This document shows, piece by piece, positions 1 through 64,000 of a stretch of DNA of 64,000 nt. The notes below the pieces were generated by a model, which was not told where the DNA came from, did not search any database, and saw nothing but the letters and a program-made list of their open reading frames with translations. Position 1 is the first letter of the stretch. Each line of letters begins with the position of its first letter. The stretch comes from a virus. The position numbers and the translations under genes are program-made. The DNA lies in IMG/VR virus record IMGVR_UViG_3300021338_000004, positions 1 through 64,000 of that record. One strand, 5' to 3'.

Positions 1-2
1 TG

Positions 3-185
3 GGCGACAGTAATGGCCTGCCTCTGGAAAAGCCGACGCTGCAGGAAATGGTTGATGCAAATGCGTATATGGCAAAGCTAAACGACATCGACACTGAGGA
101 AGGCTCAGCCACCCCTCATGCATCCTTTCCAATGTTTGATGAGGATTCGATCGTTAAAGCCTTTCTGGCAATGCACGCAAATTAA
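3..185 (+). CDS. 3' end of a hypothetical protein, truncated by the window edge
   Basis: Open frame GDSNGLPLEKPTLQEMV...FLAMHAN* ending just before the RBS of the next gene. Confidence 0.5.
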   Translation, partial: GDSNGLPLEKPTLQEMVDANAYMAKLNDIDTEEGSATPHASFPMFDEDSIVKAFLAMHAN

Positions 186-196
186 AAGGGGCCGGC

Positions 197-550
197 ATGC
201 GACACGAAAAGCCCTATTTTTGTCCGCTAATGAAGGTGTACTTTCTGAAAATCCAGTCAGGCGAGCAAAGCTGCGAGATACGCCCCGTTCGCCGTGGCTG
301 GAACCAGAATAACATTTACCCAGGAAGAGAAATTACATTCTCCAATGGGTATGGAAAAAATGGCCGGGTCACCAAAAGGATCCGCAAGACCGAAAAAACA
401 AAATGCTTGAGCTCTATTGGTATTGAGCAATGGCACATCGATGCTGTACTGAAGATATATGGCTCCTCAAGCGATACAGAATGGCTTGTGGCACATATTG
501 ACGACCAGCAGCACCAACTTCAGACGGGAGTGAATCCAAACCATGGATGA
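197..550 (+). CDS. ASCH/PUA-like domain protein
   Basis: YFLKIQSGEQSCEIRP...PGREITFSNGYG resembles the ASCH GxKxxExR motif. Confidence 0.55.
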   Translation: MRHEKPYFCPLMKVYFLKIQSGEQSCEIRPVRRGWNQNNIYPGREITFSNGYGKNGRVTKRIRKTEKTKCLSSIGIEQWHIDAVLKIYGSSSDTEWLVAHIDDQQHQLQTGVNPNHG

Positions 551-935
551 CATCATCAATCGACACCCGGTAAACAAGCAATCAGCTATAGTTACCAGTC
601 AAGGGGAGTGCTATACCCCAAACAAGAAGATTCAGACATCTGATTCAGACACCCCTCTGAAGACTGCGCCATTGCCTCAAAAGCCTGGGCGCAATTTTCT
701 GGATTTGACGGGTGTGCGTCGCGGACGACTAACTGTCATAGGCTTATCGGCTGATCAAAATAACCGGTGGGTGGCTCGCTGTGATTGCGGCACGTATACA
801 CTAAGAACCGCTCGCGCCATTAAGAATCCTGCCAACACTCAGGATCGATGTGAGCACTGTCGCCACCTTGCATTCCTTAAGCGGGAAGAATTTTACCGGC
901 GCACAGGCAAGAACAGGGATATCAAAGATTTCTGA
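543..935 (+). CDS. Phage Cys-containing protein (domain usually N-terminal to HNH/AP2 proteins)
   Basis: DLTGVRRGRLTVIG...WVARCDCG...CEHC. Confidence 0.55.
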   Translation: MDDIINRHPVNKQSAIVTSQGECYTPNKKIQTSDSDTPLKTAPLPQKPGRNFLDLTGVRRGRLTVIGLSADQNNRWVARCDCGTYTLRTARAIKNPANTQDRCEHCRHLAFLKREEFYRRTGKNRDIKDF

Positions 936-960
936 TCAGAACCGCCCTGATTTCCATTGT

Positions 961-989
961 TTTACAAACTGCAGGAATTAGGGTTTAAT
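961..989 (+). promoter_or_regulatory. sigma70-like promoter for the rep leader
   Basis: TTTACA-N17-TTTAAT, about 280 nt upstream of the rep start. Confidence 0.5.
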
Positions 990-1049
990 TTGACGTTAAA
1001 TGTCGGTAGTTATTGATAAAAACAACTCTAAGATCAGTTTCGACCAGGC

Positions 1050-1125
1050 AAAAGAAAAGGCCGCCGAGGCGACCTTTTCGAAATGATTGCTTCATCTTCG
1101 CTAACAACTTAGATGAAGCGGCGAC
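1050..1125 (-). ncRNA. Putative antisense copy-control RNA (CopA/Inc-like)
   Basis: Two hairpins in the rep leader (1089-1119 and 1054-1079); the second has its U-tract only on the minus strand. Confidence 0.5.
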
Positions 1126-1268
1126 TGAAAGTTTTACCAGAACTTTCGGTCAAGACAGTAAGACTCAACCATGCGCTCCAATCGACATGAATAGAATATG
1201 ACTGCTTAGGCAATTCTATTCAGCGTCAGCGCTATTTGCAACTTTTTGAATAGTAAAAGTGCTAGAAA

Positions 1269-2228
1269 ATGGATAGTTTGCCAACAGAAAACCGCGTACA
1301 GGTTCGGGATTTCGACCCATCTATACACGATTTAAACCAGATAACCTTGTACCAGGGGCGCAAGCCGTATGCGTACAAGGGCCTCCATCTCAAGACTTCC
1401 AATCGTCGCTACAATGACGACCAGGAAGGCTATCTTGCAGCCTTTGCCAGTCATGTTATAGCCCACAGATCAGAGCAAGCCGGCTATGATATCCCTGCTC
1501 AGCAGCAAGACCTTATCAACGCGGTCACTGAGTACTGGGACAATCCCGACATCTGCCCGGAACTGGCATACCACCTGAAGCGAAACAAGAATGGGCGCTA
1601 CCGACTGAAGCGCAGTGAACTTCGCTTCATGCAATGCAAGATCATGATGCTGCTAATCGCCCATACAGATTTCGGAACATGGCAAGTCGGCACACCGATG
1701 TACAAGTATGACAATGGCTTCATACATACCAGCGTGCGAGATTTGGCCGAGGTGGCGCTGGAAGTCACAGACCTTGGTGATATCACCAGCTCGTTTAAAG
1801 AGGCATGGCGTGACCTGTCACGCTCAGGATTCCTGACGCAAATACGAAATAGCGTTTTGGATGAATCGGGCCACTTCTGGAGCAGGCCTGCTACAAAGGT
1901 GGTTACACGCCGCCTGGTACTCCAACTGACTATGTCAGAAGCCAAGTTATGCGAATTAGAAGCATGGTCCACGGCTCGCATACGCGCACAGAGAGCTTCA
2001 TGGAAGAAATCCCACAGTCGCCAGGCTGATGCGCAGAAGCAGCGTCAATCAGGCTTCTGGCGCATGCTGATGCGCGACAAGGGCCATGCCCGCGACACGC
2101 TGAAGCTCATAGGTTCAGAACTCAAGAAACTATCATCCAGTCTTAAGTCCAGGATCCCGGACAAACCCCCGTCTTGGTATAGATCGATCATCGATCAGCA
2201 TCACCCGTGGAGAAAGCAGCCGGCATAG
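1269..2228 (+). CDS. repA: Plasmid replication initiator, IncFII RepA-like
   Basis: KRSELR..LLIAHTDFGTWQVGTP..SVRDLAE..AWRDLSRSGFL..PATKVVT pattern; structured leader upstream and DnaA boxes downstream. Confidence 0.65.
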   Translation: MDSLPTENRVQVRDFDPSIHDLNQITLYQGRKPYAYKGLHLKTSNRRYNDDQEGYLAAFASHVIAHRSEQAGYDIPAQQQDLINAVTEYWDNPDICPELAYHLKRNKNGRYRLKRSELRFMQCKIMMLLIAHTDFGTWQVGTPMYKYDNGFIHTSVRDLAEVALEVTDLGDITSSFKEAWRDLSRSGFLTQIRNSVLDESGHFWSRPATKVVTRRLVLQLTMSEAKLCELEAWSTARIRAQRASWKKSHSRQADAQKQRQSGFWRMLMRDKGHARDTLKLIGSELKKLSSSLKSRIPDKPPSWYRSIIDQHHPWRKQPA

Positions 2229-2760
2229 CGCCGGACGTCTTCCTTTTGCCTAAAGACGCCGATCGCGTTCCACTTTTTACATTTTCTTAGCCTGCCTTCG
2301 CAAAAAAACCAGCGCACCGCCCCCCCTTCCTGCGCCCTCCCCTCCCTAAATCAATGTTCCAGCCTCTAGGATCGGCCCTAAAAAATTTCCCATGGGAAAA
2401 AACGCCCTTAAAAAACACTTCGAATAAATTAAGTCGATGGTTTTTTGAATATGTAATCCGCCTTGATTAAAAGTCAGCAGTACCTAAGAGAAGTCACCCA
2501 TACCCCAAAGAAGTCATTCGGCTTTCATTTAAGGCAGACCTCACAGTAATACTCTGGGGATACATCAGTTACACATCAGTAATTCATCTGTCACGCCGTT
2601 GGGTATGCGCGGCAAAAAAGCGAAGTATCCACAGATTTAGTGGATAAGCCTGTGGAACACGGCTATAACAATGCAATCTACATAGGAACGATGGGCGTTT
2701 ATATTTCCGCTAATAGATTGTTAACAGGTAAATGTGAGGGAACAATGGTCCATACAGGCG
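2229..2760. other. Putative replication origin downstream of rep
   Basis: Non-coding; DnaA-box-like GTATCCACA (2625-2633) and an opposed AGTGGATAA box near 2640; short repeats ACATCAGT and AGAAGTCA. Confidence 0.6.
2386..2399. promoter_or_regulatory. parS-like palindrome TTTCCCATGGGAAA (copy 1)
   Basis: Perfect 14-bp palindrome, five exact copies in the window. Confidence 0.7.
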
Positions 2761-2802
2761 ACGTATGGGCCATTGCTTGGGGTGAAGGGGAAGGGTGAAA
2801 GG

Positions 2803-3807
2803 CTATTCGTAATACCCGTACGTGGGTGCTGAAGGGAGGTCATCCACTCCTTCGGAAGGATCAAATTGACTCACCTTGGGCATACCCCCTGGGGTGCTTA
2901 CGATGGGGAGAGTTGTAGCATTAATGCCGACTGCGCTCTCCAACAATTTTTTAAAGCCGATCAAATCATCCGCATTTTCAGGGTTGGCCAGGCTATCCAG
3001 GATATCGTCTGGGATGAATAGCGCGCACTCCTTTGCCATGTCTGCAAGCAAGCCGGAACGACGACTGTCGCGACCCTGTGCAGCGTCAAGCAATGCCTTA
3101 GTTTCCTCAAGCTCAGCCATCACTTCTGCATTAATCAGCATCTGGCCTTCCAGGCCGGTCCGGTAGTGTTCGGCTTCATTCGCGCTGCTGGCATAAAAAG
3201 CCTGCAATGCACCGGTAGCCACGCCTTCGTCCACACCCAGGTCAACCATGCTATCGAGGACCAGCTGGGCGCGTTCAGCCTCACTGTCCTGTGCTGCACT
3301 GTCCAATACGTATGGACGATTAGAGGAGAACAGCGGCTGCCTTACATAGTCAAAGCCCGCCAAATCGCTGATCAACGTATTCCCTCTGTATACGCCGCCA
3401 TCACACGCCCAGGAAAAGCCCCCGATACCGCTTTCGAACAAGCTCAGCGTTTTTCGACCTTCCAGGTTGTCGGCGATCTCCTCAACATGCGTCAAATTGC
3501 CGTCATCATCAATATCAATTGCAGTACATACACATGCAGGAACCGCATCGACCAAGATATGCCCGCCACCAGGCGTTGGAACCATGACCTTTTCGTCCAG
3601 GTGCATTTTGCCGGCATGCTCACGCAGGTAATGCCCGAAATATCCCACCAACTCACGCTTGCGTAGTCTCTCTTGCACAGCGGGGCTCTGAATTACCTTG
3701 CGGACATTATCCACCAGGTAATTGCGTTGTTTGCTGGTGGTGTGTTCTCGCTGCTGATCCAGGATGTTAAATGTGACCTTGAGTGTTTTGAGTGGTTTAG
3801 GCTTCAT
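2803..3807 (-). CDS. pro: Prohead protease (P1 Pro-like)
   Basis: GYFGHYLRE, GGFSWAC and GFDYV motifs; adjacent to portal. Confidence 0.85.
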   Translation of the reverse strand: MKPKPLKTLKVTFNILDQQREHTTSKQRNYLVDNVRKVIQSPAVQERLRKRELVGYFGHYLREHAGKMHLDEKVMVPTPGGGHILVDAVPACVCTAIDIDDDGNLTHVEEIADNLEGRKTLSLFESGIGGFSWACDGGVYRGNTLISDLAGFDYVRQPLFSSNRPYVLDSAAQDSEAERAQLVLDSMVDLGVDEGVATGALQAFYASSANEAEHYRTGLEGQMLINAEVMAELEETKALLDAAQGRDSRRSGLLADMAKECALFIPDDILDSLANPENADDLIGFKKLLESAVGINATTLPIVSTPGGMPKVSQFDPSEGVDDLPSAPTYGYYE

Positions 3808-5500
3808 GTCGACCCTCCATAAGATCGGCCACTGTGTTGTAGATGATGGTTTTAATCTCTTCCCCTGCAGCGCTATCCATCACCTGATCGTCATCGTCCG
3901 TTTCAGGCTTATTGCGATTGAATAGCTGTTTAAAGTCATCCTCCTTCATCTTCAGCATTTCAGTGAAGATGTGGTTTGAAACGTCTGGCACAGAGAAATT
4001 CTTCCATTCGGGATCCAGTATTTGCATGAGCGTAACAACAGACGTTGCAAAGTTGATTCGGCTTTCGCGGGCGCTGGCTTCCTCTTGCTCAATGGCGGTA
4101 TTGAGGGAGTTGAAGAGAATCTTCCAGGGGCGCGTTTCAGGCGTGTAAATCTTGCCGTGCTTGGCGAATACATGGATCTCAATCAGGCGATGCATCGCGT
4201 TTAAGACAGCCTGGCGTATCAGATTTGCCTTAATGGCTGCCACAACAGACATTCGGAAAAAGCCGCCTTCGCCCAATCCGCCTGCCATATCGTCCGTGAA
4301 TCCGAGTAAGGATTTATCCACGCCTAGCGCAGATGCCAACCGGTTAACGTGAAAGTTAACGTCTTCAATTGCCGATACGTCTACAGATGAGTCTTCGGTA
4401 TGAATATCCAGGCGAGCAGATCCCGTAGACATGATCGGAATCATGTGTGTATTGACGGTATTTACGTACCCCTTACTGAGGGCGCGTTTTGCTGCCGCTT
4501 CGGCTTTTCGGCGAATCTGAGAGGCCAATGTGTTGTAGTACTTGGCCATGCTGGTCGGGTCTTCTTTGCCGATATTGACGCCAACAAACCGGTCTTTTTT
4601 GGATGCATTTCGGCGTGCCAGGTTAAGTGCAAGCACCGCCTCAATTAGATCTTTCCAGGGGTCATAGGCCGTTTGTATCAGCGAGGATCCGTAGTTCTGT
4701 GTTTCGATAGGCTCTTCGTTTTCAAAATCGTCACTATCAATATCGAAATCAACTGGGCGCATTCTGACAGGTTCTATATCGGTGCGAACGGTCCAGCGAG
4801 GTATTTTTACCGGGACAAATTTCCAAGGCTGCATCAAGGGCACCATGCCACGATCTCTGGCTTGCTGGTAGCGGCTGGTATATCCCGCCAGCACGCCAGC
4901 ACGCTCATATTCTTTGACGTGGCGGGGATGGGTGTAGAAATCATGCCGGATATTAACAATCCCTTTGCCCTGTTTTACGTATGGGCGAAGGTAGGTAACA
5001 CCGAGCTTTGCGGCTTGGTATCCCCAAGCGGCGGCCTGCGCGTTAAAGATGTCTTTGAATGTGTTTCGGATATCTTCCACTACCGGATTGCTCTCATCGC
5101 CAGTAGATTCGATGAACACAACTTCCCCGGAATCTGTTCGGGCGGACAGGGCGTGCTGAACCAGCATGTTGAGGGCAGAATCTATCGTGGGATCCCGGGA
5201 CATCACCTCTAACGTCAGGTAGCCCTCTATGCGACCTAACGGAAATCCTTCGATCAGTTTTTCTCTATCTTCTTTATCGTCAGGTGTTGCACCGCCTGAC
5301 AGGTCGTTCAGATGCGAAACAATCTTATCTAACGAACTGTCAGGGCCGAACAGGGAGTCGAAGTCGTTCGTTGCGGCCAAGTTTTCGGATGAAAGATCCT
5401 GGTCGTCGGGCGAAAACCCAGGGAACAGGCTTGAGAGCTTATCTATCCAGCCGCGTTTTTTGGTTTTTGCTTTTGATGTGTCTTCGGTCATTGGTCGCAC
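3797..5500 (-). CDS. prt: Portal protein (P1 Prt-like)
   Basis: YLTLEVMSRDPTIDSAL, ETQNYGSSL, GGLGEGGFFRMS. Confidence 0.9.
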   Translation of the reverse strand: MRPMTEDTSKAKTKKRGWIDKLSSLFPGFSPDDQDLSSENLAATNDFDSLFGPDSSLDKIVSHLNDLSGGATPDDKEDREKLIEGFPLGRIEGYLTLEVMSRDPTIDSALNMLVQHALSARTDSGEVVFIESTGDESNPVVEDIRNTFKDIFNAQAAAWGYQAAKLGVTYLRPYVKQGKGIVNIRHDFYTHPRHVKEYERAGVLAGYTSRYQQARDRGMVPLMQPWKFVPVKIPRWTVRTDIEPVRMRPVDFDIDSDDFENEEPIETQNYGSSLIQTAYDPWKDLIEAVLALNLARRNASKKDRFVGVNIGKEDPTSMAKYYNTLASQIRRKAEAAAKRALSKGYVNTVNTHMIPIMSTGSARLDIHTEDSSVDVSAIEDVNFHVNRLASALGVDKSLLGFTDDMAGGLGEGGFFRMSVVAAIKANLIRQAVLNAMHRLIEIHVFAKHGKIYTPETRPWKILFNSLNTAIEQEEASARESRINFATSVVTLMQILDPEWKNFSVPDVSNHIFTEMLKMKEDDFKQLFNRNKPETDDDDQVMDSAAGEEIKTIIYNTVADLMEGRHEA

Positions 5501-5517
5501 CCATAAATTAGGGTTTG

Positions 5518-5548
5518 ACTATATCCGGCAGGGAAGGCGAGGCGCTTC
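5518..5548 (-). promoter_or_regulatory. Putative late promoter (prt)
   Basis: GAAGCG-N19-TATAGT. Confidence 0.5.
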
Positions 5549-5669
5549 TAAAAAAGTTTTGTGTATGAGTGAGGCGGGCGGAAAGTGCCTTGCATGATCA
5601 GGGGGGTGCTCCTGGCTCAGCCATTTGGCTTGGTGCTCCCTGACTAGTCCCGATCATGCAAGGGCTTAA

Positions 5670-6101
5670 TTAATGGCTGAAAATATTGTTCACATCTTTT
5701 TGAATGGCAAGCTCTTCCATGGCTTCATCCACCAGCACGAACTCTATAGAACCATCTGAGGATTCGAGTATGTGTCTCTGATCCATCTGGGCGCCGCGGT
5801 CTAACTGTGCCTCGCTGTATGACCAGGCAGCCAGCAGGTTTAGTTCAACCTGCTCATACTGCATAGATTCAAGCCACTCTGCATCAACATGGTTTTCAAA
5901 CCAATCAAGTTCTGCATCGATAATGGCTTGCTTGAGCGGCCACCAGTAGGGTCCATACGCGCGATAGCGGAGCGGGTCGCGCTTCAGTAGCGTAACCACA
6001 CCATTTAAAAACTTACCCTTAAATTCTTCGATGGTCTGACTTTCGGTTGCTTCCTGCAGAAGCGGACTAAGCTGTTCCGGTGTGGGCTTTATGATACTCA
6101 T
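5670..6101 (-). CDS. ulx: Ulx-like protein (DarB packaging helper)
   Basis: IKPT..PLRYRAYGPYWWPLK..LLAAWSYS resembles P1 Ulx. Confidence 0.8.
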   Translation of the reverse strand: MSIIKPTPEQLSPLLQEATESQTIEEFKGKFLNGVVTLLKRDPLRYRAYGPYWWPLKQAIIDAELDWFENHVDAEWLESMQYEQVELNLLAAWSYSEAQLDRGAQMDQRHILESSDGSIEFVLVDEAMEELAIQKDVNNIFSH

Positions 6102-6131
6102 GTCTTGAATGCCTCGTATTGATTGCCCGCC

Positions 6132-6162
6132 AGTCTATGGCGGCTCAATGATCGAGCGCAGC
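6132..6162 (-). promoter_or_regulatory. Putative late promoter (ulx)
   Basis: GCTGCG-N19-TAGACT. Confidence 0.5.
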
Positions 6163-6190
6163 AATAATTGTCTATTGGTGCGCGCTGTAA

Positions 6191-6208
6191 AATTTCCCAT
6201 GGGAAATT
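6191..6208. promoter_or_regulatory. parS-like palindrome (copy 2, extended to 18 bp)
   Basis: AATTTCCCATGGGAAATT. Confidence 0.7.
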
Positions 6209-6209
6209 A

Positions 6210-6536
6210 TTAATCATCGATTTTCCATTCTTTGATTTTCTGGGTTGTGGCGCTGTCTTCGTTCCTGGCCTTTTCTATATCGTATTCCGATTGCCATTTC
6301 ATCCAATCTTCCGCGGTGTATCGGTGGCCCGTTGCCTGCTCCAGTCGTACCGCCATGGAAGGTGTCATGTCTGAAGCGCCACTCACAAGACGGCTTATCG
6401 TTGATGGACTTACACCTAAATCGCTGGCGGCCTTATTTATCCCGAGCCCAGCAGGAATGAGAACGAGGTTCTGGAGGCGCTTGCCTGGGTGCTCTCTCTT
6501 ATATGACAAATTGATCATCTCTTTTTGTGATTTCAT
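6210..6536 (-). CDS. higA: HigA/VapI-family XRE HTH protein (orphan antitoxin-like)
   Basis: HPGKRL..AASDLGVSPSTISRLVSG..MTPSMAVRLEQA..WMKWQSEYD; no adjacent HigB. Confidence 0.8.
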   Translation of the reverse strand: MKSQKEMINLSYKREHPGKRLQNLVLIPAGLGINKAASDLGVSPSTISRLVSGASDMTPSMAVRLEQATGHRYTAEDWMKWQSEYDIEKARNEDSATTQKIKEWKIDD

Positions 6537-6541
6537 ATAGT

Positions 6542-6593
6542 GCAATATATTTAAGTATTGCGTATTGCGCAATAGGAAATACCTGTATATATT
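6542..6593 (+). promoter_or_regulatory. Island promoter with overlapping palindromic operators
   Basis: TTGCGC-N17-TATATT; palindrome TATTGCGCAATA (6563-6574) over the -35; GCAATA-N8-TATTGC (6542-6561). Confidence 0.6.
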
Positions 6594-6667
6594 AAACCTA
6601 CACTACGCGGCAGCATGCTGCCAATCGAAAACGTCTGATTGTTGCAGGCAATAAAAGGGATTTAATC

Positions 6668-7120
6668 ATGGCTAATTCAGAATCAATCACATTCGAGGCA
6701 GCGTTGCGCGTCGCATTCTCCGATACATTTCGCGAATGCATGACGGACTTTATTCACCAGTGCGAGATGAACCATATCTCGAAAGGCGGACTCCGCCCAA
6801 GCATCGGCTTGCAGACAGGGATTGGCATTCTGATGTCTGTAAGCCGCTCCCAAGACTTAGCTCTGAAATATCTTGATGCGGTAGGCAATGTTGAGATCGA
6901 CTTGAATGGAGATATTGAGGATCAACTGGATCATCACTTCGATAAACATTTCGAAAGTTGCCCAGATAGTCCTATTGCCCACCTGGAGGATGACTCATAT
7001 CACCATGCTGCAGCTATTGCACGGCTAGTTGAGCATGTTCATGAGTACACCCAGCACACTGAATTGTACAAGGCTGTACAGCGCGATCCCGCGTTTCGCG
7101 TACGAGTGAAGGAGAAATAA
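6668..7120 (+). CDS. Acidic His-rich hypothetical protein
   Basis: 150-aa ORF with AAGGGA RBS; first gene of the island. Confidence 0.7.
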   Translation: MANSESITFEAALRVAFSDTFRECMTDFIHQCEMNHISKGGLRPSIGLQTGIGILMSVSRSQDLALKYLDAVGNVEIDLNGDIEDQLDHHFDKHFESCPDSPIAHLEDDSYHHAAAIARLVEHVHEYTQHTELYKAVQRDPAFRVRVKEK

Positions 7121-7124
7121 TACG

Positions 7125-7691
7125 ATGATCACCATTAAGAACGAACGTATTGCAGTCACTGTTTCGAAGGCGGCATTTGATGCCATCCTGAGCACAAAAA
7201 AGGACATCATCCACAAACACAGCAATGGCGATTCCTGCGTTGAAACTGCTCACGACCAGACGCGCGGTCACTTTCTTGATCGAGCAATGCGAGTGATCGG
7301 AAACACCAGCGAACTAAGTCTGATCAAAGATAACGAAGTCTCGGACGAGGAGGTCGAAGTCTTGGCACAGCAGATCGCGATACTGCGCTATTTGGATGAG
7401 CATGGGAAATACAGTGCGGATGAAACAATGATGCGTGGCTTAGGCGGGCACCGGATGTCCCTCGGGATGTCGCTAGACTGGTCGAATGCATTGAAAGCTG
7501 AAGTGTTTCAGAGCGATCTGGACGCCGCCAAACATTCTATTCTCACTATGCGAGAGACGGAGATGCGATACAGATCAGGACAATCAAACGGACACGGGAT
7601 GGTGATTGAAGTGATCGGAAGCCTCCCGGAACAAATTGGACTGTGCAGAGTGCAACGAAACCGCTTGTTAGCTAACGATTGTATTTTCTGA
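7125..7691 (+). CDS. Hypothetical protein
   Basis: 188-aa ORF with AAGGAG RBS, coupled to the previous gene. Confidence 0.7.
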   Translation: MITIKNERIAVTVSKAAFDAILSTKKDIIHKHSNGDSCVETAHDQTRGHFLDRAMRVIGNTSELSLIKDNEVSDEEVEVLAQQIAILRYLDEHGKYSADETMMRGLGGHRMSLGMSLDWSNALKAEVFQSDLDAAKHSILTMRETEMRYRSGQSNGHGMVIEVIGSLPEQIGLCRVQRNRLLANDCIF

Positions 7692-7749
7692 CCGGACACC
7701 CTAGACCTTGCCCCTAAAAACCAAAATCACGATTAGATAGGTGATAAAT

Positions 7750-8109
7750 ATGAAAAAGATTAGCTTTGAGGACTATGTATCAGACGTGCTCGACCTACAA
7801 GTAGGTTTAATGAGCGAAAAGCAGATTGCTGAGGCTCGCACTGGATACAACAAGTTATTTGCGCCGAAGCCTGTCGTTGCCAAACACAGACTGAGCAACG
7901 TCAAAGTAGCTGAACTGAGAAAGATGATTGAGCACTTCGTAAGTTCACAAAAAATCGCCATAGAGCGCAACAGTGATAAAGACTTAACTATTGTAAAAAC
8001 CTTCATCGCCGAAGCAGAAAAAGCACTGGCAGGTCGTGCAGAAAAAGCAGAGCTTCTGAAGCTAATTGATCTGAATAGCGAAGCAAGCCGCTCACTAGCT
8101 GCACAATAA
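7750..8109 (+). CDS. Hypothetical helical protein
   Basis: AGGTGA RBS before ATG at 7750. Confidence 0.65.
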   Translation: MKKISFEDYVSDVLDLQVGLMSEKQIAEARTGYNKLFAPKPVVAKHRLSNVKVAELRKMIEHFVSSQKIAIERNSDKDLTIVKTFIAEAEKALAGRAEKAELLKLIDLNSEASRSLAAQ

Positions 8110-8115
8110 AAGGAA

Positions 8116-8436
8116 ATGCACATGAAATTCAGGAAATTTATTGGCGGATGCGCACTAGCAGGAAAGCAAGTAGTCGCATACGACAGCGAATGCAAAGGCC
8201 AATCGATTGTTATCATTGCCGCCGAAACCGTCGGTGGTAATCCCGTTCGTTACCAAACTGAAAACGGCCTCGGCAAAAAAGAATGGCGGACAGTGAGTGA
8301 AAAGCGGCTAACGCTTGATGAATATGATGATTTTATCGACACAGTGAGTGAAAACGCATCCAGCAGCCAAGATGCAGGCACTGTGGTTCGCGCGCTTGTT
8401 GAATTAGGATACCCAAGCGAGTTGTTCCACAACTAA
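8116..8436 (+). CDS. Hypothetical protein
   Basis: AAGGA RBS; followed by a terminator. Confidence 0.65.
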   Translation: MHMKFRKFIGGCALAGKQVVAYDSECKGQSIVIIAAETVGGNPVRYQTENGLGKKEWRTVSEKRLTLDEYDDFIDTVSENASSSQDAGTVVRALVELGYPSELFHN

Positions 8437-8438
8437 CC

Positions 8439-8467
8439 AAAAAGGCTCTGGAAATCAGGGCCTTTTT
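8439..8467 (+). terminator. Intrinsic terminator
   Basis: AAAAAGGCTCTG..CAGGGCCTTTTT. Confidence 0.7.
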
Positions 8468-8522
8468 AATATCCGCTCAGTAATGAGTATCAGGAAGCAC
8501 CACAGACCGAGATTCGATCACT

Positions 8523-9506
8523 ATGACAAAGAATACCTCTCGCCCAGTTAATCATCTCAAAACCGCCAGTGAGATCTACCCCCGTGCGTGGAAACAATGC
8601 GACGAACTTAGAGGCATGCGAGGGCAATCACTCCCTCACTGGCCTGCATGGTGTTTCCTGCCACTGGCGGGCTGGTACTCCGTAGTGTCAGCAGACGCGG
8701 GACTCAACTCTCTGCCACCCTATCTAGCAGAGGATATATCCCGCCTAGCTGCACTCGGTGCCTGGCGTGTAACGCAGGGTATTTATCAATTTGACGAGGA
8801 TCTGCAACAAGCAATTTGCGACACCGGCATTTCAGGCGAGATCCCTGTCGATGTTCTACTGCGCCTACCGGAATGGTCGCTGTATATCGAAACACCGGGG
8901 ATGGAATGGGGTGGATCGGAACTGTACGGTTTCTGGGTGCATCTTGAGCACGACGCCAACACCGAGCGCAAAGAGCTGCGCCTGCTGCTGGATAATGAAG
9001 ATGCGTTGGAACCCGTAATTCTGCATCTGGGGCCGTGGACAGTGACCGAAGCGGTTGATCGGATGGCATCCGAAGCAAAGCGCAACGCTGAGATGCTTGC
9101 CGCCAATATGCCTGATATGGCGCATAGTGAGGACTGGGTGGCCGAACTAGCCACTCACGTCCAGCCGCTATTGGGGATGGTGCTATACCTGTGCAGTGAC
9201 GAACCAGAAGTGGTAGATCGCCGCGTTCCGGGAGCTCTACCGCAACGGCCACAGCCGAAACGCACAAAGAAAGGTTACCGACTGTTCCCGCCGAATGCGC
9301 CACGGCTTTGGAATGTAGGCGATGCATTAGGTGACGTGATTCGTAGTAGCCGCCGAGATGATTCACTTGCCGATAGCGAGCGAAAATCGCCGCGCCCTCA
9401 CCTACGTCGCGCACACTGGCACGGCTACTGGACCGGGCCACGCGAAGGCGAGCGTAAATTCATATACCGCTGGCTACCGCCTACACCAGTGGCCGCAACG
9501 GAGTAA
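8523..9506 (+). CDS. AcrVA2/FinQ-family protein
   Basis: LGAWRVTQGIYQFDE, LPEWSLYI, GFW, LYLCSDEP and the C-terminal RPHLRRAHWHGYWTG..RWLPP are collinear with AcrVA2 as recalled. Confidence 0.85.
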   Translation: MTKNTSRPVNHLKTASEIYPRAWKQCDELRGMRGQSLPHWPAWCFLPLAGWYSVVSADAGLNSLPPYLAEDISRLAALGAWRVTQGIYQFDEDLQQAICDTGISGEIPVDVLLRLPEWSLYIETPGMEWGGSELYGFWVHLEHDANTERKELRLLLDNEDALEPVILHLGPWTVTEAVDRMASEAKRNAEMLAANMPDMAHSEDWVAELATHVQPLLGMVLYLCSDEPEVVDRRVPGALPQRPQPKRTKKGYRLFPPNAPRLWNVGDALGDVIRSSRRDDSLADSERKSPRPHLRRAHWHGYWTGPREGERKFIYRWLPPTPVAATE

Positions 9507-9557
9507 CAGATGCCCCCAAACGATTCGATGCTGCAGCAAATAAGCCTATTTTAAGAA

Positions 9558-10148
9558 ATGGAGAGCGCTATGAAGCCACCACTGAACAGCTCAAGTCCTG
9601 CGGCAACGATCGCAATCGGTACGCTGACATCTGCAACGGAAATTAATAATAAGGAACCCTCTATGCCTGAAAAATACATTAGCTTTAACTACAACTGGCA
9701 GAGCGCTGACGTTGATATCGATCTCAATCGACACAGTGTACGAGCGCATTTGGCTGCGCTTATTCGCGGCTATGGGTCCAGCACAGAGAGCCTGGTGGTG
9801 GACTTTGTGAACGGCACCTTCCGCTTTATCAGCCAGTACGACAGCGTGCAGGCTGCATGGCAAAGACTCGATAGTCGTCAACAGGGATTTGTGGAGGCGT
9901 TTCGATCTCTAACGACTCAGCCCCACCTAGACGTACGCGCGCCAGATTTTCCGCAGACCTGGTTCAGAAGTGTAGTTGCCGCCAAGTTCCGCCAGCTTAG
10001 GGATCAAGCAGAAATAGACCAGCGGGTTGAGAAGCTACCTATCGAAGCTCAGGCTGCGCTGGCCGAACAGGCTGAACGGTTGATCCGAACAGAGGTTACC
10101 GCCGGCCCAGAAAAGGCTTGGACTATTCGCGTGTACGATGATGAGTAG
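9558..10148 (+). CDS. Hypothetical protein (true start probably 9663)
   Basis: ORF; AAGGA RBS before MPEKY. Confidence 0.6.
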   Translation: MESAMKPPLNSSSPAATIAIGTLTSATEINNKEPSMPEKYISFNYNWQSADVDIDLNRHSVRAHLAALIRGYGSSTESLVVDFVNGTFRFISQYDSVQAAWQRLDSRQQGFVEAFRSLTTQPHLDVRAPDFPQTWFRSVVAAKFRQLRDQAEIDQRVEKLPIEAQAALAEQAERLIRTEVTAGPEKAWTIRVYDDE

Positions 10149-10584
10149 CGATCCATTTGACGGCATTGCTGAGAGCGCCAAGATTCGCCGTCAGATGCGC
10201 GAGCTCTGCGACTATCCGACTCGGAGCTACAAGCTAAAGTTCATACGGTGCATGGAATTGGTGCATGCCCACCTGGGTCAATTGGGCTCAATTCTGCGCG
10301 AGAAAGACCGGGAGGTAGCACGCCTGAAAGACCTGCTAGGCCAGCGTGGTGAAGATCCGTATACCCGAGTGTCTGAGCAGCTACCACCACTGGATGTGCC
10401 GATCGTGGTTTGGGATGACTATAACAAGTGCTTCGACGCTATCCAGCTAAACCCCGGTGCTTTCTGGGGAGATAAGGAGGCAGAACTAAGAGCCTACTTG
10501 AGTAAGCACCATTACACCCACTGGCAACGCCTATCCCGACCCACTGATGTCATGAACACCATGACAAACCGGCTGGTGGATTAA
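10138..10584 (+). CDS. Phage protein with DUF551-like C-terminus
   Basis: VSEQLPP..VVWD..YTHWQRL.RP. Confidence 0.55.
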   Translation: MMSSDPFDGIAESAKIRRQMRELCDYPTRSYKLKFIRCMELVHAHLGQLGSILREKDREVARLKDLLGQRGEDPYTRVSEQLPPLDVPIVVWDDYNKCFDAIQLNPGAFWGDKEAELRAYLSKHHYTHWQRLSRPTDVMNTMTNRLVD

Positions 10585-10597
10585 CATAAGCCAAAAG

Positions 10598-10626
10598 AAA
10601 GGGGGTGCTTATTAATCACCCCCTTT
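10598..10626. terminator. Bidirectional terminator between the island and darB
   Basis: AAAGGGGGTG..CACCCCCTTT. Confidence 0.7.
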
Positions 10627-10637
10627 GTGGTCCTTTT

Positions 10638-13600
10638 TTAACTCAGAAGTTCGTAAAGGCGCTGCAGGTCAACATGCGCCGGCACATACCACCACGCCCC
10701 ACTAAAGCCCTCCTGATCACAACAGAACTGTGCGCCATACTGGCTTTTGAGCAGTTCCTTGTTTCTGAACAGTGTGCCCGACTTTCCATAGTCATCCTGC
10801 AGGAACAGATAACCGAATTTCGACAAGGTTTTACTACGTCGATAACGCCCGCGACCCGCGATGGTTAGTTCTGCGCTGTTATAGCGCACTGCCAGGCCAA
10901 GGCGCTTAAATGCCTCGCTAATATGGCCCGGAACCTCTTTGAAGTCCGGGTCGTTGCGCAAGTCCTCTTCAGTCTGTCGTATGCGTTCTGCTTTGGCTTC
11001 ATTTCTTCGCAGCTCTAGCTCTGCAAATACGCTATCCAGATACTGGCGAGTTACCAGAGAAATGTCCTGATGGTTATCTCCTACGGCATAGAGCATGTTT
11101 TCAATTTCATTCTGAATGTGCCGGCGCTCTTGAATAAAACGAGTGTACAACGCTTCATCACCGGTTGTGCCGTTGTACGTCTGCATTTCTGGCTCTTTGC
11201 TGAACGCATCCCAGTATGCCGCTGCTTTCTCGGTGATCTCAGCTGCAGTGAGCTTTGTCCCGTAGTTGGCGACTTCTTCGCGCCACATGCTGCCAAAGAA
11301 GACCGGCATAACCTTGGTGAGCGTCCAGATAGAAGGGTCGTTGCTGCGGGTCATGTCCAGATACATCAATGCCAGCTCTTTGCGTAGATTCTCATCACTG
11401 GGATCCGGCAATACCAACTGGTTTATATCATGAGCATCACCCTGAGCCGCAATCAGCTTGCCAGCACTATCACGGAACAGATACCCGCCATAAGACGCCA
11501 GCTTTATCTCGCTCTTATGGGTGATCAGTAAATCCTTGTCGTATTCAGCGAGATTCGCGTACTCCATAGGCGTAGACAACATCTGTCGTACCTGGATGTC
11601 TTCATCGCTTAGTTCAACCGGTATTAGGTCTTCCTGCAGCAATGCGATGTCTACGGACTGTTCATTACGCCCATAATGAAAACGCCCAATGACCGCCTCT
11701 ACGGTGATTTTGCGCTCTTCCAGATCAACAGACTTGATGCGCAAAATATTGGAGCTTCCATCTGCATTGCGGCGCTCAAGATACTGGCCTTCATGAACAA
11801 CCGATGCGGTGTTCCCGATGTTACGGGTGATCGCGTTCAATGGGTTGTTGATCAGCGCTTCACTGAATGGCAGTTCATTCTGACGGGCTTTGGCTTCCAG
11901 ATAGCCGCGGCGCTGCTTGATCTTGCTCTCCAGGTTGTCACGGATCTCATCCCACTTGGCATCCAAGGCGCTCAGGGCGCGCTCCGTCGTGCTTAGCGAG
12001 TACTCCGCATCCTCAACCTTCTTCTGCAGTTCTGCATCATCCGGTTCGTCCTTAGCCTTCTGACGAATGCGCTCCAAGCTTGCGCGGCGTCTCTGCTGGC
12101 GCTCAGTCAGGGTGGCGTGTTCAGCATCCTTGTCCGCTTCCAGGCTCTCCAGCTGACGCACAGCATAGCTGAGCTGACTGAATTGGTTGATGGTCGCGTT
12201 ATCCTGCTTACGGCGCTTCTCAGCCTGTTGCTGGGCCAGTTTCTCCAGGCGGCGGGCTTTCGCTGCTTCCGGGTCTGACTCCAGCATGTCGAGGTAGTCA
12301 TCAGCAGCGAAGGCATTCGCGTTGCTGGCTTCTACATCCTTGCCGTTCAGGATGTCGCGCATCCAGTTGGATTTTTGTTTCAGCAGGTTCAGACGGAACT
12401 CATCAAACGAGCCTTTGCCCATGTAGTAATACAGGGAGACACGTTTGGCGGTGTTGCCCTGGCGCACACCGCGACCGTTACGCTGCTGAATACTGGCTGG
12501 AGTCCAGGGCAAGGTCAGATGATGAATCGCGGTGGTGCCCTTCTGTAGGTTTACCCCCACTTCTGCTTTCTTGTTACAGATAACGATCTTGAGGCTACCA
12601 CGGTTGTAGGCGTCGGAGATCTTCTGCAGCTTCTTGCCCTTGGCCGCTTCACCGTTGATGATGCCGATCTCTTTGCGGTCGATCGGCAAGTGATGCACCA
12701 GGAGGCGCGCAATCTTCTCATGCTGGGATTTCTCCTCAGTGAAGATGATCTGCTTACCCCCGGATTCATGTTCAGACAGCAGCTTCTGCATCAGCTTCGC
12801 ATATTTTGGTGTCAGTGGGTGTGATACCTCAGAAAGCTCAATGCTCACGCCCGGCATACGAGAAACGATTGCATCCTCAAACGCTTCCGGCACCACCAGC
12901 GTCATAGGATCCGCCTGGGCATCTAAGGTGTAATCAAACTCAACCGTGGAGTTGACGTTCTTACCCTCTTCCTCATCGTAGATCTTAACCTTGACGGTCT
13001 TCGGCACCTCCGTCAGCAGCTTTTCCAGATTGGCGCGATACTTGGCCGGCACCCGGAAGGTCATCGTGTGGTTATACAGGTCCATGTCGGTGGTTACGCG
13101 GTCCATATCACGGATCACGCTGAACATGGATATCTGTTTTCCTTTCTGCTGACTGCGTGGTTTCGCGGCTTCTTTAGCGAGCTCACGCAGCTGTTCGTAC
13201 AGTTCCTCCTGCTCATCGCTCATGTCTACGAATTCATTGGATTCAGGCGCGTCTGGAAGCTCCAGACCCACGTCATCCGCATTGCGCAGCAGCGTATAGC
13301 GGTGGAACAGGTTGCGTAGACCATCCAGGTTCTGGAAGCCCACCAGGCCATCGGAGTCCACCAGCTCGCCCGATACTTTCTGGCGGGTAACGGTTTCCAC
13401 CTTGCCGAACACGCGCACAAAGTCGTCGGCGGTGTAGACGCCGTAACGTTCGAACTCCTCCACCGGAATTAGCAGGGACAGCATGTTGTAGATCTCCAAC
13501 GGACTATTGGTGATCGGTGTTGCGGTTAGTAGAACAGGGCCGCGACCGGCGTTCTGGTCTCGCAAGTGCGCCATCTTCATGGCCATGTCGCGTGCGCGCT

Positions 13601-16600
13601 GACTGGAGACCGGTGTCGGCAGATAGGCAATACGCTGAGACTCTTTGCCCGCTTCGTAGCTGTTCTTGAAGTGATGAGCTTCATCCACAATCACGGACTG
13701 GAAGTTCATGTCTTCGAAGTATGGGTATTCGCCTTTCTTATTGGTCCCTTCATCGCTGTAGGCCTGTCGTACCTTGTCGGTACGTTTCGCCTCGTTGTAG
13801 GACAGGCGATCACCGCCTTTGCCCATATCTACTTTTTCGCCGGCAATGGCCTCCACCGCATCGCGCTGGCTAATCAGGTCACGCTCAACCCATTTATCTG
13901 CGTATTTCTCTTTGGTGCGGGCGCGCATCGGAATCATGCCGAAGCGCTCCTGAGACATTACGATCTTGGATTTGGAGGTGTGCGGAATCTGGTGCATCTT
14001 GTCATAAATGGTCTGGGCATCATCTTCCACCAGAACATCTTGATACATCAGCTCGCCGGTAAACTTGTTTTTCTTCGGATTGCCCTCTTCATCCAATACA
14101 AGCTCGCGTTCGACGTTGCCATCCTTGCCGGCTTTCGGGCTAAAACCGATAAACAGCACGTCCTCCATGGTGCCAAGGAATGTATTGTGCTCGTGATACC
14201 AGTTACCCAGGACATTGTTTGGAACTACGGTCGCAGTGCGGTTCGCACGCCCCATCTGTTTGTTGTAGGTCGCCAGCGCGATCGCAGAGAAGGTTTTGCC
14301 CAGGCCAACGTCGTCAGCCAGGATGCCGCGCCCCTCTTCCGACATGCGACGGATACCTGCGTTTTGATACCCATGCGGTTTAATGGTGTCCGGGACGCCC
14401 TTCAGCTCCAATGAGTTCTCCTCATAGCTCATTGGAATGTAGCCATTGAACTTCTGGTTGTACTGCGCCTGCAGCTGTTCGGCGTCCTGGTGCTGCTGCA
14501 TGAAGATGGTGAACTCTTCTTCCAGCGCTTTGACCCGGTCTTTGTATTCCTGGATGTATTCCGCCTTGCTTGAAGTGATCGCGTTGCCGTTCAGGTAGCG
14601 ATTCATCTGCTTCAGGAACCCGGTTTCATCCATGTAGCCGTAGAATTCACCGAAAGGTGAGCTGGTATCATTGGTAAGCTCTTTCTCCCAGTATTTTTCG
14701 CCGGTATCGGGATCCTCGCGCTGTACGTCCTTTTCCACACCGTAGCGCAAGTGTCGATATCCCTTCTGCTCAAAAAACTCCAGGATGTATTTTCGATCAA
14801 ACCATTTTTGGTTCAGGCCAAACGAGATGTCTTCCAGGCTGGTGGAATTCACCTTAGCGCTGATCTCATCGATCTGCGCTTGCCATTTGGCTTTCAGGCG
14901 TGGATCGCTTTCCTGGCTCATCGCCTTGGCCAGTGCTGCTGCTTTCGGGAACACCTCTCCGGAACAGAAACGGTTCATCGGCATCATGCGACCGTCTGCG
15001 GTAATGGCTACACCTGGCTCCTCTGCCAAATCGCCCAAGCTCTTCAGTGCACGCGGCCCGCGGTATAGCGCTTGCACATCCTCCAGGGTGATTTCGTCAA
15101 TCCCCTCGCGAATGTACAGATGCTCAATGATCGATTGCAGCAGTGTATCGTCGTACTGCTGCTGGTCGCTGGCGGACTCTCCGGACAATAGAGCAGAAAA
15201 ATTACCGTCCTGGTCGATCGAATTCCGGAATACCCCCAGGTAGCGGGCGCTGTCGCCCTCTAGCTGCAGGTGGCGATTCTTCTTTGGGTCGCCATAGCGG
15301 TTGTATTCCGCTGCAACGAGCTCCTGCAAGGCAACCAGATCACCGGTATCCGCGTCACCTGTGCGCTCCTGGTTCTGGTATCGGTTGATCAGCGTGCCAA
15401 TCAATGCGCCGCGAAAAACCTGCTCTTGAGCGGATGGCGCTTGTTCAGCTGCGAGCGCGATTGCAGCCTTCTGCTGATCGGTGAAAAGGTCCGGCCAGCT
15501 ATCGCTTGCGGCTTTGGCCTGCTGATAGGTTAGGTTTAGCGTGGATTGATTATGTGACAACAGGCCTTTCAGTTGTTCAATGCTGTCAGCGCCGTAGGTT
15601 TTGACATCAATGCCGGTCGGATTGTCCAGGCCGTGATCCACTTCCTGCCAGTCGCCACCACTCATAATGTATTCGCGGTCGTTCATGTAGCGGCGATCGC
15701 CTTCCGCGTAGTAGCGGATGACCGGTTCTGCCGTGTCCAGCAGCGCCCAATCAATGCGGCTATCAAATTTACGTGCCAGCGCCTGTTTAAGGCCGGCTTC
15801 GGTGATCTCGTTGTTGATCACACGGTCCTGGTCGCGAAACTTGTTCGGATCTTTCGGGACGAACGTACCCTGGATGAATGGTCGCCCTTCCGGTGATTTG
15901 AACCATTCGCCTTGGATAAACGTGTCCCAAACCACATTGGCTGCTTTCAGGGTGTCGATTGACATATCCTGAATGCGTGCGATCGCATCGCGGGAATGCT
16001 TGCGCAGAATGATGACATCGGTAACGACATCAGTGCCTTGGCGACCAAACGTTTTAGATGGCAGCTTATGCGCGCCCAGGAATTCCGCCACCTTGCTTAG
16101 CTGGGTGCGCCAGCGCTCCCACTTCGCACCACGCCCGCTGACGATATTGATGGGCACTACCAGCGCAATCAAGCCGCCAGGGCGGACCTTATCCACCACA
16201 CGGCGTACAAAGTAGCGCTCAATCAGCTTCTCTTTCTTGTACAGCGGATCGTCATGGGCGGATGCGCCGCGGGCATCGCCAAACGGCACGTTGCCGATAA
16301 TGGCGTCAAAGGTGTCGTCTTGCGCATCGACCGCCAGCTTCTCAAAGCTCTGGTTAAGGATCTGATCTTCTGGATGAAGAATGCGGTTCACGCCTGCGGA
16401 CAGAGGATCGATCTCCGTGCCGGTGATGCGTACGCCGTCATTTTTGGTGGCACTGAACACGCCGGATCCGGTGGCCGGCTCCAGGACATTGCCGTTCTCA
16501 AAGCCGTTGGCTTTCAGCATATCCCACACACCTTCAGCAACGTGCGTTGGTGTGAAGTATTCATACTGGCTGTTAACGGTTAAGCCGCCGCGACCGGAGT

Positions 16601-18302
16601 ACTGAACCAGGGTTTTTCGATCTTCCAGTGTCAGTGAATCCGCATTCCAGTCGCTTGCTTTGATTCGCTCCACGATGGCCGCTGCTTGCGCGTTCAGGTG
16701 TTCGCGAGTCTTTACGCCACTTGCCTTGAGGCCGAACTCTATCGCCTCGTCAGCGGCTTCTGAGTCGCCCTGTGCCTGCAACTCGATCCCTGTGAATTCC
16801 TGGAGCGCTTGATCAATCTTGGCTTTGCTGGCGGGCAACCGAATGCCAGTTAGCTTAGTAAAGCCTCGTTTTAAGTGGGTATTGACCCCTTTAGGGTGCG
16901 CCAGCAGTGTCTGCAGCACGGTAAAGTCCCGTGCGGTGACCGCATCCACCAGCTGTTTAACGAGGCCTGTAGGCTCATCGACTGGCACGCCCTGTGGATA
17001 AATAATCGATTCTGCTTCAGCAGTCAGCTTTTCGATATCGACCGGCGGCGCAACTGCCTCCAGGAATGCCGCCTCCAGTTCATCTACGCTGGTGGCCGCC
17101 ATGATCTTCTGAATGGCAGGGCTTTCTTCGCCGGCACTGTCCAGAATGTCAGTGAGCTCAACATGCAGTTCCTGCATGGCTTCCGGGCTAATGCCTGACA
17201 GAAAATGGGAAAACGCATGCTGGTCAATGGCCGTTTCATCGCTCGCACTATCCAGCAGGGATACTTTGCCCGCACCGTCGCCATCCAGATAAAACTCTAC
17301 TTTGTCATCGCCTTGCTTGGATACCACGACATTGGTGCCCGCACCGTCATGCGTGTACTTGGATATTGTTTCCAGCATTTTGCGCAGCGCGTTATAACCG
17401 TCATGGTCATGCGTAGCCACTTTCAGCACCAGGTCGCGTACTTTTCCGGCACCATCCATCACGAACTGCAACGGGATTTCTACCTTGTGCTCTTTCGCGC
17501 GATGTTTGTTGCCGAACAGCAGGTAACGAAAGTCTTCGACCTTCATCGTGCTGATGGGCCCAAGGAAACGATCGTCGTCATAATGCGCCAGATAGGCGTC
17601 ACGCGCGGCCTGCTGGTTAGGGAAGCCGATGAACACCTTGTCTTCGTCAAAGTAGGCAGAGCATGCACAATGGTGTGGATGCTCATGGCAGTCAGGACAG
17701 GTGTCGTCTTTCCACGCTTTTACCTTCTCAATCGCATGCTGTTTGACGATGTACACATGCTTTGCACTGCGATCGGGGCCGATGTAGCAATCCACACCCT
17801 CGCCATCTTCGCCGATGGTGCCGCGGATATAGCCGTAATCGTTACGCATGGTAATAGACCAAGCATGACCGTCTGGGTCTTTGCCTTCACGCTTGGAGCC
17901 GGCCTTATTTTCGATGGATATCGGCATGCCCTGGAATTGATATCGATCCTGCAGACGGAAGTCTGTTTTTTTCTTCAGGTGAAGGTCGTTCATGGCGCTG
18001 TCTAGCAGCGGCTGATTGTTCAGGTCTTCCGGGTATTCCTGATGCTCGCCTTCCAGGATCTCTACGTCAAAGTCAGCGGATTTTTTGAGTGTGTAGTGAA
18101 GCGACATTGGCTCCATGTCTGGGTGTCGCGCGATGCGCCCCAGTGGGCTCATGCCGTTGCGGGTTAACTCATCTTCCAGGAAGGTCTTGGATAACTCATC
18201 ACCGTCCAAATGGACCGTACCACGACGGTCCCATGGTGCATCAATGGTGGCCGTCACAAATCCACCACCGTCATTAGTGGAGACTTTGAACTTATATGTC
18301 AT
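10638..18302 (-). CDS. darB: DarB-like antirestriction protein (N6-adenine MTase plus SNF2 helicase) with an N-terminal InPase-containing extension
   Basis: YFTP, VLEPATGSG, IGNVPFG; ILADDVGLGKT, VDEAHHFKN, TATPITNSPLE, QRNGRGVRQGN. Confidence 0.92.
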   Translation of the reverse strand: MTYKFKVSTNDGGGFVTATIDAPWDRRGTVHLDGDELSKTFLEDELTRNGMSPLGRIARHPDMEPMSLHYTLKKSADFDVEILEGEHQEYPEDLNNQPLLDSAMNDLHLKKKTDFRLQDRYQFQGMPISIENKAGSKREGKDPDGHAWSITMRNDYGYIRGTIGEDGEGVDCYIGPDRSAKHVYIVKQHAIEKVKAWKDDTCPDCHEHPHHCACSAYFDEDKVFIGFPNQQAARDAYLAHYDDDRFLGPISTMKVEDFRYLLFGNKHRAKEHKVEIPLQFVMDGAGKVRDLVLKVATHDHDGYNALRKMLETISKYTHDGAGTNVVVSKQGDDKVEFYLDGDGAGKVSLLDSASDETAIDQHAFSHFLSGISPEAMQELHVELTDILDSAGEESPAIQKIMAATSVDELEAAFLEAVAPPVDIEKLTAEAESIIYPQGVPVDEPTGLVKQLVDAVTARDFTVLQTLLAHPKGVNTHLKRGFTKLTGIRLPASKAKIDQALQEFTGIELQAQGDSEAADEAIEFGLKASGVKTREHLNAQAAAIVERIKASDWNADSLTLEDRKTLVQYSGRGGLTVNSQYEYFTPTHVAEGVWDMLKANGFENGNVLEPATGSGVFSATKNDGVRITGTEIDPLSAGVNRILHPEDQILNQSFEKLAVDAQDDTFDAIIGNVPFGDARGASAHDDPLYKKEKLIERYFVRRVVDKVRPGGLIALVVPINIVSGRGAKWERWRTQLSKVAEFLGAHKLPSKTFGRQGTDVVTDVIILRKHSRDAIARIQDMSIDTLKAANVVWDTFIQGEWFKSPEGRPFIQGTFVPKDPNKFRDQDRVINNEITEAGLKQALARKFDSRIDWALLDTAEPVIRYYAEGDRRYMNDREYIMSGGDWQEVDHGLDNPTGIDVKTYGADSIEQLKGLLSHNQSTLNLTYQQAKAASDSWPDLFTDQQKAAIALAAEQAPSAQEQVFRGALIGTLINRYQNQERTGDADTGDLVALQELVAAEYNRYGDPKKNRHLQLEGDSARYLGVFRNSIDQDGNFSALLSGESASDQQQYDDTLLQSIIEHLYIREGIDEITLEDVQALYRGPRALKSLGDLAEEPGVAITADGRMMPMNRFCSGEVFPKAAALAKAMSQESDPRLKAKWQAQIDEISAKVNSTSLEDISFGLNQKWFDRKYILEFFEQKGYRHLRYGVEKDVQREDPDTGEKYWEKELTNDTSSPFGEFYGYMDETGFLKQMNRYLNGNAITSSKAEYIQEYKDRVKALEEEFTIFMQQHQDAEQLQAQYNQKFNGYIPMSYEENSLELKGVPDTIKPHGYQNAGIRRMSEEGRGILADDVGLGKTFSAIALATYNKQMGRANRTATVVPNNVLGNWYHEHNTFLGTMEDVLFIGFSPKAGKDGNVERELVLDEEGNPKKNKFTGELMYQDVLVEDDAQTIYDKMHQIPHTSKSKIVMSQERFGMIPMRARTKEKYADKWVERDLISQRDAVEAIAGEKVDMGKGGDRLSYNEAKRTDKVRQAYSDEGTNKKGEYPYFEDMNFQSVIVDEAHHFKNSYEAGKESQRIAYLPTPVSSQRARDMAMKMAHLRDQNAGRGPVLLTATPITNSPLEIYNMLSLLIPVEEFERYGVYTADDFVRVFGKVETVTRQKVSGELVDSDGLVGFQNLDGLRNLFHRYTLLRNADDVGLELPDAPESNEFVDMSDEQEELYEQLRELAKEAAKPRSQQKGKQISMFSVIRDMDRVTTDMDLYNHTMTFRVPAKYRANLEKLLTEVPKTVKVKIYDEEEGKNVNSTVEFDYTLDAQADPMTLVVPEAFEDAIVSRMPGVSIELSEVSHPLTPKYAKLMQKLLSEHESGGKQIIFTEEKSQHEKIARLLVHHLPIDRKEIGIINGEAAKGKKLQKISDAYNRGSLKIVICNKKAEVGVNLQKGTTAIHHLTLPWTPASIQQRNGRGVRQGNTAKRVSLYYYMGKGSFDEFRLNLLKQKSNWMRDILNGKDVEASNANAFAADDYLDMLESDPEAAKARRLEKLAQQQAEKRRKQDNATINQFSQLSYAVRQLESLEADKDAEHATLTERQQRRRASLERIRQKAKDEPDDAELQKKVEDAEYSLSTTERALSALDAKWDEIRDNLESKIKQRRGYLEAKARQNELPFSEALINNPLNAITRNIGNTASVVHEGQYLERRNADGSSNILRIKSVDLEERKITVEAVIGRFHYGRNEQSVDIALLQEDLIPVELSDEDIQVRQMLSTPMEYANLAEYDKDLLITHKSEIKLASYGGYLFRDSAGKLIAAQGDAHDINQLVLPDPSDENLRKELALMYLDMTRSNDPSIWTLTKVMPVFFGSMWREEVANYGTKLTAAEITEKAAAYWDAFSKEPEMQTYNGTTGDEALYTRFIQERRHIQNEIENMLYAVGDNHQDISLVTRQYLDSVFAELELRRNEAKAERIRQTEEDLRNDPDFKEVPGHISEAFKRLGLAVRYNSAELTIAGRGRYRRSKTLSKFGYLFLQDDYGKSGTLFRNKELLKSQYGAQFCCDQEGFSGAWWYVPAHVDLQRLYELLS

Positions 18303-18317
18303 GGTGAAGTTTCCTTG

Positions 18318-20069
18318 CTACTTCAGCCTGGGCAGCTCCTGTCCTTCGCGATACCACTCAGGGGCGCGTTGATGTAGGACTAGCATCTGTATCTGCTCGG
18401 CGGTTGATTGGATACCCTGCTCATTCAGCAATGACAGGTAGATGTAGGTTTTTGCCTGCACCTCTGTCTGGAAGTAGAAAAGATTTCGACCACCTTTTTC
18501 CACACCAAAAAAATGTTTGGCTGGAGTACCGTTGCGCTTTGCGATTTGTAGCGGGTAGATACTGTAGTCGTGTAGCTGCTGACGCTGAGCTTCAGCGTCT
18601 GTCCATGCCAGGGATGAAAGATGCTTGCGCGTAGCTTTGAGAAAGGTGTAGCCGCGAAGCTGTTCGCCGAACGTGCGCTGCTGGCGCTCGCGCTCAAGGC
18701 CTGACATTCCAGTCAGTAGACCGATCATCATATCGAACATTTCACGGTCGGCATTAAAGAGAGCGTACATTCGTTCCGGGTCGGTCAGCTGCTGCATCCC
18801 CATGGAGATGACCTCGGTGTAACCGCCGTCGTACACCTTGCCAACATAAGGGTCGAAGAACTTATCGCGAATGGCCTGCTCTGATGGTCGGTAGCGGCGA
18901 TTGTCCGTGATGTCCTGAAGCGGCTCAGGCTCGCCCGTCGTGCCCCTGGTTTTTACAAAGTCGTTGGATAACGCTTTGATTGCGGGGTCTGCTTCCAAAA
19001 GGTGTGACAATTCATGCCAAAGCACGGTTTTATCGAAGTCGCCATCAACCATGATCTCTGAACGACCGATATACGCATGCGCGCGCTCACTGCCATCTGA
19101 GCTGATTGTGACTTTATCCAAGCGGCCTTGGGTAAGCTGATAATACTCTGCTAGGTCACGACGTAACTGAGGTGCTTGATATCCCTGCCGGCGCAAACGG
19201 TTCATGGCTGTTGGAGATATCTGTTGCATAGATGCCCAGGCTTCGGCCTCTTCCTGGGATACCGGGGACTCCTGGATAAGTGCATCGTACAGTGGACGCA
19301 TCATCTTAACGCACAGAAAACGACGTTTGCGCGTCAGGTCTTTGATCTTTTGCCGGTCTTCGCTACTCAGAACAATCTGCTCATCAGTCCACTGGGAATA
19401 TACCGGGTCGATGTATTGATCATATAGATCTTCGATGTGCTGCTTCTGGTTGGAAAACTCTTGCTTGAGCGCTGAAAGCTTTGCCTTTCGGATATCAGGA
19501 GATAGATTCTGATCTTTAGCGATCGACTGAGATTCAGCCACCAGGGCCGTTAGCTGATCTTCTTTTTCATCAATTCCATGTTCGGACTTTAAGTGCTCAA
19601 GTGTCTTTAGGAACTCTGATTCATCGCGCTGTGCAGCATCTTTGATGGACTTGATGGTTGAGGTGGCATCCTGGATGCCATCGCTCAATAGTTTGGCTTC
19701 GTGATCATCCAGGAAGCGGGTGGTCTGGTTGCCGGCCGCAGTCACACCCAGACGCTTTACCGCCCCTGCTTCATCACTCAACAAAAAGCTTGTGGCAAGA
19801 CTGTGCAGGCTGAATCCCGATTCACGCTCAACCGCGCTATAGCGCTCCATCGGGTAATAACGCTGAAGGTCCGCTTTTAGGTCTGTTATTTCACGATGAG
19901 CGCTGGCCTTGTCCGTGATGGTGGCGCGGGGATTTAACAAAACATCAGCCGCCCGGGTGATGCGGGCGACCTGCTCTTCTTTACTCTGGCCCAGTATCCG
20001 AAAGAAGACGGCTTCTAAGCCGTCCATGGTGGTGACGGAATGCAGGGCTTTCAGCAATTCTTTATTCAT
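18318..20069 (-). CDS. ddrB: DdrB-like protein with zincin metallopeptidase (MPTase) domain
   Basis: RAHA..VLWHELSHLLE..YVGKVY..TEVISMGMQ; position after ddrA. Confidence 0.7.
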   Translation of the reverse strand: MNKELLKALHSVTTMDGLEAVFFRILGQSKEEQVARITRAADVLLNPRATITDKASAHREITDLKADLQRYYPMERYSAVERESGFSLHSLATSFLLSDEAGAVKRLGVTAAGNQTTRFLDDHEAKLLSDGIQDATSTIKSIKDAAQRDESEFLKTLEHLKSEHGIDEKEDQLTALVAESQSIAKDQNLSPDIRKAKLSALKQEFSNQKQHIEDLYDQYIDPVYSQWTDEQIVLSSEDRQKIKDLTRKRRFLCVKMMRPLYDALIQESPVSQEEAEAWASMQQISPTAMNRLRRQGYQAPQLRRDLAEYYQLTQGRLDKVTISSDGSERAHAYIGRSEIMVDGDFDKTVLWHELSHLLEADPAIKALSNDFVKTRGTTGEPEPLQDITDNRRYRPSEQAIRDKFFDPYVGKVYDGGYTEVISMGMQQLTDPERMYALFNADREMFDMMIGLLTGMSGLERERQQRTFGEQLRGYTFLKATRKHLSSLAWTDAEAQRQQLHDYSIYPLQIAKRNGTPAKHFFGVEKGGRNLFYFQTEVQAKTYIYLSLLNEQGIQSTAEQIQMLVLHQRAPEWYREGQELPRLK

Positions 20070-20071
20070 GC

Positions 20072-20376
20072 TTACGCCAGGCGCTGTTTCACGTATTTAG
20101 CCACCGGCTCTTTTACATCGTCCAGAGGTGCGCCCGACTCAACAATGCCGCGAACCTGTTTGATGAAAGGAATCGGCTCCAGTGAGCTGAACTTTCCTTC
20201 AATCAACTGCTGCAGCAGTGAGGCCGATGTATCTGCTACCGCTCCCAGTATCTTCTGGCGTACATCCCGTACTCGGCGTGCTAGGTTTAGCTTTTCCCGG
20301 CCACCGATGCCACCACTCATGATCTTTGTGCGCAAATCGCGCAGCTCTTTGGCCAATGCCAATTTCTCCCGACCGT

Positions 20377-20380
<4 letters not shown>
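20072..20380 (-). CDS. ddrA: DdrA-like protein
   Basis: Size, position after darA, C-terminal LIEGKF..F..LDDVKE..Y. Confidence 0.65.
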
Positions 20381-22970
<2,590 letters not shown>

Positions 22971-22974
<4 letters not shown>

Positions 22975-23558
22975 GCGTGCGCCTCCAAAAGTGTGTTTTT
23001 CTGCGCCTGCAGCTCAGCGAGTTGAGTGCGTAGGTCGGTGTTGAGCGTACGTGCATTGGCTGCCGCATTTTGTGCCGCGGTCAGGCTTTCGCGCAGCGCT
23101 TCCAGATTTTGGTTTTGCTCTTGAATGCCGGCGTTCAACATGGCAATACGTGCTTTGGTTGATGTTCTGGCAATGGTGGCTGTTGTGGTATCGACTTGGG
23201 CGCGCTTGAGGCGGCCTTTTAGGGTCTTCTGGAAGATCTTGGCGTTGCCCTTAACCTTCTCAGATATCTCTGCAATGGCGCGCTTGAGGTCATTCACAGC
23301 GGTGACAGGAATGACTTTGTTGTTCAGTCGAACCTGGAAGATTGCACCATCGGCTTTGGCCTGCAGCGCAATGCGCTGACCATCTGTGAAAAACAGCTCG
23401 GCTTTTTTAGTTGGCACACCCTGCTGTCGTGTTTGCTTGTTGTTAGCTGATACGCGAACAACCGGCAGGTCATTACGCTTAAATTCGGACAAGACGCTTT
23501 TCAGGCCTTGCTCGTTGAAGTGCTCATAATCAAATGAGAGATAGGAAGAACGTGCCAC
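22971..23558 (-). CDS. hdf: Hdf (homologue of DarA fragment)
   Basis: GTG start with GGAGA RBS; FDYEHFNEQGLK..KKAELFFTDGQ..IFQVRLNNK. Confidence 0.8.
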
Positions 23559-23589
23559 GGGCAATCTCCAATATAGGCATATTGCACCG

Positions 23590-23620
23590 AGTATAAGAAG
23601 CGGCGTCCGTGACACGCATC
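23590..23620 (-). promoter_or_regulatory. Putative late promoter (dar operon)
   Basis: GATGCG-N19-TATACT. Confidence 0.55.
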
Positions 23621-23632
23621 GATAGAAAGTTT

Positions 23633-24250
23633 TTACGCGCCCTTCAGGGCTTCCGGCCATTCCGCCTGCCAGTTGGCCGCAATGTCTTGTAGCTGTTCAA
23701 ACCAATCATCAGGAAGCTGATCGCTATCTGATAGCGATTTCAGATCATCAATCTTGTCTTCAGCCGCATGAAAGTCGCCCATGATGATGCTGGTGTATTC
23801 GGCGCTTCTACGAACCTTTTTGTTGACGCGATTTACCAGCTCTTCAAGTGAGATATTGCGGCGCTCTGACATGCCTTTAAGCGTGGTTACTTCCGCTGAT
23901 GCATCCTTCATATAGGCCTCTGCCTCCGATCTTTGCTGAGGCCAGGTCTCAATCATGTTTTGGGTATATCCGCGTTTAAGAATCGCCAGAGCACGCTCGG
24001 CAGTCGTGGAAATTTCGCCAAGCACACGGGCTACCTCAACATGAAATGAGCGAACCGGGGTCCAGGTTGAATCGCCATCAAACAAGTGAGCGGTTGGGTT
24101 TTCGGGAATGAGGCGATCGTCCACTTCGTAAACTTCATAGCCCGGGGCTTTTAGCATGGACTCACGAGGCTTGATGCGGCTAACCAGTTTCACTTGACTG
24201 GATGCTGAGTCGACTACTACAAATGAGAATGACTTTTCTGATGCCATCAT
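23633..24250 (-). CDS. Tail fibre assembly-type protein
   Basis: Follows the fibre gene; GYTQNMIETWPQQRSEAEAY..MSERRNISLEELV. Confidence 0.65.
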   Translation of the reverse strand: MMASEKSFSFVVVDSASSQVKLVSRIKPRESMLKAPGYEVYEVDDRLIPENPTAHLFDGDSTWTPVRSFHVEVARVLGEISTTAERALAILKRGYTQNMIETWPQQRSEAEAYMKDASAEVTTLKGMSERRNISLEELVNRVNKKVRRSAEYTSIIMGDFHAAEDKIDDLKSLSDSDQLPDDWFEQLQDIAANWQAEWPEALKGA

Positions 24251-25350
24251 TTCACCTTAATAACTTTGTAGATGTGTAAGTTGTAGCGCCATAGCAGAAC
24301 TGACCACCCGGATGGTGCATCCGTATTTTTGTAGACGGATATGTAGTCATCACCGACACCCAGGCCTGCGCATAACTGTTGCTGCTGCTGATATGACGCC
24401 CCGGCAGTCTGGATGAGATCCCAATCGATGCAGACAAGATGGGTTTCGACGTTTCTCAGCTGGGAACGCGCCAGGCTACCCGCCATAACCAAAAACACGC
24501 CGTTGCCATCATCGGGTGTTAATACGTCATGAAACACTTGTCCTGCTATGCCATCATCCGTATCCGCGGCTTTTTCGCCATCAAACAGGATTTCTCCGTA
24601 TGTTTGGCTAAGCAATTCACTTGGCGCCATTCCTCGCCACAAATCCGCATCCAGCCCGGTTCCTTCGCCCTCGTTTTTTTTGGCGGCAGTGCCCAACTCG
24701 CTCTTCAATACGTACTGATCATGTGGGTCATCAGCGTTTTTGTGTGCAAGCAATGCCTGCCCATTGAGCGCGGCGGCCTCCTGAGCGGGGACGACTTCTT
24801 CTTCGTATAGCTGACGTACTTTGTCATCCAGCATCAGGCGCGTAACACCAATGGACGAGTCTATGGTGATGCTTACGCGGCCTGAATCGCCACTAATAAT
24901 ATGCGCGCGGACAGCGACATCGCTGGGGGAGCCGGATGACATAGGCATGACCGGCATCGGTGCATAGTTGCTGATGGCGTATACCGTTCCGTCGGATAGC
25001 AACCACTCCACTTCAGTCACGATGAATCCACCAGCCGGCGTTTGCCCTGCTGTTTTGGTTAGGTCCAGATGGGATTCCAGCTCTGTGACGTTATCAGTAA
25101 TACCTGCGCCACGGGTGATTTGAAATGTGCCGCCAGTGACTGGGCTAGCCAGGTTATCTGGCACCTCAATCGTATATTCGACCGGATCGCCTGGTACTTC
25201 TGTGACAGTCCATTCGCCGGATCCTACGCGACATACATCAAACTCTATTGTGGCCTCGCCACGCATGACTTCAGCAAGCCGCGTTTGCCCTTCAGGCGTT
25301 AAGTAGGTTCCGTGTTGGGTTTTGCTGGTGAACGTTCTCACGCATGGCAC
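24247..25350 (-). CDS. Tail fibre protein (P2 gpH/DUF3751-like N-terminus)
   Basis: LTPEGQTRLA..RVGSG; HKNADDPHDQY; GTGLDAD. Confidence 0.75.
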   Translation of the reverse strand: MPCVRTFTSKTQHGTYLTPEGQTRLAEVMRGEATIEFDVCRVGSGEWTVTEVPGDPVEYTIEVPDNLASPVTGGTFQITRGAGITDNVTELESHLDLTKTAGQTPAGGFIVTEVEWLLSDGTVYAISNYAPMPVMPMSSGSPSDVAVRAHIISGDSGRVSITIDSSIGVTRLMLDDKVRQLYEEEVVPAQEAAALNGQALLAHKNADDPHDQYVLKSELGTAAKKNEGEGTGLDADLWRGMAPSELLSQTYGEILFDGEKAADTDDGIAGQVFHDVLTPDDGNGVFLVMAGSLARSQLRNVETHLVCIDWDLIQTAGASYQQQQQLCAGLGVGDDYISVYKNTDAPSGWSVLLWRYNLHIYKVIKVK

Positions 25351-26081
25351 TCCAAAAGTGTTTGGTAGATGGTGGCGGTCGCCGCGACGCCTACTTCAAT
25401 ATTTAATTCTGGACGGGTAATTCCGATGCTTGCTGTGCTGGTGATAACCGTCATGGCCGTGGCCGTAATTGAAACACCGTCGCGAAAATCACTTTCCGCG
25501 TTAAACGCTACGCCGTCGTAGACCACGCGCGCGGGGCGGACCTTCTCTATTTCACGAAAGGCAACCGTAGCCAGATCGACCATGCTAATGCCCAGTGAAT
25601 GGGCTTTAATCGCATCCACACCCAGGCGTCCGCGCGAAGTCAAAAAATGCGCATTTTCATCAAGGTTAGGCTTGAGCTGTTTGGTAACGAAATGGGCGTG
25701 CGAATAAGGTTTATCTAGCGGACACCAGACCGGCAGCCATTCGACATTCAGTCCTTTGAAGTAGGTTTTCAGGACATCCCGAATGAGCAGGTCGGTTTCT
25801 TTTCGGTGAATGCCGCGGCGACGCCACATAACGGATAGGCGCTTAGTGCTGTCGTCCAGCGGAAACAGAATGTCGAAGAAGTCGCCATATTCTGACAGTC
25901 GCTCTTCAAGTGCCTCCATGCTGGAGTTGAATAACGACCGATCCTCTCGCATCTGTTCAACCTTGCTGAACAGCGGGAGATGGTACTCTTCTAACGCCCG
26001 AGCAAACGCCACCCAGCGAGCAGACTGCTGCTTTCCGGGAGTTAGGCGGTTTACTAGCCAGTCGGCATGGTCGGGTTGCAT
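25338..26081 (-). CDS. Baseplate wedge protein (P1 gp16-like)
   Basis: WLVNRLTPGKQQSARW..RSLF..FLTSRG; synteny. Confidence 0.75.
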   Translation of the reverse strand: MQPDHADWLVNRLTPGKQQSARWVAFARALEEYHLPLFSKVEQMREDRSLFNSSMEALEERLSEYGDFFDILFPLDDSTKRLSVMWRRRGIHRKETDLLIRDVLKTYFKGLNVEWLPVWCPLDKPYSHAHFVTKQLKPNLDENAHFLTSRGRLGVDAIKAHSLGISMVDLATVAFREIEKVRPARVVYDGVAFNAESDFRDGVSITATAMTVITSTASIGITRPELNIEVGVAATATIYQTLLECHA

Positions 26082-26114
26082 GGGAAGTCCTGAGACGCAA
26101 TGGGAATGCGGCTC

Positions 26115-26145
26115 AGGATACGAGGAAGGCAAAAAGGCTCGCTAC
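26115..26145 (-). promoter_or_regulatory. Putative late promoter (gp16-fibre operon)
   Basis: GTAGCG-N19-TATCCT. Confidence 0.5.
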
Positions 26146-26175
26146 AAACTTTATTTTTTAACCGGTTTGCGTGGC

Positions 26176-26439
26176 CTATGGTGCGTTCTCATCATCTGGG
26201 CCGCATAGCGAGCTATCGGCACAGTAATAATGCCCGTCATCGCCTATGTAATACTGTGCGCCTTGCTTGTATAAGCTCGCACCACACTCTCCGCACTGCT
26301 TTTTGTTGCAGCGATCACACAGGTGCACGCTCTGCCCTCGATCGTCACAAGTGCTCCAAATATTTGCCGGTGCCTCTTCAGTGCCGCGAATCATGCAGCC
26401 GCAGCCGTCGCAGATTGCGTTGTCATCATTGTCGTACAT
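26176..26439 (-). CDS. Small acidic Cys-rich (zinc-finger-like) protein
   Basis: CDGC, CDRC, CGEC and a further Cys pair; GGAG RBS. Confidence 0.6.
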   Translation of the reverse strand: MYDNDDNAICDGCGCMIRGTEEAPANIWSTCDDRGQSVHLCDRCNKKQCGECGASLYKQGAQYYIGDDGHYYCADSSLCGPDDENAP

Positions 26440-26454
26440 GAATGCTCCAGAAAA

Positions 26455-26468
26455 TTTCCCATGGGAAA
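26455..26468. promoter_or_regulatory. parS-like palindrome (copy 3), directly downstream of parB
   Basis: TTTCCCATGGGAAA. Confidence 0.75.
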
Positions 26469-26499
26469 GTTATCGATACGCACAACCAATAATTCACTG

Positions 26500-27558
26500 T
26501 CAGCGATGCTGCACGAACAGTGACCATGCCTCTTCAAAGCTTTTCGGGCGCGTATCTTCACAATAATCTGAAAAAGCCTGGATTACAGAGTCCAGAGTGT
26601 AGTGCAGAGTATCAATACCTTTCAGCTGATGCATTGGCCGCTTTCTAAGCTCTTTCGCCAGTTCGGATACCGATGGTCGATCATCGCCAGGCTCAACGCC
26701 CGGCAGTACCTGCTGATCTTCATTGAATGGCTGGCGTGCCGGTGGCGCATCATCATTACCCTCTGCGCCTTCAGTATCACCCTTGTAATATTTGTCATCG
26801 GAAAAGAGCGACCCGCCATTGCGAAATTCTTTTACCTTCTTACGCGCTTCTGAAATTGTTTCGCGCAATGGGGTTTCCAGTGTGCCGTCTTGTGCACTCT
26901 TGGATATTTCCTGAGCTGCCGCTGGGTCTTCCTTGTGCAGTTGAATTAAATTATTCAGGGCATTAACGTCGGCTACCCCCTTTTGACTCGCCAGCTCTTG
27001 GACTACGTCAGGGGCCCTCAGAATTGAGAGGCGTTTGGACAGCCATGCAGGTGATCGACCTAGCTGCGTGGCAACATCCTGCTTATTTCGCCCCAACGCC
27101 TTGAAACCTTCCACCAGCGACTGCAAAGCCTCTGCCAATTCAATAGGGGGGAGTTCTTCGCGTTGCTCATTCTCCACAATTTGTGCGGCAAGCTTGCTTA
27201 AACGGTCTTCTGGCCTCTCTACAATCGCGCGAACGTTGCGACCGATGCTGGAGCAGGCCCGCCAACGCCGTTCCCCTTCGGAAATGATGTAGATGCCGTT
27301 AACGGGTGGGCTAACTACGATGGGCTGGCGCTGCTTATTTGCTCGAATGGATGCCGCCAGTTCGCTGATAGATTCTTCCGTGAACGTCTTTCGGGGCTGA
27401 TCAGGGTCGGGCTGACAAACATCGGGGGCGAGTTCGAGAACGCGATTCTCATCTACCAGCGCCTCATTCGCGCCAGTGGAGAGCATGCCCATCAGGTTTG
27501 AGTCAGCACCGGGCGCACTTCCCAACCCGCTCAGGTTGATGCCCTTGCCCTGTTTCAT
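26500..27558 (-). CDS. parB: ParB (Spo0J/KorB-type CTPase)
   Basis: PDQPRKTF, QPIVV, GERRWRA, ENEQRE, HTH VATQLGRSPAWLS. Confidence 0.93.
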   Translation of the reverse strand: MKQGKGINLSGLGSAPGADSNLMGMLSTGANEALVDENRVLELAPDVCQPDPDQPRKTFTEESISELAASIRANKQRQPIVVSPPVNGIYIISEGERRWRACSSIGRNVRAIVERPEDRLSKLAAQIVENEQREELPPIELAEALQSLVEGFKALGRNKQDVATQLGRSPAWLSKRLSILRAPDVVQELASQKGVADVNALNNLIQLHKEDPAAAQEISKSAQDGTLETPLRETISEARKKVKEFRNGGSLFSDDKYYKGDTEGAEGNDDAPPARQPFNEDQQVLPGVEPGDDRPSVSELAKELRKRPMHQLKGIDTLHYTLDSVIQAFSDYCEDTRPKSFEEAWSLFVQHR

Positions 27559-28472
27559 ACCATGATCTCCATGATCTCCTGCGTAAATCCTTGCACTTGT
27601 TCGGCAGCCTTCCCGCGCTTATTTAGCTCTATGACTGAGCAACCCATTCCCTGTGAGTCCTCATAGTCCATGAAGCGGGTAATCATGTTTTTCATGATTG
27701 GGATATCGAAAGCGCTACCCAGTTCCTTTGCGGCGTTGGCGCTATCTTTCTGTCGATTTTCTTGTGGGTGCTGCCGGCTAAGAAACATGAATGCATTTAC
27801 CGGTGCGCCTTCGCTGCGGCGCTTTTGGATAAACTCCAACAGGTGAAAACTTCCCCATGCATCAACCGACCCCGTCCCGAACGGCACCAAAATTAATCCC
27901 GGGTTATCAGGGTTGGACGCGGCAAGGATACCGCTGATGGTGATGTCTCGCGCTACAGCAGCACCATCGATAAACACAAAGTCATTATCCTTTGCGAGTT
28001 TTTCAGCGATAAGATGCACATCGTTATGCGGGTGATGTATCACTTCGGGCTGAACGCTCTCTTCTCCACCAGCTCGACGCCAGCACAAAGCGGACGCCTG
28101 TGGGTCGGTATCAAGGATTACGACCGAATAGCCCAAAAGCTGTACGACACGCGCCACATTGACGCATGATGTGGTTTTACCGGCTCCGCCTTTAGGGTTC
28201 AGCCAAGCTATGATTTTTCCCATGGGTAATTTCCTGCCTTTACCTTTTTTGTAACGTGACATGTCACGCTTCATGAATTCTGGACCTTCGTAGTACATCA
28301 ACGTCCGTATGTGTGCGGAAACCGTGCCGGATACAGGGTTCCCCTTTACATATCCTCTATGCGTTTCCGGGCTAATGCCGAGGCGTTCAGACCACTGCGG
28401 GACCGTCAGCCCAAGCATTTGGCGGGCGTCTTTGTACTCTTGCGTGCTTAAAAGGGTCTTTTTTGTACTCAT
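27555..28472 (-). CDS. parA: ParA Walker-type ATPase with N-terminal XRE-like HTH; possible internal start at 28223
   Basis: NPKGGAGKTT, DTDPQAS; N-terminal ARQMLGLTVPQWSERLGISPET. Confidence 0.9.
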   Translation of the reverse strand: MSTKKTLLSTQEYKDARQMLGLTVPQWSERLGISPETHRGYVKGNPVSGTVSAHIRTLMYYEGPEFMKRDMSRYKKGKGRKLPMGKIIAWLNPKGGAGKTTSCVNVARVVQLLGYSVVILDTDPQASALCWRRAGGEESVQPEVIHHPHNDVHLIAEKLAKDNDFVFIDGAAVARDITISGILAASNPDNPGLILVPFGTGSVDAWGSFHLLEFIQKRRSEGAPVNAFMFLSRQHPQENRQKDSANAAKELGSAFDIPIMKNMITRFMDYEDSQGMGCSVIELNKRGKAAEQVQGFTQEIMEIMV

Positions 28473-28560
28473 ACATAGCGCCAAAGGGGTATATATTACC
28501 CTTTTCATTAAATCGATTTTTATAATAGGGTTATATTTACCCTTTTACAAGAAAGATATA

Positions 28561-28584
28561 AAAAAAGGGGCTATTGCCCCTTTT
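28561..28584. terminator. Terminator after bplA
   Basis: AAAAAAGGGGC-TATT-GCCCCTTTT. Confidence 0.7.
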
Positions 28585-28608
28585 GTCTTTTTGCTTGTTG
28601 CGCTTGGC

Positions 28609-30012
28609 TTAGTAGCTCAGTGACAATGCGCTCCGCGTTTCTGCCTCATTCATAAACACCATCTGTCGAAGGTTTTGTGGCTCTGCCGTACCATCAATAG
28701 AGATAGGCAACGAAGCCCCGGGCTCAAAAATATTTAGGGCCATCAGTATTCCATACACATCCTGAATCAAGATGGCGCTTTTGTGCTGTTTGTCACGACT
28801 ATCCTTTCCATAGTGACGCCCCAAGGCGTCCATAATCTTTTCTGTAGCATCGCTGATCCCAATGTCACGCCTGAGCTTGCCGTTAATAGCGATTGTGCAC
28901 GGCTGCTCATCTGGGGGAAGCCAAGCGAACTTGGTGTTCACATCCTTTACGCCCGTTCGAAGCGTCCCCAGAACAGTAGCGTCCAAGCCTTCCATACCCG
29001 GCGCATACGCCGACACAAAGATCGTGTTGATATTCTTTGCATCAACCACGCCGGTCATCTGTTCCTGCTCTTGCTCACCCCAAACCGCCAGCCAAAGAAT
29101 TGCGGGATGCTTTCGACGGATAAAAAATTTAAAATCCCTTTCCCATACCTGGTCTTCGTCATACAGAAAATAGTAAAGCGCATTGCGGCGCAGCGTCTCC
29201 GTATCTTCAACGGGTTGCCCTCCGGTGATGCTGGTGGCGGTTTCCAGCTCCAGCCCTTCGGCTGACTGATCCAGTATTGCGAGCGGCTGGTTAGGCAGCA
29301 GCGTCGTATCCCCGTCTGTCAGGCTAAGCTCAACTTTTACCTGGGAGTGAAGCGCCGGGATCTTGCCGTAAATACCGTTACCAAAACGGATACCAAGCTG
29401 ATCGGTAAATCGGTAGTGCTCGTCATACACCCGGCTTTCTTCGTTGGTGTTCACAAAGCGCCGTGCCGCCGTCCATTCAGACATCTCCCCCTGCTCACCA
29501 TCGCTGACAAAGACGCGCATTTCAGATACTGAGGCGCTGTACTCCTGCTCCAAAAGGAATTCAAGGAATGGCTTGGTCTCAGTTACCGTAAATGTCACGG
29601 TTTTCTTGCTGATCTGGACCAGATCAACCACTACCGTTTCGCCTGGTGGCACCGTAACGCTGTCGATCGGCATATAGATACGCTGATCGTCTGAAATAAG
29701 CGGCGTCCAAGACAGCAGCGACCGCACGACGCCAGATGCATTCCGCACCCTGAGCTTGCCTGTAGCCGGTGTGGCTTTGCGCTGGATATACAGTCGATCT
29801 TCAGCACCTGCCAGGATAGACGATCGATCCAACGCCGTAGACATGCGGGATTCTTGCCGTTCCCGCTCTACGTTCTGCAGCAATGCCTCAGTGTTAAGGT
29901 TTAAGAAGCGATTTACGCCATCCAAAAACTGCGACCCGACCAAGTCGCGCAGCTCTGGATCCGCTCCAGCGATCTCATTAAACAGGCGATAGCCTTGTAG
30001 CTTATGGTTCAT
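28609..30012 (-). CDS. bplA: Baseplate protein BplA-like
   Basis: RSSILAGAEDR.Y, QLGIRFGNGIYGKIP, WLAVWGEQEQE. Confidence 0.85.
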   Translation of the reverse strand: MNHKLQGYRLFNEIAGADPELRDLVGSQFLDGVNRFLNLNTEALLQNVERERQESRMSTALDRSSILAGAEDRLYIQRKATPATGKLRVRNASGVVRSLLSWTPLISDDQRIYMPIDSVTVPPGETVVVDLVQISKKTVTFTVTETKPFLEFLLEQEYSASVSEMRVFVSDGEQGEMSEWTAARRFVNTNEESRVYDEHYRFTDQLGIRFGNGIYGKIPALHSQVKVELSLTDGDTTLLPNQPLAILDQSAEGLELETATSITGGQPVEDTETLRRNALYYFLYDEDQVWERDFKFFIRRKHPAILWLAVWGEQEQEQMTGVVDAKNINTIFVSAYAPGMEGLDATVLGTLRTGVKDVNTKFAWLPPDEQPCTIAINGKLRRDIGISDATEKIMDALGRHYGKDSRDKQHKSAILIQDVYGILMALNIFEPGASLPISIDGTAEPQNLRQMVFMNEAETRSALSLSY

Positions 30013-30032
30013 GCAAAATCTCTCCTGATTCG

Positions 30033-30383
30033 CTACGCCGCCAACCGGTAGTTGTCGTTACGGTATGTGCCGTAGTTATGGTGCAAAACGATCTTCCAGC
30101 GATCGAACTCAACGACCTCGATGCGTATGCTATAAATCTGCACCCCTACGACATCCTGGGTTAGTTTTTCTACGATCGACATTTCGAGCATCACGGCCAC
30201 ATCTTCACTGTTATCAGGCTCGAATCGAAATGCGCCCAGGTTGTGCCCCCATGCAGGATAATCAGCAATAGACCCTTGAGGCGTATCAAACCACTCAGTG
30301 ATGTTGTTGTTTTGGGCAGCGCCGTCGATATGGCTTTGAACACCACCCGCGGAAAGGGTGATCAGGTAATCAAGTTCCTTCAT
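30033..30383 (-). CDS. pmgA: PmgA-like (gp25-type sheath initiator)
   Basis: EWFDTPQGSIADYPAWGHNL..F.FEP. Confidence 0.8.
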   Translation of the reverse strand: MKELDYLITLSAGGVQSHIDGAAQNNNITEWFDTPQGSIADYPAWGHNLGAFRFEPDNSEDVAVMLEMSIVEKLTQDVVGVQIYSIRIEVVEFDRWKIVLHHNYGTYRNDNYRLAA

Positions 30384-32491
30384 TAGCGTACATCCCGACT
30401 CATGAGCTCCAGGTTCATATCACTGAAGTGCATAGATGGAGAGCTGGCTCCGGTATTTTGTGGCGTGGGTGCAGCCGCTCGCGGTGCGGCCCTATAGTGA
30501 CGGACACCGCCACCAGATCCCGCCGTTTGAACGATCAGGGGCGACCGCCTCAATTCGGCGGCTATGGCTACGCCAATCTTTTTGGCATCAATCGGTTCCT
30601 GCTTGGCAACCACGACCCGCTCGATTGAATGGGATTCAATGCTTTCGGTATTAGGCATGAGATCGGGCAAGACATTAATAGATGCTTCGCCGCTGGCAGC
30701 TGCTGCAGCACCGGTCGCAGATTGCATGGTGTATGTTTTCCCTGGCGCAATCGTGGCGCGCCTGGCTGCTTTCTTTCGCTCATCGGCCAGTGCATGCACC
30801 TCTGCCACCTCGCGGCGATCTGCTTTTTCCTGATAGCGTTCGGCATCTGATTTTGGTGATACGGCGGGATCTGGTGGCGCTGAAGTCTGTTTTTCATCAG
30901 ATCCTAACCAGCCGCTGAGTGCTTCACCCAGGGTCTCTCCCAGCTTCTCCCCACCGAAGGCACCAAGGGCACCACCAATGATTGTCCCTATGACTGGCAT
31001 AACAGCGGTGCCGACTGCCGCCCCAGCTAGTGCACCCCCCAGTGCGCCGCCGCCCGTGCTGGCTACCTGTGCGGCCTTCTGTGTGCCGCTGAGGCTGTCA
31101 TCATCCTTGACCTCCATAAACTTGCTCGCCCCGGCCACAATTGCCGTGAGCGGCGCAGCAGCACGCGCCAACGCGCCTTTGGCGACAGCACCGATACTGC
31201 TTTTCCCTGCTCCGCTTGCGGTAGCCGCGGCAGTTGTCGTTGCTGCAACCTTGCCTGCAGGTTTTACTGCATCGACTACACCGGCCTTTCGTCGGAATAA
31301 ATCACGCAGTCGACGGCGCTTCCCGCGGCGGCGCTCCGGGACATCTACATCCCCACCATCAGCACCACCCAGCAGATCTCCCAGGCCGGCACCTCCTGCT
31401 AACGTGTCCAGAAGGCCTTTCTGCTCCGGCTTGTAGCCGTTGTCCTCTATCGCGTCGATGACTTCTTTATGCTGAGTGGAACGGACTTCTACCTGATCTT
31501 CCTGGAGATCAGCTGTCCGCTGGTGGGTTTCCAGTATCTCCGTCTGGATATGACCGGTCTGCTTCTCATCGTTTCCGGGCGATGAAAAGAGCCGCTTTAG
31601 ACGCCCGAACAGGCCGCCCTTGCCGTTTTTCTCTCGCGCCCGCTGTGCACGCTCCTCTTTACTGAGAAAACGCCCGGTTTCTGGATCCCGCGTTGCGTCA
31701 GTAACCGGCTGCGCATCGTCATCCGCGTTACCAAAAACAAGATGGCCAAGCTTAGAATCGGCCACCTCTTCGCCGGCTTCTTTGATCTCTTTTACGGCCT
31801 CCCAGATGCCGCCACCCACAACAGCGGATCCGGCAGCGTCAGAGGCATCAGCGCCCGCCAAATCGTCCGCCTTATCCCGTTCAGTGAAGCCCTTGATGCC
31901 TTCAAACACACCCGACAACTTGCCTAAAAAGCCTCTCTGCTCTTCTTTTTGGCGGCGATCGGCTAACGCCTCTTCAGACTGTGAGCGACCTTCAGTGCTG
32001 GGAATGGGATCAGCCGAAGGAGCTGGTGATGCAGGAACGGACTGGGCAGCTGGATCCGCTTGCGTGGATTGATCGTCTACCTTTTTAGGCCTGGCTACCT
32101 GGCTGCCGACCTCTTCTGCCGGCTTGCCGGCTTCAGTAAGGGGGCGGGATGCCTGCCCTGAAAGGGGTTTCCTATGGCTGCGAGCATCACTTACCGCCTC
32201 ATTTGGTGGGACAACATGGACAGCATCACGTACAGATACACTGACATCTACTGCAACGGGATCCGGGCTGGTGCGCTCAGATATCGACGGCTGCTTTACT
32301 GCCGGCTGTGCGCCTGCCTCTCCCTTACCCCACCAACGATGACCCACCAGATCCGGCAGTACCGACGTGTTTTTGTCGATCTGCTCCAGGAGCTCAAGCG
32401 CCTGATCAGATTCTGTTGTACCGGTTAGCTCCTGGTTGGCGCTCTGCATGGGCGACCAGTCATCAATGGTGACCTGTCGTTCGTCAGTCAT
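30383..32491 (-). CDS. sit: Tape measure protein (Sit-like)
   Basis: Gly/Ala-rich hydrophobic segments, RDPETGRF motif, position between pmgB and pmgA. Confidence 0.75.
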   Translation of the reverse strand: MTDERQVTIDDWSPMQSANQELTGTTESDQALELLEQIDKNTSVLPDLVGHRWWGKGEAGAQPAVKQPSISERTSPDPVAVDVSVSVRDAVHVVPPNEAVSDARSHRKPLSGQASRPLTEAGKPAEEVGSQVARPKKVDDQSTQADPAAQSVPASPAPSADPIPSTEGRSQSEEALADRRQKEEQRGFLGKLSGVFEGIKGFTERDKADDLAGADASDAAGSAVVGGGIWEAVKEIKEAGEEVADSKLGHLVFGNADDDAQPVTDATRDPETGRFLSKEERAQRAREKNGKGGLFGRLKRLFSSPGNDEKQTGHIQTEILETHQRTADLQEDQVEVRSTQHKEVIDAIEDNGYKPEQKGLLDTLAGGAGLGDLLGGADGGDVDVPERRRGKRRRLRDLFRRKAGVVDAVKPAGKVAATTTAAATASGAGKSSIGAVAKGALARAAAPLTAIVAGASKFMEVKDDDSLSGTQKAAQVASTGGGALGGALAGAAVGTAVMPVIGTIIGGALGAFGGEKLGETLGEALSGWLGSDEKQTSAPPDPAVSPKSDAERYQEKADRREVAEVHALADERKKAARRATIAPGKTYTMQSATGAAAAASGEASINVLPDLMPNTESIESHSIERVVVAKQEPIDAKKIGVAIAAELRRSPLIVQTAGSGGGVRHYRAAPRAAAPTPQNTGASSPSMHFSDMNLELMSRDVR

Positions 32492-32503
32492 AGGCTACCT
32501 GCA

Positions 32504-32698
32504 TTACTTGGTTTTCTTTGAAAGCGCCCGATTGAGGCTAAGAACGTAGCTGCGCGGGCTGGATAGCACGCTGTCCAGCGGCTGCCGTCCACGCTCTGTC
32601 AGACATAGGTTGCTGATTACGATATCCCAATCGCGCTTACTAAATCCGCGGAATAAACTCGACACACCGAAAGGGAAGGTGCAGCCGTGTTGACGCAT
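32504..32698 (-). CDS. Probable frameshift extension of the tail assembly chaperone (or small overlapping ORF)
   Basis: +1 frame overlapping the pmgB end; stops 13 nt before sit. Confidence 0.55.
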   Translation of the reverse strand: MRQHGCTFPFGVSSLFRGFSKRDWDIVISNLCLTERGRQPLDSVLSSPRSYVLSLNRALSKKTK

Positions 32699-33422
32699 CC
32701 CCCTTCCCGCTAGGGCAGATATGTGGCGGGCTTTTCAGGGAAAACTTGCCATTATTCAGAGCCAGCGGGACACCATGCATCATCTCTGACTCACAGCTAT
32801 CAACCAGCGCTTTAAGTTTTTTAAACTGGCTCTCCGGCATGCCCATAACCCACTCGGTGCGATCGCTTTCTTCACGCTTGGCATCCGCTGCTTGGGCGTT
32901 GGGCAATATCAGGCGAAAGATCACCTCATGTACCCGTATTTTGGCATTCTCCGCGCGATACTCGGGGCTATCCTCTGCATACTCATCACGTTTAAGCCTC
33001 ATGAGCTGCAGTGCTTCGGCATCTTCCCCGTTCAAACAGTGGATCTGGATCGTTTTGCCGTTAAATTCCCGTTCGCGGTACGACGCGCCTTGAATTGACC
33101 GGTATTCGGCTGCGATATCACGCATATCAAATGTGTGGTGATGCTCTTTTTGGCAGTGAGGACACTGATACGGCACGCTGGCATACGTATCGGCCTGTGT
33201 ATGCATGGCATACCAAAATACTGCCGTATAGCGATCCGCGACCGTCCAAGTTGATGCATCAGAGTAGTACTCTGGTAACTGAATCGTGTTGAGAAAGGCC
33301 GTAATTAGCGTTTCTTCATGCTCTGGCATCACTTCGCTAAAGCCGATGCATTGCGCGACACTGACCTCCTGCAGGTGGAGTTTTTTGTCGGGCTGGCTGG
33401 GTTGCTGAAGAACCGGAATCAT
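32640..33422 (-). CDS. pmgB: PmgB-like tail assembly protein
   Basis: WTVADRYTAVFWY, YQCPHCQKEH, HGVPL..HICP..PFR. Confidence 0.8.
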   Translation of the reverse strand: MIPVLQQPSQPDKKLHLQEVSVAQCIGFSEVMPEHEETLITAFLNTIQLPEYYSDASTWTVADRYTAVFWYAMHTQADTYASVPYQCPHCQKEHHHTFDMRDIAAEYRSIQGASYREREFNGKTIQIHCLNGEDAEALQLMRLKRDEYAEDSPEYRAENAKIRVHEVIFRLILPNAQAADAKREESDRTEWVMGMPESQFKKLKALVDSCESEMMHGVPLALNNGKFSLKSPPHICPSGKGDASTRLHLPFRCVEFIPRI

Positions 33423-33622
33423 GATGATGGCCACCCTTGACGGAAGGTGGCGACCGCCAGCACGAAAAAGGCAGCGCTCATGCATGTCATCGCGTCATCC
33501 ACACTGCCTCCCAGGAGGCGCACAGTGGCCCATACAAGAAACAGCACAGCAACACATACAAATCCCCAGAAAAAGGATATAAGCCACCAGATAAACGTGC
33601 CTAAGCGCCTGAGCATTGGCAT
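33419..33622 (-). CDS. Small membrane protein
   Basis: Two hydrophobic helices; ATGA overlap with pmgB. Confidence 0.55.
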   Translation of the reverse strand: MPMLRRLGTFIWWLISFFWGFVCVAVLFLVWATVRLLGGSVDDAMTCMSAAFFVLAVATFRQGWPSS

Positions 33623-33699
33623 GGAAGAGTTCTCACATTGAAGTCATTATCGTGTGAGAGTGTATGCAGCCGGACAGAGCCCGGCAGCAACACATTTTT

Positions 33700-34215
33700 T
33701 TAGGAACGGAATTGAATGAAGGTAACAGGGAATTCTAAGAACCCCTGCTCTGAACGACTTTCGCTGATATCGCCCATTTGAGTGATGAAGACGCCCCATT
33801 CCCGGGGGGACTCCTCTCTGAAGCTGCCTTCGCTTGGCGCCAGTTCGCGCAGCTGGTGGCGCGACCATTTGCGCACATAACCTTTTTCCGGGTGCAGTGG
33901 CGGATTAATGGTCCCGTCCGGGTTGATTACCTTACCTGCCCACGCGGATGCCCAGTTATAGATGCGCTGATCAGCGTGGTCCCGCATCGTCATGGAGATT
34001 GCAACCGGCTCTGCACTAACAGGGAACTGCAGCGCCTGGATCCCCGCTTTCAAGGCGTCGGTCGTGATTTCGATCGGCCCGTAGGACACGTCTTTCACGA
34101 ACAGGTCAAAATCTGCGGGCTCTTCTTCGATTTCTATCCGGTATGCCCAGCTGCGCTGAAACTCAGTGTTAACAGCTTTTCGCATCGCCAGGCGCTGCAG
34201 ATTAAAATCACCCAT
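33700..34215 (-). CDS. tub: Tub-like tail tube initiator
   Basis: FDLFVKDVSYGPIEI, ISMTMRD, VINPDGTINPP, FPVTF. Confidence 0.8.
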   Translation of the reverse strand: MGDFNLQRLAMRKAVNTEFQRSWAYRIEIEEEPADFDLFVKDVSYGPIEITTDALKAGIQALQFPVSAEPVAISMTMRDHADQRIYNWASAWAGKVINPDGTINPPLHPEKGYVRKWSRHQLRELAPSEGSFREESPREWGVFITQMGDISESRSEQGFLEFPVTFIQFRS

Positions 34216-34257
34216 GCTTACACCCTCTCAAGGCGAGTTGCCGTTACGGTAACGGCT

Positions 34258-34809
34258 TTAAAACACCATCATGGGCATGAATACCCGCTGATTTTCCATC
34301 TCTTCCTCCAGTTCACGTAAGCGCGCCTCCAGTGAGGCCGTGTCCTTAAGGTGATCGACGGGCAATTGACTCGCCAGACTGGTATGGCGGATCCGCTCGG
34401 TGTTCGGAATGGCAATCAATGCTTCCAGGTAGTTACCAATCAAACGAACAGCGTTGTTCGGTAACTCGCCACTGGCTTTATCGATGCCAGCCAGGTTGAC
34501 CAGATAGTTCACCGTGAATGGCGCCAAGCTTAGCCGATCTGTCCTTACCTTGAGCTTGCCTTCGACGTTTAAAACCTCTAAGGAATCGCCGCCATCCTCT
34601 TCGGCGGACATCAGTTCAAGCCAGTCGGCAGGCCAGTCGATGCCGTCTTTATTGTCCTGAGCTGTTAGCGTGATGGTTTTAATGCAGCCGGCTTTGTCCT
34701 GATACGTCTGTAACGCCAGATCCAGCAGCGCATCAAGCTTGGGCGGCTCATCATGCAATAGCGTGATAAACCGCCCTTTTACGCTCTCCAGTAATGCGTG
34801 CGGTGTCAT
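34258..34809 (-). CDS. pmgC: PmgC-like head-tail adaptor
   Basis: MTPHALLESVKGRF..LQTYQDKAG..YLEALIAIPNTER. Confidence 0.85.
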   Translation of the reverse strand: MTPHALLESVKGRFITLLHDEPPKLDALLDLALQTYQDKAGCIKTITLTAQDNKDGIDWPADWLELMSAEEDGGDSLEVLNVEGKLKVRTDRLSLAPFTVNYLVNLAGIDKASGELPNNAVRLIGNYLEALIAIPNTERIRHTSLASQLPVDHLKDTASLEARLRELEEEMENQRVFMPMMVF

Positions 34810-35297
34810 TTAAGCCACTCAAACCAGTTGTGGTGAATCTGCAGCGGGATGCGCAGGGCTGTGGTCTGGCCTTCCACATCCAAATCCCCCGGTTCGGCTT
34901 GCACCGTGCACATCTGAAGCTCCCAGCCATCACCTTTCTGGCCTTCACCCACCAGCTCGACCTTAACGTTGATGTATTGGCGATCTTCAACAATGCTGCG
35001 AATGGCTTTCAGCGCACGTCCGCTTTTTACTTCAACGATGTTGGCTGAAATATCGCCGTCGCGTTTCAGGTTGCCGTACTGCTGGAAGGCCATACCAAAT
35101 GGCCCAAAGTCTTCTACGTTATCGCCGCGACTGATGGCGGGAGTCTGCGCAGTACGAATCAGAACCCACAGATCCTCATAACCTTCAAACGTAACCTTGA
35201 AGTCGCTTTGAACCGCGCGCTCCCCCAGTGCCACGTTGGCGGTATGCGCTTGCTTCAGCAGATTGATATCCGCCTTTACGCCTGGGATGCTAGGCAT
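34806..35297 (-). CDS. bplB: Tail tube protein (BplB-like)
   Basis: GER..F..LIRTAQTP..VEDFGPFGMAFQQYG..HNW. Confidence 0.8.
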   Translation of the reverse strand: MPSIPGVKADINLLKQAHTANVALGERAVQSDFKVTFEGYEDLWVLIRTAQTPAISRGDNVEDFGPFGMAFQQYGNLKRDGDISANIVEVKSGRALKAIRSIVEDRQYINVKVELVGEGQKGDGWELQMCTVQAEPGDLDVEGQTTALRIPLQIHHNWFEWLK

Positions 35298-35309
35298 GAT
35301 TAATCTCCC

Positions 35310-35945
35310 TTAACCAAACATCCGGGGCACATCTGAGCGATTCAGCATAGCCTCGGACTGAATGGTGATGTTTAACAAAGATGATGACAGGTAGCCGTCC
35401 TGGTAACGCGGCGCATCCAGTGGATCAGAGATATTCTCAATGACGCACGGACCATAAACGGCATTACGGCCAATATTGACGTACACGGAACTGGGGATGC
35501 GCCCCATTGCTCCGTTTGAGCCCACCGGGCTGATTGCCCGGACTTCAGGGGATATAAACTGATACAGCGCTTGAATGGCGTCATCCACTTCGCGTTTGCC
35601 ATCCACCAGCGCATAAAGCAGCAGTGAGATGTTGAACGCCAGAGGCTGGTTGCCCTCCCATACCTGGCGCGATGCCAGCGTGGTGATCGATGTCATACCA
35701 CGGGTGCCTTCAACCAGCTCACCGGATTGTAAAATACCCCCGGTCTTCTGGAATTGAGACCCTACAGAGTCGGACTCAAACGGACTATTCCAGTTGGCCT
35801 GGAGCTCGCGGCTTGTGCCTTCCCCAATGATGCCGACAACGCAGGTGTTACCCTGCTTAATCCAGCACTTCTGGTAGGGGCTGACTTTAGGGTCATTAAC
35901 CCCCAGCACCTGCATGCCGCGTTGCTGCCAAACCAGCGCTGCCAT
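35310..35945 (-). CDS. pmgG: PmgG-like tail protein
   Basis: VSPYQK..VVGIIGEG..WNSPFE..QVWEG..GRIP. Confidence 0.8.
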   Translation of the reverse strand: MAALVWQQRGMQVLGVNDPKVSPYQKCWIKQGNTCVVGIIGEGTSRELQANWNSPFESDSVGSQFQKTGGILQSGELVEGTRGMTSITTLASRQVWEGNQPLAFNISLLLYALVDGKREVDDAIQALYQFISPEVRAISPVGSNGAMGRIPSSVYVNIGRNAVYGPCVIENISDPLDAPRYQDGYLSSSLLNITIQSEAMLNRSDVPRMFG

Positions 35946-35948
35946 TGC

Positions 35949-36629
35949 TTACATGCCCCGCTTCTTGCGCACACCCATGGATTTGGCGCGTTTGCGACGG
36001 GCGGATGCTGAATGAGCTTTTTTGCGGGCCTTTTTAAGTGCTGCTTTTTGTGCCGCTGAAAGCTTTGGCTTGCGCAGCGTTTTACGCACCAGTGTTACCA
36101 CACCGTTGCGCACGACACGGATTTTGGCGCCATCCAGAATGGCGGATGCTTTCAGCGCAAAACGGGAAATAATCTCGTCATCGGCGCGCTCGCTGTCTTC
36201 GATACGTTTGCTCAGATAATTTGCCAGCTTTTCGCCTGCTTCTGAGTCTTCGTCATCGATAAACTGCTTCACATTCGCCTTATTGCCGCCCAGTTCCACC
36301 AATGCATCGGCAGTTGTGGCCAGAATGGCGTTATAGGCCTCTTCTTCTTCATCAGTGATCTCGCCATCACCATCCGCGTCAGCAAGGCCTGCCACCAGAC
36401 CGTTCAGCATGTTCCAGGAATAATCGTCGCCACCGATAAACTCCAGCGCCGCGGCCATACCCAGTGCGCGCTCCTGTTTGCTGCCATAGTCGTCTTCGGC
36501 GCTATCAAACAACGCTTCATCCATGGTGATTTCATCAGCAGAGACGCTTTTGTTTCCGGCGTCAGGGAATGGATTGCTTGCGGCGCTATCCAGCACCAAA
36601 GAACCACCAGTACCAAAAATATCTGTCAC
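35949..36629 (-). CDS. P1 gp21-like virion protein (acidic body, very basic C-terminus)
   Basis: Position after the sheath gene; RVVRNG..LSAAQKAALKKARKKAH..RAKSM. Confidence 0.75.
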   Translation of the reverse strand: MTDIFGTGGSLVLDSAASNPFPDAGNKSVSADEITMDEALFDSAEDDYGSKQERALGMAAALEFIGGDDYSWNMLNGLVAGLADADGDGEITDEEEEAYNAILATTADALVELGGNKANVKQFIDDEDSEAGEKLANYLSKRIEDSERADDEIISRFALKASAILDGAKIRVVRNGVVTLVRKTLRKPKLSAAQKAALKKARKKAHSASARRKRAKSMGVRKKRGM

Positions 36630-36640
36630 GGTTTCTTACC

Positions 36641-38191
36641 TCACTTCATAAGGATTGGTTGCAGGGCGAAGCGACGGCCAACACCGGTTGGTGCAAAGGC
36701 CACCTGCACTTCCCACAGGTCCAGTTCGCGTTGTTTCAAAATAATGCGGTACGGCGATGTCCCGTCGCGCTCAGGATCCCGCGGTTCAACCAGGGCTTCT
36801 GCTTCAACGCGCTTTTCACAGACCTCTTTGCCGAGGCGCTGCAGCAACTCAATGGTCAGGCCGTCGGGCTCAAATTTGGCGATCGACGCAACCTGGATAA
36901 AGTCACGCAGGATATCCAGCATGATTGCGACAACGTGCTCAAATCGCAGATAGTTCTCCTGTCCCCAGCACGTCAGCACGTCACCGATAACTTTGCCCTT
37001 GTCAGCGGGATTCATGCGGATTTCATAGCGCTGGTTGCCCGACAATTGACCGGTCGTATGCAGTGGCTCAATACCGCGGCGATTGATGCGGCCGCGCTTC
37101 TCGCCAGCACGCGCGTAATGCGCGCCTTTGACATCGGCACGCCCGGTTGGTGTTGCGTTACAGATAGCCTTGGATGCCACCAGCGCACCCGAGCCGCCCC
37201 ATACGGACTTGCCGCCATACCATTCATCAGTGGCTTTGTATGGGTAATGGATGTAATCACCCATGTAGTCACTCAGGTTCAGACTTTCAATCCAGGGCTT
37301 CGCATTCTCTTCCGTCATCCACGGCGGTGCATCGAAGCGGTATTGCGCCAGCCGTACGGCTGCGATAGACGACATATGGGCGATTACAACCGGGTCATAA
37401 CACCCTGCCGCCATCATCTCGTCAAAGTCATAGTCGTCTGACTTCAGCAGATCCCATGCGTCTTTGTAGTCCTGGGTGGTTGGAATGCCGCCATTCGTGC
37501 CGCCAACGAACGCTTCGGATACCGCCTTCACATCCGCGACAAAGTCGATTTCATCTGCAATGTTTGCGCGAAATGCAGAGTTGCGGTCCTCCAGCACTGA
37601 TGGAAGGTAGGCCGTTAATCCGCTGTCGTCCCGATCATCGGGGTCTATGCCTACGCGGTAACTTTCGTTATCCATCGCACGCCATTCGCCGGCAATCAGT
37701 TCTTCAAAATGCAGGGTGAAACGCTGTGTTGCGGCATCAATGTCGCCGATAACAACGCGGCGCTTGCCGGAAGGATCGCCGTCTACGGGATACAGCTGCA
37801 GCCAATACCCTGGTGCAACATCAGTATCAGCACCAAACGCATGCGCCGATGTTGAAGCTGCACCCCCGGCATCTGCCAGGCTGATACTTGGGTATTTCGC
37901 ATCACTGGCCTTGACGACAACAACCCAGGCTCCGTAGCACTGATCCAGCGCATCTTTAAGATGCCGAAGGCCTTCTGCGCGGGTGCCCATGCGCATGGGC
38001 ATTGGCTTACCGAGCTTATCTTCCCAGTTCTCGCTGGTGACATAGAGCGGCGTACCCACCCTGCCTTTTGTTGCTTCCAGAACAGTGGCCGCCACCGTAT
38101 CCGTTGTGCCGCCGATCTTGTAGTTGTTGTCGATCGGCTGCAGAACGGTAGTCCCTGGCGCATTGGTCAGGGTTCTATTGATCATTACCAT
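36641..38191 (-). CDS. Tail sheath protein (P1 gp22-like)
   Basis: EGLRHL, AFVGGTNG, YHYP-like YIHYPY, ENYLRFEHV, KFEPDGLT, PTGVGRR. Confidence 0.9.
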   Translation of the reverse strand: MVMINRTLTNAPGTTVLQPIDNNYKIGGTTDTVAATVLEATKGRVGTPLYVTSENWEDKLGKPMPMRMGTRAEGLRHLKDALDQCYGAWVVVVKASDAKYPSISLADAGGAASTSAHAFGADTDVAPGYWLQLYPVDGDPSGKRRVVIGDIDAATQRFTLHFEELIAGEWRAMDNESYRVGIDPDDRDDSGLTAYLPSVLEDRNSAFRANIADEIDFVADVKAVSEAFVGGTNGGIPTTQDYKDAWDLLKSDDYDFDEMMAAGCYDPVVIAHMSSIAAVRLAQYRFDAPPWMTEENAKPWIESLNLSDYMGDYIHYPYKATDEWYGGKSVWGGSGALVASKAICNATPTGRADVKGAHYARAGEKRGRINRRGIEPLHTTGQLSGNQRYEIRMNPADKGKVIGDVLTCWGQENYLRFEHVVAIMLDILRDFIQVASIAKFEPDGLTIELLQRLGKEVCEKRVEAEALVEPRDPERDGTSPYRIILKQRELDLWEVQVAFAPTGVGRRFALQPILMK

Positions 38192-38235
38192 GTTTTACCT
38201 CTTCGCCTTCTGGCGCGATGGGCAATCGATACAGA

Positions 38236-38595
38236 TTATTTCTTTGGAGCTGCGCTGCGCTTCGCAGAGGGCTTTTTGGTGCTGCCCGCGTCTGCATCTT
38301 TATCTGCGCCCTTGGCCGCATTCAGGGATGCCTGATGCTCTTCATCGGTGATCACAATCAACCATGGGCGCTTTGCCAAAAACGGTGCTCGGCGAAACGC
38401 TTCCTCTTCGTCAGCAGGGATATTGAATGGACCGGCCACATCGTGTCCGTCTACAGTGATTTCGCCGTATTTGCTGATCAGATCCAGCGGATTGGAGCTG
38501 TTGTTTTTCAGCCACAGCACAGTAGTGGATGATGTGTTATTCGATGCCTGAGTGTCTGAGGCGTTCGTGTCTTGCGGGTTATTCTCGTTTTCCAT
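38236..38595 (-). CDS. Hypothetical protein (possible head accessory)
   Basis: AAGGT RBS; lies between the capsid and sheath genes. Confidence 0.6.
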   Translation of the reverse strand: MENENNPQDTNASDTQASNNTSSTTVLWLKNNSSNPLDLISKYGEITVDGHDVAGPFNIPADEEEAFRRAPFLAKRPWLIVITDEEHQASLNAAKGADKDADAGSTKKPSAKRSAAPKK

Positions 38596-38625
38596 GACGG
38601 CTTACCTTGTAGAGATAAAGGGGGA

Positions 38626-38651
38626 TGCATGGCGATCACTGTCGCCATGCA
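38626..38651 (-). terminator. Hairpin after the major capsid gene
   Basis: TGCATGGCGA-N6-TCGCCATGCA. Confidence 0.5.
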
Positions 38652-38669
38652 AAGAGAGCGGCTTGCCCG

Positions 38670-40244
38670 TTAGTCAACAATGCGCAACCAGGTAAACCAG
38701 GAACGCCCGTTTTTCGGGTGAAGATCACGGTACGCCAGGTCATACAGGGTGTTTTTGTGCTTCAGATCGGCCTGGATGCTGTGCGGGAAGTTGATCATGG
38801 TGATAGCATCACCGGCCACGAAGCCGGCATCACCGTGGCTTGCGCCTTTTGCGTAACAGAAAACGCCCCATGGATCATCCATGTATGGGTCTTCTTTGAA
38901 GACATAGCCGAATGCGGTGCCGACCAGGTGCGGCTGTGCGATGTGACGGTATCCAGGCACTGTTTTCACAAAAGGATGTCCCAGCGAGCGCAGCAGGGCA
39001 GCGGCTTTACCACCACATACCATGCCGACCATGCCTGATTTACGTGTTGCCAGCATCAGCTTCTGACTGATTTCCTGGAACTTCACGTTCAGGCTCTGAT
39101 AATGCTCGCGGTAATTCAGACCGCTCGGAATGCCACGGCTCCACTCTGTCTCGCCCTTGGCAAAGAAGTACATGGCCATAAGGCGATTGCGATCGCGCTC
39201 TGATGCCAGGACATTGCGAGATGCGCTCAGGTTCATCTGGCCCAAATTCATACCAAACTCTCGGCCCATGCTGAACTGCGCCTGGATTGTGGAGCTACAG
39301 CCCAGAGCAGATTCATGCGGGCGCAGAGTCCAGGACTCCATGCGGTGCTCGATACCCGGGATCAGCGACGGGTCGCTTTCAATATTGATGTCGAAACCAA
39401 AGTGCACGTCCAAGCCGGATGCGACACCGGTCGAAAAGTCCGTTGTGATACCGCCGTCTTCGTAGGCAACCGTGCCGGTCAGTACGACTGTGTCACCATC
39501 ACCATTTACATAACGGCCAAAAATACCGCCTTTACCGTCATCCGAGCCGACCAGTTCGCGGTCGACATACACCATGACCATATTCGGCTTAAATGGCATT
39601 TTCTTGCCCAGATCAGTGGTGCTGGACAGGGTGAACTGCTTTTTGGTGCCATCACCCGTGCCCACCAGGCGGCGCTGGTCCATGGTGCCGTACTGCTTAT
39701 TGAAGGTTTCGTCGATGACATCGCCTTTTTTCATGTCACCGAAGTCGGAATTGGCGTGGCGTGTCAGCGCAAACAGTTCGCTTTTGTCATAGTTACCCGG
39801 AATGGTGGTGACCATGTCGTTCGTAACCATCATCAGCGCTGTTGGCACAATCAGCGCGACGCGGTGGTCGCGTAGCTCAACACCTTCGCTGGTGGACAAC
39901 GGCGCACCTGCGGAGTCGAGGATTTTACCGAGCTTATTGTCGTCCTGTGGCGCCAGCTGGCTGCGCAGCTGTGAATGCATAGAGGACATCAACTCGCTCG
40001 ATGGCAGCTGGCCGTCATGTGCATCACGGTAGCTTTCCAGCGCGTTGATTGTGCCCAGGAGCAGAGATGGGCCTTTGTCGCCCGCGCCATCAAAAATGGT
40101 CTCTTTGCATTTGCTCTGCACGATGCCAGGCCATTCAGCGCGCGGCGCGCCATCTACAAGACCCAGCGTCTGCGCGTACATTGCCTGGGCGCTTTCCTGC
40201 AGAAATGCTGTGCGGTCCAGGTATTTAGAGATATCGGTTGTCAT
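38670..40244 (-). CDS. Major capsid protein (P1 gp23-like)
   Basis: DINIESDPSLIPGIEHRM, REFGMNL, AGFVAGDA, DLHPKNG. Confidence 0.9.
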   Translation of the reverse strand: MTTDISKYLDRTAFLQESAQAMYAQTLGLVDGAPRAEWPGIVQSKCKETIFDGAGDKGPSLLLGTINALESYRDAHDGQLPSSELMSSMHSQLRSQLAPQDDNKLGKILDSAGAPLSTSEGVELRDHRVALIVPTALMMVTNDMVTTIPGNYDKSELFALTRHANSDFGDMKKGDVIDETFNKQYGTMDQRRLVGTGDGTKKQFTLSSTTDLGKKMPFKPNMVMVYVDRELVGSDDGKGGIFGRYVNGDGDTVVLTGTVAYEDGGITTDFSTGVASGLDVHFGFDINIESDPSLIPGIEHRMESWTLRPHESALGCSSTIQAQFSMGREFGMNLGQMNLSASRNVLASERDRNRLMAMYFFAKGETEWSRGIPSGLNYREHYQSLNVKFQEISQKLMLATRKSGMVGMVCGGKAAALLRSLGHPFVKTVPGYRHIAQPHLVGTAFGYVFKEDPYMDDPWGVFCYAKGASHGDAGFVAGDAITMINFPHSIQADLKHKNTLYDLAYRDLHPKNGRSWFTWLRIVD

Positions 40245-40297
40245 TGATTATCGCTCCAATCAATCGTACATATACCCAGCAACACGCTGGAATTAGA

Positions 40298-40332
40298 GCG
40301 AATCTAACAACCCCCGAAAAAGGGAACATCAA
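40298..40332 (-). promoter_or_regulatory. Putative late promoter (capsid operon)
   Basis: TTGATGTT-N18-TAGATTCGC; twin of 45696-45730. Confidence 0.55.
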
Positions 40333-40371
40333 CACAAAATTATTTAGTGCATCACGCACCAACGTGCGCGA

Positions 40372-41037
40372 TCAGGGGCGCTCGGAAATGCGTCTGCGAG
40401 CACGCTCCAGGATGTCGCCCTTAACGTGCAACTCCAGATCGCCACCCACTTCAAACAACATGTTCCCCACACTGGAAAAGTACGCTGCACCTTCAGAGTG
40501 CAGCACAATGTGACCGCCTTTCGTGATTTCGACAGCCGTGCCTGAAGCATCCTGTGTTACGCGATACACCCCATTAGGCTCTACTTCGACCGTAACGCCA
40601 TACACGGAAAATACGCGCGACGCATGGTATCCGGTCCCATCAGGACTAGGCTGGCGACCCGTGCGCTTATGCTGAAGCCTTTTAGGTCCGCGCCAGGCCT
40701 CGTCGGGAAAGTTTGGTATGCCTTCAGGGCAATAATGAACAGATCCTGTAATACGCGGGCGTCGCGTATCAGGCTGGCCGTGACTGGTGTACGGAAAATC
40801 CACCCATACAATGTCGTCCACTTGGGCGGGCATAAAATCCCCGTCCCCAGGGCGGTGCCCAACCGGCAGTTTATACGTGGCCCAGGACAATTCCTCTTCG
40901 GGTACATTGTCCTGAAGCCCCAGCAGCCGAACCAAGACACGCATGTTGTTGTCAGGATCCCGGTCACTAACCACAATCGCCTCATACTCCGGGCGATTCA
41001 GTACCGGTGCCGGATTTTCAGTGGTCATATCACTCAT
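40372..41037 (-). CDS. Baseplate spike (P1 gp5/gpV-like)
   Basis: YEAIVVSDRDP..VRLLGL..WA..DIVWVDFPY..RPRITG. Confidence 0.85.
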   Translation of the reverse strand: MSDMTTENPAPVLNRPEYEAIVVSDRDPDNNMRVLVRLLGLQDNVPEEELSWATYKLPVGHRPGDGDFMPAQVDDIVWVDFPYTSHGQPDTRRPRITGSVHYCPEGIPNFPDEAWRGPKRLQHKRTGRQPSPDGTGYHASRVFSVYGVTVEVEPNGVYRVTQDASGTAVEITKGGHIVLHSEGAAYFSSVGNMLFEVGGDLELHVKGDILERARRRISERP

Positions 41038-42016
41038 GAGGCAATACTCCAGTTATGCGGCATGTGTATTTCTGGATGCTTTCATAGTGCGCAATCGCAC
41101 CAATCACGACCTTGATCGGCAGGCTTTCATCCAACGGGTTTTCCAGATCATTACGATTCCACACCAGGTCGATAGCGTCACCGCCCACCAGCCCACCATT
41201 CCCCTGCATTTGCATGTCCAGGACGGGATTGGCTGCCAGTGATAAGTTGTCGAGTGACGTTTGCGTCTGTACGCCGCTATATGCCAACGGGGCTGAGTCA
41301 ACGTGCACGCGCGACCGGATCAGGCCTTTTTCGATATGCCAACCGATGTAATTGCGATCAACCATATCTTCCAAGAGGTATTCAGCATTTTCCTGTCGGT
41401 AGCTGGCGATCTGATTCTCTTTGCTGGTGTCGTTATGGTGGTACTTGTACGGTGCAATGGTATTCAGCATATCGGACAGCCTGCGTGCCACCACCACACC
41501 GCGTCGGTAGTAGATCTGGCAGCCGGTTTCTTGCGCGATCTGCCTGACAACGCGCGAGGGCCGCACACTGGACGGTATGTGATAGCTCTCCAATAACGCA
41601 AAGCTATCAATGTCCAATGTACACCCGGGGAACAGCTCCCCCAGGACGTACTGCATTGATCGGCGGACAAAGTGGCGCGTCTGTATTGCGCGCTTCTTCA
41701 GTCGATATACCGGCGTAGCAATGCAGTTGAAGGTGATCTGGTCGTGCTCATCAATGGGCATCGTCAGAATGGTAAAGGTCTCTGTGAAGTTCATCTTGTC
41801 TCGGCGATACGGGTCCGCCAACACGACCTCAAGCTCATCATCCGGGCTTAAATTCATGTCATCACGCAGCAGGCGCTCTGTGTCTGACATCTTCAAAATG
41901 AACTTTGGACCTGAAATATCGAACATCTCGATATAGGTCGCTTCTTTCATCCACGACCGGTCGAGCGGCACGCCTTTGTGCCGTATTTCCTGCACCAATA
42001 GATGCTCTTGCGTCAT
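41030..42016 (-). CDS. Baseplate hub (P1 gp6-like)
   Basis: TYIE..SGPK, LDESLP.KV; synteny. Confidence 0.8.
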   Translation of the reverse strand: MTQEHLLVQEIRHKGVPLDRSWMKEATYIEMFDISGPKFILKMSDTERLLRDDMNLSPDDELEVVLADPYRRDKMNFTETFTILTMPIDEHDQITFNCIATPVYRLKKRAIQTRHFVRRSMQYVLGELFPGCTLDIDSFALLESYHIPSSVRPSRVVRQIAQETGCQIYYRRGVVVARRLSDMLNTIAPYKYHHNDTSKENQIASYRQENAEYLLEDMVDRNYIGWHIEKGLIRSRVHVDSAPLAYSGVQTQTSLDNLSLAANPVLDMQMQGNGGLVGGDAIDLVWNRNDLENPLDESLPIKVVIGAIAHYESIQKYTCRITGVLPHE

Positions 42017-42714
42017 GCTATCGTCCCTATTGTTAATTCGATGCGGGGAATAGGAGGTACATCTACTTCATGGCCGCTAAGCACTGGCGCCAGGACTTCA
42101 TGCACAAGCTCCACCGCAAATAGTCGCCCTTCATCCAGCTCAACACTGATATCGTCCGCCTGAAACTGCTTGGGCGTATCGAATACCACGGGGAGATGGA
42201 ACTCCTGGCCCTGTATGCGGTACGCGATCACGGTAGATGTGTGCTTGGATAAGTAGAAATGCCAGGCCAGCAGCAGGCGCTCAAGGTCTGCTGAGCTGGA
42301 TGCACCGATCATGATGCGGTAACGAAGCTTTACCTCTGACAGGGTCAGATCGTATTTGGAGAGATTGTCGGGCGACAACCAGGAGAATTCCGGTTGATGA
42401 TGCAGCGCGGTGTCTTGCCCGTCCGCGGTCCCCATGCCAATTTCCCGGTAGTAGTACACCATCGGCCACGCGAAGCTATTAAGCTCTTTGTCCGCTATAC
42501 GGCGCATACCGGATTTGCGTGTCACTTTGCGCGCCAGCTCGCTGGGAGACTTTGACAGCCCTCTGGCGATTTGATCCATTGGCGCGCGCTTCAAGAACAG
42601 CTGAAAATCACGGCTACCCTTATCCTTATCGATGCTCTCAATGGCAGCTGCAAGGTGTCGACCGATTGCATGATCAACCGCGTCCAACTCAGAAATATCA
42701 ACAGTGTCCATCAA
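42013..42714 (-). CDS. Tail terminator (P1 gp24-like)
   Basis: Synteny; VDHAIG..FLKRAP..RLFAV. Confidence 0.7.
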   Translation of the reverse strand: MMDTVDISELDAVDHAIGRHLAAAIESIDKDKGSRDFQLFLKRAPMDQIARGLSKSPSELARKVTRKSGMRRIADKELNSFAWPMVYYYREIGMGTADGQDTALHHQPEFSWLSPDNLSKYDLTLSEVKLRYRIMIGASSSADLERLLLAWHFYLSKHTSTVIAYRIQGQEFHLPVVFDTPKQFQADDISVELDEGRLFAVELVHEVLAPVLSGHEVDVPPIPRIELTIGTIA

Positions 42715-43271
42715 TACAGTATTCCTGCAGGTCTATCGGCTTTCGCCTCCTGGTGTGGCTCAACATCTACCACCGGCAGATCCGGCGCATTGGTTAGCAA
42801 TGCTGGATCCATCGTGAACGGCACCAGCAAGTGCCGTTTGCCACCTGCAGCGCCTTTGCCGATACCTTCTGAACGCAGCAGGTACAGCAACGTAATGCGG
42901 ATATCGTCATCTGGCATCACCTCTTCCAGCCAGATAACGCTCTGCTGGGGAATGTCTGACTCCTGGATAAGAAAGACCACCGGCTCGTCAGGCAAGCTGT
43001 CGCTGTCTGTCCCGTCCATGAGTATTTGTACACCCGTGCCATCAGAAGGCAGCTCGATTGCCTTTGAGGCTATGGGTTCGGCGTATATCAACGGGCGTTC
43101 CTGTGCTTCAAAACTGCCTACAACATCATCCTGCCCGGTCTCTATTGGTGCAGCCTCTGAGGCTTTGAAGATCAGCACGTCAAACGCTTCAGGATGAGCA
43201 CTGATCATTTTATTCAGATCAGCAGCAACAGCATCGCTGACTGCCCGTCGATTAATGGGGGCCAGTGTCAT
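42711..43271 (-). CDS. Head completion/stopper (P1 gp7-like)
   Basis: Synteny; HPEAFDVLIF..YAEP..LVPF. Confidence 0.7.
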   Translation of the reverse strand: MTLAPINRRAVSDAVAADLNKMISAHPEAFDVLIFKASEAAPIETGQDDVVGSFEAQERPLIYAEPIASKAIELPSDGTGVQILMDGTDSDSLPDEPVVFLIQESDIPQQSVIWLEEVMPDDDIRITLLYLLRSEGIGKGAAGGKRHLLVPFTMDPALLTNAPDLPVVDVEPHQEAKADRPAGILY

Positions 43272-44449
43272 AAATCCTCCGCCAAGGCTTTCACCTGACT
43301 AATGGGCATGCCATTCATGCCAGAAAATACTTTGTAGGCTTGCTCTGGGCTGGATCCGTATAGTTTTGCGCGGTCCAGTTCGGCTCTCAGTGCAACTTTA
43401 AGGGCGTCTTTTGATTTTGAAGGCTTGGATGCAGCTTTCTTGACGGCATCAATCGCCTTTTGACGACCGGCTTTCTCTTTCGCTAAGCGTTGCTTCAGGT
43501 TGCGGACCTGTGCCTGAAGCGAGGCAACCATTTTTTTGTCTTTGAGTGATTCCGAGAATCCTTTCTGCGCATTCTGGATCCGCTTCAACGCCCGTTCAGC
43601 GGCGTCTCGGTCAACGTCTTTAGGGCGCGCGCGGCTCAGTGCCTTGTGTTCATCCTGTTTCAGAAATGCACCGCTGGCTGTGCCGCCATAGCTGATCTGA
43701 GCGGCTTGTTTCTCCATGGCCTGGCCTAGAGTCGCTTGCACTGTTGGCGACTTGAGCGCTGAAAGCGTCTTAATAACGTGCTTACAGCAGCAGCCGGTTA
43801 GGTTGGGGTTGCGAATCTTAGGGAAGTCTTTTTCATACGGAGTCAACGCAAAGTTACCCACGGTTGCGATGTAGCGATACCAGAACTGGTGGCGACCACA
43901 GGGGCAATCAAACGAAACTTTCCCACGGGAAATTAAGTCTCTTGCAGCGCTGTAGTAGTTTGATGCGCTGGTCAAGGCGCTCATCCAGCCTTCCAGGCGG
44001 ACGCGAACCTGGTAATGGCTCTGCTCACTTCCAGGACTTGCCGCCACCAGGAATGTGAGCGTGCCCGCCCCTACCTTATAAAGGCGGGCATAACTGATTT
44101 CCTTAGCCCGTGCTATATCGGCCTTGTCAGACGACGCCACCAGCTGATCGATCAACGCACCACGACTTGACCCGTATTTCTTTGCTGTGTGGCGGCGGGA
44201 TTGATCAAAGCCGCGCATATCGTCCGCTGTAAACGGCGTTCCATCGGCTTTTCGACCGATTAGAACTTCCATCTGCGGCGGTACATCACCGGTTCTGATA
44301 GCCTCCCTGATCTGTGCAGGGCTTAACGTGCGCTGGGCGTATTGCCGTTCCTGAATGTTGTCTCGACGCTGCGCATTCAGCCACGCATCCGCTTTACGCC
44401 AATCTGCAGACTTCCACTCTCGGAACACTCGCTTATTTGATGCCATCAC
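43268..44449 (-). CDS. P1 gp25-like protein with SWIM-type zinc finger
   Basis: GKVSFDCPCGRHQFWYRY..FPKIRNPNLTGCCCKHV. Confidence 0.85.
   Translation of the reverse strand: MMASNKRVFREWKSADWRKADAWLNAQRRDNIQERQYAQRTLSPAQIREAIRTGDVPPQMEVLIGRKADGTPFTADDMRGFDQSRRHTAKKYGSSRGALIDQLVASSDKADIARAKEISYARLYKVGAGTLTFLVAASPGSEQSHYQVRVRLEGWMSALTSASNYYSAARDLISRGKVSFDCPCGRHQFWYRYIATVGNFALTPYEKDFPKIRNPNLTGCCCKHVIKTLSALKSPTVQATLGQAMEKQAAQISYGGTASGAFLKQDEHKALSRARPKDVDRDAAERALKRIQNAQKGFSESLKDKKMVASLQAQVRNLKQRLAKEKAGRQKAIDAVKKAASKPSKSKDALKVALRAELDRAKLYGSSPEQAYKVFSGMNGMPISQVKALAEDL
43919..43932. promoter_or_regulatory. parS-like palindrome with one mismatch, inside gp25
   Basis: TTTCCCACGGGAAA. Confidence 0.5.
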
Positions 44450-44753
44450 TCACTTCCATGTAGTGCCGGATCCGCGAACGTATCCAAGAGGCGGGCGGTA
44501 GTGGCACCTTGGAGCCGATGCGCATTTGTCCTCTGAGGTCATCAAGGCCGGCACTTATTGCGACAACGCGCTTGGGGGATGCAGTCCCGTAGTAACGATA
44601 GGCAACAAGATCAGGCCTGTGTGCTTCATCAGCTGAGATTTCCCATGAATCCCACTGATCGCGCTCAGGCGATGTGCGCAGCTCCATGTAAAAGTCCCGG
44701 CGAACCAGTGCATCTTTTATGTTTGCGGGATCCAGACGCGGTATAGGCTCCAT
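44433..44753 (-). CDS. Baseplate protein (P1 gp26-like, LysM-like)
   Basis: DEAHRPDLVAYRYYG..AGLDD..LPPASWIR. Confidence 0.8.
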   Translation of the reverse strand: MEPIPRLDPANIKDALVRRDFYMELRTSPERDQWDSWEISADEAHRPDLVAYRYYGTASPKRVVAISAGLDDLRGQMRIGSKVPLPPASWIRSRIRHYMEVSDGIK

Positions 44754-45403
44754 TAACCCTCTCCATTCAGGCGTTTGGCGAGCTGCTGATCTACACCAAT
44801 GGTGATTGCATACAGCGATGGCGGGATTGCAGGCTCTGAACGTATTCCAATGGCGTCCATGAATTCACCTATGTATCGATCACTCATCTGGTGCATCACA
44901 GGTCCGGCCAGAATACTAAGCAATATGCAGCGCTGTTCGGAGCTGAACGCACTGTGATCCATCCGGTAACGATTGCGCCCTTTCTCATCTTGCTCAACGT
45001 CCAGGGTTTCATCACTGAACCAGGAGGATTGCAACGACCCCGCCAGGATAATGCGCCCTCGCTGACTGCCTTTTTTCTCGCCCATATTGGTCAGCGAGGT
45101 GTAATGATCCAGTGCGACATTCAGAAAGGTACGGCCCTCTTCGGCGTAAACTTCATCAAATCCGAGGCAGAAACCGTATTCCTGGAATGTCTGGGTGCGG
45201 TCTTCGATCAAAATATCGAAGCCATCGGCAGCAGCCTTCTTTAGATCGTCTATCAGGCGTGGCTTCCACGACATAAACATGCCTGAAATAGGTTCTGCTT
45301 TTGCCACTGTGAGCATATCGCCATCGTATACGGCATAGGCCTTCATGCGACGGGATCCACCCAAGCTAACAACCAGTAGTTTTTTCATCGAATCCCGCCT
45401 CAT
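44753..45403 (-). CDS. Possible Mat-like (particle maturation) protein
   Basis: Recalled similarity: LVVSL..GFDILIED..G+TFL..DEKG. Confidence 0.5.
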   Translation of the reverse strand: MRRDSMKKLLVVSLGGSRRMKAYAVYDGDMLTVAKAEPISGMFMSWKPRLIDDLKKAAADGFDILIEDRTQTFQEYGFCLGFDEVYAEEGRTFLNVALDHYTSLTNMGEKKGSQRGRIILAGSLQSSWFSDETLDVEQDEKGRNRYRMDHSAFSSEQRCILLSILAGPVMHQMSDRYIGEFMDAIGIRSEPAIPPSLYAITIGVDQQLAKRLNGEG

Positions 45404-45596
45404 AAATCGTCACCACTGCTTTTTTCCCATGCTCCTTATGGAATGCATCAGCCTGTTTTATCAGCGCTTCCCGAACGGTTTTGCGCTGCCTGACGGGCAC
45501 CTGGCTTTCATCCAGTCTCAGAAGCAGTAGTTGGTCATCGTAGTGCTCTACCCAAAGGGCACGGTAAATGATTTCTCTGCCATCAATGAGCGGCAT
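45366..45596 (-). CDS. Hypothetical protein
   Basis: GGGAG RBS; first gene of the late operon. Confidence 0.55.
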   Translation of the reverse strand: MPLIDGREIIYRALWVEHYDDQLLLLRLDESQVPVRQRKTVREALIKQADAFHKEHGKKAVVTIYEAGFDEKTTGC

Positions 45597-45695
45597 GCTC
45601 TGCTCCCTGCGTTAATTTGGTTTCATCCAGGCACAAGGGTGCACACGAACCAAAGGGCATGCATCAACACGTTTTTTTTGTCTGATATTTTTTTT

Positions 45696-45910
45696 TTGAT
45701 GTTTGCTGGTGGAGAGATATGTAGATTCGCAATCGTTCTTGCTTGGGTGCGCCGGCTGAAATGCTGAAGATCATGAAAGGCGCGCATCAATCAGTAATGC
45801 TGGTTGGCTTCACATACCCTGCTGCGAGTACTCAAAACCTACTTCAGGTTCAGGTTTAATCCCGCTCTGTTACACGACGTTCTTACCGGCCCCAAGGGCC
45901 GGTTTTTTTT
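45696..45910 (+). ncRNA. Putative late-expressed small RNA (or 32-aa peptide mRNA), including promoter and terminator
   Basis: Promoter matches the capsid promoter at both boxes; plus-strand terminator ACCGGCCC-CAA-GGGCCGGT-T7. Confidence 0.5.
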
Positions 45911-45919
45911 GCCTAAATA

Positions 45920-46318
45920 TCACGCTTTGATGAAGTCTTGCGGCCCTAAGTGGGTAACCGCGGCAGTATAGATGGGCTCAGCCCCAAAGCAGACATCGTT
46001 AAGCATGTCGCTAAATATCTGTATTGTTGCTTCTTTGGATATCGGGATTTCATGCCGGAACTGACATAGCACGTCATGAACCAAGCTAGCATCGTGTGTG
46101 ATTCGCTTGCCTTCATGCATGCGCCCGTCAGGCGTGCCAATCACAAACAGACCCAGGACATCATACTTCGGCGAACATCCGTCCCATGCATAACCGGTTC
46201 TAATTGTTATTTTCCCATGGGAAATTGAGCACCACTCATTGTGATGCTCAATACCCTCAAGCAACGGGTGCTTAAAGGTTTCTGGCTCCTTCAGTTTGTA
46301 TAAATAAACCTTCCCCAT
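45920..46318 (-). CDS. DUF1353-like protein
   Basis: GYAWDGCSP..ASLVHDVLCQ. Confidence 0.7.
   Translation of the reverse strand: MGKVYLYKLKEPETFKHPLLEGIEHHNEWCSISHGKITIRTGYAWDGCSPKYDVLGLFVIGTPDGRMHEGKRITHDASLVHDVLCQFRHEIPISKEATIQIFSDMLNDVCFGAEPIYTAAVTHLGPQDFIKA
46211..46224. promoter_or_regulatory. parS-like palindrome (intragenic)
   Basis: TTTCCCATGGGAAA. Confidence 0.7.
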
Positions 46319-47106
46319 CAGCCATCACCCAGCTCGTTCAGAATCATGGTGCGTGCATTTTCAAGCGTGTAGCTGCGGTTTACCTTGCCGATACCCTCGC
46401 CCTCAACAAACGCCTCCAGCTTATCAATATCTGGAATGACCTTGATCACCTCGATATCCAGATCCATGCGTTCAGCCGGTGGCGTTTCGAGCATAGATAG
46501 AGCCAGCTCTCGCCAGTCATCCGCCGTTTGTGCGTTATCGATACTGAGATTTAGTGGTACACCACGGAGAAGAGAGTCATGCAGCACCGGTGTAAAGAGA
46601 CCTTCCTGCAGATAGAGACCAATCCCTTTGATAAACGCCGGGTGCTTGATGTAGATATCACCGGACAGCTGATCGTCTTTTATCTGCTGCACTTTGATAT
46701 GGGTGCTGGCGCGTTCGTAGATGCTGTCCAACACCGCCTCTGGTATCTGCGCGCGGAACTCCCGTGATGTAAACAGCGTTTTATACTGCACAGGCTCAGG
46801 CGGCGGTGGGTCTAGCAAATCACGCAGGGGTGTTAACAGAGCGCGGTTTACAACGATCATCTCTGTGCCGCTCTGTAGCTCAGCCGCAGCGGCATCGATT
46901 ACTGATTGAAGCGTTGCTTCGGGTTCTTCGCCTTCGGCCACCGGTGTGGGCAGATCGAAGACCGGCACATCAGGTTCCGCTGCTGTGTAGATGCCGTAGA
47001 TCTGATCGTTAACAGTTATCGTGCCCGGATTAGGTTGTGCCAGTTGCAGCGGGTGTTCTTCAGGAAGCGCTGAGATCAGCGCGAGTGTGTAGAGATCAGC
47101 GCGCAT
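46318..47106 (-). CDS. Hypothetical protein (possible fibre-associated chaperone)
   Basis: Translationally coupled to the 1070-aa gene. Confidence 0.6.
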   Translation of the reverse strand: MRADLYTLALISALPEEHPLQLAQPNPGTITVNDQIYGIYTAAEPDVPVFDLPTPVAEGEEPEATLQSVIDAAAAELQSGTEMIVVNRALLTPLRDLLDPPPPEPVQYKTLFTSREFRAQIPEAVLDSIYERASTHIKVQQIKDDQLSGDIYIKHPAFIKGIGLYLQEGLFTPVLHDSLLRGVPLNLSIDNAQTADDWRELALSMLETPPAERMDLDIEVIKVIPDIDKLEAFVEGEGIGKVNRSYTLENARTMILNELGDG

Positions 47107-50100
47107 TACACGGCCTCCTTGAGTAGTTCTCTGACGGATGCACCGCCAATATTGTATAGAGCAGATCCATCGACTCGATAGATTGCAAAATTTGCATTTT
47201 CAGCAATGAAGTCGCCCTTAATATCTGAGTTAAAGGCGCTATCCAAGTTGTTATAGGCCGTGCTGGACCCAGCTTTTAGAGCGCCAGAAATACGCTCAAC
47301 ATCGTAAACTTCACCGCGATACGTTTGTCCGACCGTTAGAACATTGCTCTGACGAACATAGGCCATACCATCGACGGTAGCGTCCAATTGCGCGACTCCG
47401 TTTACAACATCAACATTTTTCAAAGCCCAGCCGATAGCACCCTCAGAGAAGTCTGCGTTTGAAAGGCGCTCTGGGCTCAACCACTCCCGCACATGATCGC
47501 CCTGGTAGACAAACTTCGGATATGCGTCAGCAGGAGGGTTTTCGATAGCTCCGGCGTTGGGAGCTTCCCGAACATCAAGAATGCTCAGTGTTAGCCGCTT
47601 TCCTGTAGCCATGTTCCCCGTTCGTTGGGCAAATACACGAATAGGCCCATCAGTAGCCGTAAATACGAACTCTGCGGTGTCTCCCGAATCAATCCCGGTT
47701 TTTGCCGCCAATGTTTGTAATGACGCCGCATCCCACGCCTTCGCATACCAGCTTTCACCACCACTGGTTTCTGCGCCAATACGTACCGCATATGTTTTGC
47801 CAGGCTCAGTAGGTACAACTACATAGATGTATGCCCAACTGTCAGCGGTTGCGGTTAACGTGTTTTCAGACACAACGCCATTACCTGCTGCCGCAAACGG
47901 CAGCCCCGCTGCAATATTCGCCCCAGAATCCGCCAGTGCGTCATACAGAATGCCGGTTTCCGAATCCATGAGGTACAGGCGGGAGTTTGTTAAGGGTGCA
48001 TCTAAGTCAATCCACGCCTCATACAGCCTGTACCCTTTTCCATAAGGGACGCTGGTTGTACCCGACGGCCAGCTACCACCAATGCTATCGAGCGTTATCT
48101 CAACCGCCTCGCGGTTATTTGAGTCATCCCTACGTTCATTATCTATGCGCGCGACATAGCCTGACTCAGTAGATTGAACGGCAATTTCCACTAATCCCGT
48201 GAAATCTAAACCCGCTATGTCATGCACGGTGTGATTGCCACCACCAACATATAGCCTCAACGAGTTTTTCCATAAAATTAGGCGATCACCACCGAGCGAA
48301 GAATTCGCCGATATATGCATACCTAGATAGGCAATATCGATGTCGGCAGGAATAGAGAGCTTGCTTGTAATTTCAATACTAGTTGCTGTCCACGGCTCAA
48401 CACGCCCCTTCATGCTTACGCCATCAAAGTACGGTATTGGACGAACCTTGCCCGCTCTGTTCTTCAGTAGCGCCTCAATGCGGCGACGCAATTTGTAGAG
48501 TGGAGAGGCTGGGATAGCACGCCGGACGCCGACCGAAATTGTGCCCACGAATTTAGATCCTGCCTCAGTTTGCAATGTTACATTCACCTTCCCATCAACT
48601 GGGGTGACTATCCGCTCAAACTCAAGCGAGGCCGCCGCTCCAAACCACGGTTCGCCCCCAGCCAGTTGATAATCGACTTTGATCCTTCCGGTAGATCCCG
48701 GCGTGGCCCTCATTGCTATTCTGTAATGCTCACCGACAAACGATGAAAACCCCAACAGAACGCTGGCCCAGTCAGCTTCGCTTCCATCCCACGTTGTGAT
48801 TGAATTTTGGGTTACTAATTCATCAACCCCGATAAGATCACCGTCATCTACCCGATAGCGGCGTACTGCATCAAGCGGCATGTTATGAACACGCCCCCAG
48901 CCTGGGGCGCGGCGAATCGAAAAACGAACACCAGATTGAGCACGACCAAACTCACGAAACACAGCTGTAGTTCCAGCGGCATCAATCACGTGCAATCCGT
49001 TTGAAAGACGCGGTCCCCAGCCAGATATTTCATAGAATCGCAGAGATGAATCGTCGCTCAGCCCCGAAATGTTGAGCAGGTATGTCGCCCCGGCATTCAT
49101 CCCCACTGCCAGCGTTACGTTTTGATCAAGCGGAAGATCTGATATGCCAGTGTGTAATTCTGCACCAAGCTCACCACCCGGCGCTTCGTTCTCAATCACA
49201 CTATCGCGGCGTTTGAACGTATAACGACGAACAACTGTCTTACCGTCATTAACTTGCACCAGCGGCATCGGCCCTTTCCAGTGACCACCCGTTGAATCCG
49301 GGTGTCGGGCAACGATAAACCCGCTCAAATCGCCGTTAAAATCGGTCAGCCCTCGAAATACCTCAACGCCATCAACTTCAACAACAGCTTGGTCGCCATC
49401 TATGTACATTTCATATCTGCGGCGGAGGCCATCGCTGATGGGAATAGTTTCGACATACAACGAGCCATGACCAACCAGCAGATTGCCGTTTTGCTCTGCC
49501 AGATAAAAGCGGTTTCCCGAGTGACGCCCTGCCATAAATCGCGCGCCTGTGCTCACCTCTGTTGTCGAGTCTTCAACAATCAAACGCGGCTTAGCAATCG
49601 CGGGCAGCGGCTCAACTTCAGCATACATGCCCTCACCGTCGAAGTGAGTAATATCAACTTCGGCTGGTGGCTCATCTTCGTCAACAATTTCCGGCACCGG
49701 GCTGCCAACACGCCAAATACCCGGGTTGGTCGGACTTAGATCGAACTCGTGATAGCTTTCTTCCCCTGTGTCCAGGTTTTTTATATTGATCGCCGGCAAG
49801 AACCCTTCGAAATATTGCCAGACTGGTGCGCCCTGCAAATCAGGGAATGGCATATCAACAACGCCGCCCACCATAAGCTGAGATATCGATAGATTGGGTT
49901 CACCATCAACAAAGGACGCTTCCCCTCTATCAATGCGAACCCCAAAAGCCTCGCTTTGGGAGATCAGGTCAATACGGTGCAGCGCATTATCATGCCACTT
50001 GCCCTGCTGAAGGGGGATTCTCAGTTTTGGCTTAAGCTCGTACCAAACAACCAACTCATCACTCACGGTGACGTGCAAGCCGTCAGGATCCGTGCTGGCC

Positions 50101-50318
50101 AATAGCATCTGAAGGTGCGTCTTTTGGGTGGATACCCAAAGCGTGATTTTAAAATTAGTCGCATCAAAACGCGGCAGCTTTACTGCCAACTGGTCATTCT
50201 TATGCGGTACAAATGGCTGCACATACGCGAATCGGCTCGGCCAAGCGCGCTGGTGTTTTGCAAGATGCGACGCACCAAACATCGGCGCTATATGTCCCAG
50301 CTTTTGCTGGATGATCAT
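47106..50318 (-). CDS. Large beta-sandwich-rich virion appendage (LamG/CBM-like repeats)
   Basis: THFDGEGMY and PYFDGVSM LamG-like starts; CBM-like PTEPGKTY and NADFSEG..W segments. Confidence 0.6.
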   Translation of the reverse strand: MIIQQKLGHIAPMFGASHLAKHQRAWPSRFAYVQPFVPHKNDQLAVKLPRFDATNFKITLWVSTQKTHLQMLLASTDPDGLHVTVSDELVVWYELKPKLRIPLQQGKWHDNALHRIDLISQSEAFGVRIDRGEASFVDGEPNLSISQLMVGGVVDMPFPDLQGAPVWQYFEGFLPAINIKNLDTGEESYHEFDLSPTNPGIWRVGSPVPEIVDEDEPPAEVDITHFDGEGMYAEVEPLPAIAKPRLIVEDSTTEVSTGARFMAGRHSGNRFYLAEQNGNLLVGHGSLYVETIPISDGLRRRYEMYIDGDQAVVEVDGVEVFRGLTDFNGDLSGFIVARHPDSTGGHWKGPMPLVQVNDGKTVVRRYTFKRRDSVIENEAPGGELGAELHTGISDLPLDQNVTLAVGMNAGATYLLNISGLSDDSSLRFYEISGWGPRLSNGLHVIDAAGTTAVFREFGRAQSGVRFSIRRAPGWGRVHNMPLDAVRRYRVDDGDLIGVDELVTQNSITTWDGSEADWASVLLGFSSFVGEHYRIAMRATPGSTGRIKVDYQLAGGEPWFGAAASLEFERIVTPVDGKVNVTLQTEAGSKFVGTISVGVRRAIPASPLYKLRRRIEALLKNRAGKVRPIPYFDGVSMKGRVEPWTATSIEITSKLSIPADIDIAYLGMHISANSSLGGDRLILWKNSLRLYVGGGNHTVHDIAGLDFTGLVEIAVQSTESGYVARIDNERRDDSNNREAVEITLDSIGGSWPSGTTSVPYGKGYRLYEAWIDLDAPLTNSRLYLMDSETGILYDALADSGANIAAGLPFAAAGNGVVSENTLTATADSWAYIYVVVPTEPGKTYAVRIGAETSGGESWYAKAWDAASLQTLAAKTGIDSGDTAEFVFTATDGPIRVFAQRTGNMATGKRLTLSILDVREAPNAGAIENPPADAYPKFVYQGDHVREWLSPERLSNADFSEGAIGWALKNVDVVNGVAQLDATVDGMAYVRQSNVLTVGQTYRGEVYDVERISGALKAGSSTAYNNLDSAFNSDIKGDFIAENANFAIYRVDGSALYNIGGASVRELLKEAV

Positions 50319-50629
50319 GTCCGAATTACCCCCAGCTGAACAACGGCATCAGCCTCACTGGTTTCTGAAAACGGCCCAAGCTCAACTTTATGTATTTTGC
50401 TACGGACCACCCCCTCAAACCCTTCGAATGGAAGATGCTCTCTTGGGTAAAGGAGAAATCCAATATCGTCTGACCCTGGCGGGGAATCTTCACCAGATAT
50501 GTGAATGCGGACAGTCATGGTCTCGGACTGATTCTGAATGGAAACAGAACTGTGCGATGTGCTGTTGGCATGTACCTCCCAGTGGTCTGGGTATGATTTT
50601 TCGGTCACGGTATTCGTTGTGGGCATCAC
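50315..50629 (-). CDS. Small beta-rich hypothetical protein
   Basis: First gene of the appendage operon. Confidence 0.55.
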   Translation of the reverse strand: MMPTTNTVTEKSYPDHWEVHANSTSHSSVSIQNQSETMTVRIHISGEDSPPGSDDIGFLLYPREHLPFEGFEGVVRSKIHKVELGPFSETSEADAVVQLGVIRT

Positions 50630-50758
50630 GTTCCCCTGTATGAGCTATGTCAGGATGATAAGCAGGGGATGCCATTGCCGAATCAAAAATTAAATATTGT
50701 TACGACTCATGTTGCCGTTCGATAGATTGCCTTTTCCTACTTCACTATTTGGTCATTT

Positions 50759-50788
50759 GCCGCTGGGCCCTCCTGGCGGTATTTTTTT
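50759..50788 (+). terminator. Plus-strand intrinsic terminator upstream of the recombination site
   Basis: GCCGCTGGG-CCCT-CCTGGCGGT-ATTTTTTT. Confidence 0.6.
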
Positions 50789-50797
50789 ACCCACCTC

Positions 50798-50831
50798 AAT
50801 TCGTTATAAAACATATCTTTTATAACGAATT
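50798..50831. other. 34-bp loxP-shaped recombination site
   Basis: AATTCGTTATAAA-ACATATCT-TTTATAACGAATT. Confidence 0.75.
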
Positions 50832-50862
50832 CAGCAAAATCAGCACTTTCAGGCCAAGCCAC

Positions 50863-50917
50863 TAGACAATATTTTTTTATTTAGTTATAAAATATTTAAA
50901 TAATACGATTTTATAAC
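50863..50917 (+). promoter_or_regulatory. Recombinase promoter overlapped by a second binding site
   Basis: TAGACA-N17-TATAAA; GTTATAAAA-N16-TTTTATAAC (50884-50917). Confidence 0.65.
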
Positions 50918-50939
50918 CAATAAGGGGTTTGGCGCTGAC

Positions 50940-51554
50940 ATGGCAGGAAAACAAGCAAAGATCCTCTCTAAGCAGCAGCAGCGACTCGCGTTAGCGTATT
51001 TAGATGGCACACGATGGCCTGAACGCAACCGGGTCATGTTTTTGCTCAGCGTGAAGGCGGGATTGCGATCGAAAGAGATCGCGGCATTGTCAATGTGGAA
51101 CGTTGCTGACTGGGAGTACCAGGTGCTCGATTTTATCGAAATCACCGACAAGGACTCCAAAGGAAAAAAAGGCGGCCGAAAAATTCCGCTGAACCAGCAG
51201 CTCAAAGAGGAGCTTCAGATACTGATCGATCAGGTCAGGACGCTTCCCAACGGGTCTGATCCAAGCATGCCGATTATCCGAAGCGAAAGAGCTGGCCGCA
51301 CAGAAAAAACTTCACCACAGGTAATAACCAACTGGTTTAAGCGTCTGTATGGGCCAGCAGGGTTAAATTTTGCCGGCTGCTCCTCGCATAGTGGCCGTCG
51401 TACGTTTGGCACCATGGCTGCTCGCAACATCTCAGCTGCAGGAGGCTCTTTAAAGGATGTGAAGTATTTAATGGGACACAGCAGCATACAGACAACACAA
51501 ACCTACATTGACGAAACCGAAGAAGCGAAACGAAACGTCGTTAATATGATTTAA
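50940..51554 (+). CDS. Tyrosine recombinase, catalytic domain only (putative dimer resolvase)
   Basis: GLRSKE, SKG, HSGRR, GHSS, QTY give the R-K-H-R-H-Y catalytic set. Confidence 0.92.
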   Translation: MAGKQAKILSKQQQRLALAYLDGTRWPERNRVMFLLSVKAGLRSKEIAALSMWNVADWEYQVLDFIEITDKDSKGKKGGRKIPLNQQLKEELQILIDQVRTLPNGSDPSMPIIRSERAGRTEKTSPQVITNWFKRLYGPAGLNFAGCSSHSGRRTFGTMAARNISAAGGSLKDVKYLMGHSSIQTTQTYIDETEEAKRNVVNMI

Positions 51555-51566
51555 GGAACGCAACTT

Positions 51567-52001
51567 ATGCTATCTACCCCGCAAATAGACTCATTCCTGG
51601 CGCAGTTCAACGAAAGTCCGTTGGCGTTATCACTGGATCATTACCTGGTAGACCGCGCCAAGGAATGGAACGGACAAGCAAACGCCCTTGCAGGCATCGT
51701 CAATCCCGCATCGCTGCTTTACAAATTAGAGGACCGCTTTGGCTTTGATCCTAATAGTCCTGAGTGGAATTCAGAATGGAACTCCCACCATAAGCAGCTG
51801 GCTTTCATTAAAGCTTTCAAATGCTTACAGCGGGAATCAGTAATTGAGATTGTCAGCTTAACCAAAACCAAACTTACATTAGGATTCATTCACAACAGCG
51901 CCGGAGCCCCGTTTAAGCTCGTTTTTTCGGGAAAAACAGCGTGCCATGCCGAACGATTACTACTACCGGCCCGCTGGCTAAAGTCCAATGAATGGATTTA
52001 A
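51567..52001 (+). CDS. Hypothetical protein, co-transcribed with the recombinase
   Basis: AAGGA RBS. Confidence 0.65.
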   Translation: MLSTPQIDSFLAQFNESPLALSLDHYLVDRAKEWNGQANALAGIVNPASLLYKLEDRFGFDPNSPEWNSEWNSHHKQLAFIKAFKCLQRESVIEIVSLTKTKLTLGFIHNSAGAPFKLVFSGKTACHAERLLLPARWLKSNEWI

Positions 52002-52207
52002 GAAATTGTGACATGTCACAACGCAAAGGAATGGACATGAATATATTTAACTACTCACTGCGCTACCTGGAGCGCTACCTGGCGCGCAAGCTGGTACGCT
52101 GGCTGGTAAAGCAAGCACTAGATCGCCCCCTACTCACATTGTCAGCCGTTGGATTGTTAGCAATCGCCTATGCTGCCCACCAGCTATTCCCGGACCTTTT
52201 TGCATAG
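51992..52207 (+). CDS. Small membrane protein (start probably about 52031-52037)
   Basis: C-terminal hydrophobic helix. Confidence 0.5.
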   Translation: MDLRNCDMSQRKGMDMNIFNYSLRYLERYLARKLVRWLVKQALDRPLLTLSAVGLLAIAYAAHQLFPDLFA

Positions 52208-52210
52208 CAA

Positions 52211-52224
52211 TTTCCCATGGGAAA
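52211..52224. promoter_or_regulatory. parS-like palindrome
   Basis: TTTCCCATGGGAAA. Confidence 0.7.
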
Positions 52225-52333
52225 GCATGCTTGAGCAGTGTTCCTGTTAGACCAATGATAGAGCCGGAAAATATCCGGCCATCGTTCCTATTTTATATTC
52301 ATTGATAACAGCAACCCATCAGCGCCCCATCCA

Positions 52334-52378
52334 AATAAAACCCTCTCCATAGGAGATCTAATTGAGAGGGTTTTATTT
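52334..52378. terminator. Bidirectional terminator after pacB
   Basis: AATAAAACCCTCTC..GAGAGGGTTTTATT. Confidence 0.7.
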
Positions 52379-52379
52379 C

Positions 52380-54122
52380 CTACGCCAAAGCATGACGATA
52401 CATATCATCAAGCCGTTTCACTTCCATTAGAGCAATCTGCGCCCGCACATGGTCACCACCATCCAAGCATTTGGCAGCCCAATCCTGTAGGTTTTGACGT
52501 ACCTCTGGATAATCCTCTAGTGTGCACTCGACGATCTCACTATCTGCGATCGCCTGCAGATCTCCAGGCGGCTCTGCTTCCATTGGCTCATCTGACAAGC
52601 CAAGCATGGTAAGCGCGTCATCCAAGTGGCGTTCTGCTTCTTCATTATCGGCATCAGAGCCACACGGTATGTAATTAGCCAGGAACGCAAAGGCGTATGT
52701 ATCGAAGATATCGGGCGATGCAATGCCCTGCGATCGCATCCGTTGCTTACTCATCATGAGCCATTGCCCACGGTCACTGAAGCCGTATGGAAGCTGTGTG
52801 AACTGAGTAATAGTTTTTGATCGCAGCGTGTCGTCTTTGGGATCCTGGTAGATAGACATACGCCCTGAGTCCAATGCGAAGCGGATTGCGACACAGGCCA
52901 TATCTTTTTTCTTGGGGAAGCGCCTTAGCATCGCCCGGGAATGAGGAGGAACCCCCCAGTGAATTCGCTGCACATTAAGTCCTGCGCGCTCACACTCTTG
53001 GGCCGTCGTCAGACCTAGTCCATCTGAGTCAATTGCGACAGTAACATTCGGGTATTCCTGCGAAGCAGCAATGATGCGGCGCGCAAAATCGACCGGGTTA
53101 CTACCTTTCGGTTGCACTTCTACTTTGACAGGCTCAACGTGGCGGTCATTAAACCCCGTACCCGATACTTTAAAAACGCTCATAACGGAGCTGTCACGCT
53201 CTTCCCCACTCGCCACATCGGCAGTTATGACCCACCCCCACTCTTCTTTGTGCCGCACAGAGATCTTAAAACCTGCATCAACCACGTTACGGCTTAACAG
53301 CATTCCGTCCAGGCTGTCAGGACAGACTCCCAGCACGCGGATCTGATATTCCGGGCTATCCCTTCCACCATATTCAAACCGCTTATCACGAATGAACTTC
53401 ATGGTTACAAACGGAGATTCCTCGGAATTCAGCGTTATTGCCGTGTATTTGCCTTTGGGGTTCGCCTCTGTTTTCGCCAATCGCAGCTGACTATCTGCGA
53501 AGTGCCCATTTGGGCGTGTAAACTGGCTCAACAGAAGGATCTTGTTATTATCTTCCGTAAGTGCGCCACTCAGCGTACTAAAAACCTTATCATCCGCACC
53601 AGACGCCTCGTCAACGACCACAAGATAATCCGCACGGTGGTTACCCGCCAAACCGTCCTCATTCCCCTTGGCACAGGTTTTTCCGAAGATCTGCCAGACG
53701 CCTTTAAAGCCACGAGCATAGAACGACTTGGCAGTAACCAGAAAGTATTGCTCAAGCCAGCGGTGTCTTTTGCAGATATCGGCCCACACGCGCTTGATGT
53801 ACGCAAAAACAACGTTAATTACCTGGTCGATACTGTTCGCAGTCAGCATAACCAGGCTGATCGGATGGCATATTAGGAAATGCAGGCACAGCGCTGCTGT
53901 TAGATGAGACTTTCCCGTACCATGCCCGGAAGCAACCGATACTGCGGCTCCTATTGGCTTCAGCGCAAAGATAACATCTGCCTGTTGCCAGCTTGGTTCC
54001 ATACCGCACACATCAACAACAAAGGCGTACGGATCGTTCATATAGGATGCCGCAAAGTCTAAATATCGCGGATCCTCCAGTATGGTGCGTTTACGTTTCT
54101 TGGCCATCATTTTCCTCGGCAT
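52380..54122 (-). CDS. pacB: Terminase large subunit (PacB-like)
   Basis: VASGHGTGKS, VVDEASG, ADVASG, SPDIFD. Confidence 0.93.
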   Translation of the reverse strand: MPRKMMAKKRKRTILEDPRYLDFAASYMNDPYAFVVDVCGMEPSWQQADVIFALKPIGAAVSVASGHGTGKSHLTAALCLHFLICHPISLVMLTANSIDQVINVVFAYIKRVWADICKRHRWLEQYFLVTAKSFYARGFKGVWQIFGKTCAKGNEDGLAGNHRADYLVVVDEASGADDKVFSTLSGALTEDNNKILLLSQFTRPNGHFADSQLRLAKTEANPKGKYTAITLNSEESPFVTMKFIRDKRFEYGGRDSPEYQIRVLGVCPDSLDGMLLSRNVVDAGFKISVRHKEEWGWVITADVASGEERDSSVMSVFKVSGTGFNDRHVEPVKVEVQPKGSNPVDFARRIIAASQEYPNVTVAIDSDGLGLTTAQECERAGLNVQRIHWGVPPHSRAMLRRFPKKKDMACVAIRFALDSGRMSIYQDPKDDTLRSKTITQFTQLPYGFSDRGQWLMMSKQRMRSQGIASPDIFDTYAFAFLANYIPCGSDADNEEAERHLDDALTMLGLSDEPMEAEPPGDLQAIADSEIVECTLEDYPEVRQNLQDWAAKCLDGGDHVRAQIALMEVKRLDDMYRHALA

Positions 54123-55455
54123 CCAGCGCCTCTAGCTCTTTGCGACGCTTCGCGAGGGCCTCTTCCTTTTTCGCAGCGTACTGCTGCTCCAATTCTTGAG
54201 CGCGCGCCTTAACCTGCTCTGGCGTAACACCACCATCGCCCATGTCGTCCTCGTTCTCGTCCTGGAATTCGGCCACAACCTCTTTTTCCAGCACAGGCGG
54301 TAGTTGCATAACCCCGGCCTTCATCAATCTGTAGGCGGCCTCTAGGGCTGTCAGCCCCTTATCCTCTTTCTCACTCAGCACTTCCTGCAGCAATTCGGCT
54401 TGATTGAGATAGGTCAGCGTATTCGCATGAATCAGGCGGGCATGTTTTAGCTTCAGGTTGGATAGGTTGGTGGTGAACCGGTGAACCAGCTGATTAAAGT
54501 CCGGCATCTGCTTAACGAATTGGATCCCGTCGTTGCCAGTGCCAACGCCCACCTCTATGCGCGCATCGTCATACATTTCCACTGGCACACTGCCGCCGTC
54601 GGCATGCTGTTTGAGCTGGTCGTACTCCATTTGACGCTGCAGAGTACGCATAAGCTGGCGACTAACTACCCGTATTTCACCTTCCAGGCTATGGGTATCT
54701 ACATCGTCTAACGCCTGACGTTCATCTTCGCTCTCAAACTGGGAATAAATGCCGTGTTTAGATGCATTCTGATTGCGTGCCGGTGCGCCTTCTGATTTTC
54801 CGCCGTGCAACTTGCAGCGACCGGTGCCGAAATGATGGGTTCCCCAGCCGGCGGGCATCTGGCAATAGCCACCACTGCGCGTAGTCGCATTGCAACAGCC
54901 GTCTCTCGGTCCTGGCGGTTCACCGTCATCACCCCCGTCACCACTCTCTTTCTTGCCTTCCAAGCCAAAGACGTTCATCAGGTTGCGACCGAAGGATGAA
55001 GGGCCGTCAGACGCATCTTCCGAGCTGCGATTTTTCGCATTTCCAGCGGCACCGTTGCGGGCACCGTCATGGGGTTGTTTCACAGATTCGATGGGAATGA
55101 CGTTGTTTGAAGTGCGCGCGCGACCCTCTATATCACGCTCTTCACTCTTATCATTTCCCTTATTATTCAGAGGCTTATCTTCTTTACTACCAATCGCCTT
55201 ACTGCGATTTTTCGCATTCCCTGCACTGCGACTTTTCGCACGCGCATTTTTCGCACTTTTCGCAGAAGGCTTACTCGCATTTTCCAGCCAGGCTTTGGCC
55301 GCTTTTCGGGTGATATATCGCTTTGCGGAACCATAAGAAACACCGGCCTGATTGCACCAGTCTTCAGCAGAAATCTGTGTTGCGTCATATGCCTTGGCAT
55401 ACGCTTCCAACAGACCTTTCCATTTGGCGGGATAATTGTCGTATGGGGCAGACAT
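54091..55455 (-). CDS. pacA: Terminase small subunit (PacA-like) with an HGGxSTG-type Zn domain
   Basis: N-terminal HTH (YGSAKRYI), CKLHGGKSEG, NQNASKHG.Y; overlaps pacB. Confidence 0.8.
   Translation of the reverse strand: MSAPYDNYPAKWKGLLEAYAKAYDATQISAEDWCNQAGVSYGSAKRYITRKAAKAWLENASKPSAKSAKNARAKSRSAGNAKNRSKAIGSKEDKPLNNKGNDKSEERDIEGRARTSNNVIPIESVKQPHDGARNGAAGNAKNRSSEDASDGPSSFGRNLMNVFGLEGKKESGDGGDDGEPPGPRDGCCNATTRSGGYCQMPAGWGTHHFGTGRCKLHGGKSEGAPARNQNASKHGIYSQFESEDERQALDDVDTHSLEGEIRVVSRQLMRTLQRQMEYDQLKQHADGGSVPVEMYDDARIEVGVGTGNDGIQFVKQMPDFNQLVHRFTTNLSNLKLKHARLIHANTLTYLNQAELLQEVLSEKEDKGLTALEAAYRLMKAGVMQLPPVLEKEVVAEFQDENEDDMGDGGVTPEQVKARAQELEQQYAAKKEEALAKRRKELEALDAEENDGQET
55026..55280. repeat. 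Clustered TTTTCGCA / TGCGA-N4-TCGCA repeats (candidate pac site)
   Basis: TTTTCGCA at 55032, 55209, 55233, 55248 and 55257, in the 5' part of pacA. Confidence 0.6.
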
Positions 55456-55562
55456 GGAGCTTTATCGCCCTCCCTTATGACACACAACAACCTGGTACTG
55501 CATATAGTCGCTCTCCAGCAAAAAAGAGACGACGACACCGGGAAGCATCGCCGTCCCGGTCC

Positions 55563-56108
55563 TTACGTGCTTGCAGAATCTGCTTCCAGCACACCTGCAA
55601 ATCGACTTGCCGTTTGAAGTTTTGCCAGGAGCTCATCATTTCTTTTGGTCAGATCAGCGTTGGCTCTCTCCAGGTGCTCATTGTGTCCTTTCAGTTTCTG
55701 GAGATCTTCTTTCAGGGCCCTGTTGGATTTACGCATGGCGCTAAGCTCATCTGTAAGACGACTCACCTCCTGATCGAAATGGGCACGATCCTCTTCGGCT
55801 TGGCGTTCATACTCTTCCACCAGCCTTGTGCACTGGTCTCTCAATAGCTCATTACTGGCTTGCGCTTCCTTGCGCACGGTTTCCATCATGGTGCTCTGTA
55901 TTTTCACCAGCGTTTCAGCGGCCTTAACATGAGCATCCTCTGCCTGGGCATGTTTTAAGCCAGCATCAGCGGCGTTCACTTTACGACCACCCCAATAAGC
56001 CCAAAAGCCAGTAGCACCCACCACTGCCGAGACAAGCGACGCCACGCCTAAAATTAATTCAGGCTTAGTGCTCCACAGCAGAGGAAGAGTTGTCACCGGA
56101 TCGGACAT
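55563..56108 (-). CDS. Single-TM coiled-coil protein of the lysis cassette
   Basis: N-terminal TM helix plus long coiled coil. Confidence 0.65.
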   Translation of the reverse strand: MSDPVTTLPLLWSTKPELILGVASLVSAVVGATGFWAYWGGRKVNAADAGLKHAQAEDAHVKAAETLVKIQSTMMETVRKEAQASNELLRDQCTRLVEEYERQAEEDRAHFDQEVSRLTDELSAMRKSNRALKEDLQKLKGHNEHLERANADLTKRNDELLAKLQTASRFAGVLEADSAST

Positions 56109-56373
56109 CTTGGCTATTCCCCCATTCCCGGATGCTGCGCTTGTCGATGTTGCAGGCTTTGAGCGCGGCTTCCAGTCGATCCACTCTCTCCAGCAACGCG
56201 CCATTCGTCAGCCCTTGGAGCTGAGGTATTGGCGTTTCCAGCGTGTACCGTTCGGGCACCAGCACTTTCCGCATCTCCGTTTTGGGGATGTGAACCGTTT
56301 TCACCGGTCCCGAGCTGCATCCGGTACACAAAATCAGGCAAAGGCTGATCAGCCCAAATGCGGTATTCGTCAT
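56065..56373 (-). CDS. o-spanin (Rz1-like lipoprotein)
   Basis: Lipobox CTGC; Pro-rich; CNID; overlaps the i-spanin. Confidence 0.8.
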   Translation of the reverse strand: MTNTAFGLISLCLILCTGCSSGPVKTVHIPKTEMRKVLVPERYTLETPIPQLQGLTNGALLERVDRLEAALKACNIDKRSIREWGNSQDVRSGDNSSSAVEH

Positions 56374-56677
56374 CAGTGTCTTTCTCCTGTCTAAGACGGT
56401 TCAGCCGATCCTGAAGCTGCGCATTATTTTTTTGATGGTTAGCTTCCCGTTGAGCATTGATACGGCGCTCATTAGCCTGCTGCACCAGCAGCCGGTTTAT
56501 TTCATGCGCCTGCTCATTCAGAGTGTTCAGACTCCAGTCCCGTACTAACTCCAGCTGTGCTTTATCTGCCTGCAGCTGACTGACTTCCCCTTCCAGGTTT
56601 CCTTTGGCCACAACTTGCCAGCCAAAAACAGCGGACAGGATGGCAAGCCCGCCAGCCACCATGCGAAATCTAGTCAT
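56114..56677 (-). CDS. i-spanin (Rz/LysB-like)
   Basis: N-terminal TM, coiled coil, WADQPLP. Confidence 0.8.
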   Translation of the reverse strand: MTRFRMVAGGLAILSAVFGWQVVAKGNLEGEVSQLQADKAQLELVRDWSLNTLNEQAHEINRLLVQQANERRINAQREANHQKNNAQLQDRLNRLRQEKDTDDEYRIWADQPLPDFVYRMQLGTGENGSHPQNGDAESAGARTVHAGNANTSAPRADEWRVAGESGSTGSRAQSLQHRQAQHPGMGE

Positions 56678-57258
56678 ACCCTCACCTTCATGCGCAGAAA
56701 GAAGCGCCAAATACGCCTAACGTATGTCAGCGTTTCTTTTGAGTGATGACCGGTAACTGCAGGCAGACACTTTGATATGCCGTCGTAGGTCCGTTTCCCA
56801 CCGCATAGCTTTTGTGCCTTGAGAAGATTGCCGAAACCGGCGTTATACGATGCCATTGCAAGGCTGTGACGGTCCTTTTCAGGTCGCGGGCTGCTCCAGC
56901 CTTTGCGAAGACGCGCCATGTAGTACGCGGAAGCCTGGATGTTATGGTGCTCACTGAACACCGACACCCCAGCAAACCCCATAGCAGTACTCACATCAGC
57001 CCATGTCCCCGGCATAAACTGCCCCAATCCTTTGGCTCCTACCGGCGACACCGCATATGGCTTTAACAGGCTTTCCTGGTAGAGCTGTGCTTTCAGCAAT
57101 CGCCAGTCAAGACCAGGTAACCACATGCGCGCAGCATCTTTGATTTGAGCGTCGTAACGATCAGGAAAGTGCGTTGCTGACAAGGTAGGCGACACCCAGA
57201 AAACGCAGCCCGTAATAAAGAGCCAGATCCGAATATTTGCCTTTAGTTTTCGCATCAT
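56674..57258 (-). CDS. SLT-family endolysin with an N-terminal signal/SAR segment
   Basis: YQES, AVSPVGAKGLGQFMP.T, ASYNAG, ETLTYV. Confidence 0.9.
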   Translation of the reverse strand: MMRKLKANIRIWLFITGCVFWVSPTLSATHFPDRYDAQIKDAARMWLPGLDWRLLKAQLYQESLLKPYAVSPVGAKGLGQFMPGTWADVSTAMGFAGVSVFSEHHNIQASAYYMARLRKGWSSPRPEKDRHSLAMASYNAGFGNLLKAQKLCGGKRTYDGISKCLPAVTGHHSKETLTYVRRIWRFFLRMKVRV

Positions 57259-57412
57259 TAACCCACTCCTTAAATGAGACGCCCGCCAGGCGATCGAAAT
57301 AGCGCAGCACCTGCGTTGAGATAACCAGGGCCACCAGCAGCAAAGCCATCTTCAGCAACGAGCCGAAGATGAACACATCGTTCATAAAGTCCGACGAGAT
57401 CGGTCCATCCAT
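57161..57412 (-). CDS. Putative holin
   Basis: 83 aa, two TM helices, upstream of the endolysin; GAGGT RBS. Confidence 0.65.
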   Translation of the reverse strand: MDGPISSDFMNDVFIFGSLLKMALLLVALVISTQVLRYFDRLAGVSFKEWVNDAKTKGKYSDLALYYGLRFLGVAYLVSNALS

Positions 57413-57701
57413 AAGAATTCACCTCAAATTGAGTTAGGACGACTGCACCATGCAGCCGCTCGACGACATCTCACCAGTTCCAGGTGACTAACTCATCTAA
57501 AGAAAAATTTGTAGGACCATTGTTCCTATATAAAAAACTCAAATAATTTGTTCATTGCACAAATTTTATGTATTTTAAATAGGCAACTTGATGGAAAAAG
57601 GAGTGGGTTTCAGCGAATGACGAGCCGCCACGCTAACACGCGGCGAATAACGAGACTCACAACAAAAAAATATTGTGTAAGTAGGAAGTAAGGAGAAAGA
57701 C

Positions 57702-58223
57702 ATGTTGATTTTGACCCGCCGAGTTGGCGAAACACTGATGGTTGGCGATGAGGTATCCGTCACCGTGCTTGGCGTTAAAGGAAACCAGGTTCGAATCGGG
57801 GTTAATGCCCCCAAAGATGTGCCCGTGCACCGGGAAGAGATCTATCGCCGGATTCAGGATGGTTGCAACCAGCCACTATCCGGCACAAAGCCAAAGGGCG
57901 GCTTTAAAAAGGGAGATTATGTTTCGCTTCAAGGAACACCTATCTCCACTCCCATTCTGGATGTTGAAAAAGGCGTAGACGGTACGCTCACTCTTGGGGA
58001 CGGCTCAACCGCGAAAGCCAGTCAATGCACCCTGCTCTGGCGACCATTCAAGATGGGCGATATGTCAGTAACGCAGCCCGGCAACCAGCGCCACGCAATC
58101 GCTAACCAACGCGACATTGATAGCGGCAATAAATTCGATCAGGGATTGGGCTCATTCCCGCTTGTGCATGAAAACACGTCATGGCGTGGAAGCCCTAAAT
58201 GGCAAAGCACGGCGTGTCGCTGA
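57702..58223 (+). CDS. csrA: CsrA/RsmA homologue with a C-terminal extension of about 120 aa
   Basis: [30 protein letters not shown]. Confidence 0.92.
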
Positions 58224-58305
58224 AACGCGGCACTGCCTGGGTGAAATGAAAACGGCGGGGATTGCGGCCCCGCCGTAAAGACACAACCAAAATAAGGGAT
58301 CGGAT

Positions 58306-58461
58306 ATGTCTCTGAAACTGGATTCTAGCACACTGCGGGAACTCCCCGTAGCGATGATCAAAGAGATCTCTCGCAACCCGCAGTATCGCCGCTTGCTTGA
58401 AAAGCATGCTGAAAGCCACCCCGCAATCGCGGAACACCTTCTACGCACAATCGCCGCCTAG
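58306..58461 (+). CDS. 51-aa hypothetical protein
   Basis: AAGGGA RBS; MSLKLDSS..RTIAA*; below the ORF-track cutoff. Confidence 0.5.
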   Translation: MSLKLDSSTLRELPVAMIKEISRNPQYRRLLEKHAESHPAIAEHLLRTIAA

Positions 58462-58649
58462 AAGGGACCGCCCCGGTGTTGAATTGGCAGTCACACCGGG
58501 GCGAGAACCACCCGGAAGAAAGGACTTTCTATGCAATCCCGACTGATTCTAACCAGAAATCATAACAGTCCGTTCTATCCGAAAACACCTAAAAGCCCAC
58601 TTTGTCGCTGTGGTTTTTAGATTTTTCACACTTAATCAAAGGACTGGCT

Positions 58650-59588
58650 ATGTCTACTACTCAAATTGAGGGCAAGCAATACCCTGCCCGCCCAACCATC
58701 TTTGATCCTCATGTTGAGAAATCAGCATGGGAAAGTATCGCGCCTCGCTTAGCTGAATGGATGGGCACCACTGAAACCCAAGCTGTTGATCGCGCACTCA
58801 GACAGCGCGTCACATTTTCCTTGAATGAAGACGCATACGAAATTGCAAAAGGCCTTGAAAAGGGCGGTTGGGACACTGACAGAGACCTTCTCGACATATT
58901 AGAAGGTATGGACACTTGGTCAGCCGTACGGCGCGCCGAAGAAGCCTGGATAGAACAAAACAATATCTCCTCCTCTTGCCGACTCCACCAGCTGGTAGAA
59001 ATACATCGATTTTCCGCTAAATGTGGTCGCGTCATCGGAGAAATTACCGATATTCACCCGAAGACAGGCAAAGTAGATGTATTCCTACCCCAACGAGGTT
59101 TTGTGCGAAAGGGCTCAGGCACCCATAGCACCCTTATCAACATAGAGGACATCACCTGCATTCCTCTGTCTTGCTTTGATCACCTTGAAGCACCGGTCAT
59201 GAACGGCGAACGACGCTACCAGCTTCGCCCCCGGGACTTCATCTTGGTTAAGCCTCCAGGCTTCCCCCCCCGCCTTGAAATAGTGAAAACGGTACGCAAT
59301 GCACAAGTCTACTTCGCCCAGATGCGAGACGACGCATACTCTAAGTCCCTGTATACCTTCGTGATCGATCACGCTCATGAGCAGCATTGCACGTTACTCG
59401 CTCGCCCAATTCTTGAAGGCGACGCCTTCGAGCAGCTGGAAAACGGTAGCTGGTCGGATGTGGATTGCAGCCTATACAGCGACCGCAAGTTAGAAGAACT
59501 GCGGGCCGCTAACGGCTTCACAACGCGCTTAAAAGACGCCAGCACGCGAGGCGACTTCCACATTGCCCAGCAGCTATCGGTAGAGTGA
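58650..59588 (+). CDS. Hypothetical early protein
   Basis: AAGGA RBS before MSTTQ. Confidence 0.7.
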   Translation: MSTTQIEGKQYPARPTIFDPHVEKSAWESIAPRLAEWMGTTETQAVDRALRQRVTFSLNEDAYEIAKGLEKGGWDTDRDLLDILEGMDTWSAVRRAEEAWIEQNNISSSCRLHQLVEIHRFSAKCGRVIGEITDIHPKTGKVDVFLPQRGFVRKGSGTHSTLINIEDITCIPLSCFDHLEAPVMNGERRYQLRPRDFILVKPPGFPPRLEIVKTVRNAQVYFAQMRDDAYSKSLYTFVIDHAHEQHCTLLARPILEGDAFEQLENGSWSDVDCSLYSDRKLEELRAANGFTTRLKDASTRGDFHIAQQLSVE

Positions 59589-60079
59589 GGACTCTAGGAA
59601 TGAAACGACAATCCCCAAGCACAGCGGCGATGGTACGCCGCGTTAAAGAATTCCTGAAAGGCCGCTCAGATGCATCTCAGCTGTCGTACGACAAAATCAT
59701 GACTGAGACCAAAGCAACTCGCTATGCGGTCACTAAAGCCAAGCGAGACATGGGCCTGCTTGCATCTCAGCTAAAAATCAAAAAAGAGGCTCAAGCCAAT
59801 GGGAAGCTTCCTGACGACCGAATGAAAGAGCTGAGAAAAGTCGCGCTGTATCAGCGACGCAATTACACCAGCGCAGAAAAGACCGCTCACATTGTCGCTG
59901 AACAATATGGACTGACTCATTCCGGTGAAATCAAAAAGCTGACATCGTACATACAAACTCAATATTCACCGCATGACAAAATCGGCATGTCTACCATGGC
60001 GCTGCGCGTCCCGTTTTCTGAGTTCGGAAAGCTCGTTTCCATTGGTGAAGAGAAGCTTTTACTGGGAGGCACAGCATGA
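59585..60079 (+). CDS. Basic hypothetical protein (possible DNA binding)
   Basis: Coupled ORF; HTH-like SYDKIMTETKATRYAV. Confidence 0.6.
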   Translation: MRTLGMKRQSPSTAAMVRRVKEFLKGRSDASQLSYDKIMTETKATRYAVTKAKRDMGLLASQLKIKKEAQANGKLPDDRMKELRKVALYQRRNYTSAEKTAHIVAEQYGLTHSGEIKKLTSYIQTQYSPHDKIGMSTMALRVPFSEFGKLVSIGEEKLLLGGTA

Positions 60080-60519
60080 CATCTACCACCGACCTTGATC
60101 CACGCATGGCGGCCCGTGCCATCCTGGAACGAAACGCCACGTTAGAGCAGATCGAATCCTACATTAACTGGAAAAAGCGCTGCCATGCTGGCGATGTATG
60201 TGAAGGAGTCATGCACCTGCTGTTAGGCGTAGTCCGGCTTCAGAAGCAACAAATACAAGCACTCGAAGAAAAGCAGCTATCTCAGCTTTTGGAAATCGAA
60301 GACCTTAAAACCAGCAAGCTCTGCACTGATGGGATCCCAACGTTCTATCTCTCTGCAGAACACGCACCGGTCACGCACCGCCTGAGTGAAAACGATATCC
60401 CCATCTGGTGCAAATCTGCCGATGATGGAATGAAAGCGATCGATCTGATTCAAGAGCTGATTACTCAGAGTGAGAACCTGCAAGCCAATTCACCAGAACT
60501 GGAGGCATACAATGTGTAA
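60076..60519 (+). CDS. Hypothetical protein
   Basis: GGAGG RBS; ATGA overlap. Confidence 0.65.
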   Translation: MTSTTDLDPRMAARAILERNATLEQIESYINWKKRCHAGDVCEGVMHLLLGVVRLQKQQIQALEEKQLSQLLEIEDLKTSKLCTDGIPTFYLSAEHAPVTHRLSENDIPIWCKSADDGMKAIDLIQELITQSENLQANSPELEAYNV

Positions 60520-61492
60520 CCCCCCCAAGAAATGCCCGTTTTGCGCTGTCCTTCCGTCTTTTTTCGGGGAAAACGTTGCGTGCACCACTGAAGATTGCCC
60601 GTTGTGTGAAATTTCTTTCACATTGGAGGAGTGGAACACTCGGCGCACTCTGGAGGGCGAGCTTGCTGAAACGCTGCAGGAACACAAACGTTTGCATGCA
60701 GAACTGTCGGACGCACTGGAGTACGGCGCGGATTCGCCGTCACTATGCGACCTAGTAACAGATGTCCGCAAGCTGTTCGTTGAGCATTTTCAGCTGCAGG
60801 AACACCTAAAACGCTTTGATATCTTCGTTGAAGTCGGCAAAGAAATCCTTCGTCAGGATAACCGCTACACCGACCAACCGATGTTCCAGGTGCGTCAGCG
60901 AAAGCGCGTTTGGGGCTTTGATCCCAACAACCATGATCCAGAAAAAGTGATCTGGCTGAATGCAGAGAATGACTACAGCGAGGCTGATACCAAAGAGACA
61001 TACCGCCTGAACCAATTGCATGATGACGGTGAAGACACCCATCCCTGGCTTAGAACCGGTTACGAGGATTACATGAAGGTGGTAACCACTTGCTTCACGG
61101 AGAAAGGCTGCAAAGCTCATATGGAGATCAACGGGCATAACCTCAAACAGCCTGAGATCTATGCAGAAGGCAGTTTCCGCAACGTCGAATACCAAGCGTT
61201 ACGTAATGCCATGATAGATATTGCACGTAATACACCAGCTACTCGTATTGGCTCTTTTCGGCATTTAACAGACTTGACAGCATTCGCTAACGAAATATTT
61301 CAGATCAGCCGGGAAGATTGCAGCGCTGACGCCAGCACGATTCAAAGGCTTGGCATCAAACATGGCCTACTGAAAGAATCTGAACGAACTTCCTCTTATG
61401 GAGCTCACTGCGCATGCAAAGACGCCACTATTTCTTTTCCGACTACTTGTGATCTCATCACATACACTCAGGAGGTGCCACATGGCGAATAA
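60512..61492 (+). CDS. Ead/Ea22-like protein with a Lar-like N-terminal Zn ribbon
   Basis: KCPFC..WNTR; QDNRYTDQPMF..VTTCFTEKGC..NGHNL..GSFRN.E. Confidence 0.65.
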   Translation: MCNPPKKCPFCAVLPSFFGENVACTTEDCPLCEISFTLEEWNTRRTLEGELAETLQEHKRLHAELSDALEYGADSPSLCDLVTDVRKLFVEHFQLQEHLKRFDIFVEVGKEILRQDNRYTDQPMFQVRQRKRVWGFDPNNHDPEKVIWLNAENDYSEADTKETYRLNQLHDDGEDTHPWLRTGYEDYMKVVTTCFTEKGCKAHMEINGHNLKQPEIYAEGSFRNVEYQALRNAMIDIARNTPATRIGSFRHLTDLTAFANEIFQISREDCSADASTIQRLGIKHGLLKESERTSSYGAHCACKDATISFPTTCDLITYTQEVPHGE

Positions 61493-62066
61493 AGCAAGTG
61501 TAGCCTGGGTGGGCACAGATTATGAAGGCTGCGGCATCGTTGTTTTTCACCATCATGGGCTCGCTGCTCGCCGCCTTGCAGCAGAAGCCAAAGGGGAAGA
61601 CTTTGACAGCATAGAGCTTCGTCGTGCTCCTGAGTTTGATCAATACGCCAACCAAGGCTATGTCCCACAAATGGACCTTATTCGGGCAGGCTGGTGGTTT
61701 GAGTGCGCACACTGTGCAGCTCGCATTGATGAGGAGCACACACCTCTTCATCAAATCGTTCAGGAAGAGGAGGCGTTGTTTTGCAGTAAAGCATGTAAAG
61801 CCGCCCGAGACCAAGGGATACAAGACGTAAACGACCGATTTGAAGCGTTCAAGGAAAAGGTTCAAGCCCTACGCCCCGATCTGACATTCACAAGCTTTCG
61901 CGGTGGCTGGCCCATGACTAACATGAGTGCAGCATTTTCATTCCCAGGGATGCAGCACAACGCTTCTGTACATGAAGACAAAGGCCAGCTCACCTGGTGG
62001 ATATCAGGCGAAGATCAGGACGCCTGGGATCAATATGAAGCATCACGAACCGCGAGCAATGAATAA
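61482..62066 (+). CDS. Phage hypothetical protein with a Zn finger
   Basis: RRAPEFDQY..GWWFECAHC..FCS..C. Confidence 0.65.
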   Translation: MANKASVAWVGTDYEGCGIVVFHHHGLAARRLAAEAKGEDFDSIELRRAPEFDQYANQGYVPQMDLIRAGWWFECAHCAARIDEEHTPLHQIVQEEEALFCSKACKAARDQGIQDVNDRFEAFKEKVQALRPDLTFTSFRGGWPMTNMSAAFSFPGMQHNASVHEDKGQLTWWISGEDQDAWDQYEASRTASNE

Positions 62067-62127
62067 ATCTGTTCAATGAACAAAAACGCGCTACACTAAT
62101 GGGACTGCAACAAAGAAGCGTAAGGCT

Positions 62128-62367
62128 ATGACGAATAACGAAAAACTGATCATTATTCAGCGCAAACTGGGATTGCGAGCAGAGAATATTGCAACAGCGA
62201 CACTCTCCTCAGTTCAAACCGTTTACGGCTGGCGCCAACCAGTGGATTCTGATCGTCACCGCGGCATGAGAGATCAGCCGTACAAGCTGCTGACTGACTG
62301 GCTAATCCAGGAAGGAAAAGCCAGCTCTATCGATGAAATAAACGCTTTGCTTCAGGACGCCGCATAA
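62128..62367 (+). CDS. Small HTH regulator
   Basis: LGLRAENIA..SVQTVYGWR; palindrome TGTTCAATGAACA upstream (62070-62082). Confidence 0.6.
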   Translation: MTNNEKLIIIQRKLGLRAENIATATLSSVQTVYGWRQPVDSDRHRGMRDQPYKLLTDWLIQEGKASSIDEINALLQDAA

Positions 62368-62385
62368 AGATAAGGGGCGGATGTA

Positions 62386-62919
62386 TTATTCCGCCCCTTT
62401 TGACCATCCCCGGACTGTTAAAGCCCGTACCAGCAAATCCAACCCGCTACCATCTTTAGCCATCTTGGTATCAAGTCGTATCACCAGCCATCCAAGTATT
62501 GCAGCTTCACCATACTTCTTACAATCTTCACCGAAGCCTGATGGCGTTAGGTGTCGACTTTTCTGCTGGACCTTTTCGCCGCTTTCATTCGTTCGCGTCC
62601 GCCCATGGGTAAAGACCCCTCCTTCAAGTTCCACCGCAACGTTGTAATCAGGCCAGGCAAAGTCAAATCTCCAACGACGTGTTGGGTGAAACCTGAGTTC
62701 GTTATCCCCCCAAAGCGGCTCCGGCAAACCTTCACTTAAACAAAGCAGGTAAAAATCATGCTCCAGACCACTTGAGCGCCCTTTCCCGGGCTTTTTTGAA
62801 TTACTGCCAGTCTTTCCACTGCCAACAGCTTTAGATGCTGTAGCGGCTCTGTAAGCCTTCAGAATCTTTTTGGATCCTGTGGTGTTCAGTCGCTCCAGAT
62901 CGTTAACGGACAGTCTCAC
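62386..62919 (-). CDS. PD-(D/E)XK endonuclease (DUF559/Vsr-like)
   Basis: RFHPTRRWRFDFAWP..AVELEGG..DCKKY..GW. Confidence 0.8.
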   Translation of the reverse strand: MRLSVNDLERLNTTGSKKILKAYRAATASKAVGSGKTGSNSKKPGKGRSSGLEHDFYLLCLSEGLPEPLWGDNELRFHPTRRWRFDFAWPDYNVAVELEGGVFTHGRTRTNESGEKVQQKSRHLTPSGFGEDCKKYGEAAILGWLVIRLDTKMAKDGSGLDLLVRALTVRGWSKGAE

Positions 62920-62920
62920 G

Positions 62921-63427
62921 CTAAAGCTTCAGCGGTTTTACCTCAAACCCTGCCAGCTCCAACCAGGAACGCCATGTCGGGTACGCAATACTCCTGGATT
63001 CGCCTTCAATCGCTATGTAGTAGCGTACCGCCCTTGCTGACATGCCGATTTTGCGTGCGATCGCTTCTCCGCTAGCTCGATCGCCATGGTCATTTTCCAT
63101 CACCTGGCGCAATCCTTTGGCCATGTAGATAGTAGGTGATCGCCAGCGCTTATACTGGAGTTCTTCTGGTAACGCCCAGACCTTATCCCGACGTTCTTCG
63201 ACGCTCTCTCGGTCAACATCCCAGCGTATTGATGACAATGTGCTGAAGCATGCGTTCGGTACGTCCTCCTGCTTTGTTGAGTGAACATACACCCAGCCCT
63301 TTCTAGGCGTACGCATTCGACAGAGCTCAAAGTAATGCGTTTCAGCCTCAACGGGATCATCAGTTTCAAGGCGCTCATGGCGCTCATGGCTATCTTCACC
63401 TTGCCAGTACACACGGTAGGCTTTCAT
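62921..63427 (-). CDS. Protein with a C-terminal KorC-like HTH
   Basis: SGEAIARKIGMSARAVRYY..IAYPTW. Confidence 0.55.
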   Translation of the reverse strand: MKAYRVYWQGEDSHERHERLETDDPVEAETHYFELCRMRTPRKGWVYVHSTKQEDVPNACFSTLSSIRWDVDRESVEERRDKVWALPEELQYKRWRSPTIYMAKGLRQVMENDHGDRASGEAIARKIGMSARAVRYYIAIEGESRSIAYPTWRSWLELAGFEVKPLKL

Positions 63428-63489
63428 ACGTGTCCTCTTCTGTTTACCTGGAACAGTGTTCCAAGAATTTTTATCCAGCCACGGCGGTT

Positions 63490-63785
63490 GTGATTATTAT
63501 TAATACAATGGTTAAAAGGATAGATATAAAAGAGATTATAAGATGGTTAAGAGGAAAAGTCGTATCTCTGTTTTTCGATGAATGTTCCCTAAATATCAGG
63601 CTTTCAAGCCATTGAAATAGGTCTATTTCTGTTTTTATGATAGGTCCACTTCTGTTAATTGGTAGGCCCATTTGCGAAAAGCCATAGGTCTATTTCTGTT
63701 TTTAGATAGGTCCACTTCTGTAACCCAAACCAAAAACAACAGCTTATCCACGTATTAGGCACATGTTGCCCACCAGCTATCCACA
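63490..63785. other. Iteron-type replication origin
   Basis: AT-rich tract, five iterons, DnaA-like boxes at 63744 and 63777. Confidence 0.75.
63618..63721 (+). repeat. Five iterons, consensus TAGGTCYAYTTCTGT, period 22-23 bp
   Basis: Starts at 63618, 63641, 63663 (degenerate), 63685 and 63707. Confidence 0.9.
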
Positions 63786-63796
63786 GGAAACGGGCA

Positions 63797-63820
63797 TAAA
63801 AAAGGCGGTAAATACCGCCT
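63797..63820 (-). terminator. Terminator for minus-strand genes entering from the right
   Basis: AAAAAAGGCGGT-AAAT-ACCGCCT. Confidence 0.6.
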
Positions 63821-64000
63821 CAATTTTATGAATCATCCAACCTACTGATGGCCAGCTATAACTGTATAGCTTCACCCTAAGCAAGCCCGCCTCTGCTCAA
63901 TCAACATCGCCCGTTAATTCAAAGAACTCCTTCAATGTCATTTGATGAAGGGCCGGTATGTTCTGCACACACAACCCCAGCATATCTGCACCTGGATTAG

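Follow-up and report, generated by a model that had tools for sequence, protein, structure and literature searches.

In bacteriophage T4, the internal proteins and Alt carry a capsid-targeting sequence that is removed by the prohead protease gp21, and this removal is the basis of T4 PEPP packaging. P1 has been proposed as a protein-delivery vehicle via the N-terminus of DarB, and to our knowledge the E120^S121 site of gp23 is the only site mapped so far for a head protease of the P1 family (^ marks a known or predicted cut). The prohead proteases of T4 and SPN3US/phiKZ cleave at several copies of a motif to take off N-terminal propeptides of 20-254 aa, with Ser favoured after the cut, and the SPN3US protease (gp245) also trims its own C-terminal part, while the portal is cut too (PMC10052503). 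In P1, processing of gp23 and DarA is attributed to Pro (PMC9024508, PMC12810830). The gp23 cut, MLE120^S121, was mapped by Edman degradation (PMC9024508), and residues 1-69 of DarA are missing from the cryo-EM map (PMC12810830). Packaging of P1 DarB is directed by N-terminal information (Gonzales et al. 2022, PMC9024508) and persists when residues 11-30 are deleted; DarB in virions is reported at ~250 kDa (PMC9024508). Polyvalent proteins are packaged and delivered on invasion, and Iyer, Burroughs, Anand, de Souza and Aravind (2017, PMC5512222) proposed that they are processed into units.

The window, i.e. the whole stretch of 64,000 nucleotides analysed here, comes from a 77-kb P1-like phage-plasmid known solely from a metagenomic virus record. 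It contains a darB gene with hdf, darA, ddrA and ddrB directly upstream, and prt and pro at 2803-5500:

10638..18302, minus strand: darB precursor (P0001), an ORF without interruption, 2554 aa
18318..20069, minus strand: ddrB homologue, 583 aa, with the N-terminal helix motif described below
5670-6101: ulx homologue

The product is a bona fide DarB, with both the N6-adenine methylase and SNF2-type helicase core and the Dar gene company present. Pfam domains in it are InPase, Eco57I-type methylase, SNF2 (SNF2-rel_dom) and Helicase_C, and its identity with P1 DarB is 35% over 1950 aa (35-39% over the collinear core, aa 520-2385). InPase, methylase and helicase in a single ORF in a packaging/late-gene context agree with the definition of a polyvalent protein (PMC5512222); Pfam found in DarB no peptidase family that could act as a zincin-like metallopeptidase domain of its own. 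The first ATG lies 13 nt past the ddrB stop and is preceded, at 9 nt, by an AAGGAA ribosome-binding site. Since residue ~33 of P1 DarB pairs with residue ~522 of the window DarB, the extension relative to P1 is ~490 aa. An earlier sequence-only reading had counted ~390 extra residues, a figure that stands for the part of DarB upstream of the last of the motifs described below and falls short in the comparison with P1.

The four short motifs that had been reported at aa 99, 281, 349 and 386 of DarB were found exactly there. The pattern [LIVM][LIVM]D[SG]A, that is two hydrophobic residues, Asp, Ser/Gly and Ala, matches LLDSA (aa 99-103), VMDGA (281-285), LLDSA (349-353) and ILDSA (386-390), and nothing else in the protein. 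In 20,000 shuffles of the first 390 aa the mean number of matches was 0.024, with P(>=2) = 3e-4. Because four matches were reached in 0 of the 20,000 shuffles and p is ~5e-4 for all four motifs falling in the N-terminal 15% of DarB, the cluster is not due to chance. The motifs divide DarB as follows:

18000..18302, minus strand: module 1, N-terminal domain, aa 1-101, 11.5 kDa, AlphaFold pLDDT >90
17994..18008, minus strand: site 1, LLD^SA, aa 99-103, in the pLDDT<50 linker 95-119
17454..17999, minus strand: module 2, InPase (PF18823), aa 102-283, 21 kDa
17448..17462, minus strand: site 2, VMD^GA, aa 281-285, in the pLDDT<50 linker 280-291
17250..17453, minus strand: module 3, orphan, aa 284-351, 7.3 kDa, pLDDT 50-62
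17244..17258, minus strand: site 3, LLD^SA, aa 349-353, in the low-confidence segment 339-368
17139..17249, minus strand: module 4, orphan acidic peptide, aa 352-388, 4.1 kDa, low-confidence fold
17133..17147, minus strand: site 4, ILD^SA, aa 386-390, predicted mature N-terminus of the DarB core
17058..17120, minus strand: conserved post-site helix PAIQKIMAATSVDELEAAFLE, aa 395-415, common to the DdrB N-terminus
10638..17138, minus strand: DarB core, methylase and SNF2 helicase, aa 389-2554, 245 kDa

In the AlphaFold model the linkers with sites 1 and 2 are flanked by domains with pLDDT>90, which would leave both sites accessible, and site 4 is at the end of a helix predicted with low confidence.

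Across the 77-kb genome, 15 copies of the motif were counted, whereas shuffled sequences led us to expect 1.3 and never gave more than 5. All but one of them are in the major capsid protein (MCP), Pro, portal, DarA, DarB, the gp21 homologue and a small ORF heading the dar operon, each of which is a head or Dar protein or, judged by homology or position, could be one; the remaining copy, FIDGA in ParA, is probably a chance match. In the P1 genome, by contrast, enrichment of the strict motif is only weak (6 vs 2.7), and a looser pattern occurs 17 times vs 9.2. The motif-bearing proteins other than DarB are:

38670..40244, minus strand: MCP, homologue of P1 gp23, with LVD^GA (29), IFD^GA (50) and ILD^SA (108, nt 39909-39923)
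2803..3807, minus strand: pro homologue (putative prohead protease), VLD^SA at aa 167 (nt 3295-3309), with looser copies downstream
3797..5500, minus strand: portal, C-terminal VMD^SA at aa 540 (nt 3869-3883)
20377..22974, minus strand: darA homologue (Pfam DarA_N), VMD^SA at aa 47 (nt 22822-22836) and ILD^AV at aa 65 (nt 22768-22782)
23633..24250, minus strand: 205-aa ORF with a 14-aa leader ending VVD^SA, a candidate internal head protein
35949..36629, minus strand: homologue of P1 gp21, with VLD^SA (12), LFD^SA (40) and ILD^GA (164)

Short T4-like leaders of 14 aa are seen on two of these ORFs, 23633-24250 and 35949-36629.

The third MCP copy, ILD^SA, pairs column for column with AMLE120^S121VAAEM of P1 gp23. 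The window Pro is 32% identical to P1 Pro (E 2e-28) and its sequence has no match in Pfam or the PDB; its motif is C-terminal to the conserved His/Ser part, and P1 Pro carries MFE^SA at the aligned place. The P1 portal has ILE^SV near its C-terminus, and portals of relatives have a matching copy there. In DarA, ILD^AV aligns with LLE68^A69 of P1 DarA, and a cut at this place fits the lack of residues 1-69 in the P1 map. The residue before the cut is Asp in MCP, portal, Pro, DarA and DarB-locus proteins of the window and of the relatives L011, L014 and L019 (with the exception of one Glu site, in the Pro of L019), and Glu in L013, L016, L039 and P1. The choice of Asp or Glu is almost uniform over the substrates of each phage. 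Since the motif is present at the MCP cut and in Pro, portal and DarA, and co-varies in Asp/Glu across phages, the DarB motifs almost certainly represent the head-maturation cleavage site of the window phage, as judged from these alignments. The proposal that they are sites of the head-maturation protease had been made from the sequence alone, and the consensus shared with the MCP copy supports it.

Comparison with homologues showed that module boundaries coincide with the motifs, with the modules fused, split or swapped there, which agrees with the sequence-only reading. Site 1 is kept in relatives as VFD^SA or IFD^SA, IFE^SA, VLE^SA and MVAE^SA, the end of the InPase module is marked by site 2 homologues FVHD^SA, FVSE^SA, FVGE^S and FVTE^AA, and site 4 aligns with VLD^SA and VFD^RA of the Vibrio-type DarB. 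The DarB proteins of Vibrio and Xenorhabdus have two adjacent motifs (FVHDHA-VLDSA) in place of modules 3 and 4, and an insert of ~100 aa at aa 414-510 of the window DarB is absent from them too. In L013 the N-domain and InPase have a 307-aa gene of their own, which stops 5-7 residues past the motif (FVGE^S...), in L016 a 612-aa gene consists of N-domain, InPase and X, and in L019 InPase and X are in one gene and the N-domain is fused to DarB in another. In P0010 of L039, another polyvalent protein, 5/5 [DE]SA tripeptides fit hydrophobic-x-Glu^Ser-Ala, and these five sites together with FVTE^AA at the InPase end separate N-domain, ddrB-ParB, ART, InPase and PBECR1. DarB cores encoded separately begin with a short leader ending MILE^RA, LIVE^RA, LVLE^RA or LILE^RA, followed by the conserved helix. 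Some homologues are degenerate after the cut (VIFD^NT, VVMD^SN, FVHD^HA). It had been supposed that the cargo travels on DarB; the N-domain cassette is separate from DarB in some relatives, and judging by these genes, the cargo has no need to ride on it.

Module 1 has a predicted fold of three strands, a helix, a further helix and a strand (beta-beta-beta-alpha...alpha-beta), for which no known fold was matched and no Pfam hit was obtained. A domain profile recovered it at residues 1-100 in 10/10 proteins, and it is N-terminal in four architectures. The sequence-only reading had regarded this domain as an effector, possibly Hxr-like. An Hxr/Xre-type repressor was rejected: BLASTP against P1 Hxr gave E 0.18 over 20 aa, and there is no helix-turn-helix in the predicted fold and no Pfam hit. 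Module 1 always opens the cassette, fused to DarB or not, and in this it resembles a removable leader or targeting domain more than an effector. The InPase domain of module 2, also named in the sequence-only reading, was confirmed: PF18823 matches aa 118 to ~270 with E 2.5e-36 and 124.9 bits, against a curated cut-off of 26.8. Every PDB match listed by Foldseek is a family I pyrophosphatase (best probability 0.99, E 5e-3, TM 0.41 on the target). Across 20 sequences, residues E131, K133, R138, Y156, D166, D171, D219, E220 and K222, most of them acidic or basic, hardly vary or do not vary at all, and we take these residues to be those of the active site, by comparison with E. coli pyrophosphatase. 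The module, which also holds a Cys/His insert CPDCHEHPHHCAC (aa 202-214, nt 17661-17699), is by these sequence and model comparisons a pyrophosphatase fold with conserved catalytic-type residues and predicted activity. Modules 3 (~65 aa) and 4 (37 aa) have no homologues among 1.84 billion representative proteins; module 3 had been counted among the effectors, a role that finds no support in this result or in its low-confidence fold.

Directly after the last motif DarB reads SAGEESPAIQKIMAATSVDELEAAFLE, and the N-terminus of DdrB reads MNKELLKALHSVTTMDGLEAVFF. The likeness that had been noticed between the two is supported at the level of profiles: pairwise BLASTP gave no alignment, whereas hhalign of the DarB and DdrB helix profiles (seven phages each) gave 93.7% probability, E 2e-7 and a score of 31.4, against scores of <=14.6 for 155 other DarB windows. 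An HMM of the helix also matches independent DarB and DdrB proteins of L039, L040 and L019, and did not detect the N-termini of P1 DarB and P1 DdrB. With deletion of residues 11-30 of P1 DarB tolerated and its N-terminus missed by the HMM, there is no basis for identifying the post-site helix with the signal that targets P1 DarB.

Because the four motif copies are the same as the maturation cut of the capsid protein, DarB is probably cut inside the head. We favour, as the probable course of events, a DarB polyprotein that is cut by Pro in the procapsid and whose folded pieces are injected. The precursor would enter the procapsid, brought by the 11.5-kDa N-terminal leader domain, and the Pro homologue (2803-3807) would cut after Asp at the four hydrophobic-hydrophobic-Asp^Ser/Gly-Ala sites. 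The predicted products are the leader, the 21-kDa InPase, two orphan pieces of 7.3 and 4.1 kDa and the 245-kDa DarB core, whose new N-terminus would expose the DdrB-type helix. The folded pieces, free of internal sites, would stay in the head and exit with the DNA.

An unlikely alternative is that Pro cuts the sites and the 388-aa N-terminal region is a targeting or scaffolding propeptide that is then lost, with no independent effectors delivered. Propeptides that a prohead protease cuts off are in general expected to exit the head, and SPN3US removes propeptides of 111-254 aa that hold several copies of the motif, most of which are then lost (PMC10052503); moreover, modules 3 and 4 fold poorly and lack homologues, and the constant N-terminal place of module 1 is like that of a targeting element. 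However, the InPase family of enzymes is conserved, its catalytic-type residues hardly vary, and it is widespread in phage polyvalent proteins and also fused to portal or minor head proteins (PMC5512222). Modules 1 and 2 are compact folds without internal motif copies, which likewise speaks against loss. T4 internal proteins that are retained in the head are of a size matched by these two modules. It is improbable that the motifs are uncleaved linkers or recombination junctions and DarB stays intact in the virion: P1 DarB is indeed packaged uncleaved (PMC9024508), but this would leave unexplained why the linker equals the MCP maturation site, why Asp or Glu co-varies per phage with the other head substrates, and why separately encoded DarB cores have short leaders ended by the motif.

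Another candidate for cutting the sites, in place of Pro, is the adjacent DdrB with its zincin-like metallopeptidase. DdrB has an HExxH motif (HELSH, aa 352-356, nt 19002-19016), the annotation of P1 DdrB names it a possible metallopeptidase, and for polyvalent proteins in general Iyer et al. suggested processing by such a peptidase (PMC5512222). We nevertheless give this little credence, as the same motif occurs at the MCP maturation site, at the portal C-terminus and in Pro itself, all classical prohead-protease substrates, and processing of gp23 and DarA in P1 is ascribed to Pro. Translation of DarB from an internal start near aa 391-401, with the upstream part not made or a separate product, is extremely improbable. 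An in-frame ATG (Met401) does follow site 4, and cassette and DarB are separate genes in some relatives; against this, the frame is open throughout, the upstream part is conserved as protein (witness the InPase match), the first ATG has a good ribosome-binding site, the region shows no promoter-like site on the minus strand and no clear Shine-Dalgarno sequence precedes Met401.

If DarB is processed by Pro in the procapsid, the sites offer a testable consensus for the P1-family head protease, hydrophobic-hydrophobic-Asp/Glu^Ser/Ala/Gly/Arg-Ala, which predicts the cut in P1 DarA (LLE68^A69) as well as cuts in portal, Pro and gp21. They would also provide a defined mechanism for resolving strings of polyvalent effectors with different targets, the boundaries being readable in the sequence, and a natural multi-cargo cassette with defined predicted release sites could serve as a model for modular loading in laboratory phage-bacterium systems. 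More tentatively, and with somewhat less than even confidence, we suggest that phages of the P1 family use the stretch from ddrB to the darB core as a general cargo-loading locus, where any domain placed behind the ~100-aa leader and flanked by prohead-protease sites would be packaged, freed by Pro and injected. On this suggestion the prohead protease, and not a metallopeptidase, would resolve polyvalent proteins, the Asp/Glu choice would co-evolve with the protease of each phage, and the post-site helix would serve as a docking or retention mark on large cargo (DarB, DdrB, ART modules).

Propeptide processing of the T4 and phiKZ type and polyvalent proteins are known already, and the DarB cassette would be a variation on these. 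As in T4, an N-terminal element is proposed to take a non-structural protein into the procapsid, and the freed protein to be ejected with the DNA; the T4 gp21 cut, Leu/Ile-x-Glu, and the hydrophobic-hydrophobic-Asp/Glu cut of the window type both place an acidic residue after hydrophobic ones. However, T4 uses one peptide of ~10 aa for one cargo, whereas the window DarB has no such short capsid-targeting peptide, its first site being at aa 101 after a folded domain of ~100 aa, and has four sites and up to five predicted products, including, unlike T4, a 245-kDa methylase-helicase. Long N-terminal regions with several protease-motif copies are shared with phiKZ, 201phi2-1 and SPN3US, but the propeptides removed there are mostly lost and lack recognisable enzyme domains, whereas one predicted excised piece of the window DarB is the InPase enzyme, and its pieces are exchangeable modules that form separate genes in relatives. 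With polyvalent proteins, the DarB-type giants share the joining of several effector domains (InPase, methylase, helicase, ART, ParB, PBECR); a zincin-like metallopeptidase was proposed for those, with no site defined (PMC5512222), whereas the sites defined here match the prohead-protease site of the MCP and, in P0010, fall between Pfam domains. P1 DarB has the orthologous core and the same Dar gene set, but starts ~490 residues later, without InPase, N-domain or a motif at a comparable place, and in P1, unlike the window, darB is not directly after ddrB. The closest relatives of the element are P1-like Vibrio plasmid prophages of the pVv01/p0908 type (pVv01 serving as a type label, not as a claim on its own DarB) and the plasmid of Xenorhabdus bakwenae SF857, all of 67-82 kb, in which DarB is ~52% identical and N-domain, InPase and DarB are fused in the same order.

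The minus-strand darB ORF at 10638-18302 is open throughout and codes for a protein of 2554 aa. The sequence-only reading had described its product as a polyprotein carrying protease-releasable cargo that is injected with the DNA, and the four motifs on which this description relied were found where it had placed them: LLD/SA at aa 99, VMD/GA at aa 281, LLD/SA at aa 349 and ILD/SA at aa 386 (sites 1-4; the slash marks the presumed cut). They delimit an N-domain (module 1, aa 1-101), an InPase domain (module 2, aa 102-283; PF18823, E 2.5e-36, which confirms the earlier assignment), modules 3 (aa 284-351) and 4 (aa 352-388), and the core (aa 389-2554). DarB contains no further copy of [LIVM][LIVM]D[SG]A, and in 20,000 shuffles of its first 390 residues the mean number of hits was 0.024 and four were never reached. 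An internal start, one of the findings named beforehand as fatal to the polyprotein, is unlikely: the first ATG, 13 nt past the ddrB stop, is preceded by an AAGGAA ribosome-binding site, and no internal promoter was found on the minus strand of the darB region.

The window element is a P1-type phage-plasmid. The window covers the first 64 kb of its IMG/VR virus record, which spans 77,175 bp with direct terminal repeats. The element encodes ParA/ParB, and P1 homologues were found for 25 ORFs, among them portal, the prohead protease homologue Pro, DarB, DdrB, DarA, Hdf, Ulx, sheath, gp21, gp23 and terminase. In a scan of the complete 77-kb genome, represented by a set of non-overlapping genes, the motif was counted 15 times, against 1.3 expected and a shuffle maximum of 5.

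Motif copies by protein in the genome-wide scan
DarB: 4 copies
MCP (major capsid protein, homologue of P1 gp23): 3 copies
P1 gp21 homologue: 3 copies
Pro: 1 copy
Portal: 1 copy
DarA: 1 copy
205-aa ORF heading the dar operon: 1 copy
ParA: 1 copy, probably by chance

The third MCP copy, KILD/SAG (aa 108), aligns column for column with AMLE120/S121VAAEM of P1 gp23, whose E120/S121 bond was identified on the mature capsid protein by Edman degradation (PMC9024508); three related phages have ILD/SA, VLD/SA and ILD/ST in the same column. In DarA, ILD/AV of the window lies opposite LLE68/A69 of P1, a position that agrees with the absence of residues 1-69 of P1 DarA from the cryo-EM map and with the known removal of a ~9-kDa fragment (PMC12810830). 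In P1, portal and Pro both have hydrophobic-hydrophobic-Glu/Ser where the window proteins have their copies. From these alignments of MCP, DarA, portal and Pro with P1 and relatives, we infer that the motif is almost certainly where head-maturation cleavage takes place in this phage group, the acidic residue being the last before the cut. The whole case is built by comparing sequences, with two experimental facts from P1 as anchors; in P1 itself the strict pattern is only weakly enriched, and some sites of relatives have degenerate residues past the cut.

The acidic residue at the cut varies between phages and is almost uniform inside each of them. In MCP, portal, Pro, DarA and the DarB-locus proteins it is Asp in the window and in the related phage loci L011, L014 and L019, with one Glu site in L019 Pro as the lone exception, and Glu in L013, L016, L039 and P1. 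The sites in the DarB extensions match the residue of their own phage in all cases examined, as expected if one protease recognises all the sites and not as expected from a generic linker.

Megablast of the darB region against phage and plasmid collections gave no match, so no close DNA relative is present there. By protein, the closest elements are from Vibrio and Xenorhabdus (67-82 kb, DarB ~52% identical), and the related loci were recovered with an alignment as query, none with a single protein. Comparison of these homologues, a check that the sequence-only reading had proposed, placed the module boundaries at the motifs in Vibrio/Xenorhabdus, L013, L016, L019 and the polyvalent protein P0010. 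Vibrio/Xenorhabdus DarB consists of the N-domain, (V or I)FD/SA, InPase, FVHD(H or S)A-VLD/SA and the core, so that two adjacent motifs stand at the exact place of modules 3 and 4 of the window, each of which is closed by its own motif. In L013 the N-domain and InPase form their own 307-aa gene, which stops 5-7 residues past the motif, and DarB is a separate gene starting MLDTTLVENDLVLE/RA. The L016 cassette is a 612-aa gene comprising the N-domain, InPase and an uncharacterised module of ~300 aa. L019 has InPase at the head of a 956-aa protein and its N-domain joined directly to DarB, followed by ILD/RN; when an N-domain was sought upstream of the InPase gene, only an unrelated small ORF turned up. 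The clearest case of sites at module boundaries is P0010, a 1768-aa protein of another P1-like phage (locus L039), whose gene is flanked by ddrB and a stand-alone darB core. All five of its [DE]SA tripeptides occur as hydrophobic-x-Glu/Ser-Ala, and a sixth site, FVTE/AA, closes InPase; the sites follow the N-domain, a 145-aa module and PBECR1, and precede ART-PolyVal and InPase. Portal and Pro of the same phage have IME/SA, VLE/SA and IFE/SA.

Three further features were observed at these loci; the unrelated genes between cassette and core in L016 and L013 indicate that the interval takes insertions.
L016, 12155-13299, plus strand: two uncharacterised ORFs between the separate cassette and darB core genes
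L013, 10456-11010, plus strand: DUF1353 protein gene between the separate cassette and darB core
L019, ~9610-9880, plus strand: unannotated ~87-aa ORF flanked by ddrA and the InPase gene, starting MDSVMTVSNEEYAKDGQRLKAALD/SAG, a short leader plus site

An AlphaFold model of aa 1-420 contains two confident domains, aa 1-94 and 120-265 (pLDDT above 90 each). Sites 1 and 2 fall in linkers (95-119 and 280-291, pLDDT below 50), and modules 3 and 4 have pLDDT 36-62. Module 1 had been suggested to be Hxr-like, probably because hxr follows ddrB in P1; this was rejected, as the BLASTP match to P1 Hxr covered 20 residues at E 0.18 and no helix-turn-helix is present in the fold. The modeled fold has no convincing structural relative: Foldseek returned nothing from the PDB at E<=0.001, the top Z in a wide VIA-align search was 4.3, and BFVD yielded weak matches (E 1.8e-3, TM ~0.6) to uncharacterised phage proteins of ~90 aa. 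Module 1 occupies residues 1-100 in 10/10 proteins found by its profile and is N-terminal in four architectures, DarB-fused or unfused. This constant position suggests a removable leader, not an effector.

All the listed Foldseek PDB matches of the aa 1-420 model are family I pyrophosphatases. Among 20 InPase sequences, the residues that we take to be catalytic by comparison with the E. coli pyrophosphatase are invariant or almost so. A Cys/His insert, CPDCHEHPHHCAC (DarB aa 202-214; window 17661-17699, minus strand), occurs in every InPase copy of the ddrB-darB locus clade, is missing in the other aligned phage InPase domains, and may be a zinc-binding loop. Another insert, aa 414-510 (~100 aa; window 16773-17063, minus strand), separates a conserved helix from the beginning of the methylase region and is missing from Vibrio and Xenorhabdus DarB. 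For this insert and modules 3 and 4, no credible homologue was found among 1.84 billion representative proteins; the lone match, to a cadherin-like repeat protein (E 1.4e-4), was judged compositional and spurious. All three may serve as spacers or represent cargo of very recent origin. Local duplication as a source of modules 3 and 4 was rejected, the largest exact repeat being 13 nt (encoding DGAG).

The segment after the last site had been likened to the DdrB N-terminus. Pairwise BLASTP produced no alignment, and the likeness stands by profile comparison only: seven DdrB N-termini aligned with seven DarB post-site segments with a probability of 93.7% and a score of 31.4, against <=14.6 across 155 other DarB windows. 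An HMM of this helix also matched proteins outside its build, namely the DarB cores of L039 and of another related locus, L040, directly after MILE/RA and LIVE/RA. It further matched the L040 DdrB N-terminus, L019 DarB past the N-domain and, more weakly, the interior of P0010. The helix is thus a real shared feature; any role in capsid targeting would be putative. We do not equate it with the P1 targeting signal, since the HMM did not detect the P1 DarB N-terminus and P1 DarB lacking residues 11-30 is still packaged (PMC9024508). DdrB of the window has 583 aa (995 in P1), aligns with P1 DdrB over the C-terminal part only and keeps the HExxH zincin motif as HELSH (aa 352-356; window 19002-19016, minus strand). 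In DarA, a perfect (Glu-Pro)12 repeat (aa 267-290; window 22105-22176, minus strand) precedes ~500 aa that are absent from P1 DarA and include a DUF6908 domain (aa 645-755).

In the best-supported reading of these comparisons, the DarB precursor would enter the procapsid uncut and be cleaved by Pro after D101, D283, D351 and D388, with predicted products of 11.5, 21.0, 7.3 and 4.1 kDa and a 244.7-kDa core. The folded pieces, which are without internal sites, would be retained in the head and, like T4 internal proteins, exit together with the DNA. The chief alternative treats the entire extension as a propeptide cut at several sites and discarded, for which SPN3US offers a precedent (PMC10052503). 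This may apply to modules 1, 3 and 4, but it fits poorly with a conserved enzyme domain found widely among packaged polyvalent proteins. Cleavage of DarB by the DdrB metallopeptidase (HELSH) would accord with the general proposal of Iyer et al. for metallopeptidase processing (PMC5512222); it is less likely, as the same site marks classical prohead-protease substrates. The polyprotein reading is of good interest because it is directly testable.

The protease and its other candidate substrates map as follows.
Window 2803-3807, minus strand (P1 NC_005856 19014-20033): pro, labeled "tail fiber protein"
Window 3869-3883, minus strand (P1 portal aa 557-561): protease-type site of portal
Window 23633-24250, minus strand: 205-aa ORF just upstream of hdf
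Window 35949-36629, minus strand (P1 54592-55407): gp21 homologue, annotated "baseplate or tail tube"

Pro, a putative protease by its homology to P1 Pro, had no match in Pfam or PDB sequence searches; the two proteins share the His of GYFGH and the Ser of GGFSWA. The name "tail fiber protein" (RefSeq; PHROG 1801) appears to be a propagated misannotation of a head-processing gene adjoining portal. The portal site is kept 12-28 residues before the C-terminus in the window, P1, L013, L016, L019 and L039, and C-terminal trimming of portal is accordingly predicted. The 205-aa ORF begins with a 14-aa leader that ends in VVD/SA and resembles T4-type targeting peptides. The ORF is without a homologue in P1 and matches only PHROGs of unknown function, and its product is a candidate new internal head protein. 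The gp21 homologue has protease-type motifs at aa 12, 40 and 164; its middle is acidic and its C-terminus very basic, and P1 gp21 has LME/SA at aa 28. Rather than a tail part, the gp21 homologue may be a substrate of Pro that binds DNA inside the head.

Removal of N-terminal targeting regions by the prohead protease is already published for T4, phiKZ and SPN3US, as are the idea that polyvalent proteins are processed into units (PMC5512222) and the N-terminal packaging signal of DarB (PMC9024508). What the present comparison adds to these published ideas is a defined putative protease site for the P1 family, its placement at the module boundaries of DarB-locus polyvalent proteins, its co-variation with the phage that carries it, and a predicted five-product DarB polyprotein in this element.

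What the first reader, a model, noticed from the sequence alone, without database searches (positions are those of the whole stretch)
45696..45910. Isolated plus-strand transcript of about 175 nt driven by a twin of the capsid promoter
Within about 40 kb of minus-strand genes lies TTGATGTT-N18-TAGATTCGC, matching the major-capsid promoter (40298-40332) at both boxes. It is followed about 175 nt later by a terminator whose U-tract works only on the plus strand. The interval contains only a 32-codon ORF (45761-45859) with no clear Shine-Dalgarno sequence, plus stems (45743-45790 and 45835-45857). Inference: an abundant late non-coding RNA, perhaps for packaging, decoy or regulation. I know of no such RNA described for P1.
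Basis: partly seen in the sequence, partly recalled or inferred. Interest (0 to 1): 0.75.

Follow-up and report, generated by a model that had tools for sequence, protein, structure and literature searches.

The report
Orphan late-promoter small transcript unit
An uncultured marine relative of phage P1 carries, alone on the opposite strand inside its 40-kb block of virion genes, a phage-type late promoter followed about 177 bases later by a strong terminator; this predicts a short RNA, or a tiny 32-residue protein, of unknown role that is found in no relative.

Summary
TTGATGTT-N18-TAGATTCGC occurs exactly twice in the 77-kb genome: upstream of the major capsid gene (40298-40332, minus) and at 45696-45730 (plus). 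No shuffle gave a match. It is not a sigma-70 promoter, because the spacer is 20 nt. It belongs to a promoter class (A/T tract, GTTG[A/C]TG, N20, yAnnnT) that precedes late operons here and is conserved upstream of the capsid gene in two of three relatives with 38-53% identical proteins. A matrix built without the twins ranks the plus-strand site 9th of about 154,000 positions. The genome's strongest intrinsic terminator (45885-45903 plus a T-run) follows, and it is the only one facing against the late block.

A discrete RNA of about 177 nt is therefore well predicted, but it is not shown: no RNA data exist.

The host phage is not P1. Its capsid is 28% identical, it has no Lpa homologue and it uses a different promoter type. 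The unit has no homologue in relatives, Rfam or sampled genomes. In relatives the same junction holds opposite-strand cargo, including three different type II toxin-antitoxin families.

Whether the product is RNA or protein is unresolved. The fold is no more stable than shuffles and the ORF has no Shine-Dalgarno sequence. Against that, the 32-codon ORF has gene-like codon usage.

This is a plausible new orphan phage sRNA or micro-gene of moderate interest.

The parts
45696..45730 (+). Plus-strand promoter of the phage's late class. The upstream box TTGATGTT is at 45696-45703 and the -10-like TAGATT at 45722-45727, followed by CGC. It is an exact two-box twin of the capsid promoter.
   Evidence: two exact copies, none in shuffles; ranked 9th of about 154,000 positions by a matrix built from 7 other class sites; not a sigma-70 consensus match.
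45670..45695 (.). A/T-rich tract (T8 and T10 runs) shared by the two back-to-back promoters. A/T-rich tracts lie in the same place upstream of other class members.
   Evidence: Sequence; class members listed.
45636..45668 (-). Divergent minus-strand promoter of the same class (GTTGATG-N20-CACCCT) for the p76/p216 baseplate operon. Its upstream box lies 27 bp from the plus-strand box.
   Evidence: The orthologous position upstream of the p216 homologue in G001 and G002 carries GTTGCTG-N20-CATCAT.
45734..45910 (+). Predicted transcript of about 177 nt. The start is inferred at 45732-45735, 5-8 nt after the -10 hexamer. The 3' end is inferred in the U-tract.
   Evidence: Inferred from the promoter and terminator positions. 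There is no expression data. Fold z = -0.15.
45761..45859 (+). 32-codon ORF (MLKIMKGAHQSVMLVGFTYPAASTQNLLQVQV). It is a possible micro-protein.
   Evidence: Codon usage is gene-like. No SD. No homologue. No Pfam or PHROG family.
45885..45910 (+). Intrinsic terminator: stem ACCGGCCC/GGGCCGGT, loop CAA, then a run of eight T. It works on the plus strand only.
   Evidence: It is the strongest of about 7 intergenic terminators in 77 kb and the only one directed against the late block.
40298..40332 (-). Major capsid gene promoter, the twin of the plus-strand site. Its upstream box, spacing and TTGTTAG are conserved in relatives G001 and G002.
   Evidence: ranked 3rd genome-wide by the independent matrix.
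45366..45596 (-). p76, an orphan 76-aa gene with a good SD (GGGAG), transcribed divergently from the small unit. Like the small unit, it is absent from relatives.
   Evidence: the only other member of its cluster is a 95%-identical variant.

Best explanation
This is an autonomous short transcription unit specific to this phage lineage. It sits at the boundary between the tail-fibre module and the conserved baseplate module. A promoter of the phage's own non-sigma-70 late class (A/T tract, TTGATG box, 20-nt spacer, TAGATT) fires on the plus strand, back to back with the baseplate-operon promoter. RNA polymerase stops about 177 nt later at a strong plus-only terminator, so transcription does not run antisense into the tail-fibre genes. 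The product is most likely a small RNA that acts as RNA and is made together with the capsid mRNA late in infection. Its 3' end (GC hairpin, eight U, a U-rich stretch just upstream) is of the kind seen in Hfq-binding trans-acting sRNAs, so a host mRNA target is the likeliest. Shown here: the motif twin, membership of the promoter class, the terminator and the lack of homologues. Inferred: that the site is transcribed, the late timing, the non-coding nature and the target.
For: The exact two-box twin is unique in the genome, with 0 matches in shuffles, and its spacers are unrelated, as expected of a promoter and not of a duplication. The class is conserved: upstream of the capsid gene in relatives G001 and G002 (53% identical capsids) TTTTGTGTTGATG-N20-TAGCCT is kept at the same spacing. 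The same architecture precedes the baseplate, portal, lysis and other late operons in G000, G001 and G002. An independent matrix ranks the site 9th of about 154,000 positions. The terminator is the strongest in the genome and the only one opposing the late block. With about 7 intergenic terminators per 154 kb of strand, the chance of one within 200 nt downstream is about 0.01 (my estimate). For a non-coding product: no SD, and the best SD-like bases lie 11 nt from the ATG inside a stem. The peptide has no relative among 1.84 billion representatives and is not a called gene in 15 billion proteins. An ORF of 32 codons in 150 nt is expected by chance in about 1 case in 5 (my estimate).
Against: There is no expression data of any kind. 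The fold is no more stable than shuffles (z = -0.15), and no covariation test is possible because every recovered copy is identical and no relative has the unit. No complementarity beyond chance was found to phage translation-start regions or to the p76 mRNA. The ORF's codon usage is gene-like: it falls at the 42nd percentile of real coding windows, and only 0.17% of stop-free shuffles reach it. That favours a protein. The site has T where the 7 matrix-training class sites and the capsid site have G (TTTGATG against GTTGATG), although the tail-fibre operon promoter shares this T. The factor that reads this class is unidentified.
Confidence: 0.42

Rival explanations
1. The transcript is the mRNA of a 32-residue (or 28-residue, from the ATG at 45773) micro-protein, an unannotated small late gene. 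The layout would be a leader of about 26 nt, a 99-nt ORF, a 25-nt trailer and the terminator.
For: Codon usage of the ORF matches the phage's genes. It scores 7.7 against a coding mean of 8.8, and 0.17% of stop-free shuffles and 3.4% of stop-free off-frame windows reach its score. The ORF fills two thirds of the transcript body before the terminator. Gene callers often miss such small genes.
Against: There is no usable Shine-Dalgarno sequence. No homologue was found among 1.84 billion representatives, none in the exact look-up of 15 billion proteins, and the back-translated pattern is absent from IMG/VR. No Pfam or PHROG family matches. An ORF of this length is expected by chance in about 1 of 5 such stretches. 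In the less clean 'intergenic' null, 18% of windows reach the same codon score.
Confidence: 0.3
2. The RNA has no function of its own. The plus-strand promoter is a by-product or helper of the divergent baseplate-operon promoter: an inverted second copy of the activator box sharing one A/T tract. The terminator exists only to stop this transcription before it collides with the tail-fibre operon. Alternatively, the unit is what remains of a lost cargo gene.
For: The two upstream boxes form an inverted pair 27 bp apart around a shared A/T tract. The baseplate promoter's own -10 (CACCCT) is weak. The RNA has no exceptional structure, no homologue and no detectable target. The junction is a cargo hotspot in relatives, so gain and loss are frequent there.
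Against: All 9 of 9 bases of the -10 box and its flank match the capsid promoter, which argues for selection on promoter strength on the plus strand and not merely on an upstream box. G001 and G002 drive the same operon without a divergent partner. Cargo in relatives uses sigma-70-type promoters, not the late class (my reading of the sequence), so a remnant would not be expected to carry a late-class promoter.
Confidence: 0.2
3. The site is not a promoter and nothing is transcribed. The twin motif is a binding or recombination site, or a coincidence.
For: The site fails the sigma-70 consensus. The factor that would read it is unknown, and no homologue of P1 Lpa was found.
Against: No matches occurred in shuffles. 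The same two-box geometry is conserved upstream of orthologous late operons in relatives. A correctly oriented strong terminator follows. The central 18 nt differ between the twins, unlike the crossover cores of recombinase sites.
Confidence: 0.06

Closest known systems
Phage 'morons' (autonomous promoter-gene-terminator units between late genes, e.g. lambda bor/lom; from general knowledge)
   Same: It is a self-contained unit with its own promoter and terminator, inserted between two late operons at a module boundary. It is absent from the nearest relatives, which carry other cargo at the same junction.
   Different: Classical morons use sigma-70 promoters that are active in the lysogen, and they encode proteins. 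This unit uses the phage's own late-class promoter, and its product is at most 32 aa or is an RNA.
Lambda 6S RNA (the pR'-tR' transcript of about 194 nt; from general knowledge)
   Same: Both are short RNAs of similar length, made from a late promoter and ended by a strong intrinsic terminator.
   Different: In lambda the late genes lie downstream on the same strand and Q reads through tR'. Here only the antisense of the tail-fibre genes lies downstream, so antitermination would serve no late gene.
Small regulatory RNAs of temperate phages: P1/P7 c4, P22 sar, lambda oop, prophage DicF (from general knowledge; Rfam 15 was searched here)
   Same: Each is a small, separately terminated phage-encoded RNA.
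   Different: Those RNAs lie in immunity or early regions and overlap or pair with defined targets. This unit lies in the virion block, overlaps no gene, and none of these families appears among the Rfam matches, even at E <= 10.
P1 Lpa-dependent late promoters
   Same: Both are phage-specific late promoters that lack a sigma-70 -35 element and have a TAnnnT or TACCCT-type -10 (one search shows LPpac ATGTGACTT-N4-TACCCT).
   Different: P1 uses a 9-bp box at -22, 4 bp from the -10. Here the conserved box GTTGATG lies 20 nt upstream of the -10, and tblastn finds no Lpa homologue.
phi29 pRNA (packaging RNA of about 174 nt; from general knowledge)
   Same: The length is similar and it is phage-encoded.
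   Different: No pRNA family is among the Rfam matches. This phage has PacA/PacB-type terminase genes. No multi-helix structure stands out in the fold.

Membership tests
Sigma-70 promoter | TTGACA and TATAAT-like hexamers separated by 16-18 nt | tested here: not met
   neither twin is reported. The spacer between TTGATG and TAGATT is 20 nt.
Late promoter class of this phage group | A/T-rich tract, (G/T)TTG(A/C)TG box, spacer of 20 (or 21) nt, yAnnnT hexamer, upstream of late operons, conserved in relatives | tested here: met
   The matrix built without the twins ranks the site 9th of about 154,000 positions. It has T in place of the usual G before TTG, as does the tail-fibre operon promoter at 50687.
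P1 Lpa-dependent late promoter | 9-bp box at -22 next to the -10, and an Lpa activator gene | tested here: not met
   P1 LPpac is ATGTGACTT-N4-TACCCT. There is no such box here, and no Lpa homologue by tblastn (best E 0.6).
Intrinsic (Rho-independent) terminator | G+C-rich hairpin directly followed by a U-tract on the transcribed strand | tested here: met
   8-bp stem with 7 G-C pairs, 3-nt loop, then a run of eight T, on the plus strand only.
Any Rfam 15 RNA family (the library was searched whole) | Covariance-model score at or above the family's gathering score | tested here: not met
   no match in the window; the best is Bp1_781 at 23.7 bits against a gathering score of 80, and the alignment rests on the terminator.
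Structured non-coding RNA (generic) | Fold more stable than shuffles, with covariation in relatives | tested here: inconclusive
   z = -0.15, so stability is not met. Covariation cannot be tested: the copies are identical and relatives lack the unit.
Hfq-dependent trans-acting sRNA | Terminator hairpin with a tail of 7 or more U, a U-rich stretch upstream, a seed complementary to targets, and Hfq binding | not testable with these tools
   The 3' module is present in the sequence. The host is unknown, no phage target was found, and binding cannot be tested.
Type I toxin-antitoxin | Small hydrophobic membrane peptide plus an RNA complementary to its mRNA | tested here: not met
   The peptide has no transmembrane-length hydrophobic stretch (sequence). 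There is no complementarity between the RNA and the p76 mRNA beyond shuffles.
Csr-type decoy RNA for the phage CsrA | Multiple GGA motifs in loops | tested here: not met
   There is no GGA anywhere in 45734-45912 (sequence). The phage CsrA-like gene is confirmed at 57702-58223.
Protein-coding gene | Open frame, ribosome-binding site, gene-like codon usage, conserved product | tested here: inconclusive
   The frame is open and codon usage is gene-like. There is no SD and no homologue.
Moron-type accessory unit | Own promoter and terminator, inserted between conserved phage genes, absent from relatives | tested here: met
   The promoter type and the product differ from classical morons.

The most novel reading that the evidence does not exclude
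The RNA is an abundant late non-coding RNA with a role of its own. In relatives the same slot holds three different type II toxin-antitoxin families. One possibility is an RNA decoy or antitoxin mimic that neutralises a host abortive-infection or TA defence at the time of virion assembly. Another is an RNA partner of the adjacent orphan protein p76, forming a new two-part module. Nothing tested here excludes either reading, and nothing supports them beyond position and promoter class.
Probability: 0.1. Interest if true: 0.75.

Novelty: new member of a known kind. Interest (0 to 1): 0.33.

Why it matters
If it is transcribed, this would be a phage small RNA or micro-protein expressed from the same promoter type as the capsid gene. 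Few late-expressed phage sRNAs are known, and the P1 group has none described in its virion block. The work also defines a non-sigma-70 late promoter class, different from P1's Lpa promoters, that is conserved across a group of marine and Vibrio P1-like plasmid-prophages. It also identifies a cargo hotspot at the junction between the tail-fibre and baseplate modules. Both help in annotating these phages. Without expression data or a cultivated host, however, the unit remains a prediction in one uncultured genome.

Tried and rejected
1. Close relatives for covariation. Megablast against phages found no match. Single-protein scans with p216 found only the phage itself. The exact promoter pattern in IMG/VR gave 21 hits that are unrelated to the phage. 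p132 in JGI metagenomes gave only non-syntenic hits at 36-48% identity.
The 2740-bp ENA contig that encodes a 95%-identical p76 variant could therefore not be fetched.
3. Expression: no RNA holder was listed.
4. Population variation: contigs from four seawater DNA runs are identical over the unit, so nothing can be learned from polymorphism.
5. Homologues of the unit: none in the three nearest relatives, in the Vibrio owensii genome, or in 400 sampled genomes of its class, where only chance-level hits of 17-46 nt appeared.
7. Targets: duplex energies against all phage translation-start regions were no better than for shuffles, and there is no complementarity to the p76 mRNA.
8. A 16-nt identity with the 567-aa gene (3948-3963) is sense to sense and does not extend. 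I judged it chance.
9. Late activator: the 213-aa gene in the position of P1 lpa has no PHROG family and no phage match. P1 Lpa has no tblastn match.
10. The p76 fold has a mean pLDDT of 63, too poor to search with.
11. The SD-energy comparison was not discriminating, because my gene starts were crude.
12. I guessed that the G001 cargo is HicAB. Pfam does not support this.

Full report
WHAT THE GENOME IS. The window is bases 1-64000 of a 77,175-bp IMG/VR virus record with direct terminal repeats. The same sequence is held by eight seawater metagenome runs from 2018. It is not P1. Its major capsid protein (38670-40244, minus) is 28% identical to P1 gp23, and megablast finds nothing in the phage collection. 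PacA/PacB-type terminase genes, an endolysin and a CsrA-like gene are present. The nearest relatives I could fetch are three IMG/VR records, G001 (82 kb), G002 (78 kb) and G003 (69 kb). Their proteins are 38-53% identical and syntenic. A 79-kb contig of Vibrio owensii is also related. The group therefore consists of marine P1-like phages, probably plasmid-prophages.

THE OBSERVATION. TTGATGTT-N18-TAGATTCGC occurs at 45696-45730 (+) and 40298-40332 (-) and nowhere else in the window or the genome. None of 100 shuffles gave a match. The 18 central bases are unrelated, so two separate boxes are shared at a fixed spacing. That is the signature of a protein-recognised site such as a promoter, not of a duplicated segment. 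The terminator is real and unidirectional: stem 45885-45903, 7 of 8 pairs G-C, then a run of eight T. The minus-strand reading has no U-tract. The 32-codon ORF and the stems exist. The unit is the only plus-strand feature within the minus-strand block 10638-50629.

IS IT A PROMOTER? It is not a sigma-70 promoter. The spacer between TTGATG and TAGATT is 20 nt, and the consensus scan reports neither twin. The comparative evidence is nevertheless good. Upstream of the capsid gene in G001 and G002, TTTTGTGTTGATG, a 20-nt spacer and TTGTTAGCCT are kept, while the spacer differs from that of G000. The same design (A/T tract, GTTG[A/C]TG, N20, yAnnnT) sits upstream of the baseplate (p216), portal-like, lysis and other late operons in G001 and G002. 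Recognisable variants sit upstream of the orthologous operons in G000. A position matrix built from seven such sites, excluding both twins, ranks the capsid site 3rd, the tail-fibre operon site (50687) 4th and the plus-strand site 9th among about 154,000 positions in G000. Two first-stage notes on this genome describe the same family independently. I treated them as leads, and the tests against relatives are my own. P1's Lpa-type promoters are built differently: a 9-bp box 4 bp from the -10. No Lpa homologue is detectable here. The factor that reads this class remains unknown.

LOCAL ANATOMY. The 323-bp gap between the tail-fibre operon (which ends at 45920) and p76 (which starts at 45596) holds two class promoters back to back. 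On the minus strand, GTTGATG (45668-45662)-N20-CACCCT drives p76, p216 and the baseplate genes. On the plus strand sits the twin of the capsid promoter. An A/T tract (T8 and T10) lies between them. Plus-strand transcription would start near 45732-45735 and stop in the U-tract at about 45908-45910, giving about 177 nt. Only about seven intergenic intrinsic terminators exist in the whole genome. This one is the strongest, and it is the only one that faces against the late block. I estimate the chance of finding one within 200 nt downstream of a given site at about 0.01. Together, the promoter and terminator make a discrete transcript the most economical reading.

CONTEXT IN RELATIVES. The p216-p106-p393-p186 baseplate genes are syntenic in relatives. 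What lies upstream of p216 varies.
- G002 has MazE/MazF plus DnaB on the opposite strand.
- The Vibrio owensii element has ParD/ParE-like genes on the opposite strand.
- Another IMG/VR contig has a Gp49/HTH (HigBA-like) pair.
- G003 has an endonuclease I.
- G001 has two unknown small genes.
This junction is therefore a cargo hotspot. In G000 the slot holds two lineage-specific items: the orphan p76 and the small plus-strand unit. Neither has a counterpart in the relatives. By my reading of the sequence, the cargo in G002 has a sigma-70-type promoter with an operator-like palindrome. The G000 unit instead uses the late class, so it is not simply a stripped-down TA cassette.

RNA OR PROTEIN? Evidence for an RNA:
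- There is no usable Shine-Dalgarno sequence. GGGTG lies 11 nt from the ATG and is paired in the predicted 5' stem.
- No peptide relative was found in 1.84 billion representatives.
- The ORF was never called as a gene in a collection of 15 billion proteins, although its neighbour p76 was called on 12 contigs.
- A back-translated pattern found nothing in IMG/VR.
- An ORF of this size is expected by chance in about a fifth of such stretches.
- The 3' end has the shape of Hfq-binding sRNAs (general knowledge).

Evidence for a protein:
- Codon usage is like that of the phage's genes. The ORF scores 7.7 against a coding mean of 8.8.
- Only 0.17% of stop-free shuffles of the ORF and 3.4% of stop-free off-frame windows score as high. 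A less clean 'intergenic' null reaches it in 18% of windows.

Evidence against a structured RNA:
- The fold z-score is -0.15.
- Nothing in Rfam reaches threshold. The Bp1_781 hit at 23.7 bits rests on the terminator alone.

No target emerged among phage start regions or the p76 mRNA. The RNA has no GGA motif, so it is not a decoy for the phage CsrA. A type I toxin is unlikely because the peptide has no membrane-spanning stretch.

VERDICT. The promoter and terminator reading is well supported by computation, but transcription has not been demonstrated. The 'non-coding' label and any function are open. My weights are as follows:
- functional small RNA: 0.42
- micro-protein mRNA: 0.30
- transcript with no function of its own (a by-product of the divergent promoter, or a cargo remnant, with a protective terminator): 0.20
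- not transcribed: 0.06
This is a new, orphan member of a known kind: a small autonomous accessory unit in a phage late region. Interest is moderate to low until expression is shown. The most useful by-products are the conserved non-Lpa late promoter class and the cargo hotspot.

That blocked the one available diverged copy, the ENA contig with the 95% p76 variant. No claim in this report rests on the unpublished genome G300 that one search flagged.

Noticed in passing
window 40298-40332, 33659-33691, 45636-45668, 50655-50687, about 23590, about 5520; L039 and L040 upstream of the capsid gene: A non-sigma-70 late promoter class (A/T tract, GTTG[A/C]TG, N20-21, yAnnnT) is conserved upstream of orthologous late operons in G000, G001 and G002. 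It is built differently from P1's Lpa promoters, and no Lpa homologue is detectable. The activator or sigma factor is unknown.
   Followed up: partly
L028 4730-6665; L055 4146-4674; L057 4026-4621; L029 3608-4869; L027 3949-4669: The junction just upstream of the p216 (baseplate operon) homologue is a cargo hotspot. It holds MazEF plus DnaB, ParDE-like genes, a Gp49/HTH (HigBA-like) pair, endonuclease I, or unknown small genes in different relatives.
   Followed up: partly
window 45366-45596 (-): p76 is an orphan 76-aa gene with a strong SD and no family. Its only relative is a 95%-identical variant (4 substitutions) on a 2740-bp ENA contig that could not be fetched. AlphaFold gives a low-confidence beta-beta-alpha-beta model (pLDDT 63).
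   Followed up: partly
window 45756-45771 (+) and 3948-3963 (-): A 16-nt exact identity (CTGAAATGCTGAAGAT) links the start of the small ORF and the 3' part of the 567-aa portal-like gene. It is in the same reading frame (EMLK) and sense to sense. The within-genome E-value is 0.003 and the match does not extend. It is probably chance.
   Followed up: yes
window 57702-58223 (+): A phage CsrA-like gene: the N-terminal 55 residues match PHROG 9500 at E = 3.6e-31, followed by an extension of about 115 residues. The small RNA studied here has no GGA motif, so it is not this protein's decoy.
   Followed up: partly
window 28563-28584: A bidirectional intrinsic terminator (AAAGGGGC/GCCCCTTT with T-runs on both strands) lies inside the late block, between the genes at 27555-28508 and 28609-30012.
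   Followed up: no
L055 (Vibrio owensii contig NZ_JPRD01000044.1, 79,174 bp): A contig in a cultured Vibrio owensii genome, about the size of a whole element, carries the syntenic baseplate genes of this phage group. It is a possible experimental stand-in for the uncultured phage.
   Followed up: no
G000 71317-71345 (beyond the window): A second inverted pair of TTGATGTT boxes lies around an A/T tract. The minus-strand copy overlaps a start codon (TTG ATG TTC ...). The plus-strand copy ranks 5th by the promoter matrix. It was not examined further.
   Followed up: no

Follow-up and report, generated by a model that had tools for sequence, protein, structure and literature searches.

A tyrosine recombinase reduced to its catalytic domain and its presumed binding sites in a marine P1-like phage, a probable phage-plasmid

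An N-terminal core-binding domain that serves as a DNA clamp is normal among tyrosine recombinases, and the known exceptions, the invertases FimB and FimE, which at about 200 aa consist of the catalytic domain only, require host factors and act on an inverted pair of sites flanking a switchable segment. In reviews the clamp domain is regarded as universal (PMC8138268). The 208-aa gp143 of phage phiCbK was already remarked on in 2012, with no cognate site described; its authors termed it "little more than the catalytic core" and proposed a function in multimer resolution (PMC3556154).

Better-described systems combine a full-size recombinase with a site close to its gene. Cre/loxP of P1, and with it Dre/rox of D6, belongs to a P1-like myovirus with a plasmid prophage; its only tyrosine recombinase gene, preceded directly by one palindromic site, lies beside pacAB and serves dimer resolution and cyclisation. 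TnpI/IRS, part of a Tn3-family transposon, packs four recombinase-binding motifs into the 116-120 bp or so directly before the recombinase gene, namely an inverted core pair, at which cleavage is staggered by 6 bp, and two further motifs that are accessory or regulatory; TnpI, of 284 aa, does without host factors. The IRS measures 116 bp and contains IR1, IR2, DR1 and DR2 (PMC2847244). Single-recombinase Xer modules, represented by XerS/difSL, XerH/difH and archaeal XerA/dif (site beside the gene), have a 6-bp central region, one site per replicon and a role in dimer resolution. A search for palindromes less than 1 kb from genes of Cre-type recombinases pointed to a functional site in about half the cases that were put to the test (PMC10250229).

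The locus considered here lies in a window of 64,000 nt (positions 1 to 64,000 of IMG/VR record IMGVR_UViG_3300021338_000004) and was described in the initial annotation as a miniature Cre/lox analogue. Those parts of the description that computation could address were borne out; the protein, however, is not a relative of Cre, its nearest matches being Xer-type catalytic domains.

Genomic setting

The genome to which the window belongs has 77,175 bp and was assembled into a circle, its ends overlapping by 30 bp. It has about 26 genes in common with P1 and some 40 genes in collinear order, TrfA among them (52% identity), in common with the Vibrio vulnificus plasmid p48/10, a free plasmid and its closest relative. 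TrfA together with ParA and ParB points to a plasmid prophage, and judging by this gene content the marine P1-like phage is probably maintained as a plasmid. Its replication, partition and packaging genes are the following.

68841-69704 of the genome, outside the window: TrfA (PF07042, E 4.2e-25)
26500-27558, minus strand: parB (PF02195, E 1.3e-18)
27555-28508, minus strand: parA (PF13614, E 2.5e-11)
52380-54122, minus strand: PacB-like large terminase, 43% identical to P1 PacB (PHROG terminase family)
54091-55455, minus strand: PacA-like small subunit (PHROG terminase family)

The pac genes (52380-55455) are convergent with the recombinase gene, and 0.8 kb separates the latter from pacB. P1 has the order pacA, pacB, c1, coi, imcBA, lox, cra, cre, with cre pointing away from pacB, whereas the recombinase gene here points towards it. 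Cre is absent, the one site of the genome lies beside pacAB, and no other site-specific recombinase is present. Specifically, blastp of all genome ORFs against P1 Cre (1e-5) returned no homologue, so that the 204-aa recombinase itself has no detectable sequence relation to Cre; its ORF has the only PF00589 match in the genome, no serine resolvase was found in the genome, and no transposase occurs among those of its ORFs that were annotated. A nucleotide search of the locus against phages gave no match, and TerL, used as a single query against viral contigs, found no relative.

The recombinase and its upstream sites

The features of the locus are listed from the upstream hairpin to the ORF behind the recombinase gene.

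50758-50790, plus strand: terminator-like hairpin (10-pair stem with 6 G-C pairs) followed by the T-run TTTTTTT
50798-50831, no strand: site I, AATTCGTTATAAAA-CATATC-TTTTATAACGAATT, a perfect 14-6-14 palindrome also readable as 13-8-13
50863-50891, plus strand: putative sigma-70 promoter of the recombinase gene (-35 TAGACA at 50863-50868, 17-nt spacer, -10 TATAAA at 50886-50891)
50884-50917, no strand: core of site II, GTTATAAAA-N16-TTTTATAAC, an inverted pair with the same half-site as site I
50881-50920, no strand: site II with flanking bases, TTAGTTATAAAAT / ATTTTATAACCAA, presumed operator and/or accessory site
50940-51554, plus strand: recombinase ORF, 204 aa (PF00589), catalytic domain only
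51567-52001, plus strand: 144-aa ORF, starting 13 nt past the recombinase stop

The 204-aa protein is a tyrosine recombinase reduced to its catalytic domain. Its sole Pfam match, PF00589 (E 1.4e-16), covers residues 9-194, and it also matches phrog_216 in PHROG (E 1.8e-35). Residues R43, K74, H150, R153, H180 and Y189 are invariant among 19 aligned family members and align with the catalytic positions of XerD and XerA. An N-terminal core-binding domain is absent: the open frame extends upstream of the start by 12 further codons at most, homologues share the same start with its conserved basic N-terminal tail (MAGKQAKIL here), and more than 7,700 homologues are of near-equal length as against 3 longer ones. 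Neither does any conserved neighbour gene able to supply such a domain occur at 82 homologous loci whose neighbours were clustered. The annotated combination of a full catalytic set with a missing core-binding domain is thereby upheld by the Pfam match, the invariant residues, the limits of the ORF and the lengths of homologues.

An AlphaFold2 model of the protein (pLDDT 90) gave XerA 5hxy as the best Foldseek match (TMq 0.72-0.74), followed by Tn1549 Int, Cre and XerH; XerA, Cre, XerH and lambda Int all reached probability 1.0 at TMq 0.6-0.74. In sequence and fold the nearest PDB entries are the Xer-type catalytic domains 4a8e and 5hxy, and the single-recombinase Xer modules are accordingly the nearest described systems in both respects. 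The NCBIfam models of XerA, XerC and XerD match with E values of 1e-12 to 1e-9, yet the scores stay far below the curated cut-offs (XerC 47.6 bits against 335, XerA 47.2 bits against 220). Unlike those modules, the one described here encodes a protein that lacks the core-binding domain, is found on mobile replicons and, in chromosomes, stands alongside two Xer-size recombinases; rather than a single chromosomal dif-type site acting as the resolution system of the cell, it is part of a phage-plasmid. The protein is also much shorter than Cre (204 against 343 aa), whose N-terminal clamp it lacks. In size and domain content it resembles FimB and FimE, but the locus has a single site and no flanked segment, and the invertase model NF007370 does not match the protein (one homologue scores 16 bits against a cut-off of 221). 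The dependence of FimB and FimE on host factors makes the self-sufficiency of the 204-aa protein uncertain.

Site I, the presumed crossover (core) site, consists of two inverted half-sites of 13-14 nt, ATTCGTTATAAAA, around the asymmetric 6-bp spacer CATATC, and measures 34 bp between its outer edges. The perfect palindrome annotated about 110 bp upstream of the recombinase is indeed there, 108 bp from the start of the ORF, and exceeds in length every other perfect palindrome of the 77,175-bp genome, the six others having 10-nt arms. Site II repeats the half-site as an inverted pair whose spacer is longer by 10 bp, so that the hexamers GTTATA and TATAAC stand 22 nt apart instead of 12; the annotation of a second site with equal half-sites, one helical turn wider, was thus correct, and the arrangement recurs in homologous loci. 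All four genome copies of GTTATAAAA (both strands) fall inside 50803-50917, and the four half-sites fit in 123 bp (50798-50920). With 0-1 mismatch the 12-mer half-site occurs in the whole genome at these four places only; with up to 3 mismatches there are 54 matches, the four sites included, against 35-66 in shuffled sequences, the 2-3-mismatch class being at chance level. Exact and mismatch scans thus revealed no secondary half-sites and no second full site in the genome.

By site layout this locus has, like TnpI/IRS, a core inverted pair and additional motifs upstream of the recombinase gene. The orientation of the additional motifs differs, those of the IRS being direct repeats whereas site II is an inverted pair whose spacer is one helical turn longer.

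The putative -10 (50886-50891) falls within the left half-site of site II, which brackets the presumed -10 and transcription start. Placing site II over the promoter, as the annotation did, is supported by near-consensus hexamers here and by better promoters at homologous loci, where CTGGAC-17-TATAAT or TATATT stands at the equivalent position and overlaps the equivalent half-site; against it, a strict promoter scan made no call at TAGACA-17-TATAAA (50863-50891). The hairpin immediately upstream of site I may insulate the module against upstream transcription. On the other side, the 144-aa ORF is probably co-transcribed with the recombinase gene. It has no match in Pfam, PHROG or NCBIfam, and its absence beside the recombinase at all 82 homologous loci with clustered neighbours rules it out as a conserved partner.

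Homologous loci and their half-sites

The 204-aa protein is not a one-off but a member of a very large family, with thousands of members of about 195 aa in bacteria, plasmids and phages, most of them chromosomal. Literature searches for the family motifs or a described site found nothing. Across 84 loci, 21 palindromes upstream of homologues fall in the 200-bp bin before the start codon, as against 1-4 per bin elsewhere, and most of those in this bin are centred near -120. Many homologous loci keep the same layout: around -125 lies the centre of a 13-6-13 palindrome, and an inverted, stretched pair covers the promoter, the centre-to-centre distance between sites I and II being conserved at about 86 bp. 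The stretched pair, with 22 nt between GTTATA and TATAAC, is also found on the gammaproteobacterial Piscirickettsia (P. salmonis) plasmid pPSB1-1, and alphaproteobacterial loci have half-sites near -57(+) and -27(-).

Homologous sites are 30-34 bp long, follow the half-site pattern ACTnnnnATAnAA and have spacers of 6 +/- 1 bp in site I; 13-6-13 (+/-1) fits them better than 13-8-13. Of the 34-bp 13-8-13 site originally proposed, the length stands and the reading is possible, but the family comparison favours 13-6-13. The site has its 34-bp length in common with loxP, and the favoured 13-6-13 reading and the second, stretched pair of half-sites over the promoter set the locus apart.

Half-sites differ among loci and change together inside one locus, even within a single species. 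Among 12 non-redundant specificities, site II has on average 3.8 mismatches per 18 nt to the site I arm of its own locus and 6.5 to those of other loci, a fit that none of 10,000 permutations equalled. This co-variation within loci argues that the linked enzyme, and not host XerCD, binds the sites. Two further patterns were looked for and rejected: the gene-proximal arm of site I is no closer to site II than the distal arm is (23 vs 22), as a trace of exchange with foreign sites would have it, and the left and right arms of sites I and II are not paired "in parallel" (7 vs 11). A P. salmonis copy (L099) with a hybrid-looking site I was set aside, its genome being too rearranged.

Site and gene form a unit of about 740 bp, and in near-identical copies the likeness ends at the outer edge of site I and at the stop codon. 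The module is found in varied mobile contexts, and homologues of the recombinase lie on 413 PLSDB plasmids, in one example next to a YefM/YoeB addiction module; no gene is conserved beside the recombinase at the 82 homologous loci. The gp143-type recombinases of phiCbK and other large lytic phages belong to the same broad family (about 200 aa, 32-36% identical), and phiCbK-like loci show no clear upstream palindrome, only a GC-rich terminator-like hairpin. More widely, the palindrome is mostly absent upstream of phage homologues with 30-47% identity, phiCbK-like ones included, and many at 40-47% are without one.

Proposed role, alternatives and implications

Dimer resolution, perhaps with cyclisation, combined with autorepression by a self-contained recombinase at its own sites is the best explanation of the locus, and we hold it with rather better than even confidence. 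The small recombinase and its site are most likely a stand-in for P1 Cre/lox. We infer recombination, the position of the crossover and the role in dimer resolution or cyclisation; strand exchange at site I, specifically, is suggested by the site geometry together with the invariant catalytic residues. The 204-aa recombinase would recognise the 13-nt half-site, which stands in four copies shortly before the recombinase gene. Site I (13-6-13), with two protomers bound, would be the core site, and two such copies brought together, with four protomers in all, would undergo strand exchange over the 6-bp spacer. Since the half-sites of site II stand one helical turn further apart, it cannot serve as an ordinary crossover site. 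Protein bound there would shut off the recombinase gene; in addition, site II may be accessory and favour intramolecular resolution, like DR1/DR2 of TnpI/IRS. The single site and the enzyme would convert replicon dimers to monomers ahead of partition and, should site I fall inside the terminal redundancy that headful packaging leaves, they could circularise incoming DNA as well. Cyclisation is the weakest part of this role, because the pac site was not located, the pacA homologue holding no P1-type cluster of pac hexamers.

Integration would give the same layout a different meaning: site I would be an attP, and the enzyme would insert the genome into a similar chromosomal attB and also excise it. 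Integration modules classically consist of a tyrosine recombinase and a site next to it, the majority of family members are chromosomal, and a group of gut alphaproteobacteria has a conserved gene abutting site I and variable cargo (Fic, methylases) beyond the recombinase gene. The present genome, however, encodes a replication initiator and partition proteins of its own, and among its relatives the closest is a free plasmid. Contigs from four seawater metagenome runs (Logan contigs only) bridge only the intact site, and no hybrid junction at the site was seen in Logan seawater contigs, which, being assembled, do not make molecule ends or rare joints visible; a metagenome scan with one site I arm plus spacer yielded 8 chance-like hits with neither a second arm nor a recombinase. 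Five module-bearing chromosomes have just one full site each and no second full or att-like copy, and integration is on the whole unlikely. Five alphaproteobacterial genomes with the module also have two Xer-size recombinases (302-346 aa), and for most family members, which sit in such chromosomes, a dimer-resolution role is not obvious.

It is quite improbable that the protein is a recombinase-derived repressor, with both palindromes as operators for its own and a divergent promoter and with no recombination at all. One would not expect a mere repressor to keep all six catalytic residues invariant throughout its family, site I has the geometry of a core site, with inverted arms and an asymmetric spacer kept at 6 +/- 1 bp, and no conserved downstream gene is there to be regulated. 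Such a reading would nevertheless accommodate several features: the intergenic region that holds both sites is divergent, site II overlaps the presumed promoter, the conserved spacing of about 86 bp would be suitable for a repression loop, and the single site per genome leaves no partner in cis.

Relaxases related to tyrosine recombinases, with an oriT beside the gene, do exist (PMC6414798, PMC13635750), and the repeats could in principle be an oriT nicked for helper-driven transfer by an atypical relaxase of this fold (cf. MpsA of SGI1, TcpM of pCW3). The varied mobile contexts of the module would agree with this, as would the frequency of the family on plasmids, 216 of the 413 homologue-bearing PLSDB plasmids being "non-mobilizable" by standard relaxase typing. 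But a two-fold symmetric site with a 6-bp spacer and a second inverted pair has the geometry of double-strand exchange and not that of a nic site; MpsA needs MpsB, whereas no MpsB-like or other partner gene is conserved at the 82 loci; and the SGI1 oriT is GC-rich with short inverted repeats (PMC6414798), in contrast to the AT-rich 13-mers here. Mobilisation is therefore a very unlikely function. Least credible is a dif-like or cer-like site for host XerCD, with the small recombinase acting elsewhere: the 6-bp spacer, the AT-rich arms and the TTATAA core, which we take to recall dif loosely, would fit it, but half-sites vary strongly by locus, co-vary with the extra half-sites beside the linked gene and differ inside one species, where a host Xer site would stay constant, and the arms of site I presumably differ from the conserved XerD arm of dif.

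Resolution by a self-contained recombinase, if extended to the family, leads to a more tentative proposal, for which we would claim rather less than an even chance: that recombinases of about 195 aa, lacking a core-binding domain, act on their own 32-bp 13-6-13 sites, the basic N-terminal tail perhaps holding the outer half-site, with at least a dozen distinct specificities and in a cassette of about 740 bp. If true, no self-sufficient lox-like system known would be smaller, and the cassette might even be a minimal mobile unit; it would also mean that a tyrosine recombinase can recognise a 13-bp half-site and form a synapse without the clamp domain. Should the enzyme alone recombine site I, Cre would have a counterpart about 40% smaller, with a short site and built-in autoregulation, and its many naturally orthogonal relatives would make the family attractive for compact genetic tools. 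For annotation, thousands of genes labelled only "site-specific integrase" would gain a function and a cognate site. For phage biology, finally, the proposal would imply that P1-like phage-plasmids have a "lox-cre slot" beside their packaging genes that is filled by unrelated recombinases.

A catalytic-domain recombinase and its likely sites

Residues 9-194 of the small recombinase form a tyrosine recombinase catalytic domain, the sole Pfam match of the protein (PF00589, E 1.4e-16). PHROGs groups the protein with integrases, and the NCBIfam models for XerC, XerA and XerD match it weakly, through their catalytic halves and far under threshold (47 bits vs cut-offs of 220-335). Among solved structures, Pyrococcus XerA and E. 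coli XerD come nearest in sequence, and a confident AlphaFold2 model built from 19 sequences (pLDDT 90) superposes on the catalytic domains of XerA, Tn1549 Int, Cre, XerH and lambda Int. The family alignment shows no variation at R43, K74, H150, R153, H180 or Y189. As the frame stays open for only 12 codons further upstream, there is no space for a core-binding domain, in agreement with the initial annotation. Together, these comparisons strongly support a catalytically intact tyrosine recombinase domain.

Elements of the recombinase module
50798-50831: site I, AATTCGTTATAAAA-CATATC-TTTTATAACGAATT, a perfect palindrome of the form 14-6-14, with 13-8-13 as an alternative reading
50881-50920: site II, TTAGTTATAAAAT ... 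ATTTTATAACCAA, an inverted pair of the same half-site as in site I
50940-51554, + strand: small recombinase, ORF of 204 aa

The perfect inverted repeat initially placed about 110 bp upstream of the gene is indeed there: the start codon follows site I by 108 bp, which puts the site's centre at -125. It is the longest perfect palindrome of the 77,175-bp genome; the remaining six have arms of 10 nt, and several of them are GC-rich and terminator-like in appearance. The longer-spaced second site with the same half-sites was also recovered, its arms 10 bp further apart than those of site I and its centre ~86 bp away. All four genomic copies of the 9-mer GTTATAAAA lie at sites I and II. Across the whole genome, the 12-mer half-site at 0-1 mismatch had no match outside the four site copies, and weaker matches stayed at chance level. 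Immediately 5' of site I is a strong hairpin followed by a T-run (50758-50790, +), terminator-like and in the same orientation as the recombinase gene, with no plus-strand gene ahead of it.

Spread of the family and of the module

In a large protein collection, at least 7,768 of 8,000 scored near-length candidates were significant. The best homologues among the matches listed share 50-55% identity and have 191-204 aa; nearly all homologues begin with M-(A/S)-G-K-Q-A-K-I-L, and three only are longer. Genome matches come chiefly from Alphaproteobacteria, and also from Piscirickettsia, Vampirovibrio, Parachlamydiales, Burkholderiales and others, while 413 PLSDB plasmids carry the family (Acinetobacter 162, Piscirickettsia 156, next Legionella, Vibrio and Aeromonas). 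Remoter members, at 32-36% identity, occur in large phages, the phiCbK-like ones among them, under the name "putative tyrosine recombinases"; for the small recombinase of phiCbK, a role in multimer resolution has been suggested (PMC3556154). No description of a cognate site for the family was found in the literature, and a systematic search for Cre-type enzymes was restricted to proteins of 300-400 aa (PMC10250229).

Module copies that are nearly identical (85-98% nucleotide identity; loci L097, L139, L125 and L101; the L100-L140 group; L095 and L099) lie in unrelated flanks: the shared sequence stops precisely with the outer edge of site I on one side and with the stop codon on the other. The draft assembly of P. 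salmonis LF-89 even contains contigs of 717 bp and 742 bp with nothing but the module. The unit measures ~740 bp, and no site was found 3' of the stop codon in the anchored homologous loci. The first 45 nt of L099 (P. salmonis LF-89 scaffold 103) hold a hybrid-looking site I, whose distal arm and spacer start are those of the plasmid pPSB1-1 module and whose proximal arm is like the site II half-sites of the same locus; an exchange between two modules may have left this pattern, but the genome is heavily rearranged. In Azospirillum canadense (NZ_JAOQNG010000001.1, ~2.975 and 2.990 Mb; L163, L166), two module copies with identical upstream regions stand in opposite orientation ~14 kb apart, and inversion of the intervening segment would be possible.

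Many family copies are chromosomal, and in one gut lineage a conserved gene abuts site I with variable cargo 3' of the recombinase gene, which speaks for an integration module in which site I would be attP-like and the enzyme would insert the phage genome. We consider this unlikely, as a second site is absent in those genomes and the phage itself carries plasmid genes. Logan contigs from four 2018 seawater metagenome runs match 46000-58000 with zero differences and hence represent the same phage genotype in several samples, some perhaps the source sample. These contigs span sites I and II with no joint at either, and a metagenome scan with one site I arm plus spacer returned chance matches only; both results weigh little against an integrated form because contigs lose rare variants.

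A conserved four-half-site region and its binder

When 160 homologous loci were aligned on the start codon, palindromes with arms of 12-22 nt and spacers of 4-8 nt numbered 21 in the 200-bp bin directly before it, most centred near -120, against 1-4 per bin elsewhere across 6 kb. The family site reads ACTnnnnATAnAA, 6 +/- 1 nt, then the mirror image, with variable positions that differ between loci.

Examples of the family site
ACTCATTATATAA-TCTAAG-TTTTATAATGAGT
GACTCGTTATAGAA-TATACA-ATATATAACGAGTC
ACTTGTTAGAAAA-TGTAA-TTTTCTAACAAGT
ACTCCCGTTAAAA-TTCATA-TTTTATCGGGAGT

Many loci have two extra half-sites, near -57 (top strand) and near -27 (bottom strand). In P. salmonis plasmid pPSB1-1, GTTATA and TATAAC are separated by 12 nt at site I and by 22 nt at site II, exactly the window's spacings. 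Alphaproteobacterial loci, like the window, keep site centres ~86 bp apart. The proposal that site II covers the promoter -10 stands for homologous loci, where its upstream half-site overlaps a TATAAT or TATATT box preceded at 17 nt by CTGGAC or TTGAC; in the window it is less secure, the presumed promoter TAGACA-17-TATAAA being rejected by a strict scan because the sixth -10 base is A.

A protein acting purely as a repressor, with no recombination, is somewhat less probable still than integration and hard to reconcile with the invariant catalytic residues. For a relaxase of recombinase type paired with an oriT, MpsA and TcpM provide precedents (PMC6414798, PMC13635750), but this reading fits a two-fold symmetric core site poorly and lacks a partner gene, and we regard it as improbable.

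In 12 loci with clearly different half-sites, comparison of the site II half-sites with the site I arm of the same locus gave a mean of 3.8 mismatches per 18 positions, vs 6.5 with the arms of other loci; none of 10,000 permutations reached the observed 3.8. A locus thus varies its four half-sites as a set, and their binder is therefore locally encoded. Neighbour clustering of 82 loci revealed no conserved gene besides the recombinase and no counterpart of the window's 144-aa downstream ORF. With the recombinase the only conserved local gene, this co-variation contradicts use of the site by host XerCD, a very remote prospect. A 13-nt half-site present four times ahead of the gene, in a family-conserved layout that co-varies by locus, is thereby strongly supported.

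Phage context and proposed role

The window covers the initial 64 kb of an IMG/VR record of 77,175 bp, regarded as circular because its ends overlap by 30 bp. About 26 genes match P1, including portal, Pro, sheath, tube, baseplate, DarA, DarB, Hdf, Ulx and PacB (43% identity). The closest relative, the circular 79-kb Vibrio vulnificus plasmid p48/10, has ~40 collinear genes in common at 40-60% amino-acid identity (TerL 58%, TrfA 52%).

Plasmid and recombination genes (G000, whole-genome coordinates; L002, locus coordinates)
G000 68841-69704 (L002 5841-6704), outside the window: TrfA, replication initiator (PF07042, E 4e-25)
G000 71885-73952: RecT and PDDEXK exonuclease
26500-28508, - strand: parB-parA, 352 and 317 aa, amid the baseplate/tail gene block

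In P1, the par genes adjoin repA. No Cre homologue, serine resolvase or second PF00589 protein was found in the genome. Given this absence and the presence of TrfA, ParA, ParB and RecT with a PDDEXK nuclease, the phage appears to be a plasmid prophage, with the small enzyme as its sole site-specific recombinase and a single site. Two further genes deserve mention: a 173-aa protein (57702-58223, +) has a full CsrA domain in its first 52 residues (E 2e-24) and no family match in the remaining ~120, which makes it an extended CsrA carried by a phage, and after a 2,554-aa DarB-like protein (10638-18302, -; 35% identity to P1 DarB across 1,950 residues) come genes like DdrB, DarA and Hdf, which complete the anti-restriction head-protein set of P1.

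The recombinase gene lies 0.8 kb from the pacB end; P1 has the order pacA, pacB, c1, coi, imcBA, lox, cra, cre, with 4.0 kb from pac cut to lox centre. p48/10 also has, 1.8 kb from pacB, a recombinase of 196 aa that consists of the catalytic domain alone (L184 10444-11034; NC_025128.1 28206-28796). Its similarity to the window protein is remote (35% identity across 60 residues), no palindromic site was seen beside it, and the plasmid encodes two full-size recombinases (383 and 366 aa) as well. This remote enzyme near pacB hints that the position of the locus, rather than the particular enzyme, is conserved.

Protomers on site I of two DNA copies would assemble into the tetramer typical of such enzymes, with strand exchange across the 6-bp spacer. 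In site II the half-sites lie one helical turn too far apart for this, and the site would instead repress the promoter; it may also steer the reaction towards resolution in the manner of the IRS accessory motifs of Tn4430 (PMC2847244). Cyclisation of injected DNA is a speculative addition that supposes a site within the terminal redundancy; pac, needed to place site I relative to it, was sought without success. In the phage-plasmid, the module would probably resolve dimers before ParAB-driven partition. Within the reach of sequence analysis, the Cre/lox-like unit of the initial annotation is thus supported: a putative tyrosine recombinase system with a core site adjacent to the gene and no clamp domain in the enzyme, its four-half-site control region conserved across the family.
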